Assembly: GCF_000025685.1 (NCBI RefSeq)
Contig: NC_013964.1
Location: 240,001-272,000, forward strand
Reading direction: 5' to 3'
Length of the DNA: 32,000 bases
Source: Haloferax volcanii DS2
Lineage (GTDB): Archaea > Halobacteriota > Halobacteria > Halobacteriales > Haloferacaceae
Position 1 is the first letter of the stretch. Every line of letters begins with the position of its first letter. The notes beneath the pieces are model-generated. The model was not told the DNA's origin, ran no database searches, and saw nothing but the letters and a program-made list of their open reading frames with translations. The translations under genes were made by a program, and so were the position numbers. Positions 1-32,000 of this stretch are shown here, piece by piece.

Positions 1-454
1 CGAGTTCAAGGCCGTGGAAGTGCGTGACGGTCCGAACCTCCGGCACGGGACCGTCGTAGCCGGGGTGGTTCTCCGCGGTCGTGCCGCCGAGTCGGTCGTC
101 GACGGGAAAGAGGTGTTCGCTCGGGAGGCCGCTGTTGTCGAAGCGAACGTGGACCGGGCTCCCGGCGTCCGCCTCGATGGTCGGGCCGGGATACGACCCG
201 TCGAACCCCCAGACCGTCGTCTCCGGCAGGTCCGGGTGAAGCTGTTGGGTGAACTCGGTGACCGCTATCTCGTACGCGTCCGCGCCGTCTCGCTGTCCGT
301 CGGGCTCTCGGACCGACGGAATCGGAAGCGGTTGGACGAACTTCTCCAACGTCGGTGACGCCGCCGACACCTCCGTCGTCGTCTGCGGGAGCGTTCCGGC
401 GATGCCGAGGGCTGCGCCTGTCTGTAAGAACCGCCGCCTAGACCAGTCTGTCAT
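1..454 (-). CDS. lccA: Multicopper oxidase (laccase-type), N-terminal ~151 codons; gene runs off the window start
   Basis: Not in the ORF track because it runs off the edge. My own minus-strand translation from the ATG at 454 gives MTDWSRRRFLQTGAALGIAGTLP...TVWGFDGSYPGPTIEADAGSPVHVRFDN...VTHFHGLEL. It has a twin-arginine signal (SRRRFLQTG), a cupredoxin domain-1 pattern and the HxHG copper-ligand motif of multicopper oxidases. The N-terminus matches my memory of Haloferax volcanii LccA; that identity is unverified. Confidence 0.85.
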   Translation of the reverse strand, partial: MTDWSRRRFLQTGAALGIAGTLPQTTTEVSAASPTLEKFVQPLPIPSVREPDGQRDGADAYEIAVTEFTQQLHPDLPETTVWGFDGSYPGPTIEADAGSPVHVRFDNSGLPSEHLFPVDDRLGGTTAENHPGYDGPVPEVRTVTHFHGLEL

Positions 455-482
455 GATGGACCCTGAACTACGACTTGGGAGT

Positions 483-496
483 TATTATATTAAATC
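483..496 (-). promoter_or_regulatory. AT-rich TATA-like box upstream of the multicopper oxidase gene
   Basis: ttattatattaaat is the only AT-rich patch in the 455-589 intergenic gap. It lies about 30-40 nt upstream of the ATG at 454 on the minus strand. Confidence 0.35.
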
Positions 497-562
497 TTCT
501 GAATGTCCGAATCAGGCCCGAGAACGGGCGTCGAGAGCGTGGCTGACCGCGGCGATTCGAGT

Positions 563-585
563 GCGAGACGGGCGGGCCGTCTCGC
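563..585 (-). terminator. GC-rich hairpin just downstream of the surface-protein gene stop
   Basis: Perfect 9-bp inverted repeat, gcgagacgg (563-571) and ccgtctcgc (577-585), with a 5-nt loop. It begins a few nt past the stop codon at 590-592 (minus strand). No clear oligo-T follows, so the termination role is tentative. Confidence 0.3.
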
Positions 586-589
586 TTCG

Positions 590-2302
590 CTAGGTCGCTC
601 GCCGGCGCGCGAGGAGGACCGAGCCGATTACCAGCGCGGCGAGCGCGACCGAGACGCCGAACCCGGGGACGGGCGTGTCGGTGGTGGTCGTCGCGGGCGT
701 GTTATCGTCGGTCGTCGTCTCCGGAGTCCCTCCCGAGTCGCCGTCCGACCCGTCGGAACCGTCGCCTGCGTCGTCACCGTCGTTCGAGTCGTCGCTGTCG
801 TCACCAGTGTCGTCATCGTCGCCGTCGTTCGAGTCGTCGCTGTCGCCCGAGTCGTCATCGCCGTCGTTCGAGTCGTCGCTGTCGTCACCAGTGTCGTCAT
901 CGTCGCCGTCGTCCGGGGAGTCCGTGGACTCGGGCGTGTCGGAGTTCCCGTCGTCCGTATCGTCATCATCACTCTCGTCGTTATCGTCGTCATCTCTATC
1001 GTCGTCGTCATCGTCACTGCCGCCGCCACCACCACCACCGCCGCCACCGGCGTCGTCGTCGGAACCGACCGCGAGCGTCTCGACGCCGTCGACGCTCATC
1101 TCCTTGCCGTCGGCGTCGAACTGGGTGAACCCGTTGAGCCGGTACGAGGCGTCTTCGTCCACGTCCTCGCCGGCGGTCACGCGATACTGGAGCGTGACGT
1201 TCTCGCGGTCGCCGTAAGTGGCGAACAGTTCGTCGTTGGCGTCGCGCACCCCGGAGAAGTCCGCGCCGTCGGCGTCGACGATTTCGACCGACGCGAAGCC
1301 GGGGTTGAACTCCTCGACGACGGTGAAGTTCGTCGCCTCGTCGCCGGTGATTTCGACCGAGACGACGGCCGATTCGCCGGGGTCGAGCGTCTCGTCGTCG
1401 ACCGACCGGGTGAGGTCCCAGTTGTCGTCGTCGTCGGACCCGCTTTGGACGTCGAGCTCGTCCGTTCCACCGGTCGCCGCCTCGGAGCCGTTGACGTCGG
1501 CGAAGCCGTCGAACTGATAGGCCGTTCCGGCGTCCCCGTCGTCGGCCGCTGTCACCTCGTAGACGAGCGAGACCGTCTCGCGGTCGCCGTAGGTCGCGAA
1601 CAGTTCGTCGTTGGCGTCACGGACGCCGGAGAAGTCCGCGCCGTCGGCGTCGACGATTGCCACCGAGTCGAACGCGGGGGTGAACGCCTCGACCAGCGTG
1701 AAGTTCGCCGCCCGGTCGCGGTTGACCTCGACGCGGACGGTCGTCGATTCGCCCGGTTCGAGCGTCGCCTCGTCGACCGACCGGACCACGCTCGCGCCGG
1801 CGTCGGACGAGACGCTAATCTCCTCGTCGCCGGTCGTCGAGGCACGAATATCTTCGAGCCCGAAGTCGCCGTAGCCGGTGAGGTCGTGGGTCGTCGCGGT
1901 CGCGTTATCGGCCGCGGTCACCTCGTAGACGAGGGTGACGTTCTCGCGGTCGCCGTAGGTCGCGAACAGCTCGTCGTTGCCGTCGCGCACCCCGGAGAAG
2001 TCCGCGCCGTCGGCGTCGACGATTTCGACCGACGCGAAGCCCGGACTCAGCTCTTCGACCACCGTGAAGTTCCCCCGTTCGGAGGCGTTTATCGCCACCG
2101 TGACCGTCGTCGACTCGCCGGGCGCGAGCGACGACTCGTCGACCGTCCGAGTGAGCGTCCCGCCGTGGGCGTCCGCGGCGACCGGCGCGATAGCCGCCCC
2201 CAGCCCGAGCGACCCGACCACCAGAAGGGCCGCCATCACGACGACGGGGAGCGCACGTCGCACCTCCGACGACAGCCTCGGGCGTGAACTGTCCGGTCTC
2301 AT
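590..2302 (-). CDS. Secreted cell-surface glycoprotein with PGF-CTERM archaeosortase sorting signal
   Basis: 570 aa. N-terminal hydrophobic signal (ALPVVVMAALLVVGSLGLGAAIAPVAADA). Three ~100-aa repeats. A ~125-aa Asp/Gly/Ser/Thr low-complexity spacer. The C-terminus TPVPGFGVSVALAALVIGSVLLARRRAT is a PGF motif plus TM helix plus basic tail. Eight N-x-S/T sequons and a Thr-rich linker precede the PGF motif. Confidence 0.88.
   Translation of the reverse strand: MRPDSSRPRLSSEVRRALPVVVMAALLVVGSLGLGAAIAPVAADAHGGTLTRTVDESSLAPGESTTVTVAINASERGNFTVVEELSPGFASVEIVDADGADFSGVRDGNDELFATYGDRENVTLVYEVTAADNATATTHDLTGYGDFGLEDIRASTTGDEEISVSSDAGASVVRSVDEATLEPGESTTVRVEVNRDRAANFTLVEAFTPAFDSVAIVDADGADFSGVRDANDELFATYGDRETVSLVYEVTAADDGDAGTAYQFDGFADVNGSEAATGGTDELDVQSGSDDDDNWDLTRSVDDETLDPGESAVVSVEITGDEATNFTVVEEFNPGFASVEIVDADGADFSGVRDANDELFATYGDRENVTLQYRVTAGEDVDEDASYRLNGFTQFDADGKEMSVDGVETLAVGSDDDAGGGGGGGGGGSDDDDDDRDDDDNDESDDDDTDDGNSDTPESTDSPDDGDDDDTGDDSDDSNDGDDDSGDSDDSNDGDDDDTGDDSDDSNDGDDAGDGSDGSDGDSGGTPETTTDDNTPATTTTDTPVPGFGVSVALAALVIGSVLLARRRAT
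683..1063 (-). repeat. Low-complexity acidic spacer coding region with short tandem DNA repeats and a (GGN)10 tract
   Basis: Encodes SDDDAGGGGGGGGGGSDDDDDDRDDDDNDESDDDD...(T/S)GD(D/S)SDDSNDGDDD x3. The 22-mer gtcgttcgagtcgtcgctgtcg occurs at 779, 824 and 863 (periods 45 and 39 nt). The Gly10 run is encoded at about 1021-1050. Confidence 0.9.
1109..2161 (-). repeat. Three intragenic domain repeats (aa 48-148, 169-270, 295-398) of the surface protein
   Basis: Repeated core: VD(E/D)xxLxPGES..V.V......NFT.VE.F.P.F.SV.IVDADGADFSGVRD.NDELFATYGDRE.V.L.Y.VTA. At DNA level the stretch beginning gcgaacag recurs at 1221, 1596 and 1962, offsets of 375 and 741 nt (125 and 247 codons). The 1221 and 1962 copies are nearly identical over about 80 nt. 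Confidence 0.9.
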
Positions 2303-2687
2303 GGTGAGCGAGCGAGGTTCGGTCCCGACGGGTCACTCGTTCCGCGAGCGACGTGCGAAGCGGCCGTCGGGGGCTTCGATTCGCCCCGGCGGGTCGCGGT
2401 CGTGTGACGGGTCGCGGCCGCCGGCGGTGTCTGTTCGACTCGTCGGTCTGGAGACGGGCGTCTCGGGCGCGCGCTACCTCTGAACGCCGATAGCTGGCTC
2501 TCGTTGGAACGCATGCAATCAGCGTGTGAATCGAAATCGCCATGCAAATAGTTAACGATCATCTGACTCGGTCCCGCGCTCGGCGGGCCGCGACGCCACT
2601 CGCGGGACGCCGCTCGTCGGAGTCCGAGCCCCATTCGGGGCGATATTCGGTGAGTCGCGCCGCGAATCCGCGCCCGTTTTCGGCGTT

Positions 2688-3539
2688 TCAGCGGACGTAG
2701 TCGGCCAGTTCGTCTCGCGCGCGCCGGGCCGCGTCGTCGGGGTCGTCGGGGTAGGTGTACAGTTCGAACGTGGCGAAGCCGTCGTACCCGATGTCGTCGA
2801 GCGCGCCGAAGACGGGGTCGAACTCGATGTCACCTTCGCCGGGGACGAGGTGGTAGTGTTTCCCGCCGCGGCCGCCCGCGATGTCTTCGAGGTGGACGCC
2901 CGTGATGCGGCCGGCGCACTGGCGGATGCTCTCGGCCGGGTCCTCGCCGCAGACGGCCGCGTGGCCGACGTCGAAGTTGACGCCGAGCGCGTCGCTCCCC
3001 ACGTCGTCGATGAGGGTGAGCACCTCCTCGGTGTCCTCGACGAGTAGTTCGGGTTCGAACTCGATGCCGAGGTCGACGCCGACGCGTTCGGCGTAGTCGG
3101 TGAGTTCGTCGAGCGAGTCGAGCAGGTGGTCGTAGGCCTCGTCCGGCGGCGTTCCGGGGAGCGCCGACCCGCTCGCGACGCACGCCGCGGGCGCGCCGAC
3201 CAGCGCCGCGAAGTCGAGCGCGGCCTTCGTGTAATCGATGCGCCACCGGCGGTCCTCCTCGTCGCCCGAGATGAGCGTCGGGTCGAAGAACGCCGAGGGC
3301 GGCGCGTCGTCGTAGTAGCCGCGGGTCGTGTTCGCGTTGACGTTCGACACGGAGAGGCCGGTCTCGTCAAGCGCGGTCAAGACGCGCTCGCGGTCGCGCT
3401 CGTCGAAGTCCGCGAGGAACGCGTGCGGCACGTCCGCCAGTATTTCGACCCCGTCGTAGCCGTGGTCTGCGATTCGTCTGATTGCCTCCGGCAGGTCGAA
3501 ACGCGTGTACGCGTTCGTGGAGAAGGCTAACTGTACCAT
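2688..3539 (-). CDS. Sugar phosphate isomerase/epimerase, xylose-isomerase-like TIM barrel (AP endonuclease 2 fold)
   Basis: MVQLAFSTNAYTRFDLPEAIRRIADHGYDGVEILADVPHAF...HLEDI...FELY is the typical family pattern. The track start at 3557 is GTG. I prefer the ATG at 3539 because an AT-rich box (3561-3574) is centred about 28 nt upstream, which fits a leaderless transcript. Confidence 0.85.
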   Translation of the reverse strand: MVQLAFSTNAYTRFDLPEAIRRIADHGYDGVEILADVPHAFLADFDERDRERVLTALDETGLSVSNVNANTTRGYYDDAPPSAFFDPTLISGDEEDRRWRIDYTKAALDFAALVGAPAACVASGSALPGTPPDEAYDHLLDSLDELTDYAERVGVDLGIEFEPELLVEDTEEVLTLIDDVGSDALGVNFDVGHAAVCGEDPAESIRQCAGRITGVHLEDIAGGRGGKHYHLVPGEGDIEFDPVFGALDDIGYDGFATFELYTYPDDPDDAARRARDELADYVR

Positions 3540-3560
3540 ACGTCGTGGTACAGTCACACA

Positions 3561-3574
3561 TGAATAATTGTTTT
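3561..3574 (-). promoter_or_regulatory. TATA-like box for the 2688-3539 TIM-barrel gene
   Basis: tgaataattgtttt (minus strand aaaacaattattca) is centred about 28 nt upstream of the ATG at 3539. Confidence 0.45.
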
Positions 3575-3634
3575 GGTACTGTCACTCATTCGGGCCGAAA
3601 AACGTGAAGCGAGCCGCCGAGGGAGCCCGTCGGT

Positions 3635-4597
3635 TCACGACACGTCGAACGCCGACGAGAGGCCGACCGCCGGGACGACGAACGCCGCCGCGACGACGCC
3701 CCACACGGGTGTCAGCAGTCCGGAAAGCGCCCCGTTGAGGACGACGAGACCGAGGACGCACGCGCCGACGGCGGGGCCGATAGTGCTCGGTCGAGGGTCG
3801 GCGTAGGCGGTCAGGAGGTCGCGGCCGGTCCACGCCGCGAACCAGCAGAGCAAGCCACCGGCCACGACGACCGTCGCGGTATCGCTCGGGCCGACGCCGA
3901 CCGCCGCGCCGGCCGCGACCACCGACCCGACGGCGAGTCCGACACCGGCCATTCCGACCAGCACCGCCCGCGAGTCGCCCGCACCGGTCTCGCGCTCGGC
4001 CATGTACGTGACGCCGGCGATGTAGAGCGCGACGACGACCGGCACGAAGAACACCCACGCCGGGAGCGTCAGGGTCGTCGGGGCGGAGGGCGACCCAGCG
4101 ACGACCGCCATGCCGAGAGCGACGTTCGCCCCCCGACAGCCACCCATGGCGGCGAAGCCCAGCGGCGTGCCCTTGAGCGCGCCGTCGTAGAGCGCGATGA
4201 ACGAACCGAGGACGGCGGCGACGATTCCGGCGGTCGGTCCCCCGGCGGCCGCGGCGACGACGACCCCGGCACCGAGCAGCGCGAGGCCGAGATTTCTCGC
4301 TCGCGTGCGCGACACGTCTCCCGACGGAATCGGTCGCTCCGGGCGGAGCCGGGCGTCCTCGTCGGCGTCGGCGTAGTCGTTGAGCGTCGTGCCGGCCGCG
4401 TAGAGCAGCACCGAGGCGAGCGCGGTGCCGGCGAGCGACGAGAGCGGAACCGCTGGGCGGCCGCCGCTGACCAGCACCGCCCCGAGGATAACGTCGGGCG
4501 GCGCGGTGAACAGGTTCGGGACGCGGACGAGTCTGGCGAGGCTCGAAAGCGAGCGTCGAAGACCGCCGGTCGCGGGTGTCGCGTTCGTTCGGTTCAT
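3635..4597 (-). CDS. UbiA-family integral-membrane prenyltransferase
   Basis: 320 aa with multiple hydrophobic helices. First Asp-rich motif NDYADADEDARLRPERPIPSG (aa 73-93) fits NDxxDxxxD...RP(I/L)xSG. YDGALKG is also present. ATG start checked at 4595-4597. Confidence 0.88.
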   Translation of the reverse strand: MNRTNATPATGGLRRSLSSLARLVRVPNLFTAPPDVILGAVLVSGGRPAVPLSSLAGTALASVLLYAAGTTLNDYADADEDARLRPERPIPSGDVSRTRARNLGLALLGAGVVVAAAAGGPTAGIVAAVLGSFIALYDGALKGTPLGFAAMGGCRGANVALGMAVVAGSPSAPTTLTLPAWVFFVPVVVALYIAGVTYMAERETGAGDSRAVLVGMAGVGLAVGSVVAAGAAVGVGPSDTATVVVAGGLLCWFAAWTGRDLLTAYADPRPSTIGPAVGACVLGLVVLNGALSGLLTPVWGVVAAAFVVPAVGLSSAFDVS

Positions 4598-4642
4598 CGT
4601 CGGCCAGTCGCTGGGACGGGTGCTCGCGTTCGAGCGAGGCGG

Positions 4643-5518
4643 TCAGGTCCACCCATGGGCTTCGAGGTACTCCATCGCGGTTCGGGCCGTCTCCGCCGCA
4701 GTCTCCTGATAGGGGTACAGTTCGACCGTGACGTGGCCGTCGTAGCCGGTCGCCTCGACCGCGTCGAGGAAGCCGTCGATGTCCATCGCCCCCTCACCGA
4801 GTTGGGTGTGTTCGTGGGTGCGGTCCGCGGGGATGTCTTCGAGGTGATAATGTGGCGTGTGGGGTTCGAGCGTCTCCACCAGTTCGACCGGGTCCTCGCC
4901 GACCGAGTAGAAGTGTCCCGCGTCGAAGTTACAGCCGATTCGGGGCGAGTCGACCCGGTCGACGAGGTCGAGGAAGTCCTCGGGGGTCTCGATGAGCAGG
5001 TGCGGTTCGGGTTCGACCAGCACGTCGACGCCGAGTTTCTCCGCGGTGTCAGCGACCTCGCGGAGCCCTCGGACGAAGGCGTCGAGCGCGTCCGCCCGCG
5101 TCATGCGCTCCGGGACGGGGCCGCCCGGCGGGACCGAGATGCTGTCCGCGCCGAGCGCGGCCGCGGTGGCGAGCGCGTTCTGCGTGTGCTCGACCCGCGC
5201 CTGTCGGTCCTCGGCCGCGAGTTCGACGAACGAGGGGTGGTGAAACGCCTCGGTGTCGCGGTTGAACGTCGCCGCCCGACTCGCCGCGGAGGGCTCGATG
5301 GCGCTGAGCATGAACGCGTTACAGTTGCTGACTTCGATGCCGCAGTCGTCGAGAAGCGTCCGAACGCGTTCGAAATCGTCGCCGTCGGCCGTCCCCGGGA
5401 ACAGATGCGGGTCGTCGAGCAGGATTTCGACGCCGTCGTAGCCGGCGTCGGCGATTGCCTCGACCCCCTCGGTGAGAGTTCGCTGGCGGAACGCGTTCAT
5501 CGAGAAGCCGAACTCCAT
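4643..5518 (-). CDS. Sugar phosphate isomerase/epimerase, xylose-isomerase-like TIM barrel (second copy)
   Basis: MEFGFSMNAFRQRTLTEGVEAIADAGYDGVEILLDDPHLFP...NFDAGHF...HYHLEDI...VELYPY. Same fold family as 2688-3539 but clearly diverged. It starts 3 nt after the upstream TatD-type gene stop. Confidence 0.85.
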   Translation of the reverse strand: MEFGFSMNAFRQRTLTEGVEAIADAGYDGVEILLDDPHLFPGTADGDDFERVRTLLDDCGIEVSNCNAFMLSAIEPSAASRAATFNRDTEAFHHPSFVELAAEDRQARVEHTQNALATAAALGADSISVPPGGPVPERMTRADALDAFVRGLREVADTAEKLGVDVLVEPEPHLLIETPEDFLDLVDRVDSPRIGCNFDAGHFYSVGEDPVELVETLEPHTPHYHLEDIPADRTHEHTQLGEGAMDIDGFLDAVEATGYDGHVTVELYPYQETAAETARTAMEYLEAHGWT

Positions 5519-5521
5519 CGG

Positions 5522-6328
5522 TCACAGCTCGTAGTGGAAGTTCGGTGACTGGCCGAAGAACTCCCGGGGGTTGTCGCAGACGACCTTCCGGACCTCGTCT
5601 CGGTCCCAGCCCCGGTCGAGCATCTTGTCTCGGGCCTTCGGGACCGCGAGCGGGTCCGAGGGGTCCCAGTCGGCGGCGCTGTTGAGCAGCATCCTGTCGG
5701 TGCCGTACTCTTCGAGGATGTCGATGGTCGTCTCGGCGTCTATCTTTCCGGGGTAGAGGGTGAAGCCGAGCCAGCAGTCGGTTTGCAGCGAGATGTCGAC
5801 CGTGTTCTCGGTGTTGTGGTCGATGACGATTCGCTCCTCGGTCACGTCCTCGTCTTGAATCATCTCGACGAGTCGCTCGGTCCCCTCGGGTTTCTGGGTG
5901 TGCGGGGTGTGGATGATGACCGGCAGTTCGCGCTCCTCCGCCATCCTGAGTTGGCGTCTGAACGCGTACTCCTCGGCCTCGGTCCCCTGGTCGAGCCCGA
6001 TTTCACCGAGTCCGACGACGTGCTCGCGGTCGAGGTACTCGGGGAGGCCGTCCATCACGGCCTCGGCCATCTCGGGGTAGTTCGCCTCCTTCGGTTCGAG
6101 GCCGACCGTGACGTAGTGGTCGATGCCCGCCGCCCGCTCCGCGCGGTCGGTCTCGAACTCGATTATCTGCTCGAAGTAGTCGAAGAACGACGCCGCGTGC
6201 TGCTTGTCCGTCCCGCTCCAGAACGCCGGTTCGACGCAGCATTCCACGCCCGCGAGTCGGGCGCGCTCGTAGTCGCTCGTCGAGCGAGACACCATGTGCA
6301 TGTGCGGGTCGATAATTGGTATCGACAT
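5522..6328 (-). CDS. TatD-related metal-dependent hydrolase (amidohydrolase superfamily)
   Basis: N-terminal IIDPHMHM (HxH metal motif), GLGEIGLD and IIHTPH motifs, 268 aa. An AT-rich box at 6348-6364 is centred about 28 nt upstream of the ATG at 6328. Confidence 0.8.
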   Translation of the reverse strand: MSIPIIDPHMHMVSRSTSDYERARLAGVECCVEPAFWSGTDKQHAASFFDYFEQIIEFETDRAERAAGIDHYVTVGLEPKEANYPEMAEAVMDGLPEYLDREHVVGLGEIGLDQGTEAEEYAFRRQLRMAEERELPVIIHTPHTQKPEGTERLVEMIQDEDVTEERIVIDHNTENTVDISLQTDCWLGFTLYPGKIDAETTIDILEEYGTDRMLLNSAADWDPSDPLAVPKARDKMLDRGWDRDEVRKVVCDNPREFFGQSPNFHYEL

Positions 6329-6482
6329 GTGACCTACCTCTCTGATGGTAGTTAATCATTGTTTCGGTGGATTCGGTGACGGCCGGGGGGCGGGGGCGCC
6401 ACGGCCGCGCAACGCCCGGCCGACGCGGCCGCGAGCGACGGCGGAGACAGCTATTTACTCGTCCGCGCCGACGCCGTAGTCG
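6329..6482. promoter_or_regulatory. Divergent promoter region with back-to-back TATA-like boxes
   Basis: gtagttaatcattgttt (6348-6364) serves the minus-strand TatD operon. ctatttactc (6451-6460) serves the plus-strand zinc-ribbon ORF. Each is centred about 28 nt from its ATG. A further box, ggttatgtat (about 6742-6751), lies about 28 nt upstream of the ATG at 6774. Confidence 0.45.
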
Positions 6483-6692
6483 ATGCCGGAACACTGTCCG
6501 TTCTGCGGCGAGCCGATAGAATCGACCCGCGTCACGCCCGAGGACGGTCGCCCCTACGAGGAGTGGCGCTGCGCCGACTGCGACGAGACGTGGCGACACC
6601 CCGAGGAGACGGTTCTCGACCGGTCTCTCGATTTCAGCAAGCACGGCGACCAACTCGACAGGCGGGACGCCGACACCGACCTCGACTGGTGA
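6483..6692 (+). CDS. Small acidic zinc-ribbon protein (69 aa), two CxxC pairs
   Basis: MPEHCPFCGEPIESTRV...EEWRCADCDETWRHPEE, with C5-x2-C8 and C30-x2-C33. Acidic composition is typical of genuine halophile proteins. ATG start with a TATA-like box 28 nt upstream. No family name assignable by eye. Confidence 0.6.
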   Translation: MPEHCPFCGEPIESTRVTPEDGRPYEEWRCADCDETWRHPEETVLDRSLDFSKHGDQLDRRDADTDLDW

Positions 6693-6773
6693 ACGGTCGC
6701 CCGCCGGTACCGACGCGGAAACAATCATGATTGACGGACAAGGTTATGTATCGGCCACCGCAATCGTGAGTCG

Positions 6774-7970
6774 ATGACAGTCGGAGTGTGGATTATCGGA
6801 GCCAGAGGTAACGTCGCGAGCGTCTCGATGACCGGCGCGCGCGCAATCGCTCGCGGAGTCGCGGACACGACCGGGATGGTGACGGCCCGCGAGCCGGTGG
6901 CCGCGCTGGACCTCCCCGCCGTCGACGACCTCGTGTTCGGGGGCCACGACATCCGGTCCCAGCGAATCGAGGAGACCGCCGAGGAGATGGCGGGCCACGG
7001 CGGCGTCGTGGCACCAGACACCCTCGACGCGGTCCGCGAGGACCTCCGCGAAATCGACGAGCGCGTCGAACTCGGGACCGCCCGGCGGTGCGGCGAGGCG
7101 GTCGAAGGGATGTCCTCGGAGACGACGGGAGAGGACGTGTCGGTTGCCGACATCGTCGAGGAGATACGGGCCGACTACGCCGCCTTCGCGGACTCGCAGG
7201 GCGTCGACCGGTTGGTCGTCGTGAACGCCGCGTCGACCGAGCCGCCGATTCCGACGCCCGGCGACTACGACACGCTGGCGGCGTTCGAGACGGCGGTCGA
7301 GCGCGACGACCCGAACCTCCCCGCGAGCGCCCTGTACGCCTACGCGGCGCTCCTCGACGGCCACCCGTACGTGAACTTCACCCCCAGTACCGGCTCCTCA
7401 CTCGGCGGCCTCCGCGAACTCGCGGAGCGAAACGAGGTGCCGCACATGGGCCGCGACGGGAAGACCGGCGAGACGCTGATGAAGTCCGCGCTCGGGCCGA
7501 TGTTCGCGGGGCGGAACCTGCGCGTCCTCTCGTGGGAGGGCCACAACATCCTCGGCAACAGCGACGGACTCGTCCTCGAAGACGACGCGAACAAGGCGGG
7601 GAAGATAGAGAGCAAGGGGAGCCTGCTGGACGACATCCTCGGCTACGAGACCCACAACGCCGTCCGCATCGACTACACGCCGTCGCTCGGTGACTGGAAG
7701 ACCGCGTGGGACCACGTCCACTTCGAGGGCTTCCTCGGGACGGAGATGAAGATGCAGTTCACGTGGGAGGGGGCTGACTCGGCGCTCGCGGCCCCGCTCG
7801 TTCTCGACTTGGTTCGGCTGGCCGCCCTTGCCGACGAGCGCGGAGAGGGCGGGACGATGTCCCACCTCGCGTCCTTCTTCAAGTCGCCCGAGGGCGTCGA
7901 CCGCCACGAACTCTCCGAGCAGTTCCGCCTCCTCTACGACTACGCGGAGCGCCACGCGGAGGGAGCGTGA
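6774..7970 (+). CDS. myo-Inositol-1-phosphate synthase family enzyme (inositol-3-phosphate synthase-like)
   Basis: 398 aa. It aligns by eye along its whole length with archaeal MIPS as I recall it: VWIIGARGNVAS (NAD-binding N-terminus), ASALYAYAAL, PYVNFTPS, GRDGKTGETL(M)KS, NILGNSDG, FFKSP. Confidence 0.88.
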   Translation: MTVGVWIIGARGNVASVSMTGARAIARGVADTTGMVTAREPVAALDLPAVDDLVFGGHDIRSQRIEETAEEMAGHGGVVAPDTLDAVREDLREIDERVELGTARRCGEAVEGMSSETTGEDVSVADIVEEIRADYAAFADSQGVDRLVVVNAASTEPPIPTPGDYDTLAAFETAVERDDPNLPASALYAYAALLDGHPYVNFTPSTGSSLGGLRELAERNEVPHMGRDGKTGETLMKSALGPMFAGRNLRVLSWEGHNILGNSDGLVLEDDANKAGKIESKGSLLDDILGYETHNAVRIDYTPSLGDWKTAWDHVHFEGFLGTEMKMQFTWEGADSALAAPLVLDLVRLAALADERGEGGTMSHLASFFKSPEGVDRHELSEQFRLLYDYAERHAEGA

Positions 7971-9367
7971 CGACTCGCGACCCCTCGGCCGCTGGCGCGT
8001 CCGGTGCCGGGCGCGTCGTCGTCCTCGATATCGTCGGCCTCCAACAAACGCACCTCGACGAGGGGCTGGCACCGAACGTCGCCGACTTGCTGGCCGGCAA
8101 GCCGTCCGGCCCGCTCGAACCCTCGTTTCCGAGCGTCACGGTGCCCGCGCAGACGACGCTCTCGACCGGGCAGTCGCCCGCGGCCCACGGCGACGTGTCC
8201 AGCGGCGAGTTCGACCGCGAGCGACAGGTCGCCGAGTTCTGGGAGCGCGACCGAGGAGGCCGAACCCGGCTGTGGGAGGTCGCGAGCGACGAGGCGGGCC
8301 TCACCACGGGCGCGCTGTTCTTCCAGCACCTCATCGGCACGAGCGCCGACGTGGCCGTCACGCCGTCGCCCATCGAAGACGAGGACAACAATCTCATCGA
8401 GATGGACTGCTGGACGACCCCCGACGGCTTCTACGACGACCTCCGCGAGGAGTACGGCCACTTCCCGCTGCACAACTACTGGGGGCCGGTCGCCGACGAG
8501 CGGAGCAGCGAGTGGATTCTCGCGGCCGCGCGGGAGTCGATAGCGCGGTCCGACCCGGACCTCCTGTGGGTGTACGTGCCGTACCTCGACTACGACGCCC
8601 AGCGGCACGGCCCCGACTCGCCGGAACTCCGGGAGGCCGTCGGCGTCGTCGACGACCTCGTCGGGGAGTTCCTCGACCGGCTCGAAACGACGCCCCGCTG
8701 GGCCGAGACGGCGGTCGGCGTCGTCAACGAGTACGGCTTCAACGCGGTCGACACCCCGGTGTTTCCGAACCGGGCGCTCCGCGAGGCGGGCCTGCTCGCC
8801 GTGCGCAACGACGACGCGGGCGGCGAGAAAGTCGATATCGCCGGGTCGTCGGCGTTCGCCATGGTCGATCACCAAATCGCGCATGTCTACACCGACCGCC
8901 CGACGGCCGCCCGAAAGGTGCTCGAATCGCTCCCCGGCGTCGACGCGGTGCTCGAAGGGGAGGCCCGGGGCGACGCGGACCACCCGAACGCCGGCGACCT
9001 CGTCGTCGTCGCGGACGCGGACGCGTGGTTCCAGTACTACTGGTGGACCGACGACGCCGATGCGCCGTCGTACGCGACGGAGATAGACATCCACGCCAAG
9101 CCCGGCTTCGACCCGTGCGAACTGTTCCTCGGCGACGAGGGACTCGTGACGCTCGACCCGACGAAGGTGTCGGGGTCGCACGGCCGCATCGACCCAGACA
9201 CGCGCGGCTTCTACGGCTTCGGCGGGCCGGCGGCACCCGACGGCCCGTCCGACCGAATCGTCGATGCGCGGCGGTTCGCGCCGACGGTCGCGGACCTCCT
9301 CGGCATCGCAGAGGACGTGTCGCTCGCGTTCGAGCGCCCGTCGCTGTTCGCCGGGCCGCAAGTGTAG
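7967..9367 (+). CDS. Alkaline-phosphatase-superfamily nucleotide pyrophosphatase/phosphodiesterase (type I phosphodiesterase family)
   Basis: VVVLDIVGL...EPSFPSVTVPAQTTLSTGQSPAAHG is the metal and nucleophile-Thr motif region of NPP/AP enzymes. 466 aa with no signal peptide. The GTG start at 7967 overlaps the upstream TGA (GTGA), suggesting translational coupling to the MIPS-family gene. Confidence 0.8.
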   Translation: MTTRDPSAAGASGAGRVVVLDIVGLQQTHLDEGLAPNVADLLAGKPSGPLEPSFPSVTVPAQTTLSTGQSPAAHGDVSSGEFDRERQVAEFWERDRGGRTRLWEVASDEAGLTTGALFFQHLIGTSADVAVTPSPIEDEDNNLIEMDCWTTPDGFYDDLREEYGHFPLHNYWGPVADERSSEWILAAARESIARSDPDLLWVYVPYLDYDAQRHGPDSPELREAVGVVDDLVGEFLDRLETTPRWAETAVGVVNEYGFNAVDTPVFPNRALREAGLLAVRNDDAGGEKVDIAGSSAFAMVDHQIAHVYTDRPTAARKVLESLPGVDAVLEGEARGDADHPNAGDLVVVADADAWFQYYWWTDDADAPSYATEIDIHAKPGFDPCELFLGDEGLVTLDPTKVSGSHGRIDPDTRGFYGFGGPAAPDGPSDRIVDARRFAPTVADLLGIAEDVSLAFERPSLFAGPQV

Positions 9368-9400
9368 GTTCGACACCGCCGCGACGCGCTCCAGAACTGC

Positions 9401-9406
9401 TTTTCC
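9401..9406 (+). terminator. Oligo-T stretch downstream of the 7967-9367 gene
   Basis: ttttcc lies about 35 nt after the stop. Archaeal termination commonly uses oligo-T. Weak evidence. Confidence 0.25.
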
Positions 9407-9440
9407 GCTCCGCTCGACGACAGCGAACGTACGATAGATA

Positions 9441-9470
9441 CAAAAGAAAAGCCGCCGCGGACCGCGGTCG
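9441..9470 (-). terminator. GC palindrome followed by T-run downstream of the giant gene
   Basis: On the minus strand, ccgcggtccgcgg (two self-complementary ccgcgg units) is followed by cttttcttttg (plus coordinates 9441-9451). This lies 20-47 nt after the stop at 9488-9490. Confidence 0.4.
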
Positions 9471-9487
9471 GAACGCGTCTCGCCCGC

Positions 9488-12400
9488 TCAGTTCCCGCCC
9501 GAACTCGCGATTTCGATGGTGCCGCGCATCCGTAGCTGGTGGGCGCGACAGACGTACTCCGCCATCGCGTCGGTGACGGTGAACGTGACGGTCTGTGACT
9601 CGCCCTGCGTCGAGAGGTACGACGTGGAGATGTCGTTGACGGTGGAGTCGTCGCCGTTGACGATTTCGAAGTTGTGGGGCGCGCCGTTGCGGTTCGTCCA
9701 CGTGAGCGTGTACTCGCCGCCGGCTTCGAGGGTGAGCGTCGGATTCGTCGCGTCCGCGATTCCGGACGGCGCGACGCCGGTCCAGCCCTCGTTGCTCTCG
9801 GCTTCGAGTTCGATGGTCGAGCCCGACGGGATGACATCGCTCCCGTCGTCGTCGCTGCCGCCGTCGTCGCCGCCGCCGCTCGTCGCCTCGACGTGCGCAG
9901 TGACGCGGTCGTAGACGAGCTCCAGCCCGTTGCCGGAGCCGCCGATGCGCGTCAGTTCGGTATCGTCGAACCAGACGGTGCCGGTGGCGTCTCCCCAGCC
10001 GCCGAACAGCAGGTTAAGCTGGAACTCGCCGGGCGACGCCCCGGTCGAGAACGTCGTTTCGAGCAGTTGCCAGCCCTCGACGGGCTCCGTGTAGTAGTCG
10101 GTGACAGAGCCCTGTCCGAGTGAGTGGACGTTGATGGTGACACCGTAGGAGCTTCCGATTTCCCCGGTTCCGTCCTCGGAGTTGCTGAAGTCGTCCGAGG
10201 TCCTGACCCACGCCCGGAAGCGGTACTCCGAGTTCGGTTCGAGGTCGTCGCGGTACTGGGTCCACGACGCATCCGCACCCTCCGTGGAGTCGACGCGGAC
10301 GCTGTACTCGCCCGTCCGCGAAACGTCCGAGGTGTAGGTGAACTCGGCCGTGCCGCCGTAGGTAGTCCCCTCCCAGTTCGCCGGGGTCTCGGGGTCCGAC
10401 GGGGAGTCGGTTCCCGCTCCCTCCTCGAACGACGCGTTCGGCAGGAGGTTGTTCCCGTCGGGGTCGGTCAGCGAGACGTTGTCGAACCACGCCGTCCCGG
10501 TGGCCGTGCCGTAGCCGCCGAACAGGCAGTTAATCTGGACCGTCGTGGTGTCCGCGCCCGTGGTGAACGTGGTACTCACCTCCGTCCAGTCGTTCGTCCC
10601 GGTCAGCGGCTCCGTCTCGAAGTCCGTGCTGTGGACGTTGAACAGCGCGCCGCGGGCAGAGTCGCTGGCCTGCACGTTCTCGGTCCGTATCCAGCCGCTG
10701 AGGGTGTACTCCGTCTCGGGCTGGACCGAGATGCCGTCGACGAGCCAGACCGCGTCCGCGCCCTCGGTGGACGAGATTTGGACGCTCTGACTGCCGTCTT
10801 GGCCCGCGTCCGCGTAGGTGTACTCGGCGGTGCCCGTGAACGTGTTCGTCGACCAGTCGGCGGGCATCGCCGGCTCGCTGCTGCCGGTGCTCTCTTCGAA
10901 GGAACCGTTCGAGAGCACGTCGGTGCCGTCCGGGTCGGTCAACGAGACGCCGTCGAACCACGCCGTCCCCGTCGCCTCGCCGTAGCCGCCGAACAGGCAG
11001 TTAATCTGGAGCTCTTCGAGGTCGCCGCTGTCGATGGTGGTGCTCAGTTCCGTCCAGTCGTTGGTGCCGGCCAGTCCGGACGGGATGGTGTCCCACTGCG
11101 TGCCCGAGTCCGTGTTCGCTATCTGCTCGACGTTGATGGTCGCGCCGAGCGGTCCCTCACCGATTGCGGTCCCGTCGACGAGTTCGAGGCCGTCGGTCCT
11201 GACGTACGCGGAGAGGGTGTACTCGGTGTTCGGGTCGACCGCGACGGTCGTGTTCCACGAGGCGTCCGCGCCCTCGGAGGACGACACCTGGACGCTCCGG
11301 TCGCCCTCGTAGCCCGTCTCGGCGTACGAGAACTCGGGCGACCCGGAGTAGTCCGTGTTCGACCAGCCGACGGGCATCGCGTCGGCGTCGCCGGTGTCGC
11401 CGCCGGCGGGCGTCTCGAACGAGGGGTTTTCGAGGAGGTTCGGCAGGTCGTCGCCGCCGTCGCCGCCGTCGCTCGTGTCCTCGTTTGCCTCGTACGCCGG
11501 GATGAAGCCGTCGGCGTGGGTCGCGCCGGCGAGCGACGCCGCGTCGACGAGAACCGTGTCCCGGTAGTTCGACTCGTCGCTAATCATCTGGTAGACCGCC
11601 TCGCCGGACGCGTCGTCGGCCGGCGTCTGCGCGAGCGCGACGAGCGCCCACATGGCGACTCGCCCGTCTTCGTCGTCGAGGAGGCCGTTGTCGAGAATCG
11701 CCCCCCGCGTCTCCGCCGTCGACGGGAGGACGCGGAGTGCGGTGAGCCTGACGCCCGCCGAGGAGTGGGTCAGCGCGCCGAGCGCGGCCTGAATCGCGGT
11801 CGCGTTTCCGGTGTCGGCGTCGAGCGCGCCGAGGCCGTGCATCGTCCGCAGCGCGTGAATCGCCGCCGGGTCGAGGCCGGTTTCGTCGAGCGTCTCCGTC
11901 GCGACGAGGTCGACGAGCGCCGAGAGCGCGCCGGTCTCGTTCCGTTCGACCAACAGCCGTTGGGCCGTCTGCCGCCAGAACATGTTCGTGTTCGACAGCG
12001 CCGCCACGAGTTCTGAGACGCTCGCGTCCGAGAGGTCGGTCGGCTCGTAGCCGTCGTCGTCGCCGTAGACGACGCGGAAGAGTCGGGCGGTCGCGTGGTC
12101 GCGCACCTCGGACATGTACGCGTTTCCGGGGCCGTTCTCGAAGCCGTCGGGTGTCGGGTTGTGCTGGTAGATGTAGTTGTACCAGTCGATGAACCAGAGC
12201 ATGCCGTCCGGGCCGACGGAGGAGTACGACGGTGCGAACCACGCATCTGTCGCGGCCGCGATGTTGTGGGCGTAATGGTTGGTGTAGCCCGCGCCGTCCT
12301 GCGAGAGGAAGAACGTCCCGAGCAGGTTACCCGTTCCGCCGCCGACGAAGCCGGTGTTGTTCCAGTACTTCTCGGGATATTCACGCGCCGTGTAGATGGT

Positions 12401-14698
12401 GTGACCGGTCGCCGCGGTGTAGCCACCGTGGAGGTCGACCTGCCGGACGCGGTCCGTGACCGGAAGGAATCGGTTCGTGTCGGACGCCGCGCCGAAGTCG
12501 TTCGGCCCGGTCCCCTCGATGAGGTCGTAGTACTGATGCGGGATGGCGAAGTAGTTGCTCGGTCGCCCGGAGGTCGCCGCCGAGCCGAAGGCGAGGCCCT
12601 CCTCGGTGAAGCCGAGGCCGGCCTGGTTCCCCGGGAGCGTGCCGACGATTTCGAAGTCCGTGACTGAGCCGTCTTCCAGCTTGAATCGGAAGACTGAGGA
12701 GCTGAAGTTTCGCTCCTCGCCGGCGACGGTGCCGCTGAAGCCGGAGTAGCCGACCTGTCCCCAAATCCAGTTGTCGATGCCGTGGGCCAGTTCGTTGGGG
12801 CCGGCGTGGGTGTCGCCGTTGCCGAACCCGGAGAACAGGACCGTCCGCTCGTCGGCCTCTCCGTCGCCGTCCGTGTCAGCGAGGTGGACCATCTTCCCGC
12901 TCTCGCCGGGGTCGTCGAGGTCCGCAACGACGACGCCGTCGTCGACGACCACCATGCTCGTCGGAATCGAGAGGCCGTCCGCGAAGACGGTGAACTCGTC
13001 GGCCTCGCCGTCGCCGTCGGTGTCCTCGCAGACGACGATTTTGTCGCGGTTCTGCCCGAGTTCGTTCGGGTAGTCGCGGGTGACAGACAGCCAGACGCGA
13101 CCCCGCGCGTCGAACTTCGCGTCGAGGATGTTCCCCCGCGCGTCGTCCGGCAGGTCGGCCTCGGTGACGAACGGTTCGAGGTCGAACCCCTCCGGCGTAA
13201 TCGTCCGCCGGACCGTCTCGCTGGGGTTCAGCGCCCGCTGCATCCTGTTCCAACTCGTCCCGCTGCCGACCTCCTCGGGGACCTCCGGCGTCAGGAGGCT
13301 CCCCTCCGGCGGCGGATAGTACGGGATGTCGGCGTCGATGAACTCCAAGTCGTTGAGGACCGTGGTGTCGTCGGCGATGGTATCTTCGTTCTTCGTGACC
13401 CAGCGAATCGCGTTCTCGATGAGCGCCTTGAAGCCGTCGGTCGCCCACGGCGCTCTGCCGTGACCCCACGCGGTGTAGAAGACGCGGCCGTCGCCCTGCG
13501 TGCGGGTCCACGACCACGGTTCGCCTTGGTCGCGTCCCTCGTCGTACTCGGGGATGCTGTCGCCCTCGGGGAACTGCGCGTAGGCGAGTACGTCGATATC
13601 GTCGTTGAGGTTCGTGTGGCGATACGTCTCGTCTTCGACCGTGATGGGGTCGAGGGTCGACAGGATGGGGTGGCTCGGCTGGGCGAAGTTCGTCGTCATC
13701 TCGCCGTAGTTGTGGGCGGCGAACTCGCCGCCGACGAGGTTCATGTAAGCGTCCGAGCCGGTGAAACAGGCCGAAGCGCTGTGAATCGGGATGAAGCCGC
13801 CGCCGTTCTCGACGAACTCGACGATGGACTGCTCCTGTTCCGCGGTCAGCGATTGACCGTAGTTCGCGCCGCGGTTGTCTATCATAACCCACGCGTCGTA
13901 GCGGTGGAGCACGTCGGGTTCGAGGTCTTCGAGTCGGTCGGTGTACTGGACCTCGATACCGCGGTTCAGCATGTACCCGGTGAGCTGGACCTGCCGTGCG
14001 GGCGCGTTGTGGCTGCCGCCCTGCGGGCCACCCATCATGAGGACGCTGATGGTGTCCTCGGCCGGCGGCGGCGTTATCTCGACGCTTCCCCGCATCTGCT
14101 CGGGGTGTTCTTCGGCGTAGTACATCGCCATCGACGACTCGGCGGTGAACGTGACCGTCTCCGAGCCGCCCGACGCCTGCATCGTGGAGAACGACTCCAT
14201 CACCTCGCCGGTCGGGTCCGCGAGCACGAACGTGATGTCCTCGTCCATGGCGTTCGAGAGCTCGATTTCGTACTCCTCGCCCTCGTGCACGACGAGCGTC
14301 GGATTGGCCGTGTCCGCCATCTCGTCTGGCTCGGTCGCGACCCACGAAAACGAGTCCGCCGCGGTCTCGATTTCCGTCCCGTTTCGCCAGCTGTTGATGC
14401 CCGTCAACAGGGAGTTGGTCGTCAGGTCGCCCTCGCGCCAGTCGGATATCGCGTCCGCGAGACCCGACCCCTCGATGACGGACTCCTCGTTCGTGTACGC
14501 CGCGAGGACGTCGCCCTCCGTCGCCACGAGGCGAATCGTGTCGGTGGCGGTGAGCTGTTGCGCCTGCGCGACGCCGCTGGCCCCGAGGAAGTTCGCCGCC
14601 CCCGCGCCGCTTACCTTCATGAAGTCGCGTCTGTTGATGTTCAGTCGGTCGCCGTCGTCGTCCGGGTTCGATTCCCGTGTCGTGTCGTCGTGTGTCAT
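9488..14698 (-). CDS. Giant Tat-exported multidomain oxidoreductase-like protein (1736 aa): degenerate cupredoxin, ThuA, dehydrogenase-like propeller, HEAT, 3x CBM-like, type-1 Cu cupredoxin
   Basis: Tat signal NRRDFMKVSGAGAANFLGASGVAQA (aa 22-46). ThuA-like region, aa ~216-436 (ISVLMMGG...FIPIHSA...RVFYTAWGHG). GSDH/membrane-bound-dehydrogenase-like region, aa ~495-880 (FDARGRVWLSV, two DTDGDGEADE motifs). HEAT-like helical repeats, aa ~890-1060. Three CBM4_9-like modules, aa 1085-1584. C-terminal cupredoxin, aa ~1622-1731, with H1675, C1717, H1720, M1724. ATG start and TGA stop checked. Confidence 0.9.
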   Translation of the reverse strand: MTHDDTTRESNPDDDGDRLNINRRDFMKVSGAGAANFLGASGVAQAQQLTATDTIRLVATEGDVLAAYTNEESVIEGSGLADAISDWREGDLTTNSLLTGINSWRNGTEIETAADSFSWVATEPDEMADTANPTLVVHEGEEYEIELSNAMDEDITFVLADPTGEVMESFSTMQASGGSETVTFTAESSMAMYYAEEHPEQMRGSVEITPPPAEDTISVLMMGGPQGGSHNAPARQVQLTGYMLNRGIEVQYTDRLEDLEPDVLHRYDAWVMIDNRGANYGQSLTAEQEQSIVEFVENGGGFIPIHSASACFTGSDAYMNLVGGEFAAHNYGEMTTNFAQPSHPILSTLDPITVEDETYRHTNLNDDIDVLAYAQFPEGDSIPEYDEGRDQGEPWSWTRTQGDGRVFYTAWGHGRAPWATDGFKALIENAIRWVTKNEDTIADDTTVLNDLEFIDADIPYYPPPEGSLLTPEVPEEVGSGTSWNRMQRALNPSETVRRTITPEGFDLEPFVTEADLPDDARGNILDAKFDARGRVWLSVTRDYPNELGQNRDKIVVCEDTDGDGEADEFTVFADGLSIPTSMVVVDDGVVVADLDDPGESGKMVHLADTDGDGEADERTVLFSGFGNGDTHAGPNELAHGIDNWIWGQVGYSGFSGTVAGEERNFSSSVFRFKLEDGSVTDFEIVGTLPGNQAGLGFTEEGLAFGSAATSGRPSNYFAIPHQYYDLIEGTGPNDFGAASDTNRFLPVTDRVRQVDLHGGYTAATGHTIYTAREYPEKYWNNTGFVGGGTGNLLGTFFLSQDGAGYTNHYAHNIAAATDAWFAPSYSSVGPDGMLWFIDWYNYIYQHNPTPDGFENGPGNAYMSEVRDHATARLFRVVYGDDDGYEPTDLSDASVSELVAALSNTNMFWRQTAQRLLVERNETGALSALVDLVATETLDETGLDPAAIHALRTMHGLGALDADTGNATAIQAALGALTHSSAGVRLTALRVLPSTAETRGAILDNGLLDDEDGRVAMWALVALAQTPADDASGEAVYQMISDESNYRDTVLVDAASLAGATHADGFIPAYEANEDTSDGGDGGDDLPNLLENPSFETPAGGDTGDADAMPVGWSNTDYSGSPEFSYAETGYEGDRSVQVSSSEGADASWNTTVAVDPNTEYTLSAYVRTDGLELVDGTAIGEGPLGATINVEQIANTDSGTQWDTIPSGLAGTNDWTELSTTIDSGDLEELQINCLFGGYGEATGTAWFDGVSLTDPDGTDVLSNGSFEESTGSSEPAMPADWSTNTFTGTAEYTYADAGQDGSQSVQISSTEGADAVWLVDGISVQPETEYTLSGWIRTENVQASDSARGALFNVHSTDFETEPLTGTNDWTEVSTTFTTGADTTTVQINCLFGGYGTATGTAWFDNVSLTDPDGNNLLPNASFEEGAGTDSPSDPETPANWEGTTYGGTAEFTYTSDVSRTGEYSVRVDSTEGADASWTQYRDDLEPNSEYRFRAWVRTSDDFSNSEDGTGEIGSSYGVTINVHSLGQGSVTDYYTEPVEGWQLLETTFSTGASPGEFQLNLLFGGWGDATGTVWFDDTELTRIGGSGNGLELVYDRVTAHVEATSGGGDDGGSDDDGSDVIPSGSTIELEAESNEGWTGVAPSGIADATNPTLTLEAGGEYTLTWTNRNGAPHNFEIVNGDDSTVNDISTSYLSTQGESQTVTFTVTDAMAEYVCRAHQLRMRGTIEIASSGGN
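9947..11446 (-). repeat. Three tandem CBM-like modules (~155-170 aa each) within the giant gene
   Basis: Shared pattern: N(L/V)L.N.SFE....P..W........(E/Y)(F/Y)(S/T)Y......G..S(V).(V/I).S.EGADA.W......(V).P(N/E)(T/S)EY...(A/G)(Y/W)(V/I)RT...Q(I/L)N(C/L)LFGG(Y/W)G.ATGT.WFD. An identical 31-mer, ccgtagccgccgaacaggcagttaatctgga, occurs at 10509-10539 and 10980-11010 (offset 471 nt, 157 codons). Confidence 0.9.
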
Positions 14699-15148
14699 AG
14701 TGTTGCGTCGGTCGCTGTCGTCGGTTACCGTTCGATTCAGGGTTGCGCTGCTCTCGGGGAGCGCACCCCGGCCGCGTCCCCCGCCAACGGGCCGAGCGGA
14801 CAGACGGCTCTCCCCCCGCGCGCTCGCCCGAACCGCTCGACGAGGTGTGACGGGTGTATCGCCGTTACGTCCGCAGGCTCATTGTGGTGGGCTACCGAAT
14901 TTCATGAACTAACATTACTTGAATGTACTGTCCGGCGGCAAGGAGCGACCGCCCGGTTCACCGCCTCAGTCGCCGGTGAACGTTGGCCTAACCCCAATGT
15001 TAATTATTGTCTGTCGTGTTGCTTCAGTTGCACGTATGAACCGCGCACACACACAGTCTGTCGTACCGGCGGCGACGCCAAGGGGCGTCGCGGGTTCGAA
15101 CCACGGGGGCGGACCGACCGGGCGCGAGCGGCCCGAAGCGGGTGGCCG

Positions 15149-16360
15149 ATGAGCGTCGTCATCGTCGGCACGCTCGACACCAAAGGCGAGGAAATCGGGT
15201 TCGCCCGCGACGTGCTCGAAGAACAGGGGGTCGAAGTCCACCTCGTCGACGTGGGCGTGCTGGGCGAGCCGGAAATCGAACCGGACACCGACGCCGCGGC
15301 CGTCGCCGAGGCGGGCGGGAGCACCCTCGAAACGCTTCGGGAGGCCGGCGACCGCGGCAAGGCCATCGAAATCATGGGCGACGGTGCCGCCGTCGTCGTG
15401 TCCCGACTCCACAGCGAGGGCCGACTCGACGGCATCCTCGGGCTGGGCGGCGGGGGGAACACGTCGGTCGCGACGGCCGCGATGCGCGCGCTGCCGATGG
15501 GCGTTCCCAAACTGATGCTGTCGACGATGGCGTCGGGCGACACGGAGCCGTACATCGGCTACCACGACATCGCCATGATGTACTCCGTCGCGGACATCGA
15601 GGGCCTCAATCAGCTCTCGCGGACCGTCATCTCCAACGCGGCGCTCGCGATGGTCGGCATGGTGTCGAACGAACCGGACGTGGAGACCGAGGAGAAGCCC
15701 ACCATCGGCATCACGATGTTCGGCGTCACCACGCCGTGCGTCCAGAGGGCGCGCGACTGGCTCGAAGCGCGCGGCTACGAGACCATCGTCTTCCACGCGA
15801 CCGGGACCGGCGGCCGGGCGATGGAGTCACTCATCGAGGAGGGCGTCATCGACGGCGTGCTCGACGTCACGACGACCGAGTGGGCCGACGAACTGGTCGG
15901 CGGCGTCCTCGCGGCGGGGCCCGGCCGACTCGACGCCGCGGCCGAACGCGGCATCCCGCAGGTCGTCTCGACCGGCGCGCTCGACATGGTCAACTTCGGG
16001 CCGAAAGACTCCATCTCAGACGAGTTCGACGGTCGGCAGTTCCACGTCCACAATCCGCAAGTGACGCTGATGCGGACGACGCCCGAGGAGAACGCCGAAC
16101 TCGGCCGCATCATCGCGGAGAAACTCAACGCCGCGACCGGGCCGACCACGCTCGCGCTCCCGCTCGGCGGCGTCTCGATGCTCGACGCGGAGGGCGAGGC
16201 GTTCTACGACCCCGAGGCCGACGACGCGCTGTTCGACGCGCTCCGCGAACACCTCGACGACGACGTCGAACTCATCCAATCGCCGGCGAACATCAACGAC
16301 GACGAGTTCGCGCTCACCCTCGCGGAAGCTATCGACCGCCGGATGCGGGCGGCGGCGTGA
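15149..16360 (+). CDS. UPF0261 / Tm-1-like ATP-binding domain protein
   Basis: MSVVIVGTLDTKGEEIGFARDVLEEQGVEVHLVDVGVLG...GILGLGGGGNTSVATAAMRALPMGVPKLMLSTMASGD is the family signature as I recall it (N-terminal half of tomato Tm-1). The track ORF 12782-16360 is a read-through of antisense sequence. The in-frame ATG at 15149 starts the recognisable protein (403 aa). Confidence 0.85.
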   Translation: MSVVIVGTLDTKGEEIGFARDVLEEQGVEVHLVDVGVLGEPEIEPDTDAAAVAEAGGSTLETLREAGDRGKAIEIMGDGAAVVVSRLHSEGRLDGILGLGGGGNTSVATAAMRALPMGVPKLMLSTMASGDTEPYIGYHDIAMMYSVADIEGLNQLSRTVISNAALAMVGMVSNEPDVETEEKPTIGITMFGVTTPCVQRARDWLEARGYETIVFHATGTGGRAMESLIEEGVIDGVLDVTTTEWADELVGGVLAAGPGRLDAAAERGIPQVVSTGALDMVNFGPKDSISDEFDGRQFHVHNPQVTLMRTTPEENAELGRIIAEKLNAATGPTTLALPLGGVSMLDAEGEAFYDPEADDALFDALREHLDDDVELIQSPANINDDEFALTLAEAIDRRMRAAA

Positions 16361-16540
16361 GACGACCGACATCGACGTGAGGCCGCCTCCGACGACCCAA
16401 TAGCTCCACCGAGACGGCCGCGTGTCGCCCCGCGAGCAGCGACGCTCGAAACACCGACCGGCGGAATTTCCCGCTCGCAGTCGGTCGTTCGACCTGTTTT
16501 CTACCTGTATAATCACAAAGTTTAACTATATCATGACACC

Positions 16541-17998
16541 ATGTCACTACCAGCGTTCCGAAGAAACATGACTGATCAACCAGCGCTAACTGACGAATCC
16601 AGGCGACGCTATCTGAAAGCAATCGGGACGGCCGGACTCACCGCCGGTCTCGCGGGCTGTTCCGGCGGGGGCGGCGGTAACGGCGGCGGCGGTGACGGCG
16701 GCGGAGATTCTGACGGCGAGAACAACGCCGGGGGCGGCGGGGGTGACGACTCCTCCGGCGGCGGCGAAGACTACGAGGCAATCGGGAACTTCCCGCCCGA
16801 GGGGAACTCCGTGAGCATCGGTTTCAACGGGCCGACCTCCGGCGCGTTGGGTCCCGACGGCCAAGACCAGGAGAAGGGCTTCGACCTCGCGGTGAAGCAC
16901 CTGAACGAGGGCGGCGGCCTCGTCGACTACTGGGACCGACTGAGCGGCGACGGCATCATGGGCTACCAGGTCGAGCCGACGAAGGCCGACACCGCCGGGA
17001 GCGCCGACACGGCACAGGACAACATCGAGCGGATGATTCAGCGGGACAACATCCAGTTCTGGACGGGCGGCATGTCCAGTACGGTGACGATGGCGATGCA
17101 GAACGTCGCCCAGCGAGAGAAAGTTCCGTTCATGGGTGGGAACTCAACGTCCGCCGGCATCTCCGGGGAGAACTGCTCGCGATACTACTTCCACCCGACG
17201 TTCCACGCGGAGATTATCGGGATGGCGATGGGCGAGGCCGCGCCCTCGGTCCTCGGTGAGGACCGCTCGCTGTTCCACATCTACATGGACTACTCCTACG
17301 GGCAGTCGAACCGCGACGCCGCCCGCAAGTACCTCACCGAGCAGGGGCCGTGGGAGGACGCCGGCGGTGCCGCCATCGCGGAGGGCGAGACCGACCACAG
17401 CTTCCAGATTCAGGCGCTCGAAGACTCCGGTGCCGACACGCTGTACTTCTCCAGCTTCGGCAACTTCGCCGCCAGCGGCCTCGCGCAACTGCGAGACGCC
17501 GGCCTGACCGACGACATCGACGTCATCATCCCGCACGTCAGCGCGTTCACCCTCGACCCGCTCGGCGCGGACGCCGAGGGCGTCCTCGGCATGGAGCCGT
17601 GGAACCCGAACGCCGACAACGAGGCGAGCCAAGCGTTCGTCGAGTCCTACCAGGCGGAGTACGACGAGACGCCGAATCAGAGTTCGCTGCACACCTACGA
17701 GTCGATGATGGTGTACGCCGCCGCCGTCGAGGAGGCCGGCACGTTCCACCCGCCGACCGTGGTCCGAACGCTCGAAGACTTCGAGTGGAGCCTCGCGTGG
17801 GGCGACTCCGCGTTCCGGACGTGCGACCACCAGGTCGAACGCCCGTGGTACATGGTGCAGGGCGTCGGCGACGACCGCGCCGAGGAACTCGGCATCCGGA
17901 CCGAAATCGTCGAGACGACCGACCCGCTCGTCTACGAGTGCAGCGAGTTCCCGGCGTCCAACTGCGCCATGGGCGACAACGAGTACGGAGACGAGTGA
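16541..17998 (+). CDS. livJ: ABC transporter substrate-binding lipoprotein, Leu/Ile/Val-binding (type 1 periplasmic binding protein) family, Tat signal plus lipobox
   Basis: RRRYLKAIGTAGLTAGLAGC gives a twin-arginine motif plus lipobox Cys, followed by a Gly/Asp linker and then a PBP1-like body. It is the first gene of a livHMGF-type operon. An alternative start at M10 (16568) is possible. The substrate is unknown; the symbol is family-level only. Confidence 0.8.
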   Translation: MSLPAFRRNMTDQPALTDESRRRYLKAIGTAGLTAGLAGCSGGGGGNGGGGDGGGDSDGENNAGGGGGDDSSGGGEDYEAIGNFPPEGNSVSIGFNGPTSGALGPDGQDQEKGFDLAVKHLNEGGGLVDYWDRLSGDGIMGYQVEPTKADTAGSADTAQDNIERMIQRDNIQFWTGGMSSTVTMAMQNVAQREKVPFMGGNSTSAGISGENCSRYYFHPTFHAEIIGMAMGEAAPSVLGEDRSLFHIYMDYSYGQSNRDAARKYLTEQGPWEDAGGAAIAEGETDHSFQIQALEDSGADTLYFSSFGNFAASGLAQLRDAGLTDDIDVIIPHVSAFTLDPLGADAEGVLGMEPWNPNADNEASQAFVESYQAEYDETPNQSSLHTYESMMVYAAAVEEAGTFHPPTVVRTLEDFEWSLAWGDSAFRTCDHQVERPWYMVQGVGDDRAEELGIRTEIVETTDPLVYECSEFPASNCAMGDNEYGDE

Positions 17999-18280
17999 CA
18001 GCCTGACAGCGCCTCGATACGAATACAACGTACCAACTCCATTTTGGGCAGTCGAGGCTCCCTCCGCGGTCAGTTCACCCGCGTTCGACTGCTCGAACGC
18101 CGCTTTTTCTCGGTCGCACGGACCTCGCGTTGACGCCCGGAGACGACCCGCGCCGCACCCGGAGAGCGGGCCGCTGCCGTGTCAAAAGTCAGCGAAACGC
18201 AAGATTAACATACTGAAGAATTCATGGATAATCGTGCACACCATGAACTGCTTACTCACAGCTGTACCGAGGTGGCTGCG

Positions 18281-19222
18281 ATGAACGTCGACGGCGTCGT
18301 CGGATTCCTCTTCATCGCGCTGAGCGTCGCGTCGCTGTATCTGCTCGTCGCGGTCGGACTGTCTATCGTGTTCGGGTCGCTCAAGTACGTGAACATGGCC
18401 CACGGCGTCCTCTACCTGAGCGGCGCGTACATCGGCCTACTCATCGCGTCGAGCGAACAGTACGGCGGGCTGTTGAGCGACTTCGGGCAGGTCGGCCTCG
18501 ACTGGGGGTTCGTCCCCGCGCTCGTGTTGACGCCGGTGGTCATCTTCGTCGTCGGCGTCGCGATGGAGCGCTGGATTGCGAAACCGTTCTACGAACGAGA
18601 ACTCCTCGACCAACTGCTCGTCACGTTCGGCATCCTCATCGCCGCCCAAGAGCTGGTCGCCATCCTCTTCGGCCGAACGGGGACCATCTACCCGCGCCCG
18701 GAGTGGCTCACGGGCGCGATATCCCTTCCCGTCATCGGAACGCCGCCGGGGATGAGCGCGGCTTCGACGATACGCGTCCTCGTCGTCGCGCTCACGCTGT
18801 TGCTCGTCGCCGGTATCTTCGCGTTCTTCAAGTACACCGATTACGGCCTCGCCGTCCGGGCGGGGACCGAAGACTCCGAGATGACGCAGATGCTCGGCAT
18901 CCGTATCGGGCGGCCGTTCCTCCTGATATTCGCCGTCGGAGCCGCGTACGCCGGGCTCGCGGGCGTTCTCGGCGGGTCGCTTTTCAACGTGACCTCCGAA
19001 ATCGGCATGGAGATAATCATCCCGTCGCTGGTCATCGTCATCATGGGCGGCGTCGGCAGTTTGCGCGGGACCGTCGTCGGCGCGCTCCTCGCCGGGCTCA
19101 CCTTCGCGGTGGCGACGGAACTCGAACCGAGCATGACGCAGGCCAGCATCTACCTGCTCGCCATCGTGGTGCTGACGATTAGGCCGAGCGGTATCTTCCC
19201 CTCGGCGGAGATCGGACAATGA
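18281..19222 (+). CDS. livH: Branched-chain-amino-acid-type ABC transporter permease (LivH family)
   Basis: Polytopic membrane protein; MNVDGVVGFLFIALSVASLYLLVAVGLSIVFG is a typical LivH N-terminus. I prefer the ATG at 18281, which has GAGGTG (18269-18274) about 6 nt upstream, over the track start at 18224. Confidence 0.85.
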   Translation: MNVDGVVGFLFIALSVASLYLLVAVGLSIVFGSLKYVNMAHGVLYLSGAYIGLLIASSEQYGGLLSDFGQVGLDWGFVPALVLTPVVIFVVGVAMERWIAKPFYERELLDQLLVTFGILIAAQELVAILFGRTGTIYPRPEWLTGAISLPVIGTPPGMSAASTIRVLVVALTLLLVAGIFAFFKYTDYGLAVRAGTEDSEMTQMLGIRIGRPFLLIFAVGAAYAGLAGVLGGSLFNVTSEIGMEIIIPSLVIVIMGGVGSLRGTVVGALLAGLTFAVATELEPSMTQASIYLLAIVVLTIRPSGIFPSAEIGQ

Positions 19223-20373
19223 GCACGGACAACATCCACAAGACCGTAGCCGAAGCATCGTCGTTGATTAGCTGGGACACCTGGGACCGAATCAAACACA
19301 CCGAGTCGTTCGTCCTCCTGTCGTCGGTGCTTTTCGTCCTCCTGTTCTCGTACGCATTCGGCCGCGCGCCGGTCGTCTCGGACGTCTTCCAGGGCTATCA
19401 CGGGCTGGCGATTACCATCCTCATCTGGTCGATATTCGCGCTCGGATTCAACCTCCTTTTGGGACAGACCGGCCTCCTCTCGTTCGGCCACGCCATGTTC
19501 TTCGGGACCGCGAGCTACGCCGCGGCGCTGTTTGCGATTCACGTGTACAACGACCCGCTGGCGGTCATCGTCGTCGGGACGCTGGCCGCGGTCGCCCTCG
19601 GGGCGGTCGCGGCGCTGATTCTCCTGCGCCTCCACACGGTGTACTTCTCCATCGTGGCGCTCGCCATCGGGCAGTTCCTCTACTTCCTCGCCCGCGAGCC
19701 GCTCGTGGAAATCACGAAGGGGATAAACGGCCTCGAAGTGCCGCGGTCGGACGTTCTCGGGGTCTTCGAGCTGGAACACCAGTACGGCGGCCTCCTCGGG
19801 GAACTCGTCGTGAACAACCTCTATCTCTTCGTCGGCGTCTTCTTCGTCGCCGTCGTCGCCTCCATCACGCGCATCCGCAAGTCGCCCTACGGGCTCATCT
19901 TCAAGGCGATTCGCGAGAACGAGACGCGGACGGCGTTCGTCGGTCTCGACGTCTGGCGCTACAAGTTCGCGGCGTTTCTCCTCTCTGCGGCCATCGTCGG
20001 CCTCGCCGGCGGACTGATGGCCGTCAACACCCAGTTCGCGGGCGTCGAGCGCCTCTACTGGTCCGTCAGCGGCGACGTGGTCGTCATGACCGTCCTCGGC
20101 GGCCTCGGGACGCTCGCCGGCCCGGTCATCGGGACGTTCGTGTTCTTCTACTTCAAGGGCATCGTCAACGGCTTCCCGACGCTCGGCAACTACTGGCTGC
20201 TCCTGCTGTCGCTTTCCTTTACCACGGTCGTGTGGGTCTACCGCGACGGCATCTGGGGGATGATTACCGCGCTCACCGGCGCGCTCCGCGACCCCCGAGA
20301 GCTGGTCGCCGCGATCACGGCCCGAGTCACGGGCGGCGACTCGACCGGCGACGCCCCGGGAGGTGAGGACTGA
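19219..20373 (+). CDS. livM: Branched-chain-amino-acid-type ABC transporter permease (LivM family)
   Basis: Polytopic membrane protein with LGQTGLLSFGHAMFFG (LivM signature). ATGA overlap with the livH stop. Confidence 0.85.
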   Translation: MSTDNIHKTVAEASSLISWDTWDRIKHTESFVLLSSVLFVLLFSYAFGRAPVVSDVFQGYHGLAITILIWSIFALGFNLLLGQTGLLSFGHAMFFGTASYAAALFAIHVYNDPLAVIVVGTLAAVALGAVAALILLRLHTVYFSIVALAIGQFLYFLAREPLVEITKGINGLEVPRSDVLGVFELEHQYGGLLGELVVNNLYLFVGVFFVAVVASITRIRKSPYGLIFKAIRENETRTAFVGLDVWRYKFAAFLLSAAIVGLAGGLMAVNTQFAGVERLYWSVSGDVVVMTVLGGLGTLAGPVIGTFVFFYFKGIVNGFPTLGNYWLLLLSLSFTTVVWVYRDGIWGMITALTGALRDPRELVAAITARVTGGDSTGDAPGGED

Positions 20374-21131
20374 TGGCGCTGCTCGAAACCCGCGGACTCA
20401 CCAAGGAGTTCGGCGGGCTCACGGCGCTCGACGACGTCGACATCGACGTCGAAGAAGGCGAACTCGTCTCGCTCATCGGCCCCAACGGAGCGGGTAAATC
20501 CACGCTCATCAACACGATTACCGGACGCCTGCCCCCGACCGAGGGCCAAGTGTCCTACGCCGGCACCGAGCTCGTCGGGATGAAACCGTTCGAAATCGCA
20601 CAGCTCGGGGTCGGCCGGTCGTTCCAGACCGCGTCGATTCTCCCCGAACTCACGGTACGCGAGAACGTGCAGGTCGCGTCGTTCGCGGCCGAACACGGCT
20701 CCTTTCGGGTCAACTTCTTCCGCCGACGGGACTCCTTCGACGAGGTCCAATCGCGAACGAACGACATCCTCGACACCATCGGCCTCGACTCGAAGGCCCG
20801 GATGGAAGCCGGCTCGCTCCCGTACGGCGACAAGCGGCGCTTGGAGGTCGCCATCGGGCTGGCGACCGACCCCGACCTGCTGTTCATGGACGAGCCGACC
20901 GCCGGCATGTCCCCGACGGAGACGCAGATGACGGTGAACCTCATCCACGACCTGCTGGCCGACTGGGGGATGACCATCTTCCTCGTCGAACACGACATGG
21001 ACATCGTCTTCGACGTGTCCGACCGCATCTTCACGCTCCACCAAGGACGGCTCATCGCGCAGGGGACTCCCGAGGAGATTCGGGAGAATCCGGCCGTCCG
21101 CGAGGCCTACCTCGGAGGTGGGGAGCAATGA
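20373..21131 (+). CDS. livG: ABC transporter ATP-binding protein (LivG family)
   Basis: Walker A GPNGAGKST, LivG-type LPYGDKRRLE in the signature position, Walker B LLFMDEP. TGATG overlap with the livM stop and GGAGGTGA upstream. Confidence 0.9.
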   Translation: MALLETRGLTKEFGGLTALDDVDIDVEEGELVSLIGPNGAGKSTLINTITGRLPPTEGQVSYAGTELVGMKPFEIAQLGVGRSFQTASILPELTVRENVQVASFAAEHGSFRVNFFRRRDSFDEVQSRTNDILDTIGLDSKARMEAGSLPYGDKRRLEVAIGLATDPDLLFMDEPTAGMSPTETQMTVNLIHDLLADWGMTIFLVEHDMDIVFDVSDRIFTLHQGRLIAQGTPEEIRENPAVREAYLGGGEQ

Positions 21132-21871
21132 GCCTGCTCGAACTGGACGGCGTGCACGCCTACTACGGGCCGAGCCACATTCTCCGCGGCGTCTCGTTCG
21201 ATATCGACGAGGGCGAGGTCGTCACGCTCCTCGGCCGCAACGGCGCGGGGAAGACGACGACGGTCCGCAGCATCGCCGGGACCGAACCGCCGGCGATTCG
21301 GTCAGGGTCGATTCGGTTCGACGGCGACGACATCACGGACTGGCCGGCCGACAACATCGCCATGGGCGGCATCGGCGTCGTCCCCGAGGGGCGGCGGCTG
21401 TTCACCGAACTGACGGTCGAGGAGAACCTCGAAATGTCGAAAATCACGCGCGGCTGGTGGAACACCATCCGCCGGGGCGGCCTCGGCGGCGGCGAGAGCA
21501 CGATGTCGATAGACGAGTTGTACGACCTGTTCCCGCGACTCGACGAGCGGCGCACCCAACAGGCGGGGACGCTCTCGGGCGGCGAACAGCAGATGCTCTC
21601 CATCGCGCGGACGCTCAGGCTGCCGAACCTGAAACTGCTGTTGCTGGACGAGCCGACCGAGGGACTGGCCCCGCAAATCGTCAAGGCGGTGGGCGACTCC
21701 ATCACGGAGATTGCCGACCAAGGGCTGACGGTGCTTCTCATCGAGCAGAACGTCCGCGAGGCGCTCCGCATCGCGGACCGCGGCTACGTGCTCGATCAGG
21801 GCGACATCGTCTACGGAGGCACCGTGGACGAACTCGAATCCGAAGACCTCGACGAGTACCTCGTCGTCTGA
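21128..21871 (+). CDS. livF: ABC transporter ATP-binding protein (LivF family)
   Basis: Walker A GRNGAGKTT, signature LSGGEQQML, Walker B LLLLDEP. ATGA overlap with the livG stop and GGAGGTG upstream. Confidence 0.9.
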   Translation: MSLLELDGVHAYYGPSHILRGVSFDIDEGEVVTLLGRNGAGKTTTVRSIAGTEPPAIRSGSIRFDGDDITDWPADNIAMGGIGVVPEGRRLFTELTVEENLEMSKITRGWWNTIRRGGLGGGESTMSIDELYDLFPRLDERRTQQAGTLSGGEQQMLSIARTLRLPNLKLLLLDEPTEGLAPQIVKAVGDSITEIADQGLTVLLIEQNVREALRIADRGYVLDQGDIVYGGTVDELESEDLDEYLVV

Positions 21872-22027
21872 CCGCGCCGGCCTCGCGCTCCTCGGCGCGA
21901 CCGACCGCGCTCCGTTCTATCCCACCTCGATTCCGTTTCGGCCCGTTCTCGTTCCGACACCTACCTCGGCCTCAGTCTCGAATTTCGAAGTCGGAACCCA
22001 ACCCGCAGCCGCCATCAATCAGTCGAC

Positions 22028-22037
22028 AATATTATTT
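22028..22037 (+). promoter_or_regulatory. TATA-like box for the PQQ-like propeller gene
   Basis: aatattattt is centred about 29 nt upstream of the ATG at 22061, which fits a leaderless transcript. Confidence 0.45.
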
Positions 22038-22060
22038 CGTGACACTCGAACACACGGGAC

Positions 22061-23320
22061 ATGAAACGGACCAATCGACGACGGTTTCTCGCCGCGTTCT
22101 CCTCGTCGGCGTTCGCGTTCACCGCGGGATGTCAACGCCCGGTGGCGTCCGCGTCCGAGCGCCACCCCGTGTCCGAGCCCGTCACCTCGTGGCCGACGTT
22201 CCGCGGAGGGCGCTACAACACCGGCTACATCGGCGACGTGTCACCCCTCGATTCGGAGCCCTCGGTAGAGTGGACGTTCGAGGCGGGCGACGCGTTCTGG
22301 GGGAGCCCAATCGTCGCCGACGGCACCGTCTACATCGGGAGCGCTGACAGCGCGCTGTACGCGCTCGACGCCGAGACCGGCGAGGAGCGCTGGTCGTTCG
22401 AGGCCGGACACCGAATCGAGGGGACGCCGGCCTACGCCGACGGCGTCGTCTACGTCGGGTCGTACGACAAACATCTGTACGCGCTCGACGCCGGGACCGG
22501 CGAGGAGCGCTGGTCCCGTGGGTTCGGCGGCCTGATTCGGGGGAGCCCGACGGTCTGGGACGGCACGGTCTACACCGGCGTCGGGTGTCACAACCTCGCG
22601 TGCGCGTGGTACGCCGAGGAGGCCAACGTCTCGGAGACCGGCTGGGTGTACGCCCTCGACGCCGAGACGGGGGAGACGGAGTGGCGGTACGAAGTCGGTG
22701 ACGAGGTCGTCAGCACGCCGGCCGTTACGAACAACCGCGTGTACGTCGGCACCTCCGACGAGGCGCTGTACGCGCTGTCGCGGTCGACCGGCGAGGTCGA
22801 GTGGACCTACGAGACCCGCGACATGATATGGTCGAGTCCGGCGGTCGCCTACGGCTCCGTCTACTTCACCGACTGGAACGGGAACGTCCACGCCGCCGAC
22901 GCGGCGACGGGCGAACAGGAGTGGCTCGCGGACACGGCGGGCCGGTACATCTCGGGGTCAGTCGCCGTCGGCGAGGAGGCCGTCTACGTCGGTCACACGC
23001 CGTACAACACGCTCGACGACCCGACGATCAACCACGCGAAGGTGTTCCGCTTCGACCGCGAGAGCGGCGCTGAGAACTGGAGCTTCGAGACGCCGGCGCT
23101 GGAAGTCGGGAGCAGTCCCGTCCTGACTGAAGACGTGCTCTACGTCGGAACGCACCGGCAGTCAGACGGCGACGGCGTCGGCGTCCACGCCATCACGACG
23201 GACGGGCAAGAAGAGTGGTTCATGGAAATCGACGGGCGCGGCGTCGGGTCGAGTCCGGCGCTCGTCGACGGGCGACTGTACTTCGGCGGGACGGACGCGA
23301 AGGTGTACGCAGTCGAGTAG
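22061..23320 (+). CDS. PQQ-like (BamB-type) beta-propeller repeat lipoprotein, Tat signal plus lipobox
   Basis: NRRRFLAAFSSSAFAFTAGC (Tat plus lipobox). Repeated blades of the form G.VY(V/I)G(S/T).D..LYALDA.TGEE.W. Confidence 0.85.
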   Translation: MKRTNRRRFLAAFSSSAFAFTAGCQRPVASASERHPVSEPVTSWPTFRGGRYNTGYIGDVSPLDSEPSVEWTFEAGDAFWGSPIVADGTVYIGSADSALYALDAETGEERWSFEAGHRIEGTPAYADGVVYVGSYDKHLYALDAGTGEERWSRGFGGLIRGSPTVWDGTVYTGVGCHNLACAWYAEEANVSETGWVYALDAETGETEWRYEVGDEVVSTPAVTNNRVYVGTSDEALYALSRSTGEVEWTYETRDMIWSSPAVAYGSVYFTDWNGNVHAADAATGEQEWLADTAGRYISGSVAVGEEAVYVGHTPYNTLDDPTINHAKVFRFDRESGAENWSFETPALEVGSSPVLTEDVLYVGTHRQSDGDGVGVHAITTDGQEEWFMEIDGRGVGSSPALVDGRLYFGGTDAKVYAVE

Positions 23321-23383
23321 CTTGGCGGCGCGGGACAGCCCTCACGACGGCCCGTATTCGGTAGCTGTGGCTTGGAGACCCCT

Positions 23384-24217
23384 CTAGAACTCGATTTCCT
23401 TGAACTCGCGCGCCTGATTCTCGATGGCTTCCTCGGTGGCGAGGCGCTCGATGCTCGACGCGCCGAAGAAGCCGACGACGCCCTCGGTGTTGTTGAGGAC
23501 GTACGCCGCGTCGTCGGGCCACGCGATGGGGCCGCCGTGGCAGATGACGTGTACGTCGTCGCGGACCGCCTTGGCGGCGTCGTGGTGCGCCTGCACGCGC
23601 TCGGCCGCGTCGTCGAGGTCGAGCGCCGTCTCCGCGCCGATGTCGCCCGAAGTCGTCAGCCCCATGTGCGAGACGATGACGTCCGCGCCGGCCTCGGTCA
23701 TCGCCGCGGCCTGTTCTTCGGTGAAGACGTACGGGCACGTCAGCATCCCCTGCTCGCTCGCCTCGCGAATCATCTCGACTTCCTTGTCGTAGCCCATTCC
23801 GGTCTCCTCGAGGTTCTTCCGGTAGCTGCTGTCCTCGTCGATGAGTCCGACCGTCGGGAAGTTTTGGACGCCCGAGAAGCCGCGGCGACGCAGGTCTTCG
23901 ATGAACACGCTCATGTCGCGGAAGGGGTCGGTGCCGTTGACGCCGGCGAGCACCGGCGTGTCCTCGACGACCGGAATGACCTCGTGACCCATCTCGACCA
24001 CGATTTCGTTGGCGTCGCCGTACGGCAGGAGGCCGGCGAGGGAGCCGCGACCGTTCATCCGGTAGCGACCCGAGTTGTAGATGATGAGGAGGTCGACGCC
24101 GCCGCGCTCCGCGAACTTGGCGGAGATGCCGGTACCGGCACCGGCACCGATGACCGGGTCACCGGCTTCAATCGTGGCTTCGATACGGTCGAGTGATTCA
24201 GCGCGTGTATACTTCAT
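23384..24217 (-). CDS. Phosphoenolpyruvate-hydrolase-like TIM-barrel protein (TIM-barrel signal transduction protein family; C-terminal half of Tm-1-type proteins)
   Basis: MKYTRAESLDRIEATIEAGDPVIGAGAGTGISAKFAERGGVDLLIIYNSGRYRMNGRGSLAGLLPYGDAN is the family N-terminus as I recall it. 277 aa. ATG checked. The AT-rich box tttaatattt (24245-24254) lies about 30 nt upstream. Confidence 0.82.
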   Translation of the reverse strand: MKYTRAESLDRIEATIEAGDPVIGAGAGTGISAKFAERGGVDLLIIYNSGRYRMNGRGSLAGLLPYGDANEIVVEMGHEVIPVVEDTPVLAGVNGTDPFRDMSVFIEDLRRRGFSGVQNFPTVGLIDEDSSYRKNLEETGMGYDKEVEMIREASEQGMLTCPYVFTEEQAAAMTEAGADVIVSHMGLTTSGDIGAETALDLDDAAERVQAHHDAAKAVRDDVHVICHGGPIAWPDDAAYVLNNTEGVVGFFGASSIERLATEEAIENQAREFKEIEF

Positions 24218-24337
24218 CCGGGTTGACAGGCCATCGCGTGCGACTTTAATATTTCGGAAGAATCGACCGGCAGCCGAATGTCCGGCGAGCGACCCGGCCG
24301 CGACGAAGTTCGGTACGAGGGCGCTCGACCGCGCGAA

Positions 24338-24748
24338 TCAGTTGCCCGGGAACTCGCCGGGCGGGAAGACCGTCGCGTCGTCGTCCGCGCGGATTTCGGC
24401 TTCCGGGCCGGGCGGGCAGTAGACCGCGAGGAACCGAAGCGGCTCCCACGAGGTGTTGATAGTGCTGTGTTCGACGCCGCTCGGGATGTGAACCATGTCG
24501 CCCGCGCCGACCGTCCGGGTCTCGTCTTCGATGGTCTGTTCGCCCTCGCCGCCGAGGAAGTACAGTATCTCCTCGCTGTCGGGATGGGTGTGTCGCTCGT
24601 GGCCCTTCCCGGGTTCGAGCAACACGACGCCGGCGCTGAACCCCTCGGAGCCGGTGACCTCGGGGGCGTTCATCCACTTCAGCGTGCCCCAGTCTAATCG
24701 AATCGTCTCCACGTCGTCCGGCTGGACGAACCGCTTTTCGGATACCAT
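24338..24748 (-). CDS. Cupin-domain protein
   Basis: Cupin motif 1 GKGHERHTHPDSEEILYFLGGEG and motif 2 GDMVHIPSGVEHSTIN. The track start at 24763 is TTG. I prefer the ATG at 24748 (MVSEKRF..., 136 aa), which lies about 31 nt downstream of the centre of an AT-rich box. Confidence 0.85.
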   Translation of the reverse strand: MVSEKRFVQPDDVETIRLDWGTLKWMNAPEVTGSEGFSAGVVLLEPGKGHERHTHPDSEEILYFLGGEGEQTIEDETRTVGAGDMVHIPSGVEHSTINTSWEPLRFLAVYCPPGPEAEIRADDDATVFPPGEFPGN

Positions 24749-24770
24749 GACGTGCTGAGTCAAACAGTAT

Positions 24771-24787
24771 CAATTATTAAATATTTT
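24771..24787 (-). promoter_or_regulatory. TATA-like box for the cupin gene
   Basis: caattattaaatatttt (minus strand aaaatatttaataattg) is centred about 31 nt upstream of the ATG at 24748. Confidence 0.45.
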
Positions 24788-25676
24788 GGTGGGCCGAACG
24801 CGCTTGCCGGACCCGCAGAGCGGCCGTGGCCGAGCCGCGGTTTTCGAGAGGGAAACAGTGGCTCGGAGCAGCAGGTCGTGGATTTTTGCCACTGAACCGA
24901 TGGAAGAGCGGTTCAAACCCCGGTTCGTCCCCAGTCGACCAGTCGGCACTCGCGTCGGCGGCTGCTCCGTTCTCGTGTTGTAAATTATTAATACAGAGGT
25001 ACATTCGAGGGCGACGCGAGCGCGAATCAGTCGGTGACTGACCGAGAAACGCCGCCGAAGCGAGGGTACCGTGCCGACATCGGCGGACTGTCCCGCCTCG
25101 TCGACCCGAACGATTTTCGCCTCGCGCGGCAGATGCGGATTCCGACCGCCACGAACGGCGTCGCTCGCGTGTCGAACGCGAGTCGCGTGAGGGGTCGAGG
25201 GCGACTCCTCGAACACGGATTTTCATATCGAAAATGAGGTGAGCAGGCGCGCGGGTGGCTCGGCGTCGTGTCGGTACTCGCCCGCACCTTCGGTCGGCAT
25301 TACTGACGTACGTTCGTCACACAACCATTACAAGAATATGTCTGTAATTACTACACCGTTACCAAGCGTTTACGAGACGAGGAGGGGTCAGTCGTGGTCG
25401 CCAGTCGAGTTCCGTTCTGTGCGTCCGCCCCGCGTGAGCGCTGAGCGATGTCGTGACGGTGGTACGCCGGCAGTACTCTGAATACCCGCGAGACGTGGCG
25501 ACCGCTTGGGCCCACCCCGTTTACGAGAACACAACCAGCACCGACTCCGCGTCGGGTGACGAGACGCGTATCCGAGAGTGCACGAGATGCAAGCAGCGCA
25601 CCACAGAGGACGTTTTCGAGACGTGAATCGGCGCGGTCCGACGGCGACGGCCCGAATACGGCCGTCGCGAGTCGGT

Positions 25677-26630
25677 TCAGAACAGCGCACCGGCTTGGAG
25701 GACCGCCACGAGGACGGTCAGGACGCCGACGCTGGCGACGGTGGTGGTGAAGATGGTCGTACTGAGGTACTCGGGTGCAGTGATGCCGTCGACTGTCGTC
25801 TCGTCGGCGTACTCGATGGTGAGCGCCAGCGGGATGACCGCGGCGGGCGTGGCGCATTCGAGGACGAACACCTTTGCGACTGTCGGGTCACCGAAGCCCA
25901 ACGCGAGCGCGAGGCCGAACCCGACGAGCGGCGCGACGACGAGCTTCAGCGCCGACGGGGCGACTGACCGCGATATCGCGGACACGTCGGTCTCGGCCAG
26001 TTGGATGCCGAGGATGAGCAACATCACCGGAATCGACGCGTCGCCGACGAGGCCGACGGTCTCCATGAGCGCCGCGTCGGCCGGCGGGACGACCCCGAGC
26101 GCGCGGGCGACGACGCCGGCGACGATGGCGTACAGCAGCGGGAGACGGAATATCTCGGTGACGGCGTCGAGTGCGCCCGCGTCGGAGCCGTTGGACGCGA
26201 TGTAGACGCCGAGCGTGTAGACCACGACGTTCTGGATGGTGAGGTAGATAACGGCGGTCGTCCGTCCGACCTCGCCGAAGGCGAATCCGGAAAGCGGGAT
26301 GCCGACGAAGCCCGAGTTCGGGAACGCCGCCGCCAGCATGAGCGCGCCGAGGAGCGGGCCCGATTCGCCCGCGAGTCGGCCGACGCCCCACGCGATGACG
26401 ATCATGAGAAGGGAGTATCCGACGACGCCGAGGCCGAGTTTGAGGACCTCCCCGCCGCCGAGGGTCGTCGTGGCGATGCTGTGGAACGCCAACGCCGGGA
26501 TGAGCACGTACAGCCCGAGCGTGTTTATCGGTTCGACATCGATGTCCGTCGTTCGCGCCAGGAGATAGCCGACGACGGCGACGCCGAGTATCGGGAGAAT
26601 CGCGTTCGTGAACGCCCCCATTAACGACAT
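25677..26630 (-). CDS. AEC-family (auxin efflux carrier-type) membrane transporter
   Basis: 317 aa, about 10 hydrophobic helices. The N-terminus FTNAILPILGVAVVGYLLAR and overall pattern are typical of the AEC / membrane transport protein family. ATG checked. Confidence 0.8.
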   Translation of the reverse strand: MSLMGAFTNAILPILGVAVVGYLLARTTDIDVEPINTLGLYVLIPALAFHSIATTTLGGGEVLKLGLGVVGYSLLMIVIAWGVGRLAGESGPLLGALMLAAAFPNSGFVGIPLSGFAFGEVGRTTAVIYLTIQNVVVYTLGVYIASNGSDAGALDAVTEIFRLPLLYAIVAGVVARALGVVPPADAALMETVGLVGDASIPVMLLILGIQLAETDVSAISRSVAPSALKLVVAPLVGFGLALALGFGDPTVAKVFVLECATPAAVIPLALTIEYADETTVDGITAPEYLSTTIFTTTVASVGVLTVLVAVLQAGALF

Positions 26631-28116
26631 GGTCGGTCTCCCCGGGAAAGTCGCTTCGGCGGTCGAACGGGTTCAACTGAGACTCTACGCTGTCGCTGTG
26701 GGCCCATGTCAGTCCAATATCGCTTCTGATATAAATAGTATCGGAGACGGTTACGTGCGGGTCAAAACCCGTTGCCGACGAGAGTGACCGCCATAGCGAT
26801 GTGACCCGGTCTTTCCCCTTCGAAAACCTCGTGGCCATGCATGTGTTATGCAACGATACTATCGGAAAATCAAAGGACAGAGAGAAACGACAGCCCACAA
26901 TCCAGATTTTCTCAAAGATTATCCATGAGTGCGTACTGAAAGGAGTATCGCAGGTCCATAGCCACCACAGAACAACCAGTATTTTAAATTATTCAAATAA
27001 TCCACATTATTCACAATATTTGGATTTCTTCACAGACCAGTGCTATTTCAGTAGAGTCGCAATATAAAGTACCGAAACCCGTTCGGGAACGACACCGCGA
27101 TTCGCTGAGCGGGGGATGCGACCATGACCATGACAGGACGACTATCGGCTTCACCTCCGGTCGAGTGGAAGCGTACGCGGCAAACGTCGTCGAGAGCGGA
27201 GTTGTGAGTCGTGAGGCCATTACGGGAACTACGACAGTTCGACGACACGCTCTCCCGGTTCGTATCCGAAGTTTGACCGACGTCGACCCCGCGGCCTGCG
27301 TAGCCACCTCTCACTCCACGTCGGCTCGCAACCGGGCCACTCCTTCGGGGGGTACGTCCGGTGGGACGCTCGTCGGACGGTGGCGGACCGGTATGGATAC
27401 CGGAGTATATTCCGAATTAGAGAACAGCTTCGAGAGATAGGACTTTCAGCCTTCTATGGCCTCTTCAGTACCAACCGAGAGGGCAAAGATGAATTCAATT
27501 ACAACGTTATGGGTGTAATGGAATTGCGCTGAACGGACTTACTGATGGCCGAGAGGAGAAACACAGCGTGAGTATGGAAACTACTTTCTGAGATTAAGAA
27601 CACTGTGGAGACTGTGCTCATCGGCGTACCGCTCGATGGTCAGGAGTCGAACCGACGGAGACAGTCGGCCGTAATACGACCACCGGTCTCGTGCCACCCA
27701 CCGGAGAAAGGGAGTGTGTATAGTCGTTCTTACACTATCTTCGGTTTCGTGTCTATGCACGTACAGTGTAGCCATCGTTCACCGGAGTAGCCGACGGCTT
27801 CTACTAGTTCGTTGCAGGCGGTCCCGCCGGGTCACCCCGGGCGGAGTCTATTCTGTATTTCAGAATGCAGTTGTTCGTCCCAAGACTACGGGGCGGGCAT
27901 GAGCGGTTCAGTCATCCACGGGTTGTATCGGCGGCGATCCGGGAGGCGTCGATAGCGTCGCCGCACCTCGCCGGAGACGAACCGCAGTGCCGACTACGGC
28001 CTTCACCGACGAATCGAACCACGCGTCGCTCGCGTCTCCCCTCCGATAAAACTAGCTCCAAGTATCAGCCGTGGCTCTCCGGAAAACCGGGTTCGTTGCG
28101 TTTCACAGGGCCGCTA

Positions 28117-29256
28117 TCAGGTGTTCTGCCCAGCCGTCACCTCTAACGGTGGTTCTTCTTGTGCGAGAATGTTGATGCCGTCAGACTGCCGAAAGAGATG
28201 CAACCGCTCCTCGTCGAAGGCGAGCGACAGCTCTTGGTTCGTGTCGGGTTTGACATCGCCAGGCACGCGGACCCAGCACTCCTCGCCCTCGATGTCGAAG
28301 TGGAGGTAGTTGTCCGACCCCACCGGCTCGCGGACGTCGAGGAACGCTCGAACCGCGTTGGGCTCGTCGCTGTCTGTGAGGGAGATGTTCTCGGGCCGAA
28401 TGCCGAGCACGAACTCGTCTACGCCATCGGCGTACTGCTTGATATGTTCGAGAACTCGCTCGGAGAGGTCGTAACTGAAGCCGTCGGCGACCAGCGACGT
28501 GCCCGACAGTCGTACCTCGAACTGGTTCATCGGCGGGTTCCCGACGAAGTCGCCCACGAACAGGTTCCGAGGTTCGTTGTATATCTCCTCCGGCGTCCCT
28601 ATCTGCTGGAGTTCGCCGCCGTCGACAACAGCGATGCGGTCGGACATCGTCATCGCCTCCTCTTGGTCGTGAGTGACGTACACCGTCGTCGTCCCGAGCG
28701 TGTCTTGGAGCTGCTGGAGTTCCGTCCGCATGTGCAGCCTGAGCTTGGCGTCGAGGTTCGACAGCGGCTCGTCGAACAGGAAGACGGACGGCTCGCGCAC
28801 GATGGCGCGGCCCGTGGCGATACGCTGTTGCTGTCCTCCAGAGAGGTTTCCAGGATGCTTGTCGAGCTGGTCCGTAACACCCATCATCTCCGCCGCGTCC
28901 ATCACCCGCTGGTTTATCTCGTCTTCGGGGAGGTCGGTCGTCAACTGCAACCCGTAACTCATGTTCTTGCGCGCGGTCATGTGCGGGTACAACGCGTAGT
29001 TCTGAAACACCATCGCGACGTCCCGGTCCTGCGGCTGGACGCCGTTGACGACCCGGTCCCCGATACGTATCGTCCCTTCTGTGATATCTTCCAGACCCGC
29101 AATCATACGGAGCAACGTCGACTTGCCCGACCCCGAGGGACCGACGATAGTCAGGAACTCAGCGTCCGCTATCTCGAAGCTGATGTCGTCGACGGCGACA
29201 ATATCCGAGTCGCCACCGTAGACTTTTCGCACGTTTTCGATGCTAACAGTACTCAT
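28117..29256 (-). CDS. Carbohydrate-type ABC transporter ATP-binding protein (MalK/UgpC-like, with C-terminal regulatory/TOBE-like domain)
   Basis: Walker A GPSGSGKST, Q-loop, signature LSGGQQQRIA, Walker B FLFDEPLSNLD, H-loop YVTHDQ. I prefer the ATG at 29256 (MSTVSIENVRKVYG) over 29319. An AT-rich box (about 29278-29290) is centred about 28 nt upstream of 29256. Confidence 0.9.
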   Translation of the reverse strand: MSTVSIENVRKVYGGDSDIVAVDDISFEIADAEFLTIVGPSGSGKSTLLRMIAGLEDITEGTIRIGDRVVNGVQPQDRDVAMVFQNYALYPHMTARKNMSYGLQLTTDLPEDEINQRVMDAAEMMGVTDQLDKHPGNLSGGQQQRIATGRAIVREPSVFLFDEPLSNLDAKLRLHMRTELQQLQDTLGTTTVYVTHDQEEAMTMSDRIAVVDGGELQQIGTPEEIYNEPRNLFVGDFVGNPPMNQFEVRLSGTSLVADGFSYDLSERVLEHIKQYADGVDEFVLGIRPENISLTDSDEPNAVRAFLDVREPVGSDNYLHFDIEGEECWVRVPGDVKPDTNQELSLAFDEERLHLFRQSDGINILAQEEPPLEVTAGQNT

Positions 29257-29466
29257 TGTTCGTGGGTTGCCAAGAGAACTAATAATAGTTGTGGTTACCT
29301 CCGCTCGAAGTCGCGTCATTCGGGGACGCGAGCGCAGTCTGGACGGCGCTCGCTCTCCGCGCCGCCACGACAGACAGGCGAGCGAGTAGTGCGTCGGATT
29401 TCATCTACCGGCAGAATTAGTCACGGAAAATAGTTTAATCCATACCCCTACATATACACATGACAC
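29257..29466. promoter_or_regulatory. Divergent promoter region of the sugar ABC locus
   Basis: The AT-rich box actaataatag (about 29278-29290) serves the minus-strand ATPase gene. aaaatagtttaat (29427-29439) lies about 30 nt upstream of the plus-strand ATG at 29467. Confidence 0.4.
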
Positions 29467-30846
29467 ATGGTTCGAGAAGCTATCACTAGCAGGACCCGTC
29501 GGAAGTTTATCAAATCTGCCGGAGTCGCGGGAACCGTCGCACTCGCGGGCTGCGCCGGTAACAGCGACAACAGCGGAGATAGCGGAAGTGGCGGCGGTGA
29601 CGGCGACAGCAGTGACGGCGGCAGTTCCGGCAACACGCGGAGCGAGTCCTACGAGCTCACGTTCTGGGAGCTGTTCAGCGGCGGCGAAGGGCCGATTATG
29701 GAGAGCATCGTCAACAAGTTCAACGAGGAACAGCCGCTCGACACGGACGCGGAGGTGACCATCAACCGCCAACGCACCCCGTGGAACGAGTACTACAACA
29801 AGCTGTTCACCGCCCTCTCCGGCGGCGAAGCGCCAGACATGGCGGTCATGCACGCCGCGTACCTGCGAGCGTGGGACGGCGGTATCGACGCAATCGGGTC
29901 CTACGCCGACACGGCGTCGATGGAGAGCGACTACACCGAAAGCCACTGGGACCTCGTCACCGTCAACGACAACGTGAACGCGCTACCGATGGACATGCAT
30001 CCCATCGGCGTGTACTACAACAAGGACCTGTTCGAGCAGGCCGGCTTGGACCCCGAGAGCCCGCCGACGAACTGGGAGGAGTTCCGGCAGGCGGGTGACG
30101 CGGTCGTCGAGAACACCGACGCTCACGCGTTTACGCAGTCGCCGTACAACGACGGATTCGGGTCGTTCCGGACGTGGAGTACCTGGGTCAAACAGCAGGG
30201 CGGGAGTCTCTACGACGACGAGTGGAACCCGACGTTCGACAGCGAGGCCGGGATGAACATCGCCCAACTCTTCTCCGACATGACCGGCGACATGGGATGG
30301 GCCCCCGCCACGAGCGAGGACACGTGGGGGAACAACGCCTTCCAGAACGGAACGTGCGCGATGGCGATGAACGGGACGTGGTACGTCGCCGCCCTGTCCG
30401 GCGTCGACGACCTCAACTGGGGCTTCTTCGAACCGACCGTCGGCCCGAACAAACAGCAGGATAAGGTCTGGGCTGACGGCCACTCCATCGTCCTCCCGAA
30501 GAAGGAGGGCCGGAGCGACGCCAAGTCGGAGATTGCCGCCGAAGTCGCCCACTGGATGACCACGCAGAACCCCTCGTGGGGTGCCGAAGCCGGTCACCTG
30601 CCCGCCGCGAACAGCATCTACGAGTCCGACACCTTCCAGAACAGCCCGTACTACGATAAGACGCTCAACAAGTACGTCGAGATGGCCGAAGACGGCGACT
30701 ACTTCTACCACCCGAAGGTCCCGAACGGCGACCCGAACGCGCAGAACTGGTACACGTGGCTCGTCGACATCTGGGCGCAGAACTCCGAGCCACAGGCTGC
30801 TATCGATTCCGGAATCCAGACGGTCTCGAACGGCATCTCGGAGTAA
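29467..30846 (+). CDS. Carbohydrate-type ABC transporter substrate-binding lipoprotein (solute-binding family 1), Tat signal plus lipobox
   Basis: TRRKFIKSAGVAGTVALAGC followed by a Ser/Gly/Asp linker. The body is typical of sugar SBPs (YYNKDLFEQAGLDPE, NGTWY). Confidence 0.85.
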   Translation: MVREAITSRTRRKFIKSAGVAGTVALAGCAGNSDNSGDSGSGGGDGDSSDGGSSGNTRSESYELTFWELFSGGEGPIMESIVNKFNEEQPLDTDAEVTINRQRTPWNEYYNKLFTALSGGEAPDMAVMHAAYLRAWDGGIDAIGSYADTASMESDYTESHWDLVTVNDNVNALPMDMHPIGVYYNKDLFEQAGLDPESPPTNWEEFRQAGDAVVENTDAHAFTQSPYNDGFGSFRTWSTWVKQQGGSLYDDEWNPTFDSEAGMNIAQLFSDMTGDMGWAPATSEDTWGNNAFQNGTCAMAMNGTWYVAALSGVDDLNWGFFEPTVGPNKQQDKVWADGHSIVLPKKEGRSDAKSEIAAEVAHWMTTQNPSWGAEAGHLPAANSIYESDTFQNSPYYDKTLNKYVEMAEDGDYFYHPKVPNGDPNAQNWYTWLVDIWAQNSEPQAAIDSGIQTVSNGISE

Positions 30847-30852
30847 TCGAAG

Positions 30853-31785
30853 ATGGGGATAACAGAACGCATCATGGGAGGTGAGACCGCGGCGAACAGC
30901 AAGACCGTTATGGGTCTGCGGAAGGAGACCATCGAGGGCATCGTCTGGTCGCTTCCGTACCTCGCCGTGTTCACGGTGTTCCTCATCTGGCCGGCCCTGA
31001 AGGGGCTCTACATGAGCCTCCACACGTACCCGAACAAGTTCGACCTCACCGAGACGGAGTGGGTCGGCCTCCAGAACTACGTGGAACTGTTTCAGGACCC
31101 CGTGTTTTACAACGCGATGGAGGGAACGCTCCTCTTCGTCGCTATCTCGGTTCCGGCGCTGGTCATCCTCGGCTTGGTAATGGCACTCGGCGTAAACCGG
31201 GACGTGGCCGGGAAACGAACCCTTCGGGCCATCTACTTCAGTCCGTACGTCCTCACCGTCGCGGTCGTGACGCTGGTGTGGGGACAGGTGTACTCCCAGA
31301 GCTACGGCCTGATAAACTACTACCTCGGGTTCTTCATCGACAACCCGCCGGGGTGGCTCACGTCGCCGGACCTCGTCATGGCGGCGCTCGCGTTCATGAC
31401 CGTCTGGTGGCTGGTCGGGTTCAACTTCGTCATTTTCCTGGCGGCCCGACAGAGCATCCCCGAACGGCTGTACGAGGCCGCTCGGCTCGACGGCGCGACC
31501 GGCTGGCGAGCCTTCAAGGATATCACGCTGCCCCAGATGCGAAACTCGGTCGTGTTCGTGGTGATGGTGCAGTTCATCCTCCAGTTCCAGGTGTTCGCAC
31601 AACCGTACGTGATGACGCAGGGCGGCCCGAAGGACACCTCCGACACGCTCGTCTACTATCTCTACCGGAGCGCCTTCTCCCAACAGCAGTTCGGCTACGG
31701 CGCGGCGATGGGGTACGTGCTGGTCGCCATCCTCATCGTCATCGCAATCGTGAACTTCAAAGTAATCGGTGATTCAAATGACTGA
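30853..31785 (+). CDS. Carbohydrate ABC transporter permease (MalF/UgpA-like)
   Basis: Six hydrophobic segments and an EAA-loop-like motif (YEAARLDGATGWRAFKDITLP). Confidence 0.88.
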   Translation: MGITERIMGGETAANSKTVMGLRKETIEGIVWSLPYLAVFTVFLIWPALKGLYMSLHTYPNKFDLTETEWVGLQNYVELFQDPVFYNAMEGTLLFVAISVPALVILGLVMALGVNRDVAGKRTLRAIYFSPYVLTVAVVTLVWGQVYSQSYGLINYYLGFFIDNPPGWLTSPDLVMAALAFMTVWWLVGFNFVIFLAARQSIPERLYEAARLDGATGWRAFKDITLPQMRNSVVFVVMVQFILQFQVFAQPYVMTQGGPKDTSDTLVYYLYRSAFSQQQFGYGAAMGYVLVAILIVIAIVNFKVIGDSND

Positions 31786-32000
31786 AACGACATCGCAGGA
31801 CTCGATACGAGCACGGCTCGACGGCGACACGGTTCGGAACGTGTTGCTCCACGCGTTCCTCTACGGCCTCGCCGTTCTCATGGCGGTCCCGTACCTGTAC
31901 ACGCTCTCTCGGTCCTTCCAGCCGACCGAGCTGTTGCGCGACCCGCGACCGTACTGGATACCGCCGCTCGCGGGCGAGCCGATAACGCTCGAACACTACC
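31778..32000 (+). CDS. Carbohydrate ABC transporter permease (MalG/UgpE-like), N-terminal fragment; continues past window end
   Basis: My own translation from the ATG at 31778 (8-nt overlap with the upstream stop) gives MTETTSQDSIRARLDGDTVRNVLLHAFLYGLAVLMAVPYLYTLSRSF... This is a typical second-permease N-terminus and operon position. Confidence 0.7.
   Translation, partial: MTETTSQDSIRARLDGDTVRNVLLHAFLYGLAVLMAVPYLYTLSRSFQPTELLRDPRPYWIPPLAGEPITLEHY

What the first reader, a model, noticed from the sequence alone, without database searches (positions are those of the whole stretch)
2688..9367. ebo-like prenyl-cyclitol cluster in a haloarchaeon, with an inositol-phosphate synthase in the cyclase slot
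Six enzymes sit in two tightly packed divergent units. Minus strand: TatD-type hydrolase (5522-6328), TIM barrel (4643-5518, 3-nt gap), UbiA prenyltransferase (3635-4597), second TIM barrel (2688-3539). Plus strand: MIPS-family enzyme (6774-7970), then AP-superfamily pyrophosphatase/phosphodiesterase (7967-9367, GTGA overlap). TatD, UbiA, a xylose-isomerase-like TIM barrel and an NPP-type enzyme are the families of eboB/eboC/eboE/eboF. That operon occurs in bacteria and eustigmatophyte plastids (Yurchenko et al. 2016) and is implicated in scytonemin-precursor export in Nostoc (Klicki et al. 2018). Its product is still chemically undefined. Here the DHQS-like sugar-phosphate cyclase (eboD) and eboA are absent, the TIM barrel is duplicated, and a mechanistically different cyclitol-forming enzyme is present. 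That substitution independently supports the idea that the pathway prenylates a cyclitol phosphate. It also points to an archaeal variant making a prenylated inositol-type membrane compound of unknown function. I recall, without certainty, that MIPS-containing ebo variants have been noted in bacteria. I do not know of any characterised archaeal example.
Basis: partly seen in the sequence, partly recalled or inferred. Interest (0 to 1): 0.8.

Follow-up and report, generated by a model that had tools for sequence, protein, structure and literature searches.

The report
Haloarchaeal ebo-like prenyl-cyclitol gene cluster
A Haloferax megaplasmid carries a conserved seven-gene relative of the bacterial "ebo" pathway, recently linked to the algal morphogen thallusin, so a genetically tractable archaeon probably makes an uncharacterised prenylated compound from a sugar-derived ring.

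Summary
All six ORFs exist as described, and a seventh gene was missed: a 69-aa zinc-finger protein at 6483-6692 (+).

The same gene set recurs with unrelated flanks in 11 other haloarchaeal loci from 10 genera. Every haloarchaeal MIPS context I examined lies inside this cluster.

- **What matches ebo.** The TatD-like and NPP-like proteins are clear counterparts of EboB and EboF. The UbiA protein sits in the EboC-like clade, not with DGGGPS, MenA, UbiA or haem O synthase. It still misses the NCBIfam cut-offs for EboC (159 vs 250 bits) and for the actinobacterial SCO3242 family (157 vs 260).
- **What does not match.** The two TIM barrels are not EboE. They belong to a separate small TIM family that also flanks EboC-like genes in Planctomycetota. 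EboA, EboD and EboE are absent.
- **What is already known.** MIPS replacing EboD is described for Actinomycetota (2024 and 2026 preprints). The 2026 preprint assigns ebo to thallusin/saccharoquinoline biosynthesis and mentions clusters in "two archaeal phyla" without analysing them.

Verdict: a new architectural variant of a known kind. It most likely makes a prenylated, cyclitol-derived and probably aromatic metabolite, not a prenyl-inositol lipid. The product is untested.

The parts
2688..3539 (-). TIM1: small xylose-isomerase-like TIM barrel (283 aa), downstream of the UbiA gene. It belongs to the 'Y-type' cluster-linked TIM family and is not EboE.
   Evidence: Pfam AP_endonuc_2, 159 bits. 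EboE model 25.5 bits against a 250 cut-off; best models are sugar or inosose epimerases, isomerases and dehydratases (FrlC 97, IolO 74, IolE 63 bits). 39% identical to TIM2. 63-73% identical orthologues in 10 haloarchaeal loci. Tree placement.
3635..4597 (-). EboC-like UbiA-superfamily membrane prenyltransferase (320 aa).
   Evidence: Pfam UbiA, 71 bits. NCBIfam EboC 159.3 and SCO3242 157.1 bits, both below cut-off; next best model 75 bits. The N73-D74-xx-D77-xxx-D81 motif is invariant. Y66 aligns with the family-specific Tyr that replaces the UbiA Arg (PMC9235831). The haloarchaeal clade has 100% bootstrap inside the EboC-like clade.
4643..5518 (-). TIM2: small xylose-isomerase-like TIM barrel (291 aa), upstream of the UbiA gene and 3 nt after the TatD gene. 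It is a Y-type TIM, closest to the planctomycetal TIM upstream of EboC.
   Evidence: Pfam AP_endonuc_2, 154 bits. EboE model 18.8 bits. 40-43% identity and about 220 bits to planctomycetal upstream TIMs. Tree. PDB hits to MJ1311, IolI and AsbF.
5522..6328 (-). EboB-type TatD-fold metal hydrolase (268 aa). It is the first gene of the minus-strand unit and the most conserved protein of the cluster.
   Evidence: Pfam TatD_DNase, 71 bits. Only 42 bits on the canonical TatD model against a 206 cut-off. 200-246 bits and 42-47% identity to the TatD genes of bacterial ebo clusters. 79-87% identical in nine of ten haloarchaeal loci and 63% in Halogeometricum.
6483..6692 (+). It is probably HVO_B0212, inferred from its position next to HVO_B0213. 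It is a lineage-specific seventh member of unknown role.
   Evidence: Sequence read. Annotated and called as a gene in Haloferax records. 59-68% identical and always divergent from TatD in Halostagnicola, Halorubrum, Halomicrobium and Haladaptatus; absent from six other loci. HVO_B0212 is produced and binds zinc (PMC11241148).
6774..7970 (+). myo-Inositol-1-phosphate (inositol-3-phosphate) synthase, 398 aa (HVO_B0213). It supplies the cyclitol in place of EboD.
   Evidence: Pfam NAD_binding_5 166 bits and Inos-1-P_synth 118 bits. 298 bits full-length to A. fulgidus MIPS 1U1I. The residues I recall as catalytic are all conserved in the printed alignment. 44-48% identical to the MIPS next to EboC-like genes in Actinomycetota, Rokubacteria and Gemmatimonadota.
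7967..9367 (+). EboF-type alkaline-phosphatase-superfamily phosphodiesterase/pyrophosphatase (466 aa). Its start overlaps the MIPS stop (GTGA), an arrangement suggesting translational coupling.
   Evidence: Pfam Phosphodiest, 166 bits. Overlap confirmed. 230-275 bits and about 40% identity to the EboF genes of bacterial ebo clusters. 59-70% identical in haloarchaeal loci.

Best explanation
This is a haloarchaeal variant of the ebo-type biosynthetic cluster. It is carried on a Haloferax megaplasmid.

**Proposed pathway.**
1. MIPS cyclises glucose-6-phosphate to inositol-3-phosphate. This is inferred from strong homology and conserved catalytic residues.
2. The EboF-type phosphatase/phosphodiesterase, the EboB-type TatD-fold metal hydrolase and two paralogous small TIM barrels convert that cyclitol phosphate into a hydroxylated acceptor. 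The TIM barrels are related to inosose isomerases, epimerases and dehydratases. The acceptor is probably aromatised. By analogy with bacteria it may be built together with L-aspartate into a trihydroxyquinoline-type ring. This step is inferred by analogy only.
3. The EboC-like UbiA enzyme then attaches a prenyl chain from a prenyl diphosphate. Bacterial EboC proteins do this in vitro, but the chain length in haloarchaea is unknown.

**Expected product and organisation.** The product would be a lipophilic or secreted meroterpenoid of the thallusin/saccharoquinoline kind, or an archaeal analogue, rather than a housekeeping lipid. By spacing, the genes look like three transcription units: TatD-TIM2-UbiA-TIM1 on the minus strand, the zinc-finger gene, and the overlapping MIPS-NPP pair. 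The zinc-finger micro-protein is an accessory or regulatory member found in one sub-lineage.
For: **Gene families.**

**Link to ebo.**
- The window's TatD and NPP proteins match the genes adjacent to EboC in about 50 bacterial loci at 200-275 bits.
- The UbiA protein's top models are EboC and SCO3242, roughly twice the score of any other prenyltransferase model.
- In the NJ tree the haloarchaeal proteins form a 100% clade inside the EboC-like group. That group separates from E. coli UbiA, MenA and CyoE at 85-92%.
- The EboC-group Tyr-for-Arg signature is present.

**MIPS as cyclitol source.**
- MIPS is adjacent to EboC-like genes in seven actinobacterial, rokubacterial and gemmatimonadotal loci.
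- The window MIPS matches A. fulgidus MIPS full-length at 298 bits.

**Functional linkage in haloarchaea.**
- The cluster recurs in 11 further loci from 10 genera with unrelated flanks.
- All ten further haloarchaeal MIPS genes whose context I examined lie in the cluster.
- MIPS has close homologues in only 32 of 166 haloarchaea (PMC8305020 supplement).

**Bacterial biochemistry.**
- ebo genes correlate with thallusin production.
- Deleting eboB, eboC, eboE or eboF abolishes it.
- EboC farnesylates hydroxyquinolines.
- The Actinomycetota type uses ino1 (MIPS) in place of eboD.

**TIM barrels.** Their nearest solved relatives include IolI and the aromatising dehydratase AsbF.
Against: - No metabolite data exist for any archaeon.
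- The UbiA protein misses both curated cut-offs (159 vs 250 and 157 vs 260).
- EboE, which is essential for thallusin in Stieleria, is absent from the window and from ten other haloarchaeal loci. EboA is absent as well. The end product may therefore differ from thallusin.
- No dehydrogenase or aspartate-handling enzyme is evident in the cluster.
- The route from inositol-3-phosphate to the proposed acceptor is unknown even in Actinomycetota.
- The key bacterial evidence is a preprint that has not been peer reviewed.
- My trees are neighbour-joining only, and the deep nodes are weak (59% or less).
Confidence: 0.7

Rival explanations
1. The UbiA enzyme directly prenylates a cyclitol phosphate (inositol phosphate). 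The product is a polyprenyl-inositol(-phosphate) membrane compound, and the phosphatase and TIM barrels only trim it.
For: MIPS and a membrane prenyltransferase are conserved together. An AP-superfamily phosphatase overlaps MIPS. The original ebo hypothesis was a prenylated cyclitol.
Against: EboC proteins from three bacterial phyla prenylate hydroxylated quinolines. The window protein keeps the EboC-group Tyr proposed to contact the aromatic acceptor. In bacteria the cyclitol is proposed to be aromatised with aspartate before prenylation. Two TIM barrels related to inosose and dehydroshikimate dehydratases, plus a TatD-fold enzyme, are more than simple trimming would need.
Confidence: 0.13
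2. The TatD-TIM2 pair, and perhaps TIM1, are nucleases like YtkR4/YtkR5. They would protect DNA from a genotoxic product and would not be biosynthetic enzymes.
For: Dorival et al. found TatD (YtkR4) and xylose-isomerase-like TIM (YtkR5) homologues paired in Streptomyces ebo-like clusters that also carry UbiA, NPP and MIPS genes. They showed that YtkR4 and YtkR5 are AP endonucleases/exonucleases. In the window, TatD and TIM2 are 3 nt apart.
Against: Deleting eboB abolishes thallusin production in Stieleria. The TIM barrels score 50-97 bits on sugar or inosose epimerase, isomerase and dehydratase models but only about 30 bits against E. coli endonuclease IV. TatD scores 42 bits on the canonical TatD nuclease model against a 206 cut-off. 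I could not compare with YtkR4 or YtkR5 sequences.
Confidence: 0.08
3. The MIPS gene is a housekeeping supplier of inositol phosphate for archaetidylinositol lipids. Its position next to the ebo-like genes is incidental, or it serves both uses.
For: HVO_B0213 is listed under membrane-lipid biosynthesis as the Haloferax MIPS (PMC8305020). It is a close full-length homologue of a genuine MIPS.
Against: Close homologues occur in only 32 of 166 haloarchaea. Every haloarchaeal MIPS context I examined is in this cluster and immediately followed by, usually overlapping, the NPP gene. MIPS is adjacent to EboC-like genes in three bacterial phyla. Haladaptatus keeps the rest of the cluster without MIPS.
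Confidence: 0.06
4. The cluster is an inositol or cyclitol catabolic (Iol-like) locus, and the UbiA gene is unrelated to the other genes.
For: The TIM barrels resemble IolO, IolE and IolI. Gfo/Idh/MocA oxidoreductases lie near the cluster in Haladaptatus and Halostagnicola.
Against: MIPS is biosynthetic. The UbiA gene sits between the two TIM genes in every haloarchaeal and planctomycetal locus. There is no IolG, IolD, IolB or IolC set. The TatD and NPP proteins are counterparts of ebo biosynthetic genes.
Confidence: 0.03

Closest known systems
Actinomycetota-type ebo/ino cluster (SCO3242-SCO3243 type). It is represented by the saccharoquinoline/thallusin producer Saccharomonospora sp. CNQ-490 and seen here in Actinoplanes, Actinocorallia, Sphaerimonospora and Acrocarpospora.
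   Same: MIPS replaces the DHQS-like cyclase EboD and lies next to an EboC-like UbiA gene. TatD (EboB) and NPP (EboF) counterparts are present, and a small non-EboE TIM barrel accompanies them.
   Different: The actinobacterial clusters also carry an EboA-domain gene and a true EboE (414 bits), often with a polyprenyl diphosphate synthase. Their UbiA is a true SCO3242-family member (378 bits against 157 here). Their small TIM is the X-type, whereas both haloarchaeal TIMs are Y-type. Their gene order is M-C-T-A-B-E-F on one strand, against B-T-C-T divergent from M-F here.
Planctomycetota TIM-EboC-TIM-EboF(-EboB) clusters, for example Adhaeretor mobilis HG15A2 (L055).
   Same: The core order TIM-UbiA-TIM is the same. 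The upstream TIM is the closest bacterial relative of the haloarchaeal TIMs (40-43% identity). EboA and EboE are missing nearby. The UbiA also falls below the EboC cut-off (191 bits).
   Different: No MIPS or EboD lies within 10 kb. The downstream TIM is X-type. NPP follows on the same strand. There is no zinc-finger gene.
Canonical eboABCDEF operon (Bacteroidota, Cyanobacteria, eustigmatophyte plastids), linked to thallusin biosynthesis.
   Same: It has a UbiA prenyltransferase of the same clade with the same Tyr signature, EboB and EboF counterparts, and a dedicated cyclitol-forming enzyme.
   Different: EboD (DEI synthase) is replaced by MIPS. There is no EboA and no EboE, and two small TIM barrels are present instead. 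The window UbiA is about 30% identical to canonical EboC and scores 159 bits against 364 for Maribacter EboC.
YtkR4/YtkR5 nuclease pair of the yatakemycin cluster.
   Same: A TatD-fold protein is paired with a xylose-isomerase-like TIM barrel. The authors noted such pairs in Streptomyces ebo-like clusters with MIPS.
   Different: Those proteins act on DNA. Here the context is biosynthetic, and the similarity to sugar or inosose enzymes is stronger than to endonuclease IV. A direct sequence comparison was not possible.

Membership tests
Canonical ebo operon (eboABCDEF) | EboC equivalog: UbiA-like protein reaching NCBIfam NF035940 (cut-off 250 bits) | tested here: not met
   159.3 bits. Maribacter EboC scores 364 bits. 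At clade level the protein is inside the EboC-like group and keeps the Tyr-for-Arg signature.
Canonical ebo operon (eboABCDEF) | EboB: a TatD-fold hydrolase distinct from canonical TatD, encoded next to EboC | tested here: met
   200-246 bits and 42-47% identity to the EboB genes of about 50 loci. Only 42 bits on TIGR00010 against a 206 cut-off. No curated EboB model exists in NCBIfam.
Canonical ebo operon (eboABCDEF) | EboF: an alkaline-phosphatase-superfamily NPP-like protein in the cluster | tested here: met
   230-275 bits and about 40% identity to EboF genes. Pfam Phosphodiest, 166 bits.
Canonical ebo operon (eboABCDEF) | EboE: TIM barrel reaching NF035939 (cut-off 250 bits) | tested here: not met
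   TIM1 scores 25.5 and TIM2 18.8 bits. They form a separate clade with 100% bootstrap. No EboE hit in the window or in 10 haloarchaeal loci.
Canonical ebo operon (eboABCDEF) | EboA domain protein (NF035938) | tested here: not met
   No tblastn hit with E<0.05 in the 32-kb window or in 10 other haloarchaeal loci. None is annotated in the PGAP records. The whole genomes were not searched.
Canonical ebo operon (eboABCDEF) | EboD: DHQS-like sugar-phosphate cyclase (DEI synthase) | tested here: not met
   No hit in the window or in haloarchaeal loci. MIPS is present instead.
Canonical ebo operon (eboABCDEF) | Product: thallusin/saccharoquinoline | not testable with these tools
   Requires metabolite analysis.
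Actinomycetota-type ebo/ino cluster (SCO3242 family) | MIPS (ino1) linked to the EboC-like gene in place of EboD | tested here: met
   MIPS lies in the cluster and is 44-48% identical to the actinobacterial cluster MIPS.
Actinomycetota-type ebo/ino cluster (SCO3242 family) | UbiA reaching NF045897 (cut-off 260 bits) | tested here: not met
   157.1 bits. The Actinoplanes protein scores 378 bits.
Actinomycetota-type ebo/ino cluster (SCO3242 family) | EboA domain plus true EboE retained, and an X-type small TIM after the UbiA gene | tested here: not met
   Both haloarchaeal TIMs are Y-type, and EboA and EboE are absent.
myo-Inositol-1-phosphate synthase | Both MIPS Pfam domains and full-length similarity to a characterised MIPS with catalytic residues kept | tested here: met
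   166 and 118 bits. 298 bits to A. fulgidus 1U1I. D225, N255, L257, K274, K278, K306, D332 and K367 are conserved in the alignment. The residue list comes from my memory of the A. fulgidus work. The TIGR03450 actinobacterial equivalog is not met (26 bits), as expected for a different subfamily.
myo-Inositol-1-phosphate synthase | Catalyses glucose-6-phosphate to inositol-3-phosphate | not testable with these tools
   Requires an enzyme assay.
   NCBIfam scores are 22-75 bits against cut-offs of 181-436. The protein is 21% identical on average to the outgroups, against 30-36% to EboC-like proteins. The split from E. coli UbiA, MenA and CyoE has 85-92% bootstrap. DGGGPS is the nearest outgroup; its partial sequence, together with the long-branch L032, lowers support to 47%.
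YtkR4/YtkR5-type nuclease pair | Sequence relationship to YtkR4/YtkR5 and nuclease activity | not tested
   No YtkR4 or YtkR5 sequences were available. The TatD-TIM adjacency is present. Similarity of the TIMs to endonuclease IV is only about 30 bits.

The most novel reading that the evidence does not exclude
Haloarchaea, including the genetic model Haloferax volcanii, make a thallusin/saccharoquinoline-class meroterpenoid or a longer-chain archaeal analogue. They would do so through a minimal pathway with MIPS, two Y-type TIM barrels, EboB, EboC-like and EboF, but without EboA, EboD or EboE. This would be the first cyclitol-derived meroterpenoid from an archaeon. It would be a candidate metal-binding or cross-kingdom signal in hypersaline communities shared with algae such as Dunaliella. 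It would also show that the patchily distributed haloarchaeal MIPS serves secondary metabolism rather than lipid head-group synthesis.
Probability: 0.3. Interest if true: 0.8.

Novelty: new variant of a known kind. Interest (0 to 1): 0.6.

Why it matters
**A minimal gene set.** The ebo system is widespread, and only in 2026 was it tied to a product (thallusin) in a preprint. The roles of EboA, EboB, EboE and EboF and the route from cyclitol to the aromatic core remain open. The haloarchaeal version lacks EboA, EboD and EboE, so it marks out a smaller gene set for asking which steps are indispensable.

**A tractable host.** The cluster sits on a megaplasmid of a Haloferax lineage that is 99% identical to H. 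volcanii. I know H. volcanii as a genetically tractable model archaeon, so knock-outs, labelling and LC-MS should be routine. A positive result would extend this chemistry to Archaea.

**Reassigning the haloarchaeal MIPS.** It would also resolve an open annotation issue for HVO_B0213 and its neighbours.

**The small TIM family.** The comparison exposes a distinct small TIM-barrel family with X and Y types. It travels with EboC-like genes in Planctomycetota, Actinomycetota and haloarchaea and is easily mistaken for EboE.

Tried and rejected
- **Genome scan design.** The 80 loci are therefore a sample, and only one of them was haloarchaeal. I established haloarchaeal conservation through plasmid BLAST and ten contig look-ups instead.
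- **Nearest UbiA relatives.** I classified ten of the nearest 50%-identity representatives. None reached the EboC or SCO3242 cut-offs, so HMM membership alone cannot place the protein.
- **Tree building.** Biopython bootstrapping timed out. I replaced it with my own NJ and bootstrap code. No maximum-likelihood program was available. Deep nodes stay weak: haloarchaea with the MIPS-type clade 18%, with Planctomycetota 0%, and all three together 59%. The donor lineage is therefore unresolved.
- **Regulatory motif.** I looked for a conserved motif in the divergent spacers of five type-I clusters and found none.
- **Large neighbouring protein.** I asked whether the 1736-aa protein at 9488-14698 belongs to the cluster. 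Only its cupredoxin domain recurs near two other clusters, and ThuA matches in bacterial loci are weak. I left it as a side note.
- **Identity of the deleted eboE.** I tried to learn whether the eboE deleted in Stieleria is a true EboE or a small TIM. The preprint and its supplement give no locus tags.
- **Paper not held.** The EboD/DEI paper (PMC11567786) is not in the library. I cite its result through the review PMC12904256.
- **Rejected models.** I rejected DGGGPS, MenA or haem O synthase identity, an Iol-type catabolic locus, and a compatible-solute (di-myo-inositol phosphate) pathway. The last lacks the CDP-alcohol transferase genes it would need (my own knowledge of that pathway).

Full report
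**Observation.**

Each matches its Pfam family far above threshold:
- two xylose-isomerase-like TIM barrels at 2688-3539 and 4643-5518;
- a UbiA prenyltransferase at 3635-4597;
- a TatD-fold hydrolase at 5522-6328;
- a two-domain myo-inositol-1-phosphate synthase at 6774-7970;
- a type I phosphodiesterase/NPP protein at 7967-9367.

TatD and TIM2 are 3 nt apart. The MIPS stop and the NPP start overlap in GTGA.

A seventh gene was missed. It is a 69-aa zinc-ribbon ORF at 6483-6692 (+) in the divergent spacer.

The window is Haloferax DNA. It is 99% identical to a 578-kb H. lucentense plasmid and to H. volcanii proteins. The MIPS is HVO_B0213. The small ORF is presumably HVO_B0212, a zinc-binding micro-protein.

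**Conservation.**

The same genes occur together, with unrelated flanks, in these lineages:

| Lineage | Locus |
|---|---|
| Halobaculum | L002 |
| Halococcus | L006 |
| Halobacteriales MAG | L013 |
| Halostagnicola | L090 |
| Halorubrum | L091 |
| Halomicrobium salinisoli (two copies) | L092, L094 |
| Haladaptatus | L093 |
| Halobellus | L095 |
| Halogeometricum | L096 |
| Haloferax gibbonsii (plasmid match) | – |

- TatD is the most conserved protein: 79-87% identity in nine loci and 63% in Halogeometricum. UbiA is the least conserved, at 46-54%.
- Every further haloarchaeal MIPS gene whose context I examined (ten) lies in the cluster. One cluster, in Haladaptatus, lacks MIPS within 8 kb and has a Gfo/Idh/MocA oxidoreductase and an extra TIM barrel nearby.
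- Two sub-lineages exist. One carries the zinc-finger gene: Haloferax, Halorubrum, Halostagnicola, Haladaptatus and Halomicrobium copy 1. The other does not.
- This fits the published remark that only 32 of 166 haloarchaea have a close MIPS homologue.

**Relation to ebo.**

NCBIfam places the UbiA protein closest to EboC (159 bits) and to the actinobacterial SCO3242 family (157 bits). Both scores are below the cut-offs of 250 and 260. The next model scores 75, the named DGGGPS model 59.5, and haem O synthase, UbiA and MenA-like models score 26-36.

An exhaustive HMMER search shows two tiers. There is a tight haloarchaeal family. Below it lies a broad set of relatives at 35-44% identity that also fall between the two curated families.

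I sampled 80 genomic loci and typed their neighbours by tblastn and NCBIfam. Four architectures emerged. A-F are the Ebo proteins, M is MIPS and T is a small TIM barrel.

| Architecture | Gene order | Where found |
|---|---|---|
| Canonical | A-B-C-D-E-F | Bacteroidota, Anabaena, Leptospira and others |
| MIPS type | M-C-T-A-B-E-F | Actinomycetota and Rokubacteria; a rearranged form in Gemmatimonadota |
| Planctomycetal | T-C-T-F(-B) | Planctomycetota |
| Haloarchaeal | B-T-C-T divergent from M-F | Haloarchaea |

- The window's TatD and NPP proteins hit the EboB and EboF genes of all these types at 200-275 bits. They are therefore genuine counterparts.
- No EboA, EboD or EboE is detectable in the window or in ten other haloarchaeal loci.

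**Trees.**

The haloarchaeal UbiA proteins form a 100% bootstrap clade inside the EboC-like group. That group separates from E. coli UbiA, MenA and CyoE at 85-92%. Support drops to 47% when a partial M. jannaschii DGGGPS and one long branch are kept.

The haloarchaeal clade groups loosely (59%) with the MIPS-type and planctomycetal proteins, not with canonical EboC. Its donor lineage is unresolved.

The Tyr that replaces the substrate-binding Arg of UbiA in the EboC group (PMC9235831) is conserved as Y66.

The small TIM barrels form a clade distinct from true EboE (100%). This clade has two subfamilies:
- X comprises the planctomycetal downstream TIM and the TIM of MIPS-type clusters.
- Y comprises the planctomycetal upstream TIM and both haloarchaeal TIMs (80-89% support).

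TIM1 and TIM2 are 39% identical paralogues.

**Literature.**

- *Thallusin preprint (May 2026).* It links ebo genes to thallusin and saccharoquinoline. It shows that deleting eboB, eboC, eboE or eboF abolishes production in Stieleria. It shows that EboC farnesylates 6,7,8-trihydroxyquinaldic acid, and that aspartate and a cyclitol feed the aromatic core. It describes an Actinomycetota-type cluster without eboD but with ino1-3. It counts clusters in "two archaeal phyla" without naming or analysing them in the text.
- *Earlier work.* EboC farnesylates 8-hydroxyquinoline-2-carboxylate. [quoted passage not shown]
- *Dorival et al..* They noted Streptomyces ebo-like clusters with MIPS. They read the TatD/TIM pair as relatives of the YtkR4/YtkR5 nucleases.
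- *Haloarchaea.* I found no paper on the haloarchaeal cluster.

**Mechanism.**

- *Shown for bacterial relatives only.* Prenyl transfer by EboC, and the genetic requirement for EboB, EboE and EboF.
- *Inferred here.* MIPS makes inositol-3-phosphate. It matches A. fulgidus MIPS at 298 bits with catalytic residues kept. EboF, EboB and the two TIM barrels remodel this cyclitol into a hydroxylated, probably aromatic acceptor. The nearest relatives of the TIM barrels include IolI, IolE, IolO and the aromatising dehydratase AsbF. The UbiA enzyme then prenylates the acceptor.
- *Caveat.* Because EboE and EboA are missing, the product may not be thallusin itself.

**Rivals.** These are a direct prenyl-inositol lipid, nuclease self-protection, a housekeeping MIPS and an Iol-like catabolic locus. 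Each is weighed in its own section of this report.

**Verdict.**

This is a new architectural variant of a known kind. It has been noticed only as a count in a genome survey. It is readily testable in H. volcanii.

Noticed in passing
window 9488-14698 (-): A 1736-aa protein combines ThuA, DUF7133 with a PVC-type haem-binding CxxCH region, CBM_4_9 repeats and a C-terminal cupredoxin. This is a planctomycete-style protein in a haloarchaeon, directly downstream of the cluster. Its cupredoxin part has 43-46% identical stand-alone homologues beside the cluster in L013 (7664-7939) and in Halorubrum L091 (11243-11926).
   Followed up: partly
L001 7722-9377 (just outside the window's left end); L092 10017-11918: A multicopper oxidase lies two genes from TIM1 in Haloferax and directly after TIM1 in Halomicrobium. 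The oxidative step from saccharoquinoline to thallusin has no known enzyme, so a link is conceivable. It could equally be chance.
   Followed up: no
L092 and L094 (Halomicrobium salinisoli chromosome CP084466.1): One genome carries two full copies of the cluster. One copy has the zinc-finger gene and a frameshifted NPP gene. The other has neither the zinc finger nor the frameshift.
   Followed up: partly
L093 (Haladaptatus) 1-5438: The cluster has no MIPS within 8 kb and its NPP gene is relocated. Instead a Gfo/Idh/MocA oxidoreductase, a 323-aa TIM barrel and a 3-keto-disaccharide-hydrolase-domain protein lie nearby. This may be a third way of supplying an inosose.
   Followed up: no
L010, L011, L017, L055 (Planctomycetota): Many planctomycetal genomes have compact TIM-EboC-TIM-EboF(-EboB) clusters without EboE, although the 2026 preprint describes planctomycetal ebo genes as scattered. 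It is unclear whether the small TIMs were scored as eboE in that survey.
   Followed up: partly
L006 7904-8290 (Halococcus saccharolyticus): A truncated bacterial-type globin occupies the divergent spacer where other clusters have the zinc-finger gene.
   Followed up: no
L018 7080-8846 and 15541-16611 (Actinoplanes solisilvae): A protein with ThuA, 3-keto-disaccharide hydrolase and F5/8 type C domains lies directly upstream of the cluster MIPS. A polyprenyl diphosphate synthase follows EboF. A ThuA domain also neighbours the Haloferax cluster.
   Followed up: partly
window 284-2236 (-): A PGF-CTERM-anchored surface protein with Ig-like domains lies between the cluster and the multicopper oxidase. 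Its flanking position is not conserved in other genera.
   Followed up: no
window 14900-32000: The rest of the window was not analysed in detail. The Haloferax record annotates a Tm-1-like ATP-binding protein and a branched-chain amino-acid ABC transporter there. GC content drops from about 0.68 to about 0.56-0.61 after position 26000.
   Followed up: no

Follow-up and report, generated by a model that had tools for sequence, protein, structure and literature searches.

The locus and the architecture of HVO_B0215

The window analysed here is a stretch of 32,000 nucleotides from pHV3 of Haloferax volcanii DS2. The open reading frame for 1736 aa that an initial annotation had described was borne out. 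It lies on the minus strand, its translation is identical in sequence to that of HVO_B0215 (ADE01485.1, UniProt D4GPL6), and its GC3 of 0.90 is typical of the real genes of the window (68% GC). The features of the protein are collected in Table 1.

Table 1. Features of HVO_B0215, with residue numbers of the protein and nucleotide positions in the window
Feature	Residues	Position	Strand	Basis or remarks
HVO_B0215, whole CDS		9488..14698	(-)	1736 aa, ATG start; exact match to known protein
Tat-type leader	1-46	14561..14698	(-)	N-R-R-D-F-M-K, hydrophobic stretch, AQA|QQ
N-terminal degenerate cupredoxin	~100-212	14063..14401	(-)	Paralogous to C-terminal domain
ThuA domain	219-434	13397..14044	(-)	PF06283, 3e-37
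DUF7133 / TIGR02604 beta-propeller	492-878	12065..13225	(-)	Pfam, 6e-87
HEAT-like alpha-helical repeats	~880-1075	11474..12061	(-)	HEAT_2 weak; family profile
CBM_4_9-like module 1	~1085-1235	10994..11446	(-)	Pfam + repeat comparison
CBM_4_9-like module 2	~1236-1395	10514..10993	(-)	Pfam + repeat comparison
CBM_4_9-like module 3	~1396-1590	9929..10513	(-)	Pfam + repeat comparison
C-terminal cupredoxin	1618-1736	9491..9847	(-)	PF00127; ligands H1675, C1717, H1720, M1724

Different names have been given to this protein and its relatives. In UniProt and in older GenBank entries it is a 'secreted glycosyl hydrolase', while a protein of H. lucentense pSVX82-1, with 99.3% identity, is annotated as a 'PVC-type heme-binding CxxCH protein'. 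Comparison with Pfam and NCBIfam found neither a recognised glycoside hydrolase catalytic domain nor a match to PF00034, PF13442 or a haem-domain model. Moreover, a residue count confirmed what had been noted earlier, namely exactly five Cys (311, 557, 1234, 1391 and 1717) and no CxxCH motif over the full length. As HVO_B0215 is devoid of CxxCH and of a cytochrome c domain and carries a cupredoxin instead, RefSeq misnames it as a 'heme-binding CxxCH protein', and the same name is wrong for every one of the 20 haloarchaeal proteins and of the 31 with an azurin-type domain in the survey.

The Tat export proposed earlier agrees with the elements of the leader, the TAT_signal model scoring just under its cutoff (18.6 against 22.7 bits). 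The leader has no lipobox Cys, and the C-terminus no PGF-CTERM. The leader is followed by a domain that the initial annotation had missed, a second, cupredoxin-like domain that shares 34% identity with its C-terminal counterpart (E 4e-17), with reciprocal phmmer matches between both. In this N-terminal copy H198 and M202 are present, whereas I155 replaces the His and A195 the Cys ligand, and it is therefore predicted not to bind type-1 copper. The orthologous domains of Haladaptatus and Halomicrobium retain the H, C and H ligands, plus an axial Gln.

Between both cupredoxins lie the ThuA and TIGR02604 domains, HEAT repeats and three carbohydrate-binding modules, all of which had been recognised from the sequence. 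ThuA (PF06283) is matched over the full length of the model (2-209/209; 129.3 bits, cutoff 33.4), and the family profile of the region matches the ThuA-like PDB chains 4e5v, 1t0b and 4jqs. The propeller region exceeds the curated cutoffs of both PF23500 (DUF7133; 292.8 against 27 bits) and NCBIfam TIGR02604 (Piru_Ver_Nterm; 132.6 against 122.2 bits). The HEAT repeats score poorly in HVO_B0215 itself (HEAT_2, 18.1 bits, under the cutoff of 27.7) and are supported by the family profile, which matches HEAT-like alpha-Rep proteins at 5e-16; the region can be aligned in all homologues, many of which contain PF13646. Finally, CBM_4_9 (PF02018) is found in three stretches (75.7 bits, cutoff 25.9; 6e-21), 41-52% identical to each other, the second of them weakly matching the carbohydrate-binding module of a GH10 enzyme (4mgq). 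The number of copies varies from 1 to 4 among the orthologues.

The copper domain and the redox modules of the family

The C-terminal domain contains an intact predicted type-1 copper site. Copper-bind (PF00127) matches residues 1664-1730 (3e-10; 40.7 bits, cutoff 21.2), and the four ligands, whose positions had been correctly given in the initial annotation, are invariant in 18 haloarchaeal sequences and conserved in 20/20, from six genera. In Foldseek comparisons with the AF2 model (pLDDT 94.9), the best match was the tethered cupredoxin of the H. denitrificans nitrite reductase, followed by auracyanin, rusticyanin, plastocyanin and amicyanin. The module is of a plastocyanin/amicyanin-like subtype, unlike the azurin-type domains of bacterial relatives.

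An exhaustive search of cluster representatives with this domain gave 581 at E<=1e-3, and every named representative that was checked was haloarchaeal, those named being 'blue (type 1) copper' proteins. Among the best 150 of the 581, 50 have at most 260 aa, most of these with Tat motifs, and many of the short proteins of the family carry both Tat motifs and lipoboxes. On this sequence comparison, the domain comes from the haloarchaeal pool of small blue-copper proteins, and the earlier description of it as halocyanin-like holds in this sense. TAL effectors, the top phmmer matches, were discarded as due to chance, since their scores add up pairings of 'VCRAHQLRMRGTIEIASSGG' with the TAL repeat that each lie below threshold. 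The same type of cupredoxin is fused to a bona fide GSDH domain (PF07995) in 7 of the 10 long proteins scanned, and such haloarchaeal fusions often add ThuA, 3-keto-disaccharide hydrolase or malectin domains.

The C-terminal modules were surveyed in the 101 nearest bacterial relatives and in 20 haloarchaeal proteins; the counts of haem against copper rest on this existing sample, since the DUF7133 alignment, used as a search profile, yielded solely fragments shorter than 700 aa. The initial annotation had assigned haem c to the bacterial relatives, which is true of 58 of the 101, whereas 31 carry an azurin-type cupredoxin (with complete ligands in 30) and 12 have no redox module. Cupredoxins are therefore routine in bacterial homologues, a finding that had been named beforehand as one that would speak against the proposed exchange of cytochrome c for copper. 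Overall, a one-electron redox module occupies the same C-terminal position in 89 bacterial relatives (~88%), and an intact one is found in all 20 haloarchaeal proteins. The electron-transfer module of this family is thus swappable, being haem c, an azurin-type or a plastocyanin-type cupredoxin, and HVO_B0215 is a lineage-specific copper variant rather than a one-off, copper versions being common in bacteria too.

The tree of the core region illustrates this exchange, as the proteins P0047 and P0033 are sisters with 100% bootstrap and differ solely by the type of module. In the same tree the haloarchaeal clade is sister, with 80% bootstrap, to bacterial proteins without any redox module, a position that does not favour the replacement of cytochrome c by copper that had been suggested for this protein. 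Inheritance from the bacterial copper-type clade was also considered and ruled out. The two copper modules are of different subtypes, their proteins fall in separate clades, and the azurin-type domain gave no phmmer match to the haloarchaeal cupredoxin and merely marginal profile similarity (E 0.015 or weaker). For these reasons both modules appear to have been acquired independently. The haloarchaeal lineage draws on its own pool, probably because the maturation of c-type cytochromes is beyond Haloferax, which relies on blue copper proteins for carrying single electrons: the one-electron carrier of haloarchaea is halocyanin, not cytochrome c (PMC8305020), and a survey reported Haloferax spp. 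to be without cytochrome c maturation proteins (PMC4429474). The fit to haloarchaeal electron transport pointed out earlier agrees with both sources.

The propeller core and the proposed function

Several features of the propeller are strongly conserved. It contains the two DTDGDGEADE loops already noted (559-568 and 608-617), a D-T-H631 motif invariant among 63 family members and a Q-H846-N-P-T-P motif, and about 25 positions, His, Arg and Asp among them, are unchanged across bacteria and archaea. According to the AF2 model (pLDDT 91.9), DUF7133 is a six-bladed propeller of the sGDH fold, as had been anticipated. The top Foldseek matches (1qbi, 1cq1, 2ism, 3das, 2g8s and 3a9g; E 2e-11 to 1e-7, TM ~0.5) make PQQ-dependent soluble glucose and aldose sugar dehydrogenases, together with the AA12 pyranose dehydrogenase, the best PDB folds.

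On these grounds HVO_B0215 is judged, with moderate confidence, to be an oxidoreductase that is exported by the Tat pathway, works outside the cytoplasm, binds glycans and holds a tethered copper relay for single electrons. The CBM modules would attach it to a polysaccharide or glycoconjugate, and the propeller would oxidise a sugar hydroxyl, the invariant His631 possibly serving as general base in the manner of soluble glucose dehydrogenase. PQQ or some other compound may be the cofactor; PQQ synthesis is not known from haloarchaea, which counts against the former. The two electrons would leave singly via the tethered copper centre towards an acceptor in solution or in the membrane, for example halocyanin or a terminal oxidase, and possibly a nearby multicopper oxidase. 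The ThuA domain may play the same partner role as in ThuAB, in which case glycosides may be cleaved by an oxidative (3-keto) route.

Some observations weigh against this oxidoreductase. The Pfam scan gave no match to PF07995 (GSDH), and the DUF7133 family profiles found no sGDH, Asd or other solved dehydrogenase among PDB chains at the sequence level, the WD40 and teneurin repeat matches obtained being spurious, so that the link to sGDH rests on the fold. In hhalign, D-T-H631 is aligned with a conserved His of haloarchaeal GSDH domains, in a weak match (probability 16.6%). Further, no PF01408-type gene (ThuB, Gfo/Idh/MocA) lies beside HVO_B0215, either in the window or in five orthologous loci.

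A secreted multicopper oxidase gene is a neighbour of HVO_B0215; by its position and the H. volcanii gene numbering, it is probably that of the LccA laccase. An operon with the flanking ebo-like genes was considered and dropped, and only conserved synteny, not co-transcription, is claimed for them, because these genes are convergent or lie on the other strand.

The only biochemically tested member of the family also points away from a dehydrogenase. Lac161_ORF7 (AGW45552), a TIGR02604-HEAT-cytochrome c protein, was reported to hydrolyse lactose with a Km of 1.8 mM, HVO_B0215 being named as a homologue (PMC5342196), and the earlier remark that no member of the family has a defined substrate is thus not quite right. 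In the same line, planctomycete genome papers class TIGR02604 proteins as putative beta-propeller glycosidases (PMC7397252), and one such paper counts 20 of them in one genome. HVO_B0215 could then be a beta-propeller glycoside hydrolase or lyase with bound Ca2+, its cupredoxin being a regulatory, structural or redox-sensing accessory. The fold matches of the model, which also take in Ca-dependent lactonases, PON1 and virginiamycin B lyase, are compatible with such an enzyme, and so are the two conserved DxDxDG-type acidic loops, the three CBM modules and the 12 relatives without a redox module. We nevertheless regard it as rather unlikely: three unrelated types of module swapped at one position, and retained in most bacterial and all haloarchaeal relatives, are hard to explain without electron transfer; dehydrogenases are the best fold matches; no known glycoside hydrolase catalytic domain was detected; and an oxidation-elimination route could also give apparent hydrolysis.

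If electron transfer is accepted, its direction has to be considered, as the copper domain might be the entry point of a reductase or oxygen-using oxidase, fed by the respiratory chain or some other donor and directed at an extracellular substrate. The tethered cupredoxin or cytochrome domain does feed the catalytic centre in the structure that comes closest, that of the three-domain copper nitrite reductase, and some orthologues of HVO_B0215 possess two intact cupredoxins whose different axial ligands, Gln in the N-terminal and Met in the C-terminal one, suggest a two-potential relay. However, the characterised enzymes at the top of the fold ranking (sGDH, Asd and AA12) are all oxidising dehydrogenases, ThuA is tied to sugar oxidation, and a site for a reducible substrate is not evident, all of which makes an entry role improbable. 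Less probable still is a protein without catalysis that binds glycans at the surface or in adhesion, in which propeller, ThuA and cupredoxin would be mere scaffolds whose enzymatic function was lost after horizontal transfer. A large secreted multi-module protein with a variable number of CBM copies and an already decayed N-terminal cupredoxin might be read in this way, but the invariance of the C-terminal copper ligands and of the propeller positions described above, and the retention and duplication of the paralogues, argue against it.

The oxidoreductase with a copper exit might form part of a wider system. On a speculative reading, which we hold to be distinctly unlikely, haloarchaea would possess a conserved extracytoplasmic 'copper-wired' oxidative breakdown of glycans, with electrons passing from secreted SGDH-fold dehydrogenases via tethered type-1 copper either to the neighbouring multicopper oxidase, probably LccA, or to a terminal oxidase by way of halocyanin. 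DUF7133 or GSDH would be fused to ThuA, 3-keto-disaccharide-hydrolase or xylose-isomerase-like modules, with cupredoxins often bracketing the dehydrogenases at both ends, and glycosides would be oxidised and cleaved outside the cell. If true, this would give a redox-glycosidase function to the huge TIGR02604 family and a physiological role to the laccase.

The interest of HVO_B0215 extends beyond haloarchaea, since DUF7133/TIGR02604 proteins are abundant yet essentially uncharacterised. The occurrence of haem c, azurin-type and plastocyanin-type domains at one position is strong comparative evidence of electron transfer, whatever the substrate, and HVO_B0215 places a family member in a genetically tractable model archaeon, where its redox centre can be followed by eye and by EPR and the function of the enzyme is therefore directly testable. 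In addition, it illustrates clearly how an enzyme core shared by horizontal transfer has been given an electron carrier that suits the host.

Comparison with known systems

The bacterial TIGR02604/PF23500 family, known as 'PVC-type heme-binding CxxCH proteins' or 'putative membrane-bound dehydrogenases' in Planctomycetota, Verrucomicrobiota and Bacteroidota, shares the ThuA-DUF7133-HEAT core with HVO_B0215 at 33-44% identity, and some members, too, have CBM_4_9 inserted between HEAT and redox module. HVO_B0215 differs from the haem-carrying proteins in its plastocyanin/amicyanin-like cupredoxin, its N-terminal degenerate cupredoxin and its three CBM modules. In the bacterial ThuA-DUF7133-HEAT-azurin fusions (for instance Catalinimonas alkaloidigena P0070, Chryseolinea P0073 and Balneolaceae P0033) a copper domain with H/C/H/M ligands likewise replaces haem c, but this domain, of about 120 aa and with the signature MQHN...CTFPGHWxxMxG, is of another subtype.

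The ThuA domain is common to HVO_B0215 and to ThuAB of Sinorhizobium/Agrobacterium, which makes 3-keto-disaccharides (PMC8121099); HVO_B0215 differs in having no ThuB partner, in the fusion of ThuA to the propeller and in being exported. As for the copper domain, halocyanin and the small haloarchaeal blue copper proteins belong to the same sequence family, although halocyanin is a free or lipid-anchored carrier, whereas the domain of HVO_B0215 is covalently tethered, in a protein without a lipobox.

The three-domain copper nitrite reductases, whose tethered partner is either a cupredoxin (H. denitrificans, 2dv6) or a cytochrome c (R. pickettii, 3ziy), follow the same evolutionary logic as the DUF7133 family, with one tethered one-electron carrier standing in for another, and the cytochrome c variants of the latter are similar in sequence to the cytochrome c tethered to NiR (family profile against PDB). 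Their catalytic core is unrelated to HVO_B0215, and the position of the module and the direction of electron flow may differ.

Finally, the six-bladed propeller fold is common to HVO_B0215, the PF07995 enzymes sGDH (1cq1) and Asd (2g8s), and AA12 (6jt5). The fungal AA12 pyranose dehydrogenase, with its cytochrome b - AA12 - CBM1 arrangement, is extracellular and combines a tethered electron-transfer domain with a CBM, the tethered carrier being haem b in the fungal enzyme and copper in HVO_B0215.

Domain architecture and the two cupredoxins

The HVO_B0215 coding region (Table) exhibits the codon bias of real genes, with a GC3 of 0.90 in a window of 68% GC. Its product is identical in sequence to ADE01485.1 (UniProt D4GPL6) of Haloferax volcanii DS2, and the region shares 99.3% DNA identity with plasmid pSVX82-1 of H. 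lucentense. Every element of the architecture proposed in the initial annotation was recovered by domain searches, and its claims on both DTDGDGEADE motifs, five cysteines, no CxxCH and the Cu ligands H1675, C1717, H1720 and M1724 hold exactly. The protein is already in the databases under misleading names: 'secreted glycosyl hydrolase' in UniProt (D4GPL6) and, on pSVX82-1, 'PVC-type heme-binding CxxCH protein' in RefSeq. Both names recur in the same 90% cluster, together with 'ThuA domain-containing protein' and 'tRNA(Glu)-specific nuclease WapA'; the copper domain is absent from all these RefSeq/UniProt names, and no published analysis of it was found in the literature searched.

The four Cu ligands of the C-terminal cupredoxin are invariant in 18 haloarchaeal sequences. 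Its structure model is confident (pLDDT 94.9) and is closest in fold to the cupredoxin domain tethered in the three-domain nitrite reductase from Hyphomicrobium denitrificans; auracyanin, rusticyanin, plastocyanin and amicyanin come next. When 1.8 billion cluster representatives were searched exhaustively, 581 relatives of the domain were found at E<=1e-3, and the named ones looked up are all haloarchaeal. Among the best 150 of these 581, about one third are short and halocyanin-like, most of them with a Tat motif, some 35 are tandem cupredoxins (two or three copies) and some 30 are long fusions. A bona fide GSDH domain was present in 7 of the 10 long fusions scanned, often accompanied by ThuA, 3-keto-disaccharide hydrolase, malectin or NPCBM modules, and several of the long fusions show a 'cupredoxin - enzyme - cupredoxin' bookend layout. 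The C-terminal peptide VCRAHQLRMRGTIEIASSGG (window 9491-9550, residues ~1708-1736) is similar to the repeat of TAL effectors, LCQAHGLTPQQVVAIASNGG, and can mislead automated annotation; kinship with TAL effectors (phmmer matches to Hax3 and AvrBs3 chains, E~1e-6) was rejected as a chance sum of sub-threshold repeats.

Moreover, residues ~100-212 form a second cupredoxin-like domain, missed by the initial annotation, with 34% identity to the C-terminal one (E 4e-17). Ile155 occupies its first His ligand position and Ala195 the Cys position, so that a type-1 Cu site is predicted to be impossible there. The Haladaptatus and Halomicrobium orthologues retain His, Cys, His and an axial Gln in this domain, which has decayed in different ways in Halocatena and other orthologues; on this distribution of ligands, both ends of the ancestral haloarchaeal protein probably carried a cupredoxin. 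The CBM repeats (window 9929-11446 compared) number from 1 to 4 among orthologues. P0002, a metagenomic, Haloferax-like relative of 1579 aa, 93% identical to HVO_B0215, lacks exactly one of them, which suggests recent unequal recombination between repeats.

Haem and copper across the family

The 120 database proteins closest to HVO_B0215 comprise 19 haloarchaeal (Haloferax, Salinigranum, Haladaptatus, Halocatena, Halomicrobium, Natrialbaceae and metagenomic sequences) and 101 bacterial sequences. A C-terminal cupredoxin of one same type is present in all 19 haloarchaeal relatives. The initial annotation had set this against haem c in bacteria, a contrast that holds for 58 of the 101 (one or two CxxCH motifs) and fails for the 31 with an azurin-type cupredoxin (full H/C/H/M set in 30) and the 12 with no redox module. 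Since 31 of 101 have such a domain, bacterial homologues carry cupredoxins routinely, the outcome named beforehand as marking an ordinary family variant. The bacterial domain (signature MQHN...CTFPGHWxxMxG) is, however, of a different subtype: phmmer with the haloarchaeal cupredoxin as query gave no match to it, and a profile of the latter gave no more than marginal matches (E 0.015 or weaker).

The ThuA-DUF7133-HEAT core was used for a neighbour-joining tree with bootstrap values. In it, the haloarchaeal proteins form a single clade (100%) nested among bacteria, apart from the main azurin clade (98%). A recent module swap is seen most plainly in the sister pair (100% bootstrap) of P0047 (966 aa, cytochrome c end) and P0033 (1044 aa, Balneolaceae, azurin-type end). 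From these separate clades and this mixed pair, redox module exchange in the family is recurrent, and the haloarchaeal copper module appears to have been acquired independently. The sister of the haloarchaeal clade (80%) is a bacterial group without a redox module; weighed against this, the best-scoring bacterial matches, P0020 and P0021, are HEAT-CBM-cytochrome c proteins whose CBM shows detectable homology to the archaeal modules, so that the polarity of the change may be read either way.

As regards the host, the one-electron carrier of haloarchaea is halocyanin and not cytochrome c (PMC8305020), and in a survey of archaeal c-type cytochromes Haloferax species had no encoded cytochrome c maturation proteins (PMC4429474). 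For this reason, an imported CxxCH domain could probably not be matured in Haloferax, whereas this would be feasible for a cupredoxin of the local pool. The observation in the initial annotation is thus confirmed and its interpretation partly supported: the haem-to-copper swap is not unique, HVO_B0215 being one lineage-specific instance of recurrent exchange of a tethered one-electron carrier in a large uncharacterised family. Particular to haloarchaea are the cupredoxin subtype, the second, decaying N-terminal cupredoxin and the CBM array.

Genomic neighbourhood

Much of the neighbourhood recurs in Salinigranum, Halomicrobium and Halocatena, and partly in Haladaptatus. In Salinigranum and Halomicrobium, synteny with the target extends over the block from UPF0261 to the cupin; Halocatena and Haladaptatus have a sugar-type (Peripla_BP_4) transporter in place of the Liv-type one. 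On the other side, the target adjoins an ebo-like set (window 2691-9364), which is also found beside the Salinigranum and Halocatena orthologues; its composition was checked against PMC5133447.

Giant secreted fusions adjoin the orthologue in several genera, joining a cupredoxin and ThuA, an AP_endonuc_2 TIM barrel or a 3-keto-disaccharide hydrolase to a bona fide GSDH (PF07995) and malectin, PKD or NPCBM modules. From its position, the multicopper oxidase at the window start is probably LccA, the H. volcanii laccase. Halocatena has a multicopper oxidase at a distance of 5 kb from its orthologue and immediately upstream of the ebo-like genes. That such an oxidase could accept electrons from the tethered cupredoxin is pure speculation. 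About 1.4 kb at window 26672-28120 is less GC-rich (0.58-0.60) and contains no ORF showing the usual codon bias of the window, and its H. lucentense counterpart is likewise unannotated.

Table. Features of HVO_B0215, its neighbourhood and orthologous loci (window coordinates unless a residue range or locus is given)
Feature	Position	Strand	Remarks
Tat-signal multicopper oxidase, N-terminus	2-481	minus	runs off window start; 'multicopper oxidase' in H. lucentense
Ig-like secreted protein	between multicopper oxidase and ebo-like set		
Xylose-isomerase-like TIM barrel	2691-3581	minus	ebo-like set
UbiA prenyltransferase	3638-4642	minus	ebo-like set
Xylose-isomerase-like TIM barrel	4646-5521	minus	ebo-like set
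TatD-like hydrolase	5525-6355	minus	ebo-like set
Inositol-phosphate-synthase-like gene	6735-7967	plus	in place of EboD sugar-phosphate cyclase
PF01663 phosphodiesterase	~7967-9364	plus	ebo-like set
HVO_B0215	9488-14698	minus	1736 residues
Tat motif			HVO_B0215; near threshold
ThuA	residues 219-434		HVO_B0215
DUF7133	residues 492-878		HVO_B0215; TIGR02604 above curated cutoff
HEAT			HVO_B0215; weak signal
CBM_4_9			HVO_B0215; three stretches
Copper domain	residues 1664-1730		HVO_B0215; plastocyanin/azurin family
UPF0261 (Tm-1-like) gene	~15149-16360	plus	divergent from HVO_B0215
Liv-type ABC transporter	16526-21868	plus	beyond UPF0261 gene
PQQ-repeat beta-propeller protein	22043-23317	plus	
PEP-hydrolase-like gene	23387-24337	minus	
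Cupin	24341-24769	minus	
Salinigranum tandem duplicate	L002 15696-20888		entire ThuA-DUF7133-CBM-cupredoxin gene, 1730 aa, directly downstream of orthologue
Halomicrobium fusion	L003 16605-22226	minus	Tat-cupredoxin-TIM barrel-ThuA-GSDH-Malectin-PKD-cupredoxin; 1873 aa, cupredoxin at both ends
Haladaptatus fusions	L004 16589-20518 and 22774-end		layout in this genus: 3-keto-disaccharide hydrolase-GSDH-Malectin-Cu-bind
Halocatena fusion	L006 14171-18058		Cu-bind-ThuA-GSDH-NPCBM-Malectin
Halocatena multicopper oxidase	L006 19323-21071		

The propeller and its possible function

Residues 485-885 were modelled by AlphaFold from an alignment of 63 family sequences, with high confidence (pLDDT 91.9). 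The model's top matches among solved structures are the PQQ-dependent soluble glucose dehydrogenase and aldose sugar dehydrogenases (Thermus, Streptomyces, E. coli, Pyrobaculum), with Ca-dependent lactonases and lyases ranked lower and the fungal AA12 pyranose dehydrogenase at rank 23, under some of these. Pfam GSDH gave no match on HVO_B0215, and the DUF7133 family profiles found no dehydrogenase chains in the PDB; profile-profile comparison with haloarchaeal GSDH domains was weak (probability 16.6%), its alignment placing the family-invariant D-T-H631 on the conserved GSDH histidine. Since structural matches are present and a link at the sequence level is absent, the modelled propeller is graded as SGDH-like in fold only.

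The analysis shows how the protein is built, that its copper site is intact, which fold the propeller has and that redox modules are interchangeable. Beyond this, the CBM modules would bind a glycan, the propeller would oxidise a sugar with His631 as base, and electrons would exit via the tethered copper. ThuA may assist as in ThuAB, which forms 3-keto-disaccharides (PMC8121099). The recurring set of SGDH-fold propeller, 3-keto-sugar-pathway module, glycan-binding module and cupredoxin is the strongest contextual argument that carbohydrate may be oxidised. The main rival, a plain hydrolase or lyase, is kept alive by the family's sole biochemical result: Lac161_ORF7, which has a TIGR02604-HEAT-cytochrome c architecture and of which HVO_B0215 is explicitly listed as a homologue, hydrolyses lactose with a Km of 1.8 mM (PMC5342196), which also contradicts the earlier statement that no family member has a defined substrate. 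A route of oxidation followed by cleavage would reconcile this hydrolysis of lactose by Lac161_ORF7 with an oxidoreductase.
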